From assembly GCA_964016885.1 (NCBI GenBank), contig OZ024740.1, positions 201,376,001 to 201,440,000 on the forward strand: a stretch of 64,000 nucleotides of DNA, read 5' to 3'. The translations under genes and the position numbers were made by a program. Below the pieces are notes generated by a model. That model ran no database searches. It had not been told where the DNA came from and saw only the letters and a program-made list of their open reading frames with translations. The DNA is from Eledone cirrhosa (taxonomy: Eukaryota). Of the stretch, positions 1 to 64,000 are shown piece after piece; the stretch's first letter is position 1; every line of letters begins with the position of its first letter.

Positions 1-1147
1 GATAGAATGTTCTGCGGTATTCTTGCCAGCTCTCTACACTCTGAGGTCAAATTGCATCGACTTCAATTTTGCCTTTCACATTTTCGTGGTCAATAAATTA
101 AGCATCAGTACTGGGATTGATTCTTCCTCCCTTTTTTTGTGAAAGAAAGTGTCTGTATTAAGATAATACAAGCAGGGCTGGATTTAATGGGGAAGGGGCA
201 AATGGGGCAACTGCACCGGCCCCCTGCAGTGGAGGTCCCACCAGCGACGGCCGTAGCAATTTATTTGTGCCCTCAGCTAGGCTTTATAATTTTAGGATGG
301 TTAGAATTTTTTAATGCAATATCTATGTATAACTTTTCAATACCAATTACTTGCATCTCGCTAACTTCCATATGTAAAATTGGGCGGGGGGGGGGGGAGC
401 TCTGTGTATTCTAAATTGTTTCTGTCTAAGGGAGCTCCCCGAACCTGAAGTGCTTCCCCACACCCGGTCTAAATCCAACCTTGCATGCAAGGGATAGGCT
501 CCAGGTGTAAATTCCACAATAGTGCCCGACGACTCCATTAAATGTTAAGGGACTAGGATGGATGGAATGCATTTGGTAAATAAGAAATAGGTAACTTCAT
601 TGTACATGTCACTGGTCTCACTTGAATCAAAATGGCGTCCAAAATAATAATCAATCAAAACGGCATCCTATATTTAACGCAGATGATCGGAATTAGTATG
701 GAGAATTATGATAAAGGAGTAATGTTGAAATGAGAAATAGTGAAAACATATTTTATGTTCTAATATTAAATAATTTGTTTTGGTGTGGAACTTCGTTTCA
801 AGATGGCATAAAATAATGAAGAACTTAGAGAGACTGATGCCGGCTATAGGAATTTATTTATTGATGTGGCTCACTTATTAATATGCGAACTGCACGGTCA
901 TAGTTTAAAGGAAGAAACTTATACATTAGAGTTGGTCAGTAATTTAGATTTCGTGCAGTGATGGACTTTGTAAGCATTCACGCTTCGTTGCAATTCAATT
1001 AGTTTCATCCATTGGCAATACTGCGAAGAATTCTTAGAATTCATGATTAATGGAATTAAATTAATGATGTCTATATAAGTAATCAATTATGAATCTATAT
1101 ATGTTTAGGTCGACCCGAACTTGAGTGTGTGACTATAACTGTATGTA

Positions 1148-1220
<73 letters not shown>

Positions 1221-1242
1221 ATGTGTGTATGTGTGTGAATAA

Positions 1243-1302
<60 letters not shown>

Positions 1303-1444
1303 AAGGTGACACAATAGCAGAGCTGCTAGTACATCAGTTAGTATGTTTATGGTATTTATTCTTATTCTCTACAATCTGACTACAAACCCCACCGAAGTCA
1401 ACTTCGTTTCTAGATCGATAAATACCAGACCAGTACTGGGGTAG

Positions 1445-1534
<90 letters not shown>

Positions 1535-1762
1535 TCTCTCTCTTACTGTTTCTGTCTCACTGGAGGCAATTGGCTCTGTTCAGACATGGACTGGAGAGTG
1601 ATGGGCTCCCTGTGTCGGGATAGCCCCATTTCCCTTCTAAAACTCCATCAGGATTTCGGGGCCTATTATTAGATGTGCGCATGTGGTTATAAGTGTGTGT
1701 ATAACTGTGTGCATGAGTGTGTGTATGAGTGTGTGTGTGTGAGTGTGTTTTTGTGTGCGTGC

Positions 1763-1846
<84 letters not shown>

Positions 1847-1993
1847 ATGTGCACGTAATATGAAGTGTTTCGGATTACTGCACTGTGAGTTAAATTCGCA
1901 CTGAAGTCACTTTTGCCTTTCTTCTATCGAGATCGATAAACGAATCTACCAGTTGAAGGAGGTAAATTGGCAGAGTTGCTAGAGTATCTGACG

Positions 1994-2113
<120 letters not shown>

Positions 2114-2330
2114 TTTCAGTGTGATTCTCAGCGTGAAGATTAGCTATAAACAGTCGAATACTATATGTATAGTAAAAAGACGGGTTAAGATATAACAACA
2201 TTTTGAACGGAGAGCGAGATGGAAAGGAAGAAAGAGAGCATGGGATGAAAAATGAGAGCGGTATAATGTTTACACACATATATATAGTAAAAGAGTAAAG
2301 AATTACCTTAAACGATAATATCTTGTTAAG

Positions 2331-2429
<99 letters not shown>

Positions 2430-2577
2430 CACAGATACATGCGGACACATACATATACATGAATATATCCACACATATCCCTGAGTTAGTGGTACCAACC
2501 TCAACCGATGTTGCTCTATGAATAACTGGGACAAACGAATCCGAATGGATTAGACTGATTCAGTATCAGAGCTATAA

Positions 2578-2976
2578 AGTACATTATGAAGAGAGAAGAA
2601 ACATTAGATATAATTAGTAATAAGATATATCATACCTAAGCTGCTTCTATAGTCCCCGACTACGTAGTTTCGTGGCATATTATGCAAAAACACTACATCA
2701 TAGAGATATAGAGTTTTTGTGAGGCTCTACCGACTTATCAAGGAGATACCTCATTAAGGATTTCAAAACACGTCTGCAATGCGTGAGATAGAATCTCGAA
2801 AGGGCGGAGGGAGAGTCAATCACGTGATACAGCGGTCAAGAAACAGAGCTAAGCCCCTTATAACCCTGAAAAAAATACCACGGAGGTGGAGGGGGTATTC
2901 ATATCATACCTAGAAGCAGCTAGGTATGATATATCTTATTACTAATTATATCTAATGTTTCTTCTCTCTTCATAAT

Positions 2977-2981
<5 letters not shown>
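2578..2981. repeat. Fold-back island with about 72-bp inverted arms
   Basis: 2578-2649 inverted to 2910-2981; encloses HHR-like motif; right end abuts (TA)n. Confidence 0.85.
2653..2706 (-). ncRNA. Degenerate hammerhead ribozyme
   Basis: - strand TCTCT-ATGATGTA-GTG..CAC-GAAACTACGTAGTC-GGGGA; palindromic stem III, mutated core. Confidence 0.55.
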
Positions 2982-3046
<65 letters not shown>

Positions 3047-3303
3047 AGAGTATTGAAGTTTGCTTGAAGCATTGTGGAATAATAAATAAATATCTTTAAG
3101 TCGTTTGGAAGCCTCGACAATGCAAATGGGTAAATCTCTGGGTAACAAGATCCGGTGGTGGAGAGAGAGATGTAAGTGGGTGTACGTTGAGATGCGTGGT
3201 GTGTACAGATGTGTAAATGTGTAGAAGAAAGAAGGGAAGAGTATAAAGGATAAAATAAAAATAACAACACAAGAGAGAGTTACCTTGGGAGAGATTTAAT
3301 AGT

Positions 3304-3339
3304 CCCTATATATTTCGGATTCACATCCATCAACTGGGG
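3304..3339 (-). ncRNA. Degenerate minimal HHR in PLE1 inverted pLTR
   Basis: Mirror of 6796-6830. Confidence 0.55.
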
Positions 3340-3692
3340 TTTTTTTCCTAGGTAAAGGTTGTCTGTCGGACAGGTGCGAAACGCGTCCTCCGCTGTTTGT
3401 TGTTTTGAATATCTGAGGTATTCGGCAGAGCGCGCATGCGCGTGAAATGGGGTCGGTCGGGCAGAGGTCAGCGGCCGAATGAGGGAGTGGGTGGCGCTAG
3501 CTGTCAGTCCATTCTCTGCCTGTTTTTTAAATGTTACTGTGTGTGTGCGTGTGTTGTTGTCTCGCTTGAGTGTGTGTGTGTGTGCGTGTGTAGTTGCCTT
3601 GTTCCTCTGTATTGGCAGTGTAGTATGTTCGTATGGTGGAATGCTACTGTGTGTGTGTGCGTGTGTTGTGTGTTGCTACATCGTTTGTTAAC

Positions 3693-4151
3693 TTAAACCA
3701 GCCATCTCATTTCGCTTCTCTCTAATCGGTTGTTTATTTGCGGTTGCAGGCGTTTGATAAAAAGTGCTTCCTTGATACGTAACGTGCCGACGTTTCTTTC
3801 AGTCGCTAGAATTGTGACAATGGGCCTTCCGTCTTTGTTTCCGCATTTGTCTATGTGTTTCCGGAAAGACGAGGCCCTGGTTTTAGTGTGTTCCTTGATC
3901 CGGATGTGCAAAGGTCGGATTGTGCTACCTATGTAGTATTGGTTGCACCTGTAACATTCTATCTTATACACGACGTATGTGCGTAGGCAACAGTTCGCAT
4001 GGCGTATCGGGCAGTCTCTGAGGGAGCATGCGTCAGTAGATTTCCCGGGTTTCTTGGAGAGGCATCTTCGCAGGGAGGGGCCCGAGTGGGCCAGGTGGAT
4101 GTCGAGGCCCTCCCTCCGTATAGCCTTGCGGATAGCGTTGGTGGTATTCTC
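3693..4151 (-). CDS. PLE1 GIY-YIG endonuclease domain (intact only in the inverted arm)
   Basis: CSLRDCPI..CC linker, VVYKIECYRCNQYYIGSTIRPLHIRIKEH, LRIKEALFIKRLQPQINNR. Confidence 0.93.
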   Translation of the reverse strand, partial: ENTTNAIRKAIRREGLDIHLAHSGPSLRRCLSKKPGKSTDACSLRDCPIRHANCCLRTYVVYKIECYRCNQYYIGSTIRPLHIRIKEHTKTRASSFRKHIDKCGNKDGRPIVTILATERNVGTLRIKEALFIKRLQPQINNRLERSEMRWLV

Positions 4152-4153
4152 CT

Positions 4154-6470
4154 CAAACTTCAATACTCTCTTATCCTTACACCTGAGCCAGGAATTGTTT
4201 GCATCCGTAAGGGAACTGTTTAGACTGTCGGAGAAATGGGCCAACGCTGGCTGTCAAATTATTTTCCTGAAACGCTGCCTAAAAAACGATGTCATCCCCA
4301 ACACCATCAGGAACATCCGCTTACCAGTAAGCCTACGTACACCAGCTTTCCAAAACACCACTAACCGCATACATCACACGTGTATTAAACAGATCCTGAG
4401 ACATCTCAACCGCCAATTACACGTCCATAAGCGGACACTCTCAGAGCGGACACATCGACTGCCAATAGCACCCGGGGACTTGCTCCTGAAAATCACTAAA
4501 GCAATGGACCAGTGCTACCACTCCAGAGTCCAATACCAGAAAAAACGGCTCAAGCGAAAATATGAGTGGATCTCGTCGAAACGCCACAACAGGAACATCG
4601 ACACTAACGAACAGACGGACCAGAACCACGTGGGAAACAACAACTTAACAACCGCCACCGCCGCATCCACCATCACCGAGCCATACCTCAACGATGCGAC
4701 GCACCTGGTCACCGACCTACCCGGCACTCTCACGAGCGACGAGCTGAAACTCCTACACCTCGGACCCAAGTTCATCATCTCACAAGGTCTCGACGACAGA
4801 CTCAAACTCAACATCGAGGCCAACTTTTGTCGAGCCGCTTACCAACTTAAATGGGTGACCGCCATCAACAGCGCCACAGAAAATAACAGCGCCCACGCAA
4901 CCCACCCCAAGTTACCCACTTACCACCCCGACAACCCACTCCACCCCCCACCCACCAACCACGAACTCGACACTAAACTCATCAGGCTAAAACATCTCGG
5001 ATATACTTCACAAACACACACGCACAACACATAACCTCACCAAATCTCAACTCACCATTCTCTCCAACCTAAAATCGAAGAACCTCATCTATCTCCCCTC
5101 CGACAAGGGAAAAGAATTCTGCGTCATCAGCAGAGAGGCCTACAACACCCTGGCCCTCCAACACCTTGACGATGACAACCTCTACTCCAAGGTCACGGGA
5201 ATCACTCCCGCGCAGATAGAAGAGCACATCAACGCCGCCTGGACCAACATCTGCGACCGGCGGAAGCTCCCGAAGAAGCTGAGATACAACCTCCTCACGA
5301 GGAACAGCAGATTACCCGCCTTCTACCACCTCGTGAAAACACACAAACAGGGACCCGACCTGTAGATCAGGCCCATCGTATCGAGCGAGGAGGGACCACT
5401 CTACAAAATTTCATGGCTCCTAGCCAGAATACTCAAACCCATCTTAGACACCTTGCCGGGACACGTTAACAGCTCCGAGGAGGTGTTGAAGCGCCTGCAT
5501 CAAATGGATCCCGACACCAGAAGGAATAACAGATATGCCTTCAGCCTTGATGTAGTCGCTCTCTACACCTCGGTCCCGGCACTCCCGGCCGTCAATATAC
5601 TGATGGAACGCGTCCAATCCACCGACTTACACTGCTTCGGGCTCACCACCACTGACATCCACCAACTCCTATCCATCGTCGTCGACAACACCTACTTCAG
5701 ATTCCTTGACCAAACATACCAACAAACCTCGAGATTGCCTATGGGATCAAGCCTATCAGGTGTGCTAGCGATCTCTTACATGGACAACCTCGAACGCAAG
5801 ACACTCAACGCCTGCCACCCCAACGCCGTAGCCTTTTTCTTAAGGTACGTGGACGATATCCTCATCCTCACATCTTCCCAAGACACGGCGAACAGAATCT
5901 ATGAGACGTTCAACAACACGGACGAGAACATTGACTTCAGTGTTGAACACCCCAACGAAGACGGGTCACTTGCCCTCCTCGACTTCCGAATCAACATCAC
6001 GGAACAGGGAAGGATCCACTGCAACTTCTACCGAAAGGCAGCCTGCAGGGACCTGTTCGTTCACTACAAGTCCGCCCTCCCTAACAGTGCCAAAAGAGGA
6101 TACATCACGAACGAGATCGCGCGAATCAAAAACAGATGCAGCGATCCCGCGAGTGGTGTCACTCATACCAAGCGATTCCTCGAGGTGCTGGAGACGAACG
6201 GGTACCCTACCTCGATCACAGACAGAATAGGAGACACCAGACACAAGAGACAGAGAGGCACCCAAGGCAAGTGTTTCCTTAAAATTCCACATCTGGGCGA
6301 GAATACCACCAACGCTATCCGCAAGGCTATACGGAGGGAGGGCCTCGACATCCACCTGGCCCACTCGGGCCCCTCCCTGCGAAGATGCCTCTCCAAGAAA
6401 CCCGGGAAATCTACTGACGCATGCTCCCTCAGAGACTGCCCGATACGCCATGCGAACTGTTGCCTACGCA
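4154..6470 (+). pseudogene. PLE1 reverse transcriptase ORF (frameshift near 5000-5030, TAG at 5363-5365, EN deleted)
   Basis: Motifs FLKRCLKNDVIP, LGPKF, PSDKG, FYHLVKTHK, IRPIVS, SLDVVALYTSVP, LPMGSSLS, RYVDD, LLDF, FYRK, NGYP; ORFs 3979-5034 and 5453-6598 joined by a readable frame from about 5030. Confidence 0.93.
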
Positions 6471-6795
6471 CACACACACACACAGTAGCATTCCACCATA
6501 CGAACATACTACACTGCCAATACAGAGGAACAAGGCAACTACACACGCACACACACACTCAAGCGAGACAACAACACACGCACACACACACACAGTAACA
6601 TTTAAAAAACAGGCAGAGAATGGACTGACAGCTAACGCCACCCCACTCCCTCATTCGGCCACTGACCTCTGCCCGACCGACCCCATTTCACGCGCACGCG
6701 CGCTCTGCCGAATACCTCAGATATTCAAAACAACAAACAGCGGAGGACGCGTTTCGCACCTGTCCGACAGACAACCTTTACCCCGGAAAAAAAAA

Positions 6796-6830
6796 CCCAG
6801 TTGATGGATGTGAATCCGAAATATATAGGG
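6796..6830 (+). ncRNA. Degenerate minimal HHR in PLE1 pLTR
   Basis: CC-CAGTTGA-T-GGAT-GTGA-ATCC-GAAA-TATA-TA-GGG; core CAGTTGA instead of CTGANGA. Confidence 0.55.
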
Positions 6831-7041
6831 ACTATTAAATCTCTCCCAAGGTAACTCTCTCTTGTGTTGTTATTTTTATTTTATCCTTTATACTCTTCCC
6901 TTCTTTCTTCTACACATTTACACATCTTTACACACCACGCATCTCAACGTACACCCACTTACATCTCTCTCTCCACCACCGGATCTTGTTACCCGGAGAT
7001 TTACCCATTTGCATTGTCGAGGCTTCCAAACGACTTAAAGA

Positions 7042-7085
<44 letters not shown>

Positions 7086-7162
7086 TTATACCACTCTCAT
7101 TTCTCATCTCATGCCCTCTTTCTTCCTTTCCATCTCGCTCTCCGTTCAAAATGTTGTTATAT

Positions 7163-7267
7163 CTGATGAACTGACTGGTTATAACAAAGTATTGGTGATC
7201 GATTGACGCAAAAACAGACGGGTAGCGATCTCTAGACCTACCAGTTCAGAGAAACAATTGTCAGCAA
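7163..7267 (+). ncRNA. HHR with long stem II; 5' strand of stem I lost at a junction
   Basis: CTGATGA-A-CTGA-CTGGT...ACCAG-T-TCAG-A-GAAACAATTGTC; palindromic stem III ACAATTGT. Confidence 0.75.
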
Positions 7268-7446
7268 TGTGAATAAAGCACTTATTGTATAGCAAACCAT
7301 GTCACTCTTCTTTCTTGATTTATATATATATATATATATCCACCTAATTTTAACTCTTTGACATTAGAGATAGAACAGATACTCTATACTATTTCCTGTC
7401 AGCATGGCTTGGCAAGATATTTAGAACGCTGGGTTGAGATCTTTAT

Positions 7447-7485
7447 TTCCTTCTGAAGAAGAGATATTATCTCGAAAATTAAGGA
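7447..7485 (+). ncRNA. Minimal type I HHR
   Basis: TCCTT-CTGAAGA-A-GAGAT-ATT-ATCTC-GAAAATTA-AGGA. Confidence 0.75.
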
Positions 7486-10470
7486 CATTTAAATAAATCT
7501 AAGGTAAAAGACGAATTGTCAACAATATCTTTTGCAATTGCATTCTTTTTTCTATGTCCATACCTGCATTGTTTTGGCTTTATTATACATATTCAAACGT
7601 TTATACCTCATTACACAATGCTTCAAGTGAACTATAACCTCCTCCATATATATATATATATAAGAATTTCTATACACAAATATATTTATATCAGATTCGA
7701 AGCACTTGACAGATTTTCTGGAGTATAATATCAATGATATTAATAAATGGAAACTATATTTATGAAACCATATTTCAAGGGTACCAAAACTTTGCTTATA
7801 AATAGCTCGTTTAATGTTGAGCACTTTAAACTATAACAGATTGCAAGGAATTAATAATGGAATTTTTTAAGATGTACCCTTACCTAAAAATAAGGAATAC
7901 GTAAAACAACTTATAGAAAAATCCGATTCCTTCATAAGGAGACTTAGATGGCGCGCTTTACATTTTGATAAGAAATCGGAAAAGGAAATATATAAATCCA
8001 AGTATAATTTTGCTCTTATTTTCAAATCAAAGAAAAACCCACCTTCCAACAAACTACTAGCCGAATTTGAAAATGAAATAATCTCCATCATACAGAGCGT
8101 TATATTTAAAAGGAACCAATTTATTGGCCTGGAGTACCTCAAAGACCTCAAAAACAAAATAGACAATCTGAAAAAAACAAAGAAAATCCTTGTAAAATCG
8201 GACAAAACCAATAATGTATATGGTATTGAAAAAGATGCGTATAATAACCTAATACTGAAGGAACTTAGGAAAAACTATAAAAAAACATCAAATGAAGATA
8301 TTTCAAACCTAAATAACGAAGCCTCGGAAATTATTTATAAATTAGGCATTCAAAATAAGACAGAACCCTTTATACCTAGAAAACCGAGGGACCACAAAAG
8401 AAATTTTGAAGTTGATCTACCAGTCAGACTCATCGCACCATCTAAATCTGACCTAGGCATAATTAGCAAACATATACTAGATAGGATTATACCAGTGCTT
8501 AAGCAAAAATCACACCTATCGAACGGTACAAATGAAGTAATAGATTGGTTTGCAGACATTGAATTAAAACATAAGAAAAAATGTATTCAAATGGATATTT
8601 CAAATTACTACTCCTCTATTACCCCTAGATTACTTAATAAAGCATTTATTTACGCTTCTAAATATACAAACCTATCCAGTGAAGAAATGAATGGCATTCT
8701 AACCACACGTAAAACCCTAATAGAATTTAATAACCATCTCTGGACAAGGGCTGATAGACAAAACAATTTCGATATCACTATGGGATCATCTGAGTTAGCT
8801 CATGTAACAGACCTCGTTGGATTATTCATTATTAATGTACTACATAGGAAAATGTTAGAGATGACCGGAGGTTTATATCGCGACGATATGTTACTTTTAA
8901 TCGAAAACCATAGCAATAGCGAACTTAATAGGAAAAAGAAATCCATCATAGAGTTTTTCAACAACTACAACCTTAAATTAGAAATAGAGAATAATAATAA
9001 AATTGTTAACTTCTTAGACGTAACTTTAAACCTTAGCTCATTATCCTTTCCATAAAATTAAGGAAAACCTAAATTATATAAGCTTCAACTCTAACCATCC
9101 TAGAAATATAAAAAATACTATAGTCAATAGTGTCCAGCAACGAATCTCACGCATCTCAGCTAATAAAAATATTTTTGATAAGGCGGAATATTATAATGAA
9201 GCTTTACATAGAGCCGGATACTTGAATAAAATTAAATACTTAGATAACAATAACGTGCAAAATCATCCTAAAATTCACTATAATAATAAACAATTCAACT
9301 TAAATAGTAAATCAAACAAAAAAACTAGAACTAGAAATATTATTTGGTACTCTCCCCCATTCTCATTAGGGGTTAAAACACCTGTAGCAAAACTATTTTT
9401 CAAAGCACTGGATAAGTGTTTTCCCAAAGCCCACAGATACCATTCTATTTTTAACAGACACTATTAAACTATCCTACTCTACTACTATGAACATAGCGCA
9501 AAATATAAATAGAATTAATAATAGAAACTTAAATTTAAATCCAAACCAAACAAACCAAGATAACAATAATAATATTTCTAATAACAATATTCATACTAAT
9601 AATAATAGTACCGTTCCTAGTAACAATAACTCTCTAAAATGTAATTGTAGAATTGAATCAAACTGTCCTTTATAGAACAATTGCCTGGATAAAAACTTAA
9701 TATACAAATGCACAGTAAAAACTAGAGACAAAATATTTAACTATATAGGAGCCACTTCTACAAAATTCAAAGAACGCTGGTATAATCTCAGACATACATT
9801 TAATAGATCCGATAAAAAATCTTCCACATCACTTTCACATATAATTGGGTATTTAAAGGACAATAATATTGACTATTCAATCTCTTGAAATATGGCTCTT
9901 TCAAGAATTTGTAATTTGTGTATCTTGGAAATTTTTTATATACTTAACTGCCAAAGTTCTATAAATCTAAAAAATGAGATATTCAGTTCTATTCATACAT
10001 ATATCGACGTAGATAGTATCTAAATACATATATAATTGAAATTCTCATCCTTGAAAACATGTAATATAAAATACCTTATAATCTTACACTACATACATTC
10101 CGCATTTTCTAAGTAAATTCTAAATATACGACAAATCTAACGTTAATAGTTTAGCAACTAATATTGGAGTTATCTTTTCCTTTATAATGAAGCAAACATT
10201 GACATCCTTCGTAACAATAATATATATACTAAATTCTATGTAATTTCGTTAACTTAATAATTTTCTCTAAATATTTTCAATCTTTGATGAAACTATTTGA
10301 ATGTATAAAATGTTTTCCTCTATACTAAAATGTTGAACTACGTCTCTTTCATAACTATATATTTAAAATGTAAACTCAACATCCTTCGTAATATATATTG
10401 AAAATGTAAACAAATTAATATGTGCGTTATATATCTATTAAAAATAACAGATATATAATCATTAATAATA

Positions 10471-10648
10471 TGATTGGCAGTATCGGTGGAGGGTCGGACG
10501 CTATGCTTTCCAGCATAGTTACGTCCCTTTACGATCTGAGTTCAAATCCCGCCGAGGTTGACTTTGCCTTTCATCCTTACGGGGTCGATAAAATAAAGTA
10601 CCAGTAATGCACTGGGTAATGCTGGCTTTGTGCCTAAAATAGAAACAA
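10471..10648 (+). mobile_element. tRNA-derived SINE with Nin/Deu-like core (octopus-type)
   Basis: A-box TGGCAGTATCGG, B-box GAGTTCAAATCC, core GCCTTTCATCCTTACGGGGTCGATAAAATAAAGTACCAG; more than 15 copies in window. Confidence 0.85.
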
Positions 10649-11142
10649 TTAATAATATTTATATTTATATATTTATTTATCTATATAGATATTTATATAT
10701 TTATAACCTGTTGTAATATAATAAGATAAAGTGTACTTACAACCATAATTCTTCATATAATCTAATTATAATGATTATATATATAATATTATAACTCATG
10801 CTTTAGTTATATTTTAAATTTCTTGGTTGATATTCTAGCACTTCCACAAATTTTAATTTTTAACGTTTTAATTTGTAAATTCACGTTCACTCTAATATTA
10901 ATATAAGCTTCTCTTTCTTCTTCATATATCCTAATAATTATTTAAATCTACCTAGCGTCTAAAAATAACGATTATTTCACCCCTACGCTTAAAATTCATT
11001 TGAATATTCATCAAAATAATTTGAAATATTTGTTCTTTTTCCTTTCTTTTCTTTTTTCCTCTATCCTCTCACTATCCAAACGGAACCTGAGTTGTTGAGG
11101 TCTGATTCCTGTGTATGTCACTATTTATAAAACAAATTTTGT

Positions 11143-11198
11143 ATTTTATCTGATGAGAGCGTACCAAAGTTTTGGTACCTTTGAAATATATATAATAT
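11143..11198 (+). ncRNA. HHR in PLE2 pLTR
   Basis: CTGATGA-GAGC-GTACCAAA-G-TTTTGGTAC-CTTT-GAAATATATA. Confidence 0.75.
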
Positions 11199-11234
11199 CG
11201 TTTTATAAATATAGTTTCTATTTATTAATATCAT

Positions 11235-11297
<63 letters not shown>

Positions 11298-11302
11298 TAG
11301 TA

Positions 11303-11453
11303 ACACACTGGCGCCAGACAGTTGAGAGGGACCTGCGAGCGACAAACAGACAATGGCGGGACGCTGTGCAACTGGCTGCTGACCGAACGCGGTGGAACAC
11401 TATGATTGCCTCATGCGTCGCAAGACGCGGGAGCTTCTGAGTCTGAGTGAGTA
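11303..11453 (+). mobile_element. RTE LINE 3' end
   Basis: WRQTVERDL..W..AVQLAADRTRW then TGAGTCTGAGTGAG tail. Confidence 0.75.
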
Positions 11454-11534
11454 ACACAACAGTTAGTTCACCATACCGAGAACATTTGTTTCACCTTATG
11501 CAGATCTTCAGCTCGGATATGTATATATACCAGG

Positions 11535-11590
<56 letters not shown>

Positions 11591-11627
11591 GTATATATAT
11601 GTGTATATATATATGTATATATATATA

Positions 11628-11703
<76 letters not shown>

Positions 11704-11786
11704 TATATACATATATATATACATATATATACATATATATATATACATATATATGTGTGTGTGCGGGTGGGTGGGTGTGTGTGTGT

Positions 11787-12076
<290 letters not shown>

Positions 12077-12907
12077 GTAAAGTATCTTGAGAAGTACATT
12101 ATTGGACGCGAGATAAGATCCGGTCCATTGATTTGAAACGAAGAAAGTAGAACTGCCTCCAGAAATATCCACATTAATAATGAGATTACAGAAAATTAAG
12201 AGGGAGAAACTCAACTTTGAACGTCGCATCATATCCTTTTGACATCTTCTATTGTCTACTAATCAACAAGGTGTATACATGGATCAAGTAGGCATCGATG
12301 GATTAAGTGTGTATCCATTGATTACGTTTGCATCCATGGATCAACTATGTACTCATGGCTCAATTATTCATACATAGATAAAGTATATAAACATGAGGTC
12401 GATAGTAGTTGGTAATGAACAAGGATTTTTGGTAAATAATTGTTCTGTAATAATTTTTATTGATTAAAAATCGTTGGTTACGTATCGCTGTCCAATATCC
12501 GCGGCGCGCAGCCCCAACACCAACGCGTCCTTGGCCTAGAGCCTATCACCCTCCCTTTCCCCCTCCCATTCTTCTGTGACTCTGCAATATTATGTAGATT
12601 AACTTATTAATGGCTGAGTATACCACAGACATATTAACACAACGCAATTTTTAAGCCGATTTAGTGAACAGAGATAAGAGAGATGCGTCACTCAACGTCT
12701 TTTGCAAGACCGACATTATCTGTTGTAGCGTGAAATAAAAAAGAACATCATTTATAACATTTGCTGTTGATTAATAATTGTTGGATAAAAATTGCTGTTG
12801 GTTAACATTTGCTGTTTGTTAGTAATTGGTAATTAATAATTTTTGGTTAATAATTAGTTGATTTATAATTATTTTGTACTAATAATTGTTGGTAAATTGG
12901 TTAATAA

Positions 12908-13090
12908 CTGTTTCTACTTTTGACACAAGGCCAGCAATTACACCAGTGCATTACTGGTACTTTATTTTATCGACCCCGTAAGAATGAAAGACAAAGTTAA
13001 CCTCGGCGGGATTTGAACTTAGAACGTAAAGGGTCATAACTCTATGCTGCAAAGCATGGTGTCTGACGCTCTACCCTTACTGCCAATCCA
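12908..13090 (-). mobile_element. SINE, same family
   Basis: Reverse-complement match to 10471-10648. Confidence 0.85.
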
Positions 13091-13092
13091 AT

Positions 13093-13282
13093 TACCTTGT
13101 AGATCTCTAAGCTTTTGGTTATCCAAGAATGAGGAACCATGTCGAATGCCTTCTTGTAGTCTATCCATCCCATGGCAAGACCAGTATGCCACATCTTACA
13201 GTTCCTTATAACCAGCATGTCAATAAGTAACTGGTCTTTTGTACCACGGGACATCTTTCGTCATCCTTTCTATTCCAATGAC
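13093..13282 (-). mobile_element. R4/Dong-like LINE RT fragment
   Basis: GTKDQLLID...[15 protein letters not shown]. Confidence 0.8.
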
Positions 13283-13569
13283 TCTGTAAATTGGTTAATA
13301 ATAGCTGTTGATTAGTAATTGCTGGTTAAAAATTGGTGCTGGTTAATAATTTTTGTTGGCTAATAATTGTTAGTTAATAGTCCTTGTTGGTAAATAATTG
13401 TTGTTGGTTTCTAATTGTTGTTAGTTAGTAATTGTAAGTTTAAAATGGTGTTGGTTAATAATTGTTCGTTAATAACTGTTGTTGGTTAATAATTGATGTT
13501 GGTTACTTTTTTATTCTTTTATCTATTCTAACCATCTGGCTGAGGCCATGTTGGGGCACTGCCCTACTT

Positions 13570-13895
13570 GCTTCACTTTCTATATCCAGCCTGCGTTGGC
13601 TAGCCATTTATGTAGGAGCGAGTTCGTTGCAGCTGCCCTTAGGTTACTTTATATCATACTGTGAGTTCATCTGGAATCTTGGATAACAGAATGTCAAGTT
13701 GTTTCTTGAAAACATCCACGTCTACACCATGTAGATCTCTCAAGTTTTTTGAGAGATTATTAAAGTGCTGGGGGCCTTTGAAACCCAGGCTATTTCAATA
13801 TCTGCTCTTTACTCTGGATGTAAATGAAGGGACATTTGGCACTACACAGTGACGTCCTGTTGGAGAGTTGATTCAACTCTCAATGCCAAAGAGAA
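13570..13895 (-). mobile_element. CR1-like LINE C-terminal fragment
   Basis: NSLGFKGPQHFNNLSKNLRDLHGVDVDVFKKQLDILLSKIPDE. Confidence 0.7.
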
Positions 13896-14573
13896 AGTTA
13901 GTAATTTTTTTTATAGTAAATAATTGTTGATTAATACTTGTTAATTAATAACTGTTGATTAATAATACTTGGTGAATAATTATTGTTGTTTAACAATGTT
14001 TGTACTTTGTTAATTGTAGCTTAGAAAATGTTATTAGTTAATAACATTTAGTTAAATAACTGTTCATTGATAATAATTATTAGTTAATAATTTGTGGTTA
14101 ATAATTGACAATCTTTCGTAAATGTTTAATTGTTTATTGCTGTTGGTTTAATCGTTGTTTTTCTCAGACCACATGTTATAAGTTTGTTTGTTAATGATGT
14201 CTTCAAAGTTAATGATTAACCCTGTAATATTGAACCGGAATGTTGTACATGACATCAAAGCTCAATTAACAATTAACCTCGCATAGTTCCCATAATTAGT
14301 CCTGGCTTCATTGGACAAACCTTGATTTCTCGGAAGGAGTAAAACAAAAATAAATCAATAAATAATGCTCGTAATAATTGTTGCTACTTTTGGCAAATGT
14401 CCAGCAATTTGAAAGAAAGGAGAAAGTCGACCTCATTGCGTTACTGGTACATTATTTTATCAACCTTGGAAGGACGAAAGGCAAAACTAACCTCGGCAAT
14501 AATAATAATTAAATTATTAATTATTGTATAATGGTAATAATAAAAATGATAATAATGGTAATGTCGACAATGA

Positions 14574-14632
<59 letters not shown>

Positions 14633-14679
14633 ATGGGGGCGGTAACTATAACAACATCAACAACAACAACAATAATAAT

Positions 14680-15274
14680 CGTTTCTGATTTAGGCACAAA
14701 GCCAGCAATTTGAAGGGAAGGGGGAAAGTCGATTAAGTCGATCCCAGTGCATTACTGGTACTTTATTTATCGACCCCCTTAAGGATGAAAGGCAAAGTTA
14801 ACCTCAGCGAGAGTTTAACTGAGGACGTAAAGGGCCGTAACTCTATGCCATAAAGCATGGTGTCCGATGCTCTACCGAAACTGCCAATCTGCCAATAATA
14901 ATTGTTTCTACTTTTGGCACAAGGCCAGTAATTATTCCAGTGCATTACTGGTACTTTATTTATCGACCCCCCGTAAGGATGAAGGCAAAATTAACCTCAG
15001 CGGGATTTGAACTGGGGACGTAAAGGGCCGTAACTCTATGCTATAAAGCATGGTGTCCGACGCTCCACCGAAACTGCCATCCTGCAAATAATAATTGTTT
15101 CTACTTTAGGCACAAGGCCAGCAATTACCCAGTTCATTACTGGTACTTTATTTTGTCGACCCGTAAGGATGAAAGGCAAAGTCAACCTTGGCGGGATTTG
15201 AACTCAGATCGTAAAGGGACGTAACTATGCTGGAAAGCATGGCGTCCGACCGTCTACCGATACTGCCAATCCAC
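14680..15274 (-). mobile_element. Three head-to-tail SINE copies
   Basis: About 14680-14893, 14901-15085 and 15095-15274. Confidence 0.85.
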
Positions 15275-15544
15275 CAAATAATAATAACCATAACAATAAC
15301 AATAATAATATCGCTTTCTTTATTAATGACAATAATAATATTAAACAAAGAAAAAGCAGTTTCTCCAAATGAAAACATAAAAGTCTGTTTATATTGAGTT
15401 TGTGCTTAAATTTATTCTTGGTCTGATGGATGTTAAATAATAATTAAATGTATGAAAGGAAAATAAGTGAGGCGAAAATTATGATCATCTTGTAACTGGC
15501 GATAGAATTAACGAGAGAAACCTCTGCCATTACATCTAAATTAC

Positions 15545-15574
15545 AGCTGTTGTTGTTGTTGTTGTTGTTACTGC

Positions 15575-15612
<38 letters not shown>

Positions 15613-16135
15613 CTGTTGTTGTGGTTGTTACTATTGTTGTTGTTTTTGTTGTTGTTGCTGTTGTTGTAGCTGCTGTTGCTGTTGTTGTTGTTGTTATTGT
15701 TGGAGTTGTTGTTGTTACTGCTGTTATTTTTACAGTGTTGTTGTTGTCGTTGTTGCTGTTGTTGTTGTTGCTGTTGTTGTTGCTGTTGTTGTTGTTGCTG
15801 TTGTTGTTGCTGTTGTTGTTGTTGTTGCTGTTGTTGTTGCTGTGGTTGTTGTTGTTGCTTTTGCTGCTGTTGTTGCTGTTGTTGTTGTTGTTGCTGTTGT
15901 TGTTGTTACTGTTGTTGTTCTTGTTCTTGTTGTTGCTATTTCTGTTATTGTTGTTACTGTTGTTGTTGCTGTTATTGCTGTTATTGGTGTTGATGTTGTT
16001 GTTGTTGTCGTTGTGTCTACATTGTTGTTACTGTTGATGTTGTTGTTGCTGTCGTTGTTTTTACATTGTTGTTGTTTCTGTTATTGCTGCTGCTGTTGTT
16101 GTTGTTACTGTTGTTGGTGTTGTTGTTGTTGTTAC
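15545..16135. repeat. (GTT/GCT)n microsatellite
   Basis: Direct reading. Confidence 0.97.
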
Positions 16136-16144
16136 ATAACATAT

Positions 16145-16522
16145 AGGACGGTGGCTTGGCAATATCGGTAGAGCGTCGGACAAAATACTTTGTTGTATTT
16201 AGTTATGACTTTCTACATTCTGAGTTCAAATCCCGCTGAGGTCAATTTTACCTTTCACCCTTCCGAGGTCGATAAAATAAAGTACAAATCGAGTACTGGG
16301 TTGATATCATCGACTTTTTTCTTCCCCGAAATGTCAGGCGGTGGATTGGCAGTATCGGTAGAGGGTCGGACGCCATGCTTTCCAGCATAGTTACGTCCCT
16401 TTACGATCTGAGTTCAAATCCCGCCGAGGTTGACTTTGCCTTTCATCCTTACGGTGTCGATAAAATAAAGTACCAGTAATGCACTGGGTAATTGCTGGCC
16501 TTGTGCCTAAAGTAGAAACAAT
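16145..16522 (+). mobile_element. Two tandem SINE copies
   Basis: About 16145-16330 and 16335-16522. Confidence 0.85.
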
Positions 16523-17920
16523 TATTATATTGCTTATAAGAATTTTGTTTAGGTGTTTTTTGTCTACCTTTCTACTGTGTGGGAGGAAGGGATTTGTGTG
16601 TGTTTTATAAAGCAAACTAACGTTAATAGGCTTTATGTTTTAGTGAATAAATAACTCGTGGGAGAATGTTGCTGTATGGTCCAAATGATTTATAGAGAGG
16701 ATAGCCAGGGAGATGCGCTGAAAGAACGAGTCCAACTCATGGGGCTCGTTCTTGAAGATGACTATGTTTGTCCAGTTCACAGTAAGGAGGGAGGTGGTTC
16801 GGAGCCCCAGGGCTCTAGACTAGATGTTACCACCGCTAGAGGTTCATCGATATACCTTAATGAGGGAACGGCTGATGCTTTGACTGATTTTAATATTCAG
16901 CCTGTCGCGCAACAGAGCCTGGATCTGATACTAAATTCCCCAGGTTGTTGCTAGGAAACAAACATCATGTACATATCCATGGATACATAGATTAAGATAG
17001 CAGTAAACGGACTTCTGTTGGTTTTGACGATGAGTATTCTAGTTGTTCAATCAACAGAAAACCTGTTCATGAAATTAGTGTGAAAGTGGTTGAATATTCC
17101 ACAAAGACATTTAACGGAATACTCAAGTAGATTCAGCATGGCAGAGTGTGTGACAAGACAGGCCATTTTAATTAGTGGTATGCTCTATTCGATGGACATT
17201 CAAGCAGTTGGTGTCAGCTCAGTTTGCCTCATTAAGTTGGATCGACCAGAGACTATGTTAAACAGCAGAAGCCCAAAGTGCTACGCAGTGAGATCGAACT
17301 CGAAACTTTATGATTGCAAAGAAAACATCTTAATCATTTGGTTATGCTGCGCAGAGTTGGATTTCGACCTTGGGGTCCCGGGGCGCTTCAGGTTTGGTGG
17401 GCTCCTCATACAGAAAAAATTAGAATCCACAGGAAATCCCCCAATTTTACATATCAAAGTTAGCTTGGCGCAAGTAATTGGAATTGAAAAGTTATACATA
17501 CAGGTATTAAATAAAACTAAATTCTAAAACTAAAAAGCCCAGGGCACAAATAAATTTACTATGGCCGTTTCTGGTGGGGCCCCCAAATGCTGGGAGCCCG
17601 GGACAATTGCCATTCATCTGTTGTCCATTCAATAGATGAAGGATAAAAAAAATAACATTCTTTGACATCTAACTTGATGTTGTTTGAAGATTTCGAAAAA
17701 AAATCGTTTTGTTGGCAGTGGGATTTGAAATTAATCAATACCGAAATATCATGTAATTACTTTTATTGGGACCCGAGAGTAATTACTTATTATAGTGTAA
17801 ATAGTACTCTGTTGTTGCTCAAAGCTGATCACACAATATGAACACATACAAATATAGATGATGGTAGAATTGGCGTAACTAACAAAATATACATTGCAGT
17901 ATTTTGTTCCGTGTGAAGTC

Positions 17921-18190
17921 AAGTGGCCTTGTGATTAGACTTTCGATCACAAGTCCTCGAGTTCGATTCCCGGACAGGGCAGTGCATTGTGTCTTTAAAT
18001 AAGACACTTTATTTCACGTTGCTGTAATTTACTCAGCTGAAAAACTAATTAATATCAGCAGTAATGGAGTTTTACTCTGTGACAGACTGTCGTTTCATCC
18101 AGGTGAGATGTCTCGTATTCTCAGTTGTTTAACACCAATGAAACTACGATAAGTTCCGTTACTGATGAGCCATGGGGCTTCAGAGATTTT
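17921..18190 (+). mobile_element. tRNA-derived CORE-type SINE
   Basis: B-box GAGTTCGATTCC then TTGTGTCTTT..AAGACACTTTATTTCACGTTGCT core. Confidence 0.7.
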
Positions 18191-18719
18191 TTTAATGTTG
18201 TCCCGCACTGACTGCGTTCCATATTGATATAAACTTTCCTCCTTTTACATCATCTGACAAATTACCTGGTTTGATATAATTGACTAAAACATACGATGAT
18301 GGTGCTCCAGCATGGCCATAATCCAATAAACGAAATCAGTACAAGAAATAAGCAAATCAGAGAAAATCACTTCAAATTTTAACGAAATGCTTCAGCGGTC
18401 TTGTCCGCAGGGCGCAACCACAACACCGCCGCGCCCTAGACCCAGAGCCCATCACCTCCACCCTCTACCCCCTCCCATTCTTCTGTGGTCCTAGAGTCCT
18501 TGCCTTTCCCTTGATTTTTCCGTTTTTAAATATTTGTAGATTTATTCTAATGATTTATTAGTCATTCTTTCATGTAGCTACTTCTTTATTATAACCAATT
18601 ATACAATGAAATAAAACAATTCTTTGATATATTAATGATTATATTAAGTTAATGAACCAAAATATATGATGTTGTTGCTGTTGCCAAAGTGAAATTATTA
18701 GTAAAATAATAATATTGAT

Positions 18720-19070
18720 TTCTAATTTAGGCACAAGCTCAGCAAATCTGAGGGAAGGGCAAAGTTGATTAAAACGACCTTAGTACTTGACTGCTACTTT
18801 ATTTTATCGAGTCCGTAAGGATGAACGACTAAATTGACCGACGAGATTTGAACTTAGAATGTAAAGGCCCAGAATAAATAACGGTTTCTGATTTAGGTAT
18901 AAAGGCCAACAATTTCGGGGGAGGGGAAAGTCGATTAAATCGATTCCAGTCCGTTACTGGTACTTTATTTTATCGACCCCGTAAAGATGAAAGGCGAAGC
19001 TAACCTCGTAAAGGGCTGTAACGTGATGACATTTTATCAGACGTTCTAGTAATTCTTCCAATTCATCACT
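18720..19070 (-). mobile_element. Two degenerate SINE copies
   Basis: GGTACTTTATTTTATCGACCCCGTAAAGATGAAAGGC core. Confidence 0.75.
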
Positions 19071-20014
19071 CGTAATGAAATAACAATATTTATAATAACG
19101 ATTAGCAGGAACCCGGCAGATTCTGCCGTTATGTAAATGTTCTTATTTCCATTTTGATACATAAATCTATACATTCTCATAAACAACTGTTTCATTATGT
19201 CAAATATTTCGATTATGGTTTCAATTTCGTTCCATAGTTCCGTCTGACCCAGAAGGCTTTATTCGCCCATCTATCTTGCCGAATACGTGCGTAGTTTGGA
19301 AACTTAAAAAAAATAATAATAATAACGGCTTGGCTTTCTTGAAATACTGAAGCGGATATATTTCGCTTTTGATACTACAAACATTTTTCATAATATACCT
19401 ACTTCTAAAATAATGTATGTTTTACATATATTTTAAATATTAATTATATTTTGTTTGCAGTCAGAAAAATGTCATTCCTAATGCAAACTAGATTTTTAAA
19501 ACTCCACACAGAAGTTTTTTATCCATAAACATACGTTTGTATTAGTAATGAAATTTTTATCCTTGCATAGATTTTTTTAAATCCCATTCCCTATGTTTTC
19601 AGCTATAAATATGTTTGCTTTTGTAATGAAATTTCCATCGTTGCAAACGAAACATGCTTAACTTTTCATGAATATGTAAAAATAATTTCATTTTAAAAGT
19701 ACGTGTAGAGCGAAAAAACATGTTTAGTTCTGTTAGAAATTTATTCTAATCAGTAATTCAAGAAAACCAAATTAATTTTTTACATTCCTCAGCTACACAT
19801 GTAGTCGGCATGATTGTCCCCGAATCTAAAGTAAATAACACTTGAACAAGGTGCAGCAAAGTGGGATCAAACCCGGAATCAAGTGGTTGTACCCTTATGA
19901 TGTGTGGCCGATTGTCGCACTTGGTGAATTGATGGTCGTTTTCGTTTTTTATTTTGCCCCTCCCTCCTTTTTTTTTTTGTTCTATTTAATCTCATATACT
20001 TGTTAAGTATTATC

Positions 20015-20400
20015 CAGACTCTGCTGCACTTCGGGGCGAGGAGGGTAAACTCTCCAAATATTGGTCGTTCTCTGTCTGGTTTGCGAGCGAGCCCGTAGCA
20101 GTGGAGACATCTGGTGTCCTTGGCCACCTCCCTACTCACTTCCATTGGCACAGAGTTGGCTACCCGAAGGCGGGAGCCTCGCGAGCTGGAATGGCTCTTC
20201 CAGCGCGTTTCTCTCACCATCCTCTGGGGAACCGCCGTCTCTATTCTGTCAGCGCGTGGGCCCCGATTTGTTTATAATAGTGAGAGATGGGGAGAGCGGG
20301 AGAGACGGAGGCAGTGAGGAGTGGGAGTTTGGTTCCGCTGTATTCGGACCTGGTGTATATGTATATATTTATTTACCACACCACGTTAATTCTTTTATAT
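20015..20400 (+). mobile_element. CRE-like non-LTR retrotransposon 3' end (restriction-like endonuclease C-terminus)
   Basis: EEGKLSKY..EPVAVETSGVLG..IG..LA..EPRELEWLFQRVSL; related copies at 41280-41510 and 50530-50975. Confidence 0.75.
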
Positions 20401-20507
20401 GATTAACTATTAATAAATCATCTTATATATTTGTTAAGTATTGTATATATCATTTGTGTCTATTTTCAGTCTGTAAGAGTTATAGATAACTTGCAATGTT
20501 ACTTATA

Positions 20508-20690
20508 TGGATTGGCAGTATCGGTAGAGGGTCTGACGCCATGCTTTGCAGCAAAGAGTTACGGCCCTTTATGGTCTGGGTTCAAATCCCGCCGAGGTTA
20601 ACTTTGCCTTTCATCCTTATGGGGTCGATAAAATAAAGTACCAGTAATACACTGGAATAATTGCTAGCCTTGTTCCAAAAGTAGAAACAG
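20508..20690 (+). mobile_element. SINE, same family
   Basis: Match to 10471-10648. Confidence 0.85.
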
Positions 20691-21264
20691 TTATTTATAC
20701 AGTTATGAATACATAAAAGACATAAGTAAAAAAAAAGATCAATTTCTGTTTTTCTTTTTTTTATGAAAGCGAAGTTTTATATATACTTCAAACTATTTTT
20801 ATCATCCGCTCCTAAATAAATACCGAATCGAGTTGAAATATTTTGATTTAATCATGCAGAACCTAAAATATGGAAAGAAACTCGATTTTTTCAATATGAA
20901 GTGAATTTGATGTCTGCGCTAGGACACGATTTCATTTTATTTATTCAGTAAATATATTTCTTAAATTTTTAAACGATATATAATGAACACTTACCAGAAT
21001 CAGATATACTGGGTTTGTTACTGTCTATCATGGCCCAGCTTATATTTAGGTTTATATTTATTCCATTTATGTTCCACTACAATAAAAATCAGATTTCTTA
21101 TAACTATGTTGCAGAAGGAATGTATATATATATATATATATATATTTACACACGGCACTGGACAGAATTGCTTCCACATCGTTCATTCTCATCTCGGGAA
21201 CAATTTTGAATAGCGCCAGTTCGTAATTTGAACTCGGGAATTTTATATTCTCCGAGTGAAAAGA

Positions 21265-21351
21265 ACCTTCTGACGAGAGTTTATCTTTTCAATGGAAGGC
21301 CGCAAGGACTGTCCATTTATTTTTGAGACTCGAAACCGATTCGGTAAAGGT
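21265..21351 (+). ncRNA. Type I HHR with extended stem II
   Basis: ACCTT-CTGACGA-GAGTTT..AGACTC-GAAACCG-ATT-CGGTA-AAGGT; all three helices pair. Confidence 0.9.
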
Positions 21352-21417
21352 AACCATAGTGAGTACAGTGAATTTTTGAAATTTATTTTGAAACTTTTTC
21401 TTAATTGCTAAACCTTG

Positions 21418-21485
<68 letters not shown>

Positions 21486-21487
<2 letters not shown>

Positions 21488-21991
21488 TTTTAATATAGAT
21501 GAGATTCTACAGCACTAGAACTGTTTCATTCTTTAGAAATCATCAGGAATCTGGCTTTCCAAAAATAAATGTTGTGGTATTTATATATTTTCAGGTGGTA
21601 GGAGAGGGTGGGGAGTGGGATGGGTAGAGGTCATTGGTTGAAAGAAAGGGGAATTCATTAAAAGCTAAATCTTTAAGGCTGTAATTTATATTTAGAGTGA
21701 CAAAGGCAGAAAGAATTCTATAAACAAGTTCAGAATGGGGTGCCACTCCTTATTTTTAAGTTTCTCTCAGTCTAACAATGCCTATATTTCAGGTGTCTAT
21801 AAGATCGTTGGGGGTCGGTCATGGTTGATGGATTTAAAGAAAAGGGAAATTCTTTAAAAGCTAATTCTTTAAAGTTCTACTTTAAGTGACAAAGGTCTAG
21901 ATAATTCTATAGACCAGTTCAAAATATTGGGTGCCTATCATATCATTATCTTCAAATTTCTCTTAAGCAATATTCCAGGTGTCGACAGACA

Positions 21992-21998
<7 letters not shown>
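21486..21998 (-). repeat. pLTR-like element A (inverted copy of 39980-40490)
   Basis: About 510 bp of near-identical reverse-complement match; contains HHR and an internal duplication. Confidence 0.92.
21502..21552 (-). ncRNA. Type I HHR (inverted copy of 40425-40475)
   Basis: - strand GATTC-CTGATGA-TTTCTAAAGAAT-GAAACAG-TTCTAGTG-CTGTA-GAATC. Confidence 0.85.
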
Positions 21999-22074
<76 letters not shown>

Positions 22075-22089
22075 TATATACATATATAC

Positions 22090-22171
<82 letters not shown>

Positions 22172-22225
22172 ATTAAAAACTGCACTATCCACAAGTGTTT
22201 TTTAACCTTCATATCATGTCTTCCT

Positions 22226-22294
22226 GTTTTATCTGATGAAAACACAAATATTATTGCATGATGATATTTGTTTTTGAAATGCGCATAATAAAAT
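22226..22294 (+). ncRNA. Type I HHR
   Basis: TTTTAT-CTGATGA-AAACACAAATATTAT..ATGATATTTGTTTTT-GAAATGCGCATA-ATAAAA; palindromic stem III ATGCGCAT. Confidence 0.85.
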
Positions 22295-22325
22295 ACATGG
22301 AACTCTTTTAACCATCTTTTGTTCT

Positions 22326-22418
<93 letters not shown>

Positions 22419-22569
22419 AAAATTGAACGGGAACAAAACAGAGAGGCAGTACAAACAAAGGTTTATTAATTTCACGCTCTTGAGAGTGGGGTGGATATAT
22501 GTACATATATATACACATATATATATATACATATACACATACATATACATATATATACATATATACATA

Positions 22570-22659
<90 letters not shown>

Positions 22660-22787
22660 CATACATACATAGATATATATACATACATAAACATATACAC
22701 ACACATATATATATATATATATAGATAAAATAAAATATTAAACAAATAATGAATAAACAATTTCTTATATTAAACAAAAAGAGTTCA

Positions 22788-22934
22788 TTATTTAACGATC
22801 GTTTCTAGGATATATATGTGTTAGAATTGGTATGCATATTCAACAGATCTATGTACAAAATTATACAAAATTATACAAATTATCAAGATTAAATATACAT
22901 ACCAAACACATATATACGCCGTCTTCAGAAATAA
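22788..22934 (-). ncRNA. HHR with stem II over 100 nt (left arm of palindrome)
   Basis: Reverse complement of 22939-23085. Confidence 0.8.
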
Positions 22935-22938
22935 TGAA

Positions 22939-23085
22939 TTATTTCTGAAGACGGCGTATATATGTGTTTGGTATGTATATTTAATCTTGATAATTTGTAT
23001 AATTTTGTATAATTTTGTACATAGATCTGTTGAATATGCATACCAATTCTAACACATATATATCCTAGAAACGATCGTTAAATAA
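22939..23085 (+). ncRNA. HHR with stem II over 100 nt (right arm of palindrome)
   Basis: TTATTT-CTGAAGA-[TATATATGTGTT..TGGTATG...CATACCA..AACACATATATA]-GAAACGATCGTT-AAATAA. Confidence 0.8.
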
Positions 23086-23406
23086 TGAACTCTTTTTGTT
23101 TAATATAAGAAATTGTTTATTCATTATTTGTTTAATATTTTATCTTGTACTCTGTATACCGTTTATCTTTCACCGAAAGTGGTTTTTCATTACATCTCTT
23201 CTTTCCATGATATCCGGAATACATTGAGTTCTTCATACGGATTGGACACTACCGTAAACTCTTGGTAGATTTATCTACATATATATATAGATATATAGAT
23301 ATATATACACACACACATATATATATACATATACACACATATATACACACATACATATACATACATATATATATACATATATATATATATACATATACAC
23401 ATACAC

Positions 23407-23459
<53 letters not shown>

Positions 23460-23468
23460 AACACATAT

Positions 23469-23615
<147 letters not shown>

Positions 23616-23738
23616 TACATATACATACATATACACATATACACACATATATGTAGACCTATATATACACATATACACATACATACACATATATACACAC
23701 ATATACACATATATACATATATACATATATATATACAC

Positions 23739-23769
<31 letters not shown>

Positions 23770-24028
23770 TATATATACACATACATGCATACATATATAC
23801 ACACATACATATATATACATATATATACATATGTACATATACATACATATACACATATACACATATATACATATATACATATATATATATACATTTATAT
23901 ATATATATATATACACACACACATATATATATATATACACATATATATATATAAACACATACACATACACATACATATATATATATACACATATACACAT
24001 ATATATACATATACACACATATATACAT

Positions 24029-24132
<104 letters not shown>

Positions 24133-24251
24133 ATACACACATACACACACACATATATAAACATATATATATATATATATATATTAGAAAGTGAGGGTTT
24201 TTTTTACAAATTGAAAAATAACCGAGGTGTCCTACACGAGTGAAAGTATAA

Positions 24252-24555
24252 AGAAAAAAAGATGAAATCGAAAATGCAACTGGAGTCTTATTTTTAAAAA
24301 AATATATATATTTATTTGGTTCCTTTACCGGTTTCGCAGTTCTTCTGCTTTTCAAAAGTAGAATTGAGATGGAGGTCTGTGGTTTTTCTCACACTGATAT
24401 GAGAAAAACCACAGACCCTCCATCTCAAAAAACCACAGACCCTCCATCTCAACTCTACTTTTGAAAAGCAGAAGAAATGCGAAACCGGTAAAGGAACCAA
24501 ATAAATATATTTTTTTTAAATAAGACTCCAGTTGTATTTTCGATTTCATCTTTTT

Positions 24556-24560
<5 letters not shown>
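24252..24560. repeat. Palindrome with about 140-bp arms and a 24-bp duplication in the right arm
   Basis: Centre TTTTTCTCA-CACTGATA-TGAGAAAAA near 24395. Confidence 0.92.
24457..24495 (+). ncRNA. Degenerate minimal HHR (mirror at about 24321-24359 on -)
   Basis: TTGAAAA-GCA-GAAGAAA-TGC-GAAACCGGTA-AAG; core mutated, palindromic stem III ACCGGT. Confidence 0.55.
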
Positions 24561-24622
<62 letters not shown>

Positions 24623-24765
24623 AACACACACATACACATACACACACATACATATATACATATACTCGTACATATATATTTATATATATATATAGATATA
24701 TATATATGTGTATATATACATATACACACATATATACACATATATATATATATACATATATACAC

Positions 24766-24838
<73 letters not shown>

Positions 24839-24946
24839 TATATACACATATACATACATATATATATATATATTCACATACACACATACACACATACATA
24901 CACACACATATATATAAATATATACACATATATATATAAATATATA

Positions 24947-25002
<56 letters not shown>

Positions 25003-25093
25003 TACATACACACGTATACACACATATACATATACACACATATATATATATATATATACATATATACACATACATACATATACATATATTTAT

Positions 25094-25164
<71 letters not shown>

Positions 25165-25234
25165 TACACACATACATAAATACACATACATATACATACA
25201 TATATACATACATACACACACACACATATATATG

Positions 25235-25318
<84 letters not shown>

Positions 25319-25447
25319 TACATACGCACACATATATATATACACTTATACACACACATATACACATATATATATATATATACATATATACATATATATA
25401 TACATATATACATTGAAAATTGCAAACTTGACTGTCACCACACATTA

Positions 25448-25486
25448 TGAACCTGAAGATTGCGAAAGCATGAAAGTACTTGTTCA
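25448..25486 (+). ncRNA. Minimal type I HHR
   Basis: TGAAC-CTGAAGA-T-TGC-GAAA-GCA-T-GAAAGTACTT-GTTCA. Confidence 0.88.
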
Positions 25487-25602
25487 ATTAACACTTAACA
25501 TTTAATATTCTACCATACTACTTCATTCTAATACCATTATAAATTTTAAAGGATTGTAAATAAAACGAGTAAATCAGACAAAGTTGGATTTCATTTTATT
25601 AA

Positions 25603-25634
<32 letters not shown>

Positions 25635-25707
25635 CACATACACACATATATACACACACACATACATACACACACACATACATACACATATATATATATA
25701 TATACAT

Positions 25708-25740
<33 letters not shown>

Positions 25741-25876
25741 CATATATATACACATGTATACACACATATATATACATATACACACACACATACACACATA
25801 TACACACACAAACACATATATATATATATACATATACACATATATACATACATATACATATACATATATATATATA

Positions 25877-25926
<50 letters not shown>

Positions 25927-25929
25927 TAC

Positions 25930-26420
<491 letters not shown>

Positions 26421-26535
26421 TGTATATATATGTATGTATATACACATATATACATACATATATATACATCCATACATATACTCACACATATACACACATA
26501 TATATATATATATACACATACACACATACATATAC

Positions 26536-26599
<64 letters not shown>

Positions 26600-26861
26600 C
26601 TAGGAATTGATCAACATATCTAGCCATGCGTGGTTACACGCTTGTAAAAATTATTTCCTGTGATTTTTCATGTTTATATTTATTTATATATATGTTGATC
26701 AATTCTTAGTTATTAAAATGCTCGTACTTACAAAGTCCTAGAGCTTATTTTCCGGGCGATATGGCGCATTCCGTTAAGGAATGACACCCATAATTTCGAT
26801 TCTGATTGAATTCTTTTAATCTATCTTAATTTTGGATATAGATATATATATATATATATAG

Positions 26862-26923
<62 letters not shown>

Positions 26924-26988
26924 CTTAGAGTTTAGACTCAAAGAGGTCATTTACAATCATTTCAGCTCTAGGAATCGCTTCTGAGCAG

Positions 26989-27409
26989 TATAAATTAATA
27001 TTTGATGAACATTTACATGTTATAATTGCAATTGACTAATAAGATCGCTAGAGTGAAAAATCTTAATTCAACAACATAAGGTCTGCCTGTACGATCTAGA
27101 AAATAATAAATCAATACTCACAGAGTCATATGGGCAAAAAGCCTTGGTACCTAGACACGTTTAAAATTCAAAATACAAACTTTTTCCGCAGATCGATCAG
27201 AACTTCAAACTTCAAACATGTTTCACAAAGGATGGTATAATAGTAAAATAATTAACTAATTAGCTTTTTGCCCATATGAGTCTGTGAGTATTGATTTATT
27301 ATTTTCTAGATCGTACAGGCAGACCTTATGTTGTTGAATTAAGATTTTTCACTCTAGCGATCTTATTAGTCAATTGGAACTATAACATGTAAATGTTCAT
27401 CAAATATTA

Positions 27410-27417
<8 letters not shown>
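26989..27417. repeat. Inverted repeat, about 153-bp arms and 120-bp spacer
   Basis: 26989-27141 inverted to 27263-27417; right end at (TA)n. Confidence 0.92.
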
Positions 27418-27460
<43 letters not shown>

Positions 27461-27465
<5 letters not shown>

Positions 27466-27712
27466 AATATTTACACATACACCAATTAAACAAAGTCACA
27501 GGTATATATGTGTTTTGGCAACTTTTCACGGTGTGGCTCAATGGAGAATTAATAAATTAAATAATCAGAGCAATAGAGTAAAGCATACTCTATAGTATTT
27601 TGCTCTGATTATTTAATTTATTAATTCTCCATTGACCCACATCGTGAAAAGATGCCAAAACACATATATACCTGTGACTTTGTTTAATTGGTGTATGTGT
27701 AAATATTTATAT
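27461..27712. repeat. Palindrome with about 113-bp arms at 5' end of an HHR-bearing island
   Basis: 27461-27573 inverted to 27600-27712. Confidence 0.92.
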
Positions 27713-27905
27713 TTAATAATCTCCCATAAGGTTGAGATAAAAATTTGGGCGATATTGAGCTGCGCTTTCTAACAACCAACCCACTCGCCGTAAGCAACCA
27801 ATCACACCCTTCCTGACTTGACCACTGCCACGTCACAGTTCTCAACCATTTCGAATTCGTGTTTGGCGGGGGCCACTTCGGAAAATAATATATCCTATCG
27901 AGTTT

Positions 27906-27984
27906 ATCCCCTGAAGAGCTCTAAAACTCGAGTATTAACCTTAATAAGGTATCTCAAAAGTGAGCGAAACCCTATGGTCGGGAT
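27906..27984 (+). ncRNA. Type I HHR with extended stem II
   Basis: ATCCC-CTGAAGA-GCTC..ACCTTA-A-TAAGGT..GAGC-GAAACC-CTAT-GGTC-GGGAT; canonical core and GUC site. Confidence 0.92.
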
Positions 27985-28284
27985 TTAGTGATTTAATCCT
28001 GGTATGTATATAAGAATTTCTAACATTAATTTTTACCTAATTATGTATGGTTGACCGTATATTTAATTAATTTCCACGTGCTGTTGAAATGTTGGGTAAA
28101 TATTCTATAGCGGTTGCACGCGAAGACGCCGCAATGGCGTATTTATTTACTGTTTCTTCATAGATGCCTTTTATTCTTATAGCCTCGTCTAATTGATTTT
28201 TTTGTGTGGTTAATTATGCTGATTGGGAGTAGAGATCATGTATATATATTATCAAATACTTCTCTGGACATGCTTTACTCTTTA

Positions 28285-28371
<87 letters not shown>

Positions 28372-28604
28372 CACACATATATATACACACATACACACAC
28401 TTATATATATATATTTTTTTACACACACACATATATATATACACATATACACACACACATACACAAAACCATATATACATACATATAAATATACACACAT
28501 AGATGACATATATATATGTATATATGTATATATATATGTATATATATATATATATGTGTGTATATGTGTGTGTTAATATGTATATATATGTGTGTGCGTA
28601 TGTA

Positions 28605-28653
<49 letters not shown>

Positions 28654-28752
28654 ATGTATGTATATATGTGTATATATGTATGTGTATATATATATATATG
28701 TGTGTGTATATATGTATATATATATATGTATATGTATGTATGTGTATATATG

Positions 28753-28785
<33 letters not shown>

Positions 28786-28831
28786 GTGTTTATATGTATA
28801 TGTGTGTATATGTGTGTATGTATGTATATAT

Positions 28832-28877
<46 letters not shown>

Positions 28878-28909
28878 ATATATTTATATATATGTGTGTG
28901 TATGTGTGA

Positions 28910-28967
<58 letters not shown>

Positions 28968-28982
28968 ATGTGTATATATATA

Positions 28983-29041
<59 letters not shown>

Positions 29042-29380
29042 CAGAAAACATTTGTATTTTCTACGCCATCTTTATTTAGTCTGTTTATATATTTATTTAT
29101 TTGTTTATTTTATTTTGTCTTCTTTGCGCATGCGTTTGCGTGTGTGAATAGTGTTTTGTTTGATGTGTGTTCGTGATTGGGTGACTGTGTATTGGTTAAT
29201 GTATTCTATCTTTACTAGTGTGTGTTTATATGTGTTTGTTGTTATTGTGATTGTGTATGTATTTATTTATTTATTTATCTATTTATTTATTTATTTATAC
29301 TTCTCTTAGGTCAGTGTTGTTTGTTTGGGTGTTGTTGTTATTCCATTCATTCTTTCTGTTTAGCCTTGGCCTTCTAAGTT

Positions 29381-29970
29381 CTATTTCACTGGCCTCTCTG
29401 ATGGGTCATTTCTATGTTTAGATATTATTCTAATTTCTATGTTGTCTATGTTACCGTCGTGTTGTTGTCTGGCATGTTCGTATAGTACTGAACCGTTTTT
29501 TCGTCCTTTTAGTTCCCCCCAGTGTTGGTCTATCCTTTCACCTATGCTACGAGCTGTCTCGCCTATGTATGTTGTTGTCATGTTTCTGCAAGTACCCTCT
29601 GTACATCTTATGCTATAGACTACGTTTCTAGTTTTACAGTTTATCCGGGGGTTTACCTTACATATGATACATTTCCTATTAGTACAGTGGGTTTTCTTAA
29701 AAGGGTAGGTTTTGCTGATCAGGGATTTTATGGTCGTTCCTGGCTTTTCTACCACCTCAATCTTTAAGTGGGTCTTTCTCAGGGCCTTTCTACACTGGTT
29801 AGCTAATTTCCCTCCAGGGGTAGCGTCCACAAACATGACACTCTGGTATCTCTGGTTGTCGTACCATGAGGTGGCTTTCCCTATCTTATGTCTAGCCCTA
29901 TCTAAGCTATTCCATGATTTGCTCCTGTATAATGAGCAAATTTCTCTCATGTCCAGTTCTATGAGAGTCT
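29381..29970 (-). pseudogene. PLE3 linker + GIY-YIG endonuclease fragment
   Basis: MFVDATPGG, CTNRKCIICK, CKTRNVVYSIRC, YIGETARSIGERIDQH; frameshifted near the end. Confidence 0.88.
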
Positions 29971-30145
29971 TATACTTCTCCAATAAGCAGTCACCCAATC
30001 ACGAACAGACATCAAACAAAACACTATTCACACACGCAAACGCATGCGCAAAGAAGACAAGATAAAATAAACAAATAAATAAATATATAAACAGACTAAA
30101 TAAAGATGGCGTAGAAAATACAATGCAACGGGAGGAAACAATAGC

Positions 30146-30188
30146 ACCACTGACGATGTTGCAGATGTGCAACGAAAGAACTTTGATA
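30146..30188 (+). ncRNA. HHR in PLE3 pLTR
   Basis: CTGACGA-T-GTTGCA-GATG-TGCAAC-GAAAG-AA-CTT; stem I weak. Confidence 0.7.
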
Positions 30189-30392
30189 AACTATATATAC
30201 GTGTTTGTGTCTATATTGTATCTGTATTATTTTTGACCGTTGGTCAGTCAATGGCAACATTGAGGACCGAATAAATTAGATTACCGATATAAAAGACACA
30301 GAAGCGAAAAGCGAAAACCAACCAAACAGTGGGTGTGTTCTGTTATTAATTCTGGCAATATTACACAAATATGACCCTCCCCAAGTATAACA

Positions 30393-30498
<106 letters not shown>

Positions 30499-30736
30499 GT
30501 GTGTATATATGTATATAAATATATATATATATATAATATTAATGATACTATTTATGGTTATGTATATTTTAAACTTTTTATAGTTATGTATATTTTAAAC
30601 ACTAAACAGTGAAGGTCAGTAATTTATTACTACCTTATTACCAGTAAGATAAATAGCTCAATGTAATAACAACAGTTGTTCTACAGAGCAGTTATATAGA
30701 ATTCAGAAGTATCAAAGCTATGTTCAAAGCATTTAT

Positions 30737-30785
30737 TCACTTACAATTGTTTCATCCAAACCTAGGCTTGGTGTCTTCGGAGCAT
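30737..30785 (-). ncRNA. HHR, CCGAAGA core variant
   Basis: Mirror of 31877-31925. Confidence 0.75.
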
Positions 30786-31876
30786 TTTTCAATGTTTGCA
30801 CATATAATTGACCTCCTTTCCAACGCAAGAGACATACAGATACATATATATATATTGATGTACAGTGGAGTGACATATATTATACTATACTATCTTTGTA
30901 CAGCAATTCAAATTCAAAATCAAAATCAAAATCAAAATTAAAATACATTCGGCATATAACACAGATAATGTAAGAGGATAGTTTGATAGTCAGATCTAGT
31001 AGGTAGTGTATGCGTTAGTTACACATGGAGCATGCAAGTGTGTCTCATTTATATACGATTATTGTGTGGCAAGGTGTTACATGTAATGCAAGCACTTTAA
31101 GCGGGTAAGCAAGAGTATTATGGTGGTTGTAGTGGTAGGGTATTTTTTGTATAGATCATAAAAGTATGTGTGCAGAGAAAGAAAAAGACGAAGAAAAAGA
31201 AAAAGAAAGTTATAGTTTTCGTATCCACCACCATTTTCACATTCAGGAAAAGGAAGACAGTTTTTACATCCATCACATAAGTTACGATGATTCCGTATTG
31301 AATGTTTGATGCATTAAATTATTGTAGCGTATTGAGGCTCAGTGTTATTTAATCCATATTTATAGAATAGGTTCTTTCTGCTGCGAGAATTTACATGTGA
31401 TGGATGTAAAAACTATGTCTTCCTTTTCCAGAATGTGAAAATGGTGGTGGATACGAAAACTATAACTTTCTTTTTCTCCTCTTTTTCTTTTTCTGCACAC
31501 ATACTTTTATGATCTATACAAAAGATACCCTACCACTACAACCACCATAATACTCTTGCTTACCCGCTTAAAGTGCTTGCATTACATGTAACACCTTGCC
31601 ACACAATAATCGTATATAAATGAGACACACTTGCATGCTCCATGTGTAACTAACGCATACACTACATACTAGATCTGACTATCAAACTATCCTCTTGCAT
31701 TATCTGTGTTATCTGCCGAATGTATTTTAATTTTGATTTTGATTTTGATTTTGAATTGCTGTACAAAGATAGTATAGTATAATATATGTCACTCCACTGT
31801 ACATCAATATATATATATGTATCTGTATGTCTCTTGCGTTGGAAAGGAGGTCGATTATATGTACAAACATTGAAAA

Positions 31877-31925
31877 ATGCTCCGAAGACACCAAGCCTAG
31901 GTTTGGATGAAACAATTGTAAGTGA
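31877..31925 (+). ncRNA. HHR, CCGAAGA core variant
   Basis: TGCT-CCGAAGA-CA-CCAAGCC-TA-GGTTTGG-AT-GAAACAATTGTA-AGTG. Confidence 0.75.
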
Positions 31926-31973
31926 ATAAATGCTTTTAACATAGCTTTGATTCTTGTGAATTCTATATATATA

Positions 31974-33038
31974 CCAGATAGAAAAATGCGTACAGCAAAA
32001 AAAAGTAATATTGTTGGAATATAAACCTTTAAAAATACAGGACAAGAAACTAAAATAAAACTTTAAAAGAATAGGACAATAAACTAAGATAACACTTTAA
32101 AAGAATAGGACAAGAAACTAAGATAAAACTTTAAAGAATTGGACAAGAAATAAAAAAGTTTACAATAATATTAGTGGCAAATTTTTATTGGTAAAAAATC
32201 GAGTTCCACATTCATAGGCTCTGGGTTCCACATTCAGAGGTCGTCGTCAGACCGGGGGGATCATTTGATCCTGGTTTGAACACCAATTGGGCCATAACCA
32301 TACCCCTATTTCATCATAATGTGAATGGACCCATGGGCCCATAAGCACAGATCTTGAGCAGCAGCGGACGGTCTTGTCGTCCCGCTCATCCTTGATCTTG
32401 ACCAACCCGTCCATCTTCTCCTTGCATCTTGTCCTTGAGTTCAAGTCCGGCAGTCCAGATGAATGCGTGCCACAGCTTTCTGGTACAGGAAGGGGGAGCA
32501 GGAGGACTGGAGGGATGACGGGACAGAGGGAGGGAGGACCGGTGGTTGAGGGAGGTGCCGTAGTCGGTGGTCAGAGTCGACATCTTGTCCCGGTCGTCTT
32601 CTCCATCTTCGTCTGGTGTTGCGGGACCAGAAGTGCATTCTTGGAGGAGACCTGCAGCTGCATCGGCCAATTCTTCTTGCAATGGTCATTCTGACGGAGC
32701 AGAACTGCTCAGCCAACCAACCCCAACCAGAACCAACCGCTCAGGGGCAACGCACAATGAGAGCATGACAATTATTATGCACTAATCAAGAAGATACTGG
32801 GGCATAGCACAGGAAACGAATAAAAAAATTTTGCCACTAATATTATTGTAAATTTTTTTATTTCTTGTCCAATTCTTTAAAGTTTTATCTTAGTTTCTTG
32901 TCCTATTCTTTTAAAGTTTTATCTTAGTTTATTGTCCTATTCTTTTTAAGTTTTATTTTAGTTTCTTGTCCTGTATTTTTAAAGGTTTATATTCCAACAA
33001 TATTACTTTTTTTTGCTGTACGCATTTTTCTATCTGGT
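31974..33038. repeat. Inverted repeat, about 210-bp arms with internal 33-bp subrepeats, around a GC-rich core
   Basis: 31974-32185 inverted to 32826-33038; subrepeat AGGACAAGAAACTAAGATAAAACTTTAAAAGAAT. Confidence 0.9.
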
Positions 33039-33851
33039 CTACTATTTTTTAAGGCAATGCAAGCAACAACTATCTAATAATTAAATGATCATAGTGAATT
33101 ATTGACAAGTGATTGACATTTTAAAGTTCTTTTGAGTATAATTGCAATCTAGTTGAGGCAACTGGCTTAATGACAAAGCTAGTAAATCATGAATGCATTT
33201 GAGATGATTAGTGCATAATAGTGAATTGGTGAAACTTGTGCATTCCAATGGTGTTAGAACAATAGATGTAAGTTATATAGTAGTAATACTTTATCATTTT
33301 AACTTTTTAGAATGGGCAAAAACCCATGCAAAGAAATGACTTTGACTGCAGTGATTCTCTCCAATTTACTTACAAAGCAAAACGTGGTCAAATACCTTAT
33401 CATCTCTGATAAAATTCCCATTGAATCACTGAAAATCGGATGCATGGAATTCCTCATAAAATGCACCTATGAATCGGAAGCCATCACATATATCAATGGA
33501 TATAGGGAGTTGTTCACACTGGAAGACCATCACTTCATTTGTGACTTCATCAGTTATCTCCACGATTATCTCAGACACCCAATGCCATTGATGAGAGGTG
33601 ATCCAATGTGTTAGCATGTAACTAATCTTATAGAAGTTGTTATCGACCACCTGGCTTTTAGTGACATTTGACTGATTTGACTGATAATGATGTATTTTTA
33701 AAAAGTATGTATACATTCTTGTTACTATTTTAAGGCAATGCAAGCAACAACTATTTAATAAAATTTAAATTTAAAAATGACCATTGTGCATTACTAGTAT
33801 GATGACATTTTATTAAGTCACAAAATTAGTCAGTCAGCCATAGAACAAGGA

Positions 33852-34647
33852 TCAGGTGGCAAAAACATTGGCAAAAATTTGTGTCAATTTAAGATTTCCA
33901 ACATTGTTCAAATGAATCATATCTGGTTTGAAGTCAGATTTGTCAAATTTTGACCAATTTTCAATGTTGTGAAGATTGGGCAAGTTCAATTTTTGAAACA
34001 TTTCTTTCATGCAGTAATTAAACTTTTTCAAACGAGAATTTCTCTTGCCCAAGTCATTTTTATTTTCAATTACACTTTGTGGACGTGGAATGACACCACT
34101 GTAGAAAATGGGTGTACAGTGGTGCTTTTCCGCTATTTTCTGTAGCCTTGCAAAGAGACTCTTCCCCTGTTTTTCCGGTTTTGTGCCTCGAATGGGCACT
34201 TTGTCCTTAATTTACAAATAAATGATTAATAAAAAATACTTGGGCAAAAATTATTGTATTACTTTGCACAGCTTTGTAGTGCCAACGGTGCGACGAGGAT
34301 TCAGATCATTAGAGCCGACATGAACCACCAATACTTTCACAAAAGGACAACAGATAACAATGTTGGCGATTAACATTACCTGGCCCTGACGGGCCCCAGG
34401 TATACAAAATATCTAAGTATTTTTGTTGGTATGATAAGTAAATACATTTGAATTAATATTTTTATACCTTCTGGTCATTCGATTTCGCCACATTTCTAAT
34501 TATGGATTTGTAAAAACTGGCATGAATGTGAATTTGATCAGTCCAATTGCCCGATTTTAGTGAAAAGTTTTGATTCGAAATGGAAATACTCCATTTCCGT
34601 GCCATGGAAAAAATGAATAAGCCGATCAAAAAGTCGCGAAACATCAT
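33852..34647 (-). CDS. Spliced SGNH/GDSL hydrolase-like gene (exons 34647-34468, 34412-34263, 34205-33852; about 227 aa)
   Basis: GT-AG introns 34413-34467 and 34206-34262 splice in frame; blocks S-IIRNV, IPGA, VHVGSND, SGVIPR, DMIHLN..G; start codon uncertain. Confidence 0.8.
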
Positions 34648-35219
34648 TTTTAATTAAGCGAAATTAGTGGATGCAAATCTCAGAAAATATTGTACACTAT
34701 TCGCACCTATCGCACTATTCGCACCTATCGGTACAAAAATATAGCGCACTATTCGCACCTATCGGTACAAAAAATCGCACGACTGTTAATAATACTAGAA
34801 GTGCAAACTATCTGTTGAATACCTGGTATATGAAGAGCAACCGATACGATCGGTCGGCGATCGGTCTTGAAGAAGAATGAAGAATGAAGTGAAATTTTGG
34901 TCTGGTTGTTGTCATCGGTGTTTCGCAGAGATGCCGGCACGAACAAAGGTGTCAGTGACACAAAGTTGTCCGCTTGAACAAAGGTGTCGGTCCGACAAAG
35001 GTGTCAGTCAGACAGACAGTCAGACAGTGTCACAGTCGGTGCGACAAAGCGATCGATGCGATTAAAAAAAATTTAACTCACATGTTTACCTATATTTTCG
35101 CAAACTATTGATAGATTGGTACAAAAAATAGCTTTGATAATAAACATAAATTTTTAACGAAGTATTTAAAAAGCATTTTAGCAGTGAAAGGTGAAGTAAT
35201 GTTTCACACTGACGCAAGT

Positions 35220-35343
35220 AGGGCCGTTCAGAAATGACGTAGTCAATTAGGAGGAGGGGATTCGGCGATTTGACTACATTTGACTAACGTAATCACAATC
35301 ACAAGAGTTCCACCGAAAAAAATTCGTCATTTCTGGATTACCT
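35220..35343. mobile_element. Small MITE-like element
   Basis: Imperfect TIR AGGGCCGTTCAGAAATGACG / CGTCATTTCTGGATTACCT. Confidence 0.5.
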
Positions 35344-35693
35344 CCCCTAGCGTCACGCTTACTACTCACTCACTTGAACACAAGATTTATCAGCAAACTT
35401 TGATTATAAACTTTTTCCCGCTGGACCAAATTTCTAGATTTTTAAGCCAAAAGATGCGTAATGATCTACTGTTCATGCTCATATAAGTTTTATCTCAGTT
35501 AAATAAAGTAGAGCCGCGCTGTACTGTCGTAAACAGACGATTGCCAACGAAAACACGACCACAACAATATTACTAAACGGAGTGGCCGTACTCGAAAACG
35601 AGTTGGCAGCCACCATATGTATATATATATGTGTGTGTATATATATATATACATGTGTATGTATGTGTATATGTTTATGTATATATATGTATG

Positions 35694-35792
<99 letters not shown>

Positions 35793-36739
35793 GTATATGT
35801 ATGTATATATATATGTAGCATGTATATATATATATGTATTAATAAAAACTTTAACCTTAGTATTACCATGGACAAAAACACCAAAAACGTCAACTTCCTA
35901 GACGCCACACTCTACCTAGACTCAATGATATATGCACCTTTCCACAAACCTAATGAAAAACTCATCTACGTAGATACCAAGTCTAACCACCCTAAATCTA
36001 TATTGAACTCTATCTCTAAGGGAGTATCTAATAGAATCTCTAATCTATCCTATGACATAAACACATTTAACAATAACTCGCAATATTATAATCAGGCATT
36101 AGCTAGATCAGGCCATAATACAGGGATAGAGTTCCTACCTACAAAAACACATAGCTACAACATCATTTCACACAACATGTCCATGGGAAAATTTAACAAT
36201 AGGAATAGCAACCGCACACACACTAATAGGGATTATAATAACAAAAGTAACCCGCACCACAGAAATGACCATAGGAACATTAAAGGAAACAAATCACCAG
36301 ACATAAAAAACAGAAATAGAAGAAGAAATAATACATTTTTCAACCCTCCTTTCAATTTAAACGTCTCTACCAACCTTCCTAGGGCTTTCTTCTCACTACT
36401 AGATAAACACTTCCCATCCGGCCACAGGTACCACGGCCTTTTAAACAAAAACACTATTAAGATCTTATACTCTACTACGCCTAACTTAGCATACCACATA
36501 GCAAAATTAATTCTTACTTCCAACAAACTATATCACAACGGTCGATAAACCTTCAAAATAACATTCATAATAACAGTCAAAGTAGCATTATAACAAATAA
36601 CCGTAATATCAATGGAAATAATAGTAATAGCACTAGTGTAAACATTAACGCTGCGTACCACAACCCACATAACCATAACCCTATAGCTAACATCCAAACT
36701 TCTACGCAGCGTAGTAACCGGCAGACTAGCACCCAGAGT

Positions 36740-37171
36740 AATTGTAACTGTAGATCAAGTAGAACCTGCCCTTTGGATAAAAAATGCTTAACCAAGGATA
36801 TCATATACTCATGTACAGTCACAACTAACAACTCTTCTGAAACCTATATAGGCTCCACTTCTAACTGCTTCAAAACTAGATACAATTCGCACCTCCACTC
36901 TTTCAAAAAACACAGTCTAGCCAACTCCACTTCACTATCTAGCTACATACACTATCTAAAAACTAAAAATAAAATATATACACTTAAATGGGAAGTGGTA
37001 GGTAGTGCAACATCGTACAAACCACCTAATAAATTTTGTAACCTCTGTCTACTAGAGACCCATACTATCATCTTCTCTAAACATAATCTTCTTAATAAAA
37101 AATCAGAAGTGTTCGCAACTTGCCAACACCGCTTCCGACACTCGTTCCAAAACTTTAAACCCTATATATAA
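36740..37171 (+). CDS. PLE4 GIY-YIG endonuclease domain
   Basis: ORF 36773-37171 with IIY...YIG..R...H and C-terminal CNLC..E. Confidence 0.88.
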   Translation, partial: NCNCRSSRTCPLDKKCLTKDIIYSCTVTTNNSSETYIGSTSNCFKTRYNSHLHSFKKHSLANSTSLSSYIHYLKTKNKIYTLKWEVVGSATSYKPPNKFCNLCLLETHTIIFSKHNLLNKKSEVFATCQHRFRHSFQNFKPYI

Positions 37172-39091
37172 TAATGTCAGACTGGAACCGGCACCACCCC
37201 TAGCAATTAACATCAGTGGCTCACCTTACACCTCACATCCACACCCAATTCTATACTCTAAAGATAATACTGACAGCATTTTAGTACCACCTACCCTGGG
37301 AATACCCCCTTGTACCTCTAATTCTGATATCTCGACCGTGGACTACTTATTCTGCATTGCACAAATATATGATTAGTATAAACTGGGGACACGGTACTGG
37401 TTGCGATAACATAGTCCTGTGCATGGATTCCCACCAAGAGATAGATTGATGATTAGATAGATAATCGTATTGCTATGTGAATATATACTGTAAACGATCA
37501 GTTCAATGAATTATGCACAGGAGATGCATGAGTTAGGAGCCTCTGTGTTGCCTGGTGACCTGACCGGCACCTTTCGACAAGAGAACCGGCCACCGGAACA
37601 CCCTGGTGAACTTACCGGGGATGCAGTCATACTACGACCGGAATCTCCCCGGGAGTCATGTATGATAATAAGACCATTACTGAGAGTGAGATCCATGTAG
37701 TTAATCATGTAGTCTGACTCTTCTTATGGATTGGCCGGGTGTGGCACCCCATGTTGGATTGTAGTCGTCATGATACGAACTCCTTTAGTACTTGTTACTG
37801 GACTCCACTCTAGCTTGTGGATGGGATACCTGATCTATATGGGGGATGTGGGTTTATGTATTGCTTGGTGGCCAGACGGGTGCCCTGGTATGAGAGATTT
37901 AATCTCCAGATTGTAATCATCTTGATGTGAACTCCTTTAGTACCTATTAATAGACTCCACTCTGGCTTGTAGATGTGATACTTAATTGATTTATATATGA
38001 GACGGGGGTTGTCTATTGCATGATGACCAGACTAGTGCCTTTATATGAGAAATTGGATCTCCGGACCATACCGAAGATTTACCGGAGATTCAGACATGCA
38101 TTGACCCGGAGCCTACCGGGTGGCATATATAATAGTGGGACCATACCAGGTCCTACTGTTATATTACATTTGCATGGAACAGTGACTTGTGAGGCTGACT
38201 CCTCTTATAGAATGTTCAGATATGACACCCCTTAATAGATGGTAGTCATCCTAATATATACACCCTTGTACTTCTTAATGGACAACTCTCTAACCTATAA
38301 ATGGGTAGCATACTCTAGAAATTAGTTATAACTTCATATGATAGGCACGTATTTGAATCACCATTAATGTAGTTTAGGATAGTAATTTAACTAAGATAAC
38401 TAGCTAGTTACCTCCCCTTACGCATTAATTCCCCTTAGCCATTCAGACACTTCCGGAATCTGGACAGCATGATCTATTAATTAAGAACCGACTGGATACG
38501 GTTTATAGCTTGATTATATGCTGAACCATCGCGAATTACACGATAGACACGTGTTCTCCATATATATTGCGTCTCTTGGATTATGTGAGTGGTGGTGTGA
38601 GCGAAGACAGTGGTACGGCTTTGCCTACGATACAATAAGGTTTATAGTATGTTGAAAGTTTTTGATATTCTGGTGTTTCCCTGCATCCGAGACTGTATAT
38701 CATACAGATGTATGAGAATATATGACTTAATAATTCAACCCACATAATAAAATCGATTGCCTGCTTCAACTGCCTGACCCTGCAAATATCATTCTGACGC
38801 ACTCTAATCTTGTATAAATAAGACACGCGTGCATGCTACACGTGAGATTGTTTCATACACTGACTACTCTAAGCTTTCCTCTTGCTTTATCTTCATAGAC
38901 TGCCAACGCTTCATGTTTATCTTTATTTTCATTCTTGTTTTTATTTTATTTTTATCCTGTAACCATTATATGTAAATTGCCATGCTATATCATTTGATGA
39001 ATGTCACCTCACTGTTGATCAATATGCGCATATGTTTTATATGTCTCTTGGGTTGAAAAGGAGGTCAAGTATGTTATAGATCAGTAAATAG

Positions 39092-39140
39092 TTGCTCCGA
39101 AGAATCCAAACCTCGGTTTGGAGGAAACAATTGTAAGCAA
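39092..39140 (+). ncRNA. HHR, CCGAAGA core variant, in PLE4 pLTR
   Basis: TTGCT-CCGAAGA-A-TCCAAACC-TC-GGTTTGGA-G-GAAACAATTGTA-AGCAA. Confidence 0.82.
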
Positions 39141-39210
39141 TTAAATGACTTAAACTGAACTTTGATTATTGTAATCTCTATATATATATGTATATGTATG
39201 TATATATATA

Positions 39211-39817
39211 TGTCAGGTCATCACTTGGTGCTGCTGGTAACATGTATTCCAGTACAACCTGTCCCATGGTCGGGTCGTTGGCGACTAAACTGGCAACCCC
39301 ACCAAGGTTTCTTGGTGAGGAGGGTGACTTTGGACATCCTGCAGGACTAAAAACAAAACCTGTCAAAGGGCAAAGGATCTCTTAAGAGTCAATGGCCATC
39401 CAAAATCACCGGGAGAGATGACCCCTTAGCCTTTGTCAAGGCAGAATTCTAGGAGAAGGAAAACTCTGATATAACACCTGCAACCCTGATGGTATCCAAT
39501 GATGTTGACTTGTTCTTCTTTTTGGTAAATATCATCTTGGTTAAGAGAGTGGGACTGGCTTTGTGCAGTGCCTTTGCTCACTATAAAAGCTTCACGGCAC
39601 AGGCATTGCTTTATATCTGGAGATCTCTTTGCACTTGTCGTCACATGGTACCATGGGCCCAGCACTGTGTCAATAATTGTCACAAGTGTAGTGTTTGTAC
39701 CAGAGTTTTCAAGTCGCTGGCTGGACTAAAAAGTCACACTCGTCAGCGCATCGGTAGGCGTTCCCCTACATGGATATAAAGTAGTGGCCGTACTCGAAAA
39801 CGAGTTGGCAGCCACCA
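39211..39817 (+). mobile_element. Non-autonomous RTE-like element B' (LINE 5' part joined to 3' zinc finger and tail)
   Basis: GGAGAAGGAAAACTCTGA 5'-UTR-like motif; [18 protein letters not shown]2H2-like end; 3' hairpin ACTCG-AAAA-CGAGT then (TA)n. Confidence 0.65.
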
Positions 39818-39819
39818 TA

Positions 39820-40555
<736 letters not shown>

Positions 40556-40621
40556 TATATATATGTGTGTGTGTATGTATGTATGTATGTATGTATGTAT
40601 GTATGTATGTATGTATGTACG

Positions 40622-40658
<37 letters not shown>

Positions 40659-40766
40659 TTAAAAACATTGACCACTCCCGTGACGGAAAATAAATTCAAC
40701 AATTTTTAGAATTGTTTGATATGTGACTACTGCTATGTTTTGATCCCATGCCCATATATGGACTGT

Positions 40767-40862
40767 ACCCCTTGATAAGTTCAGCTAGATTACTACCGTC
40801 CTAACACTACTGGGTTAGTTCAGATCTAGCAGTCGAAACGGCCAGTGCTCAGCCGTCGGGGT
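40767..40862 (+). ncRNA. Degenerate HHR with long stem II
   Basis: ACCCC-TTGATAA-..GCTAGAT...ATCTAGC..-GAAACGGC-CAGTGCTCA-GCCGTC-GGGGT; helices intact, core mutated. Confidence 0.7.
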
Positions 40863-41279
40863 CCTGACTCTTTTCCTATATATATATATGTGTGGGGGGG
40901 GGGGGGGGTCTGACTGTCTTTGAACCAGCAGCAGTGAAGCCATGTTAAAGTTACACAAATAACGCACCAAACACAAAAAAAGCTTTGGCTGCTAAGAAAC
41001 ATTTCTCAAAATAGAAGAAATCAACACAATAGACGAGATGCACTAATATTTTTACTGTGTAAACATCCATTTTCGATACAATGAAAATGTTTCATTTCCG
41101 CAAGTAGCTATGAGATTTCTTTCTATGTTATCTGTACTGTTTCTTAACAAGAGATAACAAGGTTTATTCTACAACACTCCAAGTGAGGTTCTATTGCACA
41201 AAGAGGTTGTATTGAACGTCACAACCCCATACTTATAGTTACCTATAACTCTAACGTGAATGAGCATGGCTTTCTGATT

Positions 41280-41510
41280 GAACTGGAATGGCTCTTCCAG
41301 CGCATCTCCCTCACCTTCCTCAGAAGAAAAGCCTTCTCTATTCTGTCCGCCGGGGCCGCAGAATGACCAGCGCGTGGGCCACCGTTTGCTTATAACAATG
41401 AGAGATGGAGACTGCAGGAGAGACTGAGGTAGTGACAATGAGAGTTTGGTTCCACTGTGTTCGGACCTGGTGTATATGTATATATTATTTACCGCACCAC
41501 ATTAATAAGT
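41280..41510 (+). mobile_element. CRE-like 3' fragment
   Basis: Similar to 20185-20390. Confidence 0.7.
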
Positions 41511-41774
41511 TTTCTAAAACTGTTAACACAATAAATGTAATCTGAGTTTTTCGAATATTAATAGTAATACTCGATTCGTTTGTAATTATGCAAACAGCCT
41601 CTTTAAAGCCATGTCAGTAGAATTACAACGTCGTTCTTGCTCTTGTGTTGACATGTAAACAGAACTGCAGACACTAACGTTTCTGTGCGATTACCCTTCA
41701 TCAGTACAGTATACTGCTTACCTGCCAACTGTCAGAGCTAGTGAAAATATAAGATATTTTCTAAAATATAGTGA

Positions 41775-42100
41775 CTGATCGGCCTGATTTGCATATTAGC
41801 AAACTCACTGATCAGCCAGATTTACATATTAGCAGACTCACTGATCAGCCAGATTTACATATTAGCAGACACACTGATCAGCCAGATTTATATATTAGCA
41901 GACACTCTGATCAGCCAGATTTACATATTAGCAGACACTCTGATCAGCCAGATTTACATATTAGCAGACACTCTGATCAGGCAGATTTACATATTAGCAG
42001 ACACTCTGATCAGCCAGATTTACATATTAGCAGACACACTGGTCAGCCAGATTTACATATTAGCAGACACACTGATCAGCCAGATTTGCATATCAGCAGA
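41775..42100. repeat. 33-bp minisatellite, about 10 copies
   Basis: Unit CTGATCAGCCAGATTTACATATTAGCAGACACT. Confidence 0.95.
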
Positions 42101-42429
42101 TAGGCCAGTCAGCTTCATGTATTCGAGCGATTAAAACGGGATATTAGATTTAAGATCGTAAGTTTGTGAGTTCGATTCAAGGTCATGTAGCTCCAGTACC
42201 TGGCAAAAAAATGATCACACACTGTGTCACGACAAATCTCCCTGAGAATCACGTTAAAGGTACACGTGTCTGTAGAATGCTCAGCCACTTCCATGTTAAT
42301 TCCAGGAGCAGGCTGTTCTATTTGAACAATCGTTGTCGGAATTGACGGAGGTCCAATAACAACAATATAAACCTAATGTTGATGATTAATTAAATAACTA
42401 TTATTGATTCCAATATGATATAAACTGTT

Positions 42430-42645
42430 AGGGCGATGGATTGACAGTATCGGTGGAGCATCGGTCAACATGCTTTATGGCAGAGTCACGGCCCTTTACT
42501 ATCTAGTTCAAATCCTGCCGAGGTTAGCTTTGCCTTTCATTCTTGTAGAGTCGATAACATAAAGTATCAGTAATGAACTAGGGTCTATTTAACCGACTTT
42601 CCCCTCCCCAAACGTTGGTGGCCTTGTGCCTTAATTAGAAACCAA
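42430..42645 (+). mobile_element. SINE, same family
   Basis: A/B boxes and core. Confidence 0.8.
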
Positions 42646-42819
42646 TATCATATAAGCTGCTGTTTTTATTTCCAGCCGAAGCCATTTCACTTCCCTTTAT
42701 ATATATACATCAGTATCAGTGCTCTGAAATAGCGATGTATGTATGAATGTATGTATAGTATATTTGATAATATACTGTATGTTTATTTAAAAACCGTTTG
42801 AAGACCATTCGCTATGAGT

Positions 42820-43430
42820 TTGTATGTATGTATGTATGTATGTATGTATCTATGCATGTATGTATGTTTGTATGTATGTATGTACGTATGTATGTATGTA
42901 TACATGTATGTATGTTTGTATGTATGTATGTATGTATGTATGTATGTATGTATGTATGTATGTATGTATGTATGTATGTATGTATGTATGCATGTTTGTA
43001 TGTATGTATGTATGTATGTATGCATGTATGCATGTATGTATGTATGTATGTATGCATGTATGTATGTTTGTATGTATGTATGTTTGTATGTATGTATGTA
43101 TGTATGTATGTATGTATGCATGTATATATGTATGTATGTATGTATGCATGTATGTATGTATGTTTGTATGTATGTATGCATGTATGTATGTTTGTATGTA
43201 TGTATGTTTGTATGTATGTATGTATGTATGTATGTATGCATGTATGCATGTATGTATGTATGTATGTATGCATGCATGTATGTATGTATGTATGTATGTA
43301 TGTATGTATGCATGTATGTATGTTTGTATGTATGTATGTATACATGTATGTATGTATGTATGTATGTATGTATGTATGCATGTATGTATGTTTGTATGTA
43401 TGTATGTATGTATGTATGTATGTATGTATG
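42820..43430. repeat. (TATG)n microsatellite
   Basis: Direct reading. Confidence 0.97.
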
Positions 43431-43460
43431 TTAAATTAGTGGTATGTTAAAAATCATGTG

Positions 43461-43630
43461 TAGGCGGCGAACTGGCCGAGTCGTTAGAACGTCGGATAGA
43501 CTGCTTTATGGTATTTGTTCCGACTCTGGTCGCTGAGTTCAAATCCCACCGAGGTCAACTTTGCCTTTCATCCTTTCGAGGTCGATAAAAAAAAGGTACC
43601 AATCTAGTCCTGAGGTCGATTCTTCCTCTC
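43461..43630 (+). mobile_element. SINE, related subfamily
   Basis: A/B boxes and core. Confidence 0.8.
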
Positions 43631-43711
43631 TCTCTCGCTGGAAGAAATCTGCTGTACTCAGGCCTGGAGAACATAATAATAGGTGAAAAACTGAGTAAAG
43701 TACCCCCTGGA

Positions 43712-44195
43712 CAGGGCCGAATTAATGAGGGGAGGGGGGCAAAGGTGGCAATTGTCCCGGGCCTCCTGCAGTCGAAGGGGGGGGGGGGGGGGGGGGGTCC
43801 CACAAGCGACGGCCGTAGCAATTTATTTGTGCCCTCAGCTGGGCTACAGATTTCTTTTATTTAATACGTTCCAATTATTTGCGCCAAGCTAACTTTGAGA
43901 TGTAAAATTAGGGTGGGGGGAGAGCTGTGTATCATAATTTGTTTTTGTATGCACCCCCCCCCCCATCCCCCTCACCCCCCACAAAAAAAAACCTAAAGTG
44001 CCCCGGACCCCCGCAAGATCTGAATCCAACCTTGCGCCTGGGTGCGGAAAAAAAATAACAGCGTTACTGTCCATTTTTGTATCTGTAAAATTGGAAAGGG
44101 GGAGGGGGGTGCTGTATATTCTAATTTTTTTAGTATGAGGCCCCTCCCCCAAATCTGAAATGCCCCGGGCCCTTCAAGGTCTAAACCCAGCCCTG
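43712..44195 (+). mobile_element. hAT-like non-autonomous element (related copies about 172-490 + and 17350-17612 -)
   Basis: Termini CAGGGCCG...CAGCCCTG; shared ACGGCCGTAGCAATTTATTTGTGCCCT; no clear TSD. Confidence 0.65.
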
Positions 44196-44388
44196 CCAAT
44201 GGGTGCGGGGAAAAAATGAATGGAAGTGTTATTGTCCACTTTTTCCGCACCCGTGGGTATTTTGCGTTAGTGAATTGTGTTAGAACGCACATATTTCAAA
44301 TTTAATTTTTTTTAAATGTAAATTTAAAAAAACACCGAAAAGGCGAGGGGGCCAACTTTTCACCTACGACTGAGCCATAGTCCGTTAA

Positions 44389-44592
44389 CCCTTTAGCATT
44401 TAAACCGGCCATATCCGGCCAGAATTCTCTCACCTCTTACTGTTCAAACCAGTCATAACTGGATGCTCATACCTATAATAAGGTATTGTTCTCAAAATAA
44501 GCGACATCAAAATCTCGTAGATTCAAATGTAAGGTAAAGCCTTTACTGTGAAAATACAATAGTAAATATAGAGCAATGTGAATGCTAAAGGG
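44389..44592. mobile_element. piggyBac-like MITE
   Basis: TTAA|CCCTTTAGCATT...AATGCTAAAGGG|TTAA. Confidence 0.85.
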
Positions 44593-45364
44593 TTAAATAA
44601 AAATATTGTAAAAGTTGTTACAATGTTTTAATTTTCGTCCGGCTATTTCATATATCTTTCATTGAAAGAATTATTTTAATGTCATTATCAACATCAGTAA
44701 TTTACGACCACAACTACCTTCCCTTCCCTGCTAAGTTGTAGACACCATTGCCATCATCAGCACCACTCCCAACACCACCGTAACCACTGCGATTGCCACA
44801 GACAACAACAACACCATCACCGTCACTACCAACAACAACACCATTACCACCTCGGAGTCCTTAACACCACCAACATCACAACATCCACTGCCGCCATCAC
44901 CGCCACACCAGCCCATCGACTCTCACCACCACTGTCACCGCCACCAACCTCACCACCAGCGACAACAACGTCCCCACAATACCAAGTCTTGGCCACTACC
45001 ACACCCACCACCACCACCATCACCAAAACTATCATCACCAACGTTACAACCATCACTCCATAACTCCAAGATGGAGTAAACAAAATAAGATCAAAAAAGA
45101 AGAGAAGGGGCGGAGGAAAACAAATAGTCATTGAGGAGGTCACATAATGTGAACTTTGACGATTTACTAATAACTAATATAATAAAGTTGAAATGAAAAT
45201 CGTAGAGTGCGTGTGTTTTTATTAGCAATATGATATCCTTAAATATATTAATATTTGTCTCAACACACGATTTCACATCAAGAATCTTGCAAAGTATATA
45301 TATATAGATATAGATATACGATATTAATAAATGGAAACTATATTTATAAAACCATATTTATTTC

Positions 45365-45420
45365 ATTATATATATTTCAAGGATACCAAGTTACATTATG
45401 GTATGCCTTCATCAGACAAA
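45365..45420 (-). ncRNA. HHR, same pLTR family as 11143-11198
   Basis: - strand CTGATGA-AGGC-ATACCA..TGGTAT-CCTT-GAAATATATA; flanks 45320-45445 resemble 11120-11237. Confidence 0.72.
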
Positions 45421-46619
45421 ATACAATATATAACAGTTTTATAAATAGACATTGACGTACCCCTTTAAAAATTGACCGTTGCTTTTGGAGGATGGCCTCC
45501 AAAAGCAACGGTCAATTTTTTTTTTACACTTTTCAACATGAATATTTATTTTTGCTGAATCTCAACTATTGCTTATTCTTTCCACCAAGTCTTTTTTTTC
45601 ATCGTTCACAAAAAAATTGAACTCGCCATATTTGTTATACTAAGTGAAGCCTTTCTTTCTGTTTCATCATATTGTCACGTTCACATACACATTTTTCAAA
45701 ATGGCTGCCAACGACCTGTTGCACTATCATTTTCGCGCCATTTTCTCGCGCAATAGAAATTTTTTTTTTTTCTCAACTTAACTTTGTTTCGGCACATGTA
45801 GGCAGCACACATCTCGACTCACTGAGATACCACACGCCATGGATAATGTTTCTCGCCAAGGATTCTCCAGCCTTAAGCTATATTCTCCTATTTGCCGGTT
45901 TAAAAATTTACCACGTAAATTTGTCGTTGAAACTGCGCATTTATTCAGAATGCTTATTTCTTTGGTCGCTGGCCTCTTGACCCTTCCAGGTCAACGCATT
46001 CTCAACATCGACCATCAACTTCGGCTGTTATTTCTAGCACTTTGCGCAACTCATTTTTTCTGGGAAAATTTTTACTGTGAATTTAAACAGCATCGAATAC
46101 GCTCACTCCGCGAGACAACAACATCAACAGCAACACAGCTTCATCAACAACCAAAACCAGCAGAACAAACCAGAGAATTTATTTTTGCAGCACTCTTCCT
46201 GTGAGAAAATCCCCTCGGAGGTTGGAAATTTCACGTTATACTACAAACCAGAAACTACCTGCATTCATTCTCTGGAACACACTTTCTTTCCTGCTGTCAT
46301 GTGATTGCACACCTGTGAACTGTATTTTGAACATTTGAACTTTGACCTCTTCTTTTACTTTGATTACATTGTATCTTTGAGTGACGGATAGATAGATGTC
46401 CAGTCGTTCTCTGGCCAAGAGCGGTTGGCTACCTTGATATCTATCATTGATTTTTGCATGGATATATTTTGCTGTTTTCCTTTTATTGCAAACATTATTT
46501 TTTTTTCGTAATTTTCATGCCTGTTACATGCTCGCCATCTTACTCCATACATGTTTCATTCGATTTTTATGTTTTAAAAATCTGGCGGGAGATAATGTAG
46601 CAAGAGTTGCCTCCCTTGT

Positions 46620-47010
46620 TGTGACGATGACATCACCAATAGAGTAACGCTCTATAGACAGGAAGTAGCTGGATTTGCTTCCCGTTTGGGTGGCAGAGCC
46701 CTTTTTGTCACTTCCGCCCCAGGACCTATAAAGGGAATAATTTTCAGCTCTCTCTCTCTCTCATTTGCCTTTCGGCTCCTGGCCTTCTAACCTGCCTAGC
46801 CCTTCGGCCAGGCGCGTTCGTCGGGCAACCCTAACATGGCCTCTTGCGAGCTAACTTCAAAACGGTAACAAATAACTTTACTTCATTCTTTCATCTACTT
46901 TCATTGACTTGTCAACTATACTGTTTTACATAACTGCAAATTGTTAATTAAACGTTATATACACAAACCACGTCTCTTGTTATATTCATACAATCCAGTA
47001 TTTTGTTATA
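46620..47010 (+). mobile_element. Probable solo LTR
   Basis: Starts TGTGACGA, TATA-like CTATAAAGG near 46727, CT tract, ATTAAA near 46948; ends and TSD not well defined. Confidence 0.45.
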
Positions 47011-47306
47011 GATGTTTGTTATTGTTCGTCAGATATTGTTAGTAGCAGCTTTACTTTCAACCTTCAAATATCAACTACTGACTATGGCAACGAATACAGC
47101 CACACATCTCCACTCACTGAGACACATACACTCAATTCATTCGCCATAAGTCACAAACATTCACGGAACCACCCATCAAACCAACAACATTACTACAACA
47201 TCTGCCGTGTCAAAGTGAACAACAATAGCAAACCCAAACCAACTCTACAACCAAATAACTTTCCATCGCTACATATATGCACACTTACAGTATATACGTA
47301 CATATA

Positions 47307-47416
47307 CAGGGTGCCCCCCCCCCCTCCCCCAAAAATGTATACACCCTTTCATTACCTGTACAGGTAATATTTATTAAAATACTGTTGAAGTATGTATACA
47401 TTTTTGGAACACCCTG
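47307..47416. mobile_element. Tc1/mariner MITE
   Basis: TA|CAGGGTG..CCAAAAATGTATACA...TGTATACATTTTTGG..CACCCTG|TA. Confidence 0.82.
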
Positions 47417-47435
47417 TATAGTGTATACATAATAA

Positions 47436-47622
47436 TTGTTTCTACTTTTGGCACAAGGCCAACAATTACCCAGTGCATTACTGATACTTTATTTAATCGA
47501 CCCCGTAAGGATGAAAGGCAAAGTTAACCTCGGCGGGATTTGAACTCAGAATGGCAAGGGTCGTAACTCTATGCGTCAAAGCATGGCGTCCGACCCTCTA
47601 CCGATACTGCCAATCCACCGCC
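47436..47622 (-). mobile_element. SINE, same family
   Basis: Reverse-complement match. Confidence 0.85.
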
Positions 47623-48951
47623 TACATAATAATAGGCCACGCCTGGAACAACCTTTTACCATAAGTCAAGCGAGGTGAGGGCTAACTTGTATGAGGTGTG
47701 GTCTAATACAACCACCAACAATGATATTAACCTTACAAATTAGAATTAATAATGACTTATAAAATTGACGGAAAAAATGAAAATCTTCAGAAATTTACTT
47801 TAAATGCCACAACACCTAACAAAATGTTTAAATTCGTAAGAAAATAACAGAGTTGTTTTTCTTGAAACAAAAACATGAAAGAGTTATTTCCCTTGATATT
47901 TTCCTAGCCTGGGTTGGCGAGGTTGTCTCACATCCTGTTAGAGATAGCAGTGAACACTTTCAACGCTGCGCGATGTTAAAACATCGAAGGACAGATCAAA
48001 TTCTTCCATTCATCAAAAGCCAATCAAACAAGGGGAGCTATAGAAAGTTTAACAATGTTACTGATGTTGATTCAGCATTGACTGGAACAAGTCAAGTAGT
48101 AAGTAGGTTTGGCATATGTTTCACGGTCTTGAAATCAACTCGTCTAAGTTGGAGTACGCGAACGTCAAGTACGACGCAGAGAGCTTCACGGCCTACCTCT
48201 CGGACGTGTGATCATCACTCCGCCAGGTGCAGGTGACCCCCTAGGAAAAGGCCTTTATCTTCTGGTCGCCGATTCTCCTGCCTGCCATTCGCTCTACCCC
48301 AGGTTCAGACTACGTCAGCTAGAATCCGTGATGAGTAGAGTGAGACTTGTTGAGACCCACTCAGCACTCTTTCTCTTGAAGAACTGATTCACCATGCCCA
48401 AGCTTTTATACACCTTCCGGAATGCCCCCTACTACAGCCGAGCATTTCTCCTCACAGATCTCAACGTCTGTATCCGACGGGCTACTGAGGATATATGCAG
48501 CAGGCCACGTTACCATTTTCAACATTCATAATGTCTTTTTACAAATATTGTGTGTTGGCACGACCAACCACCAAATATATCTGAAATGCATGTAGGGTAG
48601 GAAAGCAAAACCATGTAGCATGCATTCATTCAATGTCCATACATTGCTAATTTGTGGGTTTATGTGGAACAGCTTTCTTTAGATTGTGTATCTACCACAA
48701 AAAGTTCAATTGCTTTCAAAGAATAATTTGATGGAAATCTGGTTACTATTTCTAGCATGAGTAGTTACCTTATAGAAGTTCACTTGTTTTAAGTGAAATT
48801 TGATTGAGCACTGCCCCACGGTTTAATAGTATATTCCAATTAATAGAGTATTCAGAGACTTACAAGATCCCAGTATTGAATAATCAATTAATTGGAATTC
48901 CACTCCCATACATCTCTCATGAGGATAAGCGAAAGTATGCAGTGGAGCCTT

Positions 48952-49617
48952 CAGCCCACACTGTAAAGTGGTCGTGATGGTGACACGACAAAAAATGGCC
49001 AGCCCACACTATAAAGTGGTCGTGATAGTGACACGGCAAAAAATGGCCAGCCCACACTGTAAAGTGATCGTGATGGTGACACGACAAAAAATGGCCAGCC
49101 CACACTATAAAGTGGTCGTGATAGTGACACGGCAAAAAATGGCCAGCCCACACTATAAAGTGGTCGTGATAGTGACACGACAAAAAATGGCCAGCCCACA
49201 CTATAAAGTGGTCGTGATAGTGACACGACAAAAAATGGCCAGCCCACACTATAAAGTGGTCGTGATAGTGACACGGCAAAAAATGGCCAGCCCACACTAT
49301 AAAGTGGTCGTGATAGTGACACGACAAAAAATGGCCAGCCCACACTATAAAGTGGTCGTGATAGTGACACGACAAAAAATGGCCAGCCCACACTATAAAG
49401 TGGTCGTGATAGTGACACGACAAAAAATGGCCAGCCCACACTGTAAAGTGATCGTGATGGTGACACGACAAAAAATGGCCAGCCCACACTGTAAAGTGGT
49501 CGTGATGGTGACACGACAAAAAATGGCCAGCCCACACTCTAAAGTCGTCGTGATGGTGACACGGCATAAATGGCCAGCCCACACTGTAAAGTCGTCGTGA
49601 TGGTGACACGGCAAAAA
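48952..49617 (+). repeat. 48-bp minisatellite, about 14 copies
   Basis: Unit CAGCCCACACTATAAAGTGGTCGTGATAGTGACACGACAAAAAATGGC. Confidence 0.95.
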
Positions 49618-49734
49618 GCACCTAGTACTTACTGTAAATGAGGTTGGTGCAAGGAAGGGCATCCAGCTGTTGGTTTTGCCCGTAAAATCTGTCCAGCAAT
49701 TATTTCCTGAGACATTCTAACGACATGTGCATAG

Positions 49735-50170
49735 TATCAGAGCTGTGATCTCTCAATTCGAAGATGTAGCAACTCAACCTGGAGTAACTCTCTGATCTTT
49801 GCGTTACACTCTCGATCGAATAACGTTACTCCAAAGACCCTTCGGAGGAACCCCTTTTTGGCCGCTTGTACTTTCAGTTATTACCCAAGATTCATGACCA
49901 TAGGTAAGTGTTGGCATGAATACCGAATTGAAGATAGTGATTTTAGCTTTTACACCTACCTCCCTTCTACTGATTACTGAAGCTGTCGCATTACTGCACC
50001 AGCTCCTACAATTCTTGCACTTAATTCAGCCTCCTGCCTTCCATCACTCATGAACATGGCCCCAAGATACTTGAAGTTCCCTACCTGCTTCAGTGGAACT
50101 TCATTACAGTACACTGTACAGGCTTCCTTGAGAGGATGAGTATCTCAGTTTTTGCAGCACTCAGCATCAA
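49735..50170 (-). mobile_element. RTE LINE fragment
   Basis: QVGNFKYLG..SDG, PTLTYGHESW, FLRRVFGVTLFDR, LRIERSQL. Confidence 0.8.
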
Positions 50171-50384
50171 ACCTAACGAACCTGATTTGCATAATACAAT
50201 AAAGAGGAACATTGTCATAGATATCAATTAAATATGTGAACATTACCTTTGGGCTGACCTACAGACATCAAGATTGGGTAAAGTTTTTATGTTTTTTTTT
50301 AGATTTCAATATAAAAATATTCTTCTCCATGCCCTTACCATAGCAGTGTTACATCAGGTGTGTACCTGTTCAAAATATACTCTA

Positions 50385-50515
50385 CAAATATTGTGTTGGA
50401 GAAGCCAGCAACCAAACATATCTGAAACCCATGTAGGATAACAAAATCATGGAGCATGTTTTCATTCAATGTTCATACATTGCTAATTTGTGGGTTTATG
50501 TGGAACAGTTTCTAG
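50385..50515 (+). mobile_element. L1/Tx1-type zf-RVT fragment (second copy about 48540-48680)
   Basis: MEHVFIQCSYIANLWVYVEQ; two similar copies. Confidence 0.6.
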
Positions 50516-50529
50516 ACTCATTCTCTCTT

Positions 50530-50975
50530 ATATACATATATATATATACACCAGATACAAACACAAAAGAACTAAACTACCACTGTCTCTGCCTCCATCT
50601 CTCCCGCTCTCCCCATCTCTCATTATTGTGAGCAAATGGGGGCCCATGCACTGGCCACACCGCGGCCTCGACAGAGAATAGAGAAGGCATTTCTTCAGAA
50701 GATGGTGAGGGGGAGCTGAGCATTCCAGCTCGTGAGGCTCATAACTGTGGGTAGCCAACTCTGTGCCAATGGTCGTGAGCAGGGAGGTGGCCCTAAGGCA
50801 AAGGACACTAGAAGTCTCCACTGCTACGGGCTCGACCTCAAGCCTGTTGGAGAGCAACCGATATTTGGAGAGTTTACTCTCCTCAGCCGAAAGTGCAGCA
50901 AAGCTTAGGTTAGTCACAGACCACCAGGTTGTTGCTGGAGAATGTTGCTGTGGAATCCCAGATGAGGGGTTTACC
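50530..50975 (-). mobile_element. CRE-like 3' fragment
   Basis: AALSAEESKLSKY..EPVAVETS..IGTELA. Confidence 0.75.
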
Positions 50976-51959
50976 ACTACAGAACAGGAAGATGGTCATG
51001 TCGTCTGGCCTTTTGCTGTCTCCTCAGTCTAGCCCTGCTGGTTTGAGCTGGGAGAGCAAGCCTGCAGCATCTATAGATTGTGTTAGGTATTATCCATATA
51101 GATTTTATTTTGGCATTATCAGTATTAATACTCATCATTTGTGAGATGAATTTAAATATTTTTATTTTCAGTTTTAATAGTCTGAGTTCATTTGTAAAGA
51201 TCTTTCACACACGAAAAGAAAAACTATTAATTCTGTTGCACACTCGCATTAGGTCATTCCACCTGCCAAATTCACTCATAAAGCATTGGTCAGTCTGCAG
51301 CTATAGTAGAAGACACTAATCCAAGGCGTCTTTAGTGGGATCAATCACAGAACCACGTATTTGTGAAGCAGGCTTCTTAATCACACAGCTATACCTTTCC
51401 CTATCAAATGGCTATATTCTCTGTCAAACCATTTCTTTATATCTTAATCTTTCTTCTGTAGACCTTTAGCCAATAGAAATTTCCTTTGGGCATTTTGTTC
51501 TCAACTCATCTTTGATTGTCTCAACAACTTTGTTTCATGCTTCAGCAACTCTGAGCTTGAAAAAAATGTTTACTTTTGGAAACATTTGTTCAAACTATCT
51601 GCATCAGTTGTTAACTGTCGGGACACTGCTTTCTTCAAAACTTTCAGAGTTCCTCAAATTCGCCAACGCTACACCTGATATTCCCCTTCCATACATACAT
51701 ACACACGTACGTACGTACGTACGTGTGTGGTGTGTGGTGTGTGGTGTGTGTGTGTGTGTGTGTGTGTCACCAACCGCTTTACAACGTATATTAGATATAT
51801 TTCCTCATACCTCCAGCATTAAAGACGTATTTCAGGACTACAGTGTCCCCTTCTACGCTGTATCAGTTTTTATTTAAAGTTACTGTTCTCCTTAGTTAGG
51901 CTGCCTTCACTACAATTTCGTATCTTCTGTGCAGTTTTTATATGGAATGACTGCTCTCC

Positions 51960-53225
51960 TTGACAGGCTGGTCTTCCTGCAAATATTTTTGGGAGTTAGG
52001 CCTTAAAATTAACCTGGCTAAGACTAAAGTTCTAGTTTGTAGGAAAGAAAATAAGGCGGCGGTCCCTTCCGGGAAATGGCCATGCTCAGTGTGTAGGAAA
52101 GGCGTAGGTAGAAACTCCATTTTATGTCCCAAATGCAAAGTATGGGTGCATAAAAGATGTAGTGGGATCACAGGTAAGCTAACTAAGAACATAGATTTTA
52201 CATGTGGCCGGTGCTCTGGTGCAATAAGTAACAGCAAGTGCCCACAAAATACTAGCTCTTTCAATTGCGCAGAGGGTTCTATAGAAATAGTGGACAGCTT
52301 CCGTTACCTGGGTGACAAAATCAGCAGTGGGGGAGGGTGCTCTGAAAGTACAGTAGCTAGAGTCAGAACTGGTTGGAAAAAGTTCAGAGAGCTTATACCA
52401 CTATTAGCTGCTAAAGGGTTCTCCCTAAAAATGAAAGGCAGGTTGTACGATGCCTGCATACGAACAGCAATGTTGCATGGCAGTGAGACCTGGGCATTGT
52501 GTGCAGAGGATATACGCAGACTAGAGAGGAACGAAGCTTGCATGCTCCGCTGGATGTGTAATAGTAATATATGTGAACGGCTAAGCATAAACGAACTAAG
52601 GAAAAAATTAAAAATAAGAGGGATCAGATGTTGTTTACTCGAGAGAAGGCTATGTTGGTATGGTCACGTGATGCACATGAAAGACGACAGCTGTATAACA
52701 AAGTGCAGGGCAATAAAGATAGACAGTAGCCACGGAGTAGGCAGACCCAGAAAAACCTGGGACGACATGATAAATTCCGACCTCACACGCTTACACCTCT
52801 CCAAAACAATGTCACTGGACCGAGACCTTTGGCGGTCCTCAGTAATAGAGAAGACCCGCCTTACCTAAATACAAAGTAAAACCTACTACAGTCAGTAGGC
52901 ATCTCTAACAAAACACACCCCCACCCCATCCACACCGCCCCTTTCAATGTAAAGTTATGTTGGTGCCACAACATCCAGGCCGAAACAAATGAGATCGTGT
53001 AGGTGTCACGACAAAAAACACACAGTCCACGCTGTAATGTGGCCGTGTAGGCAACACGGTAAAAACCTCCCAGCCCCACACTGTAAATGTGGTTGGTATT
53101 AGGAAGGGCATCCAGCTGTAGAAAATCCGCCAGACAGTCCTATGCGAGCAAGATAATCACTCTTGCCTCAAGTGGGAAAACCCCCGTCCAAACCCATGCA
53201 AGCGTGGAACACGGACGTTAAACCT

Positions 53226-53263
<38 letters not shown>
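51960..53263 (+). mobile_element. 5'-truncated RTE-clade LINE with 3' UTR and (GAT)n tail
   Basis: ORF 51960-52868: GLKINLAKTK, PHD-like Cys/His insert, FRYLG, MLHGSETW, WYGHV, GRPRKTW; tail 53227-53263. Confidence 0.92.
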
Positions 53264-53264
<1 letters not shown>

Positions 53265-53806
53265 CTGCTCTTCTGAATGGGTTGACTTTGCTACAGGTTA
53301 TGGAATCTAATTATACAAAGTTACTGCTTCATTGTTCAAGATTTATTTGGAGTTAATGCTCTTCCAGATGGGTTGTCTTCATCAGAGCTTGCAGAGTCCA
53401 CGTCAATCCTGAATTGCAAATCCGAATCATCTTATCTTTACCATAGTCTTTCATAACATGGAATGGCATGAATAAACTCTGATATTTCAGTAACTATAGC
53501 CATATGACAATATTGGAGAGGGTAGAGAGACCAAAGAAGACATTGACAAGAAAGAAAGTAAAAACATGAAAACTTGCCATTAAGTTTTTAATAACTGTTT
53601 TATTAATTTGGCACCAGCCATTCATTATACAGCTCTTGTTTTAAAAGGTCTATATACAAAGTTCACCAGTAGAAGTGTGGTCAAAGTCTAAACGCTACTG
53701 TCAACCACAGTAATTGCTGCTAACTCTGGTCACTGTAATAATAATAATACTAAGCAGGAGCAGAAATGAAGAGTTCTGCAACATTTTTCAAAAATAGCAG
53801 ATAATG

Positions 53807-53861
<55 letters not shown>

Positions 53862-55591
53862 TGATGTTTCTCTTTGTGTCTTTAGAAATAGCAATTTGTT
53901 TTTTTGTTTTTGCATATTTTTAAGCTGTAGATTTATAAAAAAAAATGTTAAAAGCAATCATTGTTGATAAATTGTTTTGGAGAAAGAAAGTGATGAGGTT
54001 TGATTCTGTGGGAAGAGAAGATAAATGATATTTGGAAATGAAAGGGATTTTTAGTGGCTATATTTTTCTTACTGTATCTCTTTCTCTCCCCCTCTCTGTC
54101 TATACAGGTGAAAAGTATAAATGTTATGAAAGAGAGAGAGAGAAACATGCATTCGGTGGGATTTTAAAGTTATATTATTAGCTAAGAGACTAGTTTGACA
54201 TGCAATGAGCTGCAGCTTATTTTATTTTTTCAGCTCTTGGGTTCCTCATAAAGCAGTTGTGCTAACTATTGTCAAAAAATCTCTGTGTTCTGACAACATG
54301 CGTTACTGACAACATGTAGTTACTGTCAAAAACTTAGGATCGACAAACATCTTGTGTCAGACACAGAGACAGACACAATTTAAAAAGAAATATGATAATT
54401 ATTATGATGATAAAATCAAAATTAATTAAAAAGGTAACAGCAGTTCTGCCATAACTTTTAAAATGGCAGTAAAATTTTATTTTTTTTTATTTTTTCACTT
54501 TTTTTTGTTTGGTTGAAGGTAAAAATTATAAATAAGTAAATTAAAAAGTTAAATAATTGTTTTACGAAGGCAAGAAAACTGAGAACTTTAAGGAAAAGGG
54601 GATTTAGGAAGTTGTGGCGTTTATGCCTTTTCCAAGGGTAGAAATGATGCAAGTGACATTAAATACAGCAGTTCCACCTGGGAACCAAAGCTGAATCTAG
54701 AACTCAGGTTTTCTGAGAGGTTGCTAACTAACACACTAAAACACATGCCCTGAACATGTAAATAACATATCAGGTGTTCTGATTTGCCACAACAAATTTT
54801 TGGAGTATGGTACTTTATTTCATCAACCCTGGGAGAAGAGAAGGCAAAGTCAACTCTAGTGGGATTTGAACTCAGGACATAAATGATTAATAATACGAAA
54901 TGACAAACCGAATAAAGTAATTATCTACAGAATTTATTAATGATTAGTAAAATATGATTTCTACTTTAAACAACGAGCAGCAAGTGTTGGCTTTGTTTTT
55001 GTTGCTGCTGTTGTAGTTGGGATACAAAATATAAAATAAATAAATAATTTTAGAGTTAGTGATTTTCTTTTGTGTGTGCGTGTGCGTGTATGTGTGTATA
55101 TATATATATATAGATACATATATAGAGATGTATATATGTTTATACGCACAGGGTGCGGCAGAAAATCTTCCCATATTTTACAGTCAGCCCTTAAAATGTG
55201 AGAAGTATTTTTGCCGCATGTATGTGTGTATATATATATGTATATAATATTTGACTTCCATCTGTCTAGATTATTGCATGGGTTGAGTAAGTCTGAAAAT
55301 TCTAATGTTTGTATTTGATCTTGGGAGGAACAAAATGCTTTATAGACAAATTCCCTTCTTAGCACCAGCAACTCATATTATGAAGGGAACTGAGGACATG
55401 TTGGTTAACAACTACAGCAAAACAAATAGAAACATGATATAGTTTATTGTAGAACAGAAGGCAATGTTTTGTGAATACTAGTGGTGAGGATTGAACACCT
55501 GATCAACTACAAGATCGTAACACTAACATCTGAATGACAATACTATATATATTCATATACATATATATAATATCTGTGTGCGTCAATGTGT

Positions 55592-55640
<49 letters not shown>

Positions 55641-57843
55641 CGATAGAAAAAAAACAGAAATACGTACAGAAGCATATTCTACAGTTCAACAGAAATTGTT
55701 TCTTAAAAAAAAAAAGAAAATATGTTGCAGGGAGATGATACTAAATGAAGAGCAAGTACATGGAGGGGTTGAGTACACCTAATAGTACATGGAGTAGTTG
55801 ATGAAAGAGAAGTACTAGGAGCACACAGAAGAGTACAGATATGAGAATTTCATGGAGAGGTATACAGAAGATAACATAGAATATATATAAACTAACATAT
55901 TCCTTCCATATACTATACTGTTTGTCTTATTTCTGTTTACCTTTTACACACTCACACACACATATATATATATATAGTGCTATATGTAGTACACAGAAGT
56001 ACATATAAGAATATGCAAAAGAGTATTTGTAGGAGTAATAGTTAATACACTAGTACGTGTAGTACTTTTGGTTGATTCAAAGGTCAACAGCTACGAACAA
56101 GCAACCGTCTCGCAAGATTTAGTTGTTTCTAGTTATCTCCCTTTATTGTTTCTCCTTGGTTATCTCTCTTAATTGCTTACTACACTGTTATCTCCCTTTC
56201 TTGTCTATTATATTGACTTGAACTAAGGACACAATGAGAAAAGCAATCAGTTTTAGGGTGTGTGTGTGCGCGTATGAGTGCATATATGAGTCAGTGAATA
56301 TGTGTGTTCGCTATAAAGTTGTCCGTTGTACACTCTCCAGGTCAGCCTTGATACAGTAGACCTATAATCAAAAGCATTCCAGCAATAACCATCCTGTCTT
56401 TTATACTGACAGTATCCAATTGAAAACATAATTCAATGCATTTTACTTGTTTAAGACAATACAGTCAGAAATGACCTACAGAAAATTTGGCTGCTAATGT
56501 TGTATAGCCAAGCTCCTGTATAGAGGCTGGCACACTGACATAGAACAGTTATGTTATTTCTTTCATGAAAGACAAACACAGTCAGGTATGATCTGCAAGA
56601 GGTTTGGCTGCTATTACTAACAAATCAAGTCATTACACAGAGGTCACATGTTGTATATTTTCAATACACCACACTGACGAGGAGATGGATTTGAGAAATT
56701 GTTGACGTCAAACATTACAAAGTAACTTACAATATGTTTCAACCCTGTCAAATCTCATGAACAATACCTGTTCACTTGTAGTTAGTGTGACCTAGAATAG
56801 CACAGGTATGAATAACATACAGTGTATGAGTGTGAGTGCGTGTGTGTTTGATTATGTAGATATATTAAAAAAATTCAACTTAATTTCTTCTTCATGAATC
56901 AGGTTTCATGCCACAACTATCTTCTTGTCTGAAGGTTGCTATGGTCTGAAACTCAAGTCATAGGAAAAAGATTTAGTTTAAATAAAATATTATACTCTTC
57001 ACCATGTATAAAGTACACTCTTCTACAATCAATAACAAAATGTACGCCTGGACATATATATATATATAAGTATTTGGATAAATAAAATATATATATATAA
57101 TAAATATATATATATGTATGTATATTAAAAAAAAAAATATATAAAATATATATATATATTTATATAAAACAAAAATGCATATAGGGAGGGAGAGGGGGAG
57201 GGAGGGAGAGGGAGAGAGAGAGATGATTCATGCATAAACAGACATACAAGAATATATATATAATCATATATAAGTTCAACCATACAATTATAAGAATTTA
57301 TGTATAATGCATATATGCTACAAACATACATTTGTGTGTATATACACACACAAGCGTTGCCATTTCTATACATATAATTTTGTTCTATATGTCTGCATAG
57401 ATAATTCTTCTGAAAATTTCTTTGTAACAAGTTCCTATAGAATTAAAAACTAAAATAAAATGTAGGACATCTGATCCTGTAGTATTCCTACTGCAGCAGT
57501 AGGTAGTGGTGATGCAGTTTTACTGCAGCAGCCACTGATGGTGGTAATAGAGTAACAACAATTCTGAATATTAGTATAACCCCAATATTATGGTTGGTTT
57601 CTGGACAGCTTGGTATCAGATGTGCAAATACCAAAAACGTAAAAAAAGTGAACTTTATATCGAGCTTTCATAAGATTATTAATTTACATATATATACACG
57701 CATACAATTGTACATACAGCGGCATATATACACTTTCACACATATAAATGAACATGCATTATATGTTATATAAACACATGAATTTATAGAGTTTATATAC
57801 ACATTTTTAGAATTTTAGGAGCAGGATTGGGTTGTTGCATATG

Positions 57844-57844
<1 letters not shown>

Positions 57845-57885
<41 letters not shown>

Positions 57886-58244
57886 CATGTATATATACAT
57901 ATATATACATACATACATATATATACATAAATTTATATACACACATATATATATACACACACATACATATACATACATACATGTATATATATACATACAT
58001 ACATACATGTATATATACATATATATACATATATATACATACATACATACATACATGTATATATACATATATATACATATATATACATACATATATATAC
58101 ATACACATACATATATATACATAAATACGTATATATACATACATACACATACATACATACGTATATATATATATATATATATACACATACATACATACAT
58201 ATATATACACATACATACATACATACATACATATGTATATATAT

Positions 58245-58275
<31 letters not shown>

Positions 58276-58281
58276 CATACA

Positions 58282-58321
<40 letters not shown>

Positions 58322-58574
58322 CATACATACATATATATATACATATACATACATACATATGCATATATATATACATACATACATATGCATATATATATAT
58401 ACATACATATATATATATATATATACATACATATATATATATATATATACATACATATATATATATATATATACATACATATATATATATATATATATAC
58501 ATACATATATATATATATATATATACATACATATATATATATATATATATACATACATATATATATATATATAT

Positions 58575-58665
<91 letters not shown>

Positions 58666-58713
58666 CATACATACATATATTTACATATTTATACACACAC
58701 ACACACACACACA

Positions 58714-58750
<37 letters not shown>
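57845..58750. repeat. Compound (TA)n/(TACA)n microsatellite
   Basis: Direct reading. Confidence 0.97.
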
Positions 58751-58751
<1 letters not shown>

Positions 58752-59569
58752 CACCATACATCTGAAGTATGTCATCCACTGGACAGGATTATTTTTATTT
58801 TCTAAAGTCCTTAATTTGTGCGCCTGGAGTAATGCCCCGCAAATAATATATCGATAGGTAATGCTGTAGTGCTGGTCACCATTGCTCTCTAGTCTAGATC
58901 ACTACAGTTTTCTCCTATGAAGACCAAGAAAATATATGGTTTGCTCATATCATCCAGTAAGAAACTTATTTTACTCCTTGAATACAAAAACAATTGAAAC
59001 CAACCCTAATATACAAAACTGTATATTTTAAAGTGTTTATTTAAAAACCTTTCATCATAATATTATAAAAGAACCTTTATTAAGTTATGCTCTAACACCA
59101 GCTTAATAATGAGAAAATTAGTTGTTTACTAAATCCCTCCAAATTGTTGATTATTTTCAAAATTATTTGAAAATATCAGGCAGTGTGTTTCATTAAAAGT
59201 ATGGTAACGAAAGGGTTATTATGACTACTTTCAAATAGAAAACCTTAAAATATGCTTTTCTCCTAAGTTGCCCTTTCTAACACAGGAGAGAATATAAATA
59301 AACATTCATATATTCCTTTCTATTTTTAAAGAAAATGTATTTAATATTTAAAAGAATGAAGTTTAATATTAGAAAACAAGTTCAAGATTTAAAATATTAC
59401 TAAGTTCTAATTTTGGTTAAATACATTGTGTGAATTAATTAATTAATCAGTAAATAGTTTATATTCAAAATGTTTGGTGTTTTTGTTTTTTTCGTTGTCA
59501 TTTTCTAATCCATCAAATATTTTTAATTAGTCCTTAATTACATAGTAAAATGTAAAAGTGAAAACTAAT

Positions 59570-59765
59570 AATTTCTTATTTTGGCACAAAGCCAGTAAAG
59601 AGTGGGGGTCGATTAAAGCGACACCTGTTCTTGACAGGTATCTTATTTTATCAACTTTGGTAGGATGAAAGGCAAAGTTGACCTCAACAGAATTTGAACC
59701 CAGAACGTAAAAAGCCAAGACAAATACTATTAAGAATTTCTCAGACATTCTAATGACTCCACTGC
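59570..59765 (-). mobile_element. Degenerate SINE
   Basis: Core and B-box on - strand. Confidence 0.7.
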
Positions 59766-61452
59766 CTAATAATAGTATCAGCCTCGTTTAACACGCATGT
59801 TTCATGCTAGCATGGGTTAGACGTATTGTCACAATATGAGTCAAGTCAGGTCAGGAGGCCATATCTTGCTCATATGGATCTGTAATATTAATAATAACGA
59901 TTTCTAATTTAAGCACATGGCGAAAAAATTGCGAGGAAGGAAAAATCAATTATATTGACCTTAGTAACTGACTAGTTCTTTTTTGAGAGATTAAAAGTTA
60001 GAATTGAAAGTAAAAGGGAAAATCCTCTGAATATAAGATAGCTTAAGTGGAGTAGTTATATAGCTCAACATTTTAATAGATTTTACATCTAAATTGTTTG
60101 TTTCGCTTTGTTTTGTTTTTCTATAACCTTAATGTCTAAATATTTATTTCTGTATGCCTAATGAGTAGATATTGAACCTTACAAAGATACATTATTTGTT
60201 TAAAAATAGAAATGGAAACAGAAAAATGAAAAATGTGTGAAGTCGTTGAGTCAAATGTATAAAAAAGATTGACATAAATATCCTGTTGGATTCAATAATT
60301 ACATCTGGCAGGACTATAGATAACAGCTATATGGATATGATGTGGGACATAATGAAAGAAGAGTAATATTTACATAGATTTGGGTTGGTTGTATGGTTGC
60401 TTTGGTTTGTTGTTTTCTTAAATAGTTAAAATAGTCAGTAATTATATGATTAACAAATATTTCTGGCTTAAAAACACTGACTTCATTAAAAGAGATGATA
60501 ACAAATGACTTTAATAACAGAGTGCTATATATAATGACATTCTAATTATAACAACATACAAGGGCTAGTATATTAACCATTTTAGCCCTATGATCCTTTT
60601 GACTATATAACAGAAACCCCTATAAATTGTCAAAAACAATAAAAGAGCATTATATTTTTAGGCTAATATATCAAGTCATATAGTGTTTTTTGTCTACATT
60701 ATTGAGTCCAATATAAATGAGCCTGGTAAAGCTCTCAGGGTTAAAAGAGTGTATTTGATTAGAATTTCTACTTAGCTATGCATGCAGTAATATTAGAAGG
60801 AACTTATTTAGTTAGATAAACTTGAGTTGATGTATTTCGTCTAAATAGAATAAGGGATTATACTTTCTATAATCTAGAACATGAGTAAGAAAAATATGGC
60901 CCGCAAGCCACATACAATCTGCGAAGTTTGTTGGTACAGCTCGCAAATGTTCTTGCATAATGTCCATTTGTGTCACACTGCACATACTGAATTCTGATTA
61001 CAACAAACTTGTACAGGATTTGAGGTGAGATGATTGTATTAATCCTATTAACAGCTTCAGTAACTGATCGATAACATTTATGAAGCAACATAATATTAAA
61101 TTCAGTTTAATCAGTTACTTTCTTACTGTTATAAATAACAGCCGTATGGATAATAACTGTATTTTTGTCATGTCAGACGAAAAATTTATTATGTAATAAA
61201 TTCAGGGTTTTATCAAGTGTGGCCTGCTGAGGACATTACAGATGTTCCAGTGGCCCTCAAGGAGAAAAGTTTGCCCACCTCTATTCTAGAACATTCTAAT
61301 AGCAGTCAAAGCAATAAGTAGAAAAACTAAAATCCTTTTACCCTGTTCATTATCAATTTTTAGAATAGTTGAAAATAATTTTTTTAAATTTCATACTAAA
61401 ATGAATAATATACTTAAAAAATGTTCAGCTTGAATAGATTGTTATTATAAAA

Positions 61453-62056
61453 GTTGGTTGTCTATGTATACTGTTGGTTGTCTATGTATACTGTTGGTTG
61501 TCTATGTATACTGTTAGTTATCTATGTGTACTGTTGATTGTCTATGTGTACTGTTGGTTGTCTATGTATACTGTTAGTTGTCTATGTATACTGTTGGTTG
61601 TCTATGTATACTGTTAGTTATCTATGTATACTGTTGATTGTCTATGTATACTGTTAGTTATCTATGTATACTGTTAGTTATCTATGTATACTGTTGGTTG
61701 TCTATGTATACTGTTAGTTGTCTATGTATACTGTTGATTGTCTATGTATACTGTTGGTTGTCTATGTATACTGTTAGTTATCTATGTATACTGTTAGTTA
61801 TCTATGTATACTGTTAGTTGTCTATGTATACTGTTGGTTGTCTATGTATACTGTTGGTTGTCTATGTATACTGTTGGTTTTCTATGTATACTGTTGGTTG
61901 TCTATGTATACTGTTGGTTGTCTATGTATACTGTTGGTTGTCTATGTATACTGTTAGTTGTCTATATATACTGTTGGTTGTCTATGTATACTGTTAGTTG
62001 TCTATATATACTGTTGGTTGTCTATGTATACTGTTGGTTGTCTATGTATTCTGTTA
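61453..62056. repeat. 20-bp minisatellite, about 30 copies
   Basis: Unit TGTTGGTTGTCTATGTATAC. Confidence 0.97.
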
Positions 62057-62149
62057 AGGAAAGGGGTATAGAGGTAACTGATAATGTATTTATCTACAAT
62101 ATTATATTATTTCAAATAAGAGTTTGATGAAACTAAAACAAATAATAAT

Positions 62150-62365
62150 TGCTTCTACTTTTGGCACGAGGCCAACAATTTGAAGGGAAGGGGGAAAGTC
62201 AATTAAATCAACTCCAGTGTGTTACTGGTACTTTATTATATCAACCCCATAAGGACAAAAGGCAAAGCTAACCATGGCAGGATTTGAACTCGGGACGTAA
62301 AGGGCCATAACTCTATGCCACAAAATGCATGTTGCCTTGACACTAATGATTCTGTCAATCCATCA
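62150..62365 (-). mobile_element. SINE, same family
   Basis: Core and B-box on - strand. Confidence 0.8.
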
Positions 62366-62960
62366 CTATGTATAATTATAATAATAATAATAGTAATAAA
62401 CTAAATCCCGGCCCATAAAATATGTTGAATTATAAGTGAATGTTTGATAATGATGAAGAAGCAAACTATGTATTCTTTTGATCTTTTTTTTTAACCTTTA
62501 CAAACAGAAACAGTGGGGAGGGGATGGTAAAACAAGCACTCTAATAAAAAAAAAAAATAAAAAAAAGTTATTTTTAAATGGAGGGTAGGTCATTCTTCTT
62601 AACTGATATAGCTGTGTGTGTGTTGCATGTTTCTATGAGTGTGTATGTAAGGCAGCCAGAAGTAAAGACAAGAGATCAAGTAATGGTGTGTATGTGTGTG
62701 GTGCATGCATGTGTGTGTGTGTGTGATTAATTGAAGGTGAAAAACAGTGGATTTATGCAATTTATCTAACCAAAATTAGATAGGCAACAGTTTTTATGAA
62801 GAATTCAATCATTTTTTTTTTTCCTTTTAAATTTAAAAAAAAAATTAAAATAAAATTTAGAAAGAAATATATATCCATTATACATTCTTTCTGTGTTTTG
62901 ATTTTAATATATATATATATATTTGTTTGTTTTGTTTTGTTTCTATTTTTTAAAAAAAAT

Positions 62961-63364
62961 TTAAATTTTTAAAGGCTCCATATGTCCACTTTGATGTTTC
63001 GTATCATCTGGCATTTCATACACTGATTCGATATCATCATCACAGATGCTTAAATGGGGTATACTGTCACAACACTGGTCAGGTAATGTCGTGGAGCATT
63101 CTTCTTCGTTAGCTACTGCTTCTTTTACTTCGATATTACAATTTTGTGAGTCACAGCTCACCTCCGTTTCACGATCATCTTCAATGCCAGTCTGAGCTGA
63201 CGGTTCTGTTAAAGATGACTGAACATCCTGAAAGTAATCATTATCACTCTCTGTAGAATCTTTTGTTGGTGTCAGTGATTGTTGTTGTTGTTCTTGTAAG
63301 TTCACTTTGTCAGACATTTCTTGGCTGGAGGCTGATTGATCAGAGGTGATGGTCTCCTTTGGAC
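62961..63364 (-). CDS. Probable terminal coding exon of a host gene (acidic, low-complexity C-terminus)
   Basis: Acceptor TTGCAG|G at 63365, open frame PKETITSDQSASSQEMSDK...MEPLKI* with no TE motifs, followed by AT-rich 3'UTR-like sequence. Confidence 0.65.
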
Positions 63365-63499
63365 CTGCAACAATACCAAATATGGACAGATGTTAAAAGA
63401 TCAGCACAACTGACACTCAAACAGATGAAGATTTCATTTTGCATTTATTTGCTTTTACTGTTTAATGGAAAGAACGGAAATGAGAATGGATTGGTGAGT

Positions 63500-63790
63500 G
63501 AAGAAAGGATGAGAGAGAGAGAGAGGGGGAGAAGAAACAATGATGGGAATAGAGCCAGTAAGGAATGCTGTGCAGAGAAATCAGACAAAATGGTTGCATC
63601 ATATGTTGAGGAAGGGTGAAAGTGACAGAGTGACAGAAATGAATGTGGAAGGAATTAGAGGAAAGGGAAAAAACCGCCAGAAAAACTGGCTAATGATGAA
63701 GAAATTAAAGGGCGATGGAGGAGAGCAGACAATACAGCAAAATGGAGACACTAGTCATGGGGCCCATAAGGCCAACTACTGCTTTAGCAG
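63500..63790 (+). mobile_element. Degenerate RTE C-terminal fragment
   Basis: GIEPV..KWLHHMLRK..VEGIRGKG. Confidence 0.6.
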
Positions 63791-64000
63791 GGAAAATGAC
63801 CTTAAAATACTTGTTTAGTCATGGAAAGAAGGCTAGAGTGACCATGACTGTTATGCTACACTGTGGGGTATATTGTTTATGCTAGACATAAGTGTTGTCA
63901 GTAAACTAACACACACCCACAAGCTTGTTTTCCAGTATTGGACATTCTGAGGCGATTTAGAAGAATACAATTGCTTAAAGGGCAGCACAGTGGAATGGAG

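Follow-up and report, generated by a model that had tools for sequence, protein, structure and literature searches.

A three-exon gene predicted to encode an SGNH-type esterase lies on the minus strand of the window (the whole stretch of DNA analysed, 64,000 nucleotides), within a unit that recurs elsewhere in different surroundings. The gene is real and its mobile context is confirmed, and the element class is most likely Helitron-like. With a probability of roughly 0.55, we read the gene as the intron-bearing cargo of a young, non-autonomous, Helitron-like element of ~3.6 kb, which would run from 31974 to about 35598. Its insertion site is a (TA)n tract with Penelope remnants on either side. 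Feature coordinates are reported in Table 1.

Table 1. Features of the SGNH gene, the proposed element and its flanks (positions in the window).
Feature	Position	Strand	Remarks
SGNH gene, exon 1	34468-34647	-	180 nt, 60 codons; hydrophobic N-terminus; block I YKS; Ser48 codon 34506-34504
SGNH gene, predicted intron 1	34413-34467	-	55 nt, GT..AG, phase 0, GC 0.18
SGNH gene, exon 2	34263-34412	-	150 nt; block II PGA and block III HVGSND; aligns with PDB 4C1B
SGNH gene, predicted intron 2	34206-34262	-	57 nt, GT..AG, phase 0; two in-frame TAA
SGNH gene, exon 3	33852-34205	-	354 nt; FYSG motif, block V DMIH, stop
AATAAA polyadenylation-like signal	33809-33814	-	37 nt past SGNH gene stop
Arm A, proposed 3' end	31974-32189	-	ends CTGG (31977-31974), then T(A)n; window copy alone
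GC-rich insert between arms	32190-32821		GC 0.53, coding-like, several 80-120-aa frames
Arm B	32822-33041		220-bp inverted copy of arm A; 34-bp tandem repeats
34-bp direct repeat, copy 1	33047-33080	+	97% identity to copy 2
34-bp direct repeat, copy 2	33728-33761	+	pair brackets the plus-strand ORF
Candidate 43-nt 5'UTR intron	33268-33310	+	GTAAG..TTTTAG, directly before the ATG of the plus-strand ORF; from sequence
100-aa ORF, convergent to SGNH gene	33312-33614	+	BACK/BTB-like features
13-bp asymmetric inverted repeat	35562-35574	+	beside terminal hairpin; exact-copy search
Remaining half of terminal hairpin	35573-35581	+	other copies continue about 17 nt
Tail of another repeat	35581-35618	+	38 nt, 100% identical to 39783-39820; replaces last ~17 nt of window copy
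(TA)n microsatellite, right flank	35615-35839		repeat scan
Left flank, Penelope pLTR-like repeat	31786-31973	+	outside element; ends in (TA)5; 77% identical to 39001-39188
5'-truncated Penelope-like ORF remnant with GIY-YIG	35880-37171	+	separate from element; Pfam GIY-YIG E=0.00047; related to copy 9024-9990

As claimed in the preliminary description, removal of two GT-AG mini-introns leaves an open frame of 227 aa plus a stop on the minus strand (34647-33852). Both introns need to be removed, because retaining intron 1 would throw the reading off frame, and intron 2 contains in-frame stops. The introns have a GC content of 0.18, compared with 0.36-0.45 for the exons. When up to two GT-AG introns of 45-70 nt each were allowed, none of 200 dinucleotide shuffles of the 1.1-kb region reached 227 aa, the best giving 147 aa. 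Scored against a profile of the four relatives described below, with the window protein left out, the proposed splice model ranked first among 16 open two-intron models at 61.4 bits, by a small margin over a runner-up with an alternative intron 2 donor (59.9 bits). Both introns are retained, with no joint at either, in DNA-like contigs from four runs, and the 55- and 57-nt introns are predicted to be removed by splicing. Scans for open reading frames miss the gene because these introns break its frame.

Upstream of the start codon lie short direct repeats (34684-34773 and 34943-35014), which are possibly promoter elements. A diverged relative at 34503-34613, with 17 differences and 3 gaps over 111 nt, was also present in two runs (X1 record 5 and X4 record 14). 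It has in common with the gene the beginning of exon 1 and, probably, the repeats upstream of it, departs over more than 250 nt on each side, and has loose contig ends at 34503 and 34784. Its depth in X4 is 61, against about 4 for the SGNH gene. The relative (34503-34784) may represent a subfamily of paralogous SGNH genes, or a promoter/leader module that the two have in common.

The SGNH blocks of the predicted protein fall where they were originally placed (YKS 46-48, PGA 65-67, HVGSND 91-96 and DMIH 205-208), and the assignment itself held under profile comparison. A family profile of three sequences, the window protein included, has PDB 4C1B as its best PDB sequence match (E=1.1e-11); single-sequence Pfam matches are weak (Lipase_GDSL_3 E=0.0026-0.0068, below the curated cut-off, with E=0.0026 for the exon 3 region). 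ESM Atlas family matches for exon 3 are all SGNH. Structure modelling of exons 2-3, with intron 2 translated as well, gave a pLDDT of 68 and a pTM of 0.68 (pLDDT 41 when folded from the single sequence), and the top 25 Foldseek ranks among the matches listed are SGNH-type esterases. The best of these are sialate esterases, PAF-AH and 4C1B, with just one at E<=0.001, and 4C1B gives the lowest rmsd among the folds listed (2.4 Å). As modelled, the protein fold is SGNH-type.

Residues S48, G66, N95, D205 and H208 (blocks I, II, III and V) are all present. Ser48 occupies the column of the catalytic GDS serine in the relatives' profile, block I having been placed by profile alignment and lying outside the folded model. 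The block reads YKS and not GDS, as first noted, and X1 record 4 and X5 record 19 show 0 differences across it. Because these contigs, from organisms A and B, do not differ there, YKS is the family state and not the decay of a single copy. We expect ester hydrolysis to be weak or altered, or replaced by lipid binding alone, since the usual GD before the serine reads YK; the product would most likely be a weak or non-catalytic lipid-binding SGNH protein. In the family-profile alignment to 4C1B, H91 and S146 match H191 and S228, which were named transposon-specific residues in the ZfL2-1 ORF1p esterase (PMC3905857).

A HMMER search of 1.84 billion representatives returned two relatives, P0002 (28%, E=4.3e-7) and P0003 (33%, E=5.6e-4), to which a profile search added P0004 and P0005 (4 of 5996 candidates confirmed). 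All four are unnamed NCBI proteins in which an N-terminal NADAR part is fused to SGNH; P0005 is a fragment that matched mostly via the relatives' share of the profile. They have PGA, HxGxND and SGxxPR motifs in common with the window protein, but differ from it in retaining GDS and the NADAR part. We found no NADAR remnant in the window, and a decayed NADAR tail in exon 1 was considered and rejected; BLASTP gave no match between this exon and the NADAR part of the relatives. Protein searches seeded with words from exon 3 confirmed 0 of 74 and 0 of 1 candidates, and locus scans confirmed relatives in 0 of 4, 0 of 110 and 0 of 35 pattern matches in viral contigs and in 0 of 7 and 0 of 69 in metagenome contigs. 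No description of a NADAR-SGNH pairing was found in the literature searched, outside which lay most subscription papers. A retroelement origin of the NADAR-SGNH relatives is plausible by analogy, because brown-algal Gypsy elements, as well as ORF1 of Tx1 LINEs in the oyster, have been reported to carry NADAR (PMC12477816). The esterase probably descends from a retroelement-type NADAR-SGNH accessory protein that lost its NADAR part and gained or kept two mini-introns.

Contigs from 4 of 13 listed runs (X1, X4, X5 and X7), belonging to three studies, aligned to 33042-35600. They define a repeated unit whose right end is fixed and whose flanks vary. The unit also occurs in three forms with internal deletions, and their joints (33181>35325 in X1 and X5, 33450>35327 in X4, and 34034>35324 in X1) retain both sides of the unit and drop the SGNH gene. 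Because these gene-less forms share the same ends, the gene is dispensable for movement in cis. The contigs are 98-100% identical to the window copy in runs labelled as three organisms. In X1 the SGNH gene has a depth of about 610, and a minor variant one of 14. Such depth does not give a copy number; it hints that gene-bearing copies number in the tens and are near-identical. The role of the SGNH protein would be that of either a young passenger or an accessory helper, and such near-identical copies give no power to test for selection between the two. The preliminary description had proposed an accessory gene of a large mobile element or an endogenous virus, not an ordinary host gene. The variable right flanks and the deletion joints bear out the mobile unit; the unit is not large, at ~3.6 kb, and the evidence set out below speaks against both a Penelope/Terminon and a viral source.

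Copies that share the 34-bp repeat region (33047-33090 and 33684-33720) or the right end (from 35364) enter different interiors (X7, X5, X1 and X4), which suggests swapped cargo or subfamilies. One copy with a different interior may be the autonomous parent, and a larger autonomous parent of the ~3.6-kb unit is conceivable.

The right end is defined by other copies. All five listed right-end rows (X1, X4 and X5) leave the window copy at 35578 or 35581, and the other copies go on to complete a perfect stem of 10 bp, capped by a 4-nt loop; GA and then T follow. On the gene's strand, 5 of the 5 rows thus listed read A followed by TC at the hairpin end. X1 and X4 also contain a variant whose stem has a compensatory change of G-C to C-G, and in X4 another variant differs in the loop alone. 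Beyond the hairpin the flanks are TA repeats (X1 and X5) or unique DNA (X4), with no Penelope DNA. In the window copy the end has been overwritten, at a junction (35581) with microhomology of about 1 nt. The source repeat of the overwriting tail contains a zf-C2H2 finger, by which we take it to be an RTE-like LINE. A LINE-like 3' end with a C2H2 finger occurs in two copies in the window (39212-39815 on the plus strand and 25910-26420 on the minus strand), each ending at (TA)n.

Beside the hairpin lies a 13-mer whose exact copies in the window are at 32004-32016 (-), 32995-33007 (+) and 35562-35574 (+), and nowhere else; it stands in inverted orientation, about 24 nt from the right end and about 30 nt from the left. 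A match of at least 12 nt in common with the left-end window was seen in 0 of 5000 control windows, for a 13-mer picked after looking. The right-end motif had 0 matches in viral contigs. The preliminary description had looked to other copies for the element's ends and its associated enzyme. They supplied the fixed right end. No reverse transcriptase was found in the unit, and in 91 of the 126 filtered window ORFs, from which the filter had dropped AT-rich coding DNA such as exon 3, there was no Pfam match to Rep/helicase, transposase or viral genes.

We infer the left end from the window copy. Here arm A finishes in CTGG followed by T and abuts the (TA)5 tail of a Penelope-type repeat. The inverted 13-mer stops 30 nt before this end, and the hairpin is weak, with a 3-bp stem 9 nt before CTGG (z -0.8; 42 of 200 shuffles fold as well). 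Arm B is 97% complementary to arm A and reads CTGG (33034-33037) followed by T on the plus strand. It belongs to the element family, because X4 and X5 contigs run past 33042 into it and a loose end in X7 matches 33016-33045. It may be a second 3' end inserted the opposite way, as proposed for composite fungal Helitrons (PMC5148889), or a captured foldback element. The frames scanned in the GC-rich insert (32190-32821) have no Pfam or NCBIfam match. For the plus-strand ORF, ESM Atlas gave 0.92-0.94, with BACK/BTB families on 10-20% of cluster members, and no BTB/BACK match was found in Pfam, PDB or NCBIfam, leaving a BACK-like identity as a lead only. The window copy of this ORF stops earlier than the copies in three runs.

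The arms also count against a Helitron-like element, since 220-bp arms with tandem repeats resemble a separate foldback/TIR element. The gene could instead be cargo of a cut-and-paste transposon (Mutator/foldback or Tc1-like), or the structure could be composite, in which case 31970-33041 would be a long-TIR MITE of its own and the actual left end would lie somewhere else. A 16-bp motif of the arm tandem repeats recurs at 35485-35500, and internal-deletion forms are typical of DNA transposons. Yet only the inner arms are matching inverted repeats; at the outer termini, where hairpin-GA stands opposite CCAG, neither is an inverted copy of the other, the arms (31970-33041) are flanked by TA on the left and TC on the right and so have no target duplication, and the junction of arm B with 33042 is common to other copies. 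We therefore hold this alternative to be unlikely, though still of some weight. The idea that the right end and arm A form long degenerate TIRs was rejected: 2 of 1000 shuffles scored as high, but so did 70 of 682 real windows.

The Helitron-like assignment is argued from the termini. HLE1 elements are described by 5'-TC, 3'-CTRR and an A-T insertion context, and HLE2 elements by short asymmetric repeats and terminal hairpins with compensatory changes (PMC11417382, PMC3627910, PMC5148889 and PMC4067079). The hairpin end gives 5'-TC after A, and CTGG precedes T at 31974 and 33037, in the window copy alone, which could represent CTRR-3'. The 13-bp exact repeat falls among asymmetric terminal inverted repeats of 8-16 bp, having been chosen post hoc with a left end from the window copy, and beside it stands the terminal hairpin with its 10-bp stem and compensatory change. 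There is no TT insertion with T-runs at the borders, the right flanks being TA repeats or mixed DNA. Because the termini combine HLE1 with HLE2 marks, a rolling-circle reading is suggested; as judged from the sequence, the ends fit neither class cleanly, given the 3-bp 3' hairpin and the absent T-run target. Both element flanks are TA repeats, with the window right end overwritten, and a TA flank cannot show that a target duplication is absent.

Under the Helitron-like reading, the hairpin/TC end would be nicked by a Rep/helicase supplied in trans. Copying of one strand would then pass across both the SGNH gene and the small BACK-like gene and stop at the CTGG end. The strand would then be joined between A and T without target duplication, as we infer from the termini. 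The introns would be kept because the unit moves as DNA.

The window is animal DNA in which (TA)n, SINEs, LINEs and Penelope remnants abound. The gene had been described as lying inside a stack of Penelope-like elements, which is right by position; it is not Penelope cargo, as the unit's other copies are flanked by TA repeats or unique DNA. What we take to be hammerhead-like cores occur in Penelope-type repeats at 31882-31913, 30749-30780, 39097-39128, 40431-40454, 21523-21546, 41679-41704 and 11488-11511, the first of them in the pLTR-like repeat of the left flank (31786-31973). Three hammerhead-like cores have a CCGAAGA variant of the usual core. Rfam gave no hammerhead match over 29000-41000; its matches were microsatellite-driven miRNA/scaRNA alone (23 rows, below gathering score). 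Large foldback structures, with arms 94-99% complementary, surround Penelope-like or reverse transcriptase remnants at 30676-31986, 29052-30123 and 2188-7164. Foldbacks around Penelope remnants are typical of inverted pLTR arrangements. Elsewhere in the window, a 305-aa ORF (51951-52868, plus strand) contains a PHD finger (Pfam PHD E=7.7e-7) and is presumably the C-terminal part of a LINE ORF2. There are also young minisatellites at 48952-49617, 41774-42100 and 61453-62055, with units of 48, 33 and 20 bp and 93-95% matches.

Such a neighbourhood invites the reading that a retroelement, Penelope/Terminon-like or of another kind, is transcribed on the plus strand and carries the gene as an antisense accessory, whose introns were kept by lying on the opposite strand. 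The unit lies between Penelope remnants, (TA)n comes after its end as it does after the Penelope and LINE tails in the window, Terminons and Penelope-like elements are known to contain GDSL ORFs, and the nearest proteins are fusions with NADAR, which is reported in oyster Tx1 ORF1 (PMC12477816). The copies argue otherwise: they retain both ends and lose the middle, without 5' truncation, and their flanks are not Penelope DNA. Nor does the unit contain a reverse transcriptase (with or without GIY-YIG), a hammerhead-bearing pLTR at its 3' side or a hammerhead-like core at either end, and the Penelope parts lie outside it. We judge this origin improbable.

Very improbable, too, is a derivation from an endogenous DNA virus or a Polinton-like element, of which the unit would be a remnant piece with hairpin ends and compact genes containing introns. 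The convergent genes are compact and carry mini-introns, SGNH folds are present in BFVD, and BTB/BACK-like proteins occur in large DNA viruses. However, the best BFVD match has E=4.8e-3, with none at E<=0.001, and the matches are mostly phage proteins at about 10-20% identity; sequence scans of viral contigs confirmed no viral locus, the window ORFs scanned include no polymerase, capsid, ATPase or integrase, and the deletion series is MITE-like. An ordinary or decaying host gene with repeat ends adjacent by chance is the least credible source, for although the introns, the poly(A)-like signal and the near-identity across runs labelled as three organisms would suit it, the joints fuse both sides of the SGNH gene in several forms, and two relatives at 28-33% identity among 1.84 billion representatives are not the pattern of a conserved host gene.

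A repeated ~190-bp SINE in the window is, we assume, octopus-like. If it truly is, the Helitron-like element fits reports from octopuses, namely 8 Helitron families with recent activity and 178 insertions in Octopus vulgaris (PMC13282606) and, in supplement rows of HELIANO, abundant HLE1 in O. sinensis. The main text and supplement file of HELIANO do not mention GDSL, SGNH or NADAR. We found no description of the element in the literature searched, which did not extend to Repbase or to most subscription papers.

A compact, young, three-exon esterase on a DNA element with natural gene-less forms would make an easy test case for expression, selection and activity. In the literature, a role of esterases in mobile elements is put forward as hypothesis alone, namely membrane targeting or particle assembly. 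Going further, and with odds we regard as rather poor, the element could represent an undescribed small multi-gene rolling-circle group with mixed HLE1/HLE2 ends, which targets (TA)n, swaps cassettes at the 34-bp repeat, and keeps an intronised, retroelement-derived SGNH gene with a rebuilt block I together with a BACK-like gene, both under selection as an accessory kit for membrane/lipid handling and ubiquitin-ligase interference. If true, this would be, with the texim genes of fish, a second independent recruitment of a retrotransposon esterase by a rolling-circle DNA element, and would point to a membrane-linked step in Helitron spread.

Among known systems, the ZfL2-1 ORF1p esterase of a CR1/L2 LINE (4C1B, PMC3905857) shares with the window protein the histidine at N-4 and the serine of the SG motif. 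It has GDS and forms a domain within ORF1, which lacks introns and precedes a reverse transcriptase (of the APE-RT type in CR1/L2), whereas the window gene stands alone, has two predicted introns and has no linked reverse transcriptase. The GDSL ORFs of bdelloid Terminons and LTR elements resemble it as swappable accessory genes; those systems are retroelements with a reverse transcriptase and hammerhead-bearing 3' ends, neither of which was found in the window unit (PMC5408684, PMC6431247). Non-autonomous HLE2 (Helitron2/Helentron, HINE/DINE-1) and HLE1 elements resemble the window element in architecture, with internal tandem repeats, deletion derivatives, asymmetric repeats, a hairpin, 5'-TC, a candidate CTRR-3' and an A-T context (PMC3627910, PMC4067079, PMC5148889, PMC11417382). 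It differs from them in its mixed marks, the lack of a T-run target, the weak second hairpin and the 220-bp internal inverted duplication of one end.

SGNH cargo on Helitrons is a theme already known since 2014, from the texim genes, SGNH hydrolase genes tied to fish Helitrons (PMC4021074). The texim genes have up to 15 exons and adjoin the Helitron coding region, whereas the window gene has three exons, introns of 55 and 57 nt, YKS in block I and no Rep/helicase nearby. Both are intron-containing, multicopy SGNH genes with CR1-type esterase kin, tied to a rolling-circle element, a likely one in the case of the window gene, and without reverse transcriptase. By this likeness, which is one of description and not of a protein tree, the window gene would work much like the texim case.
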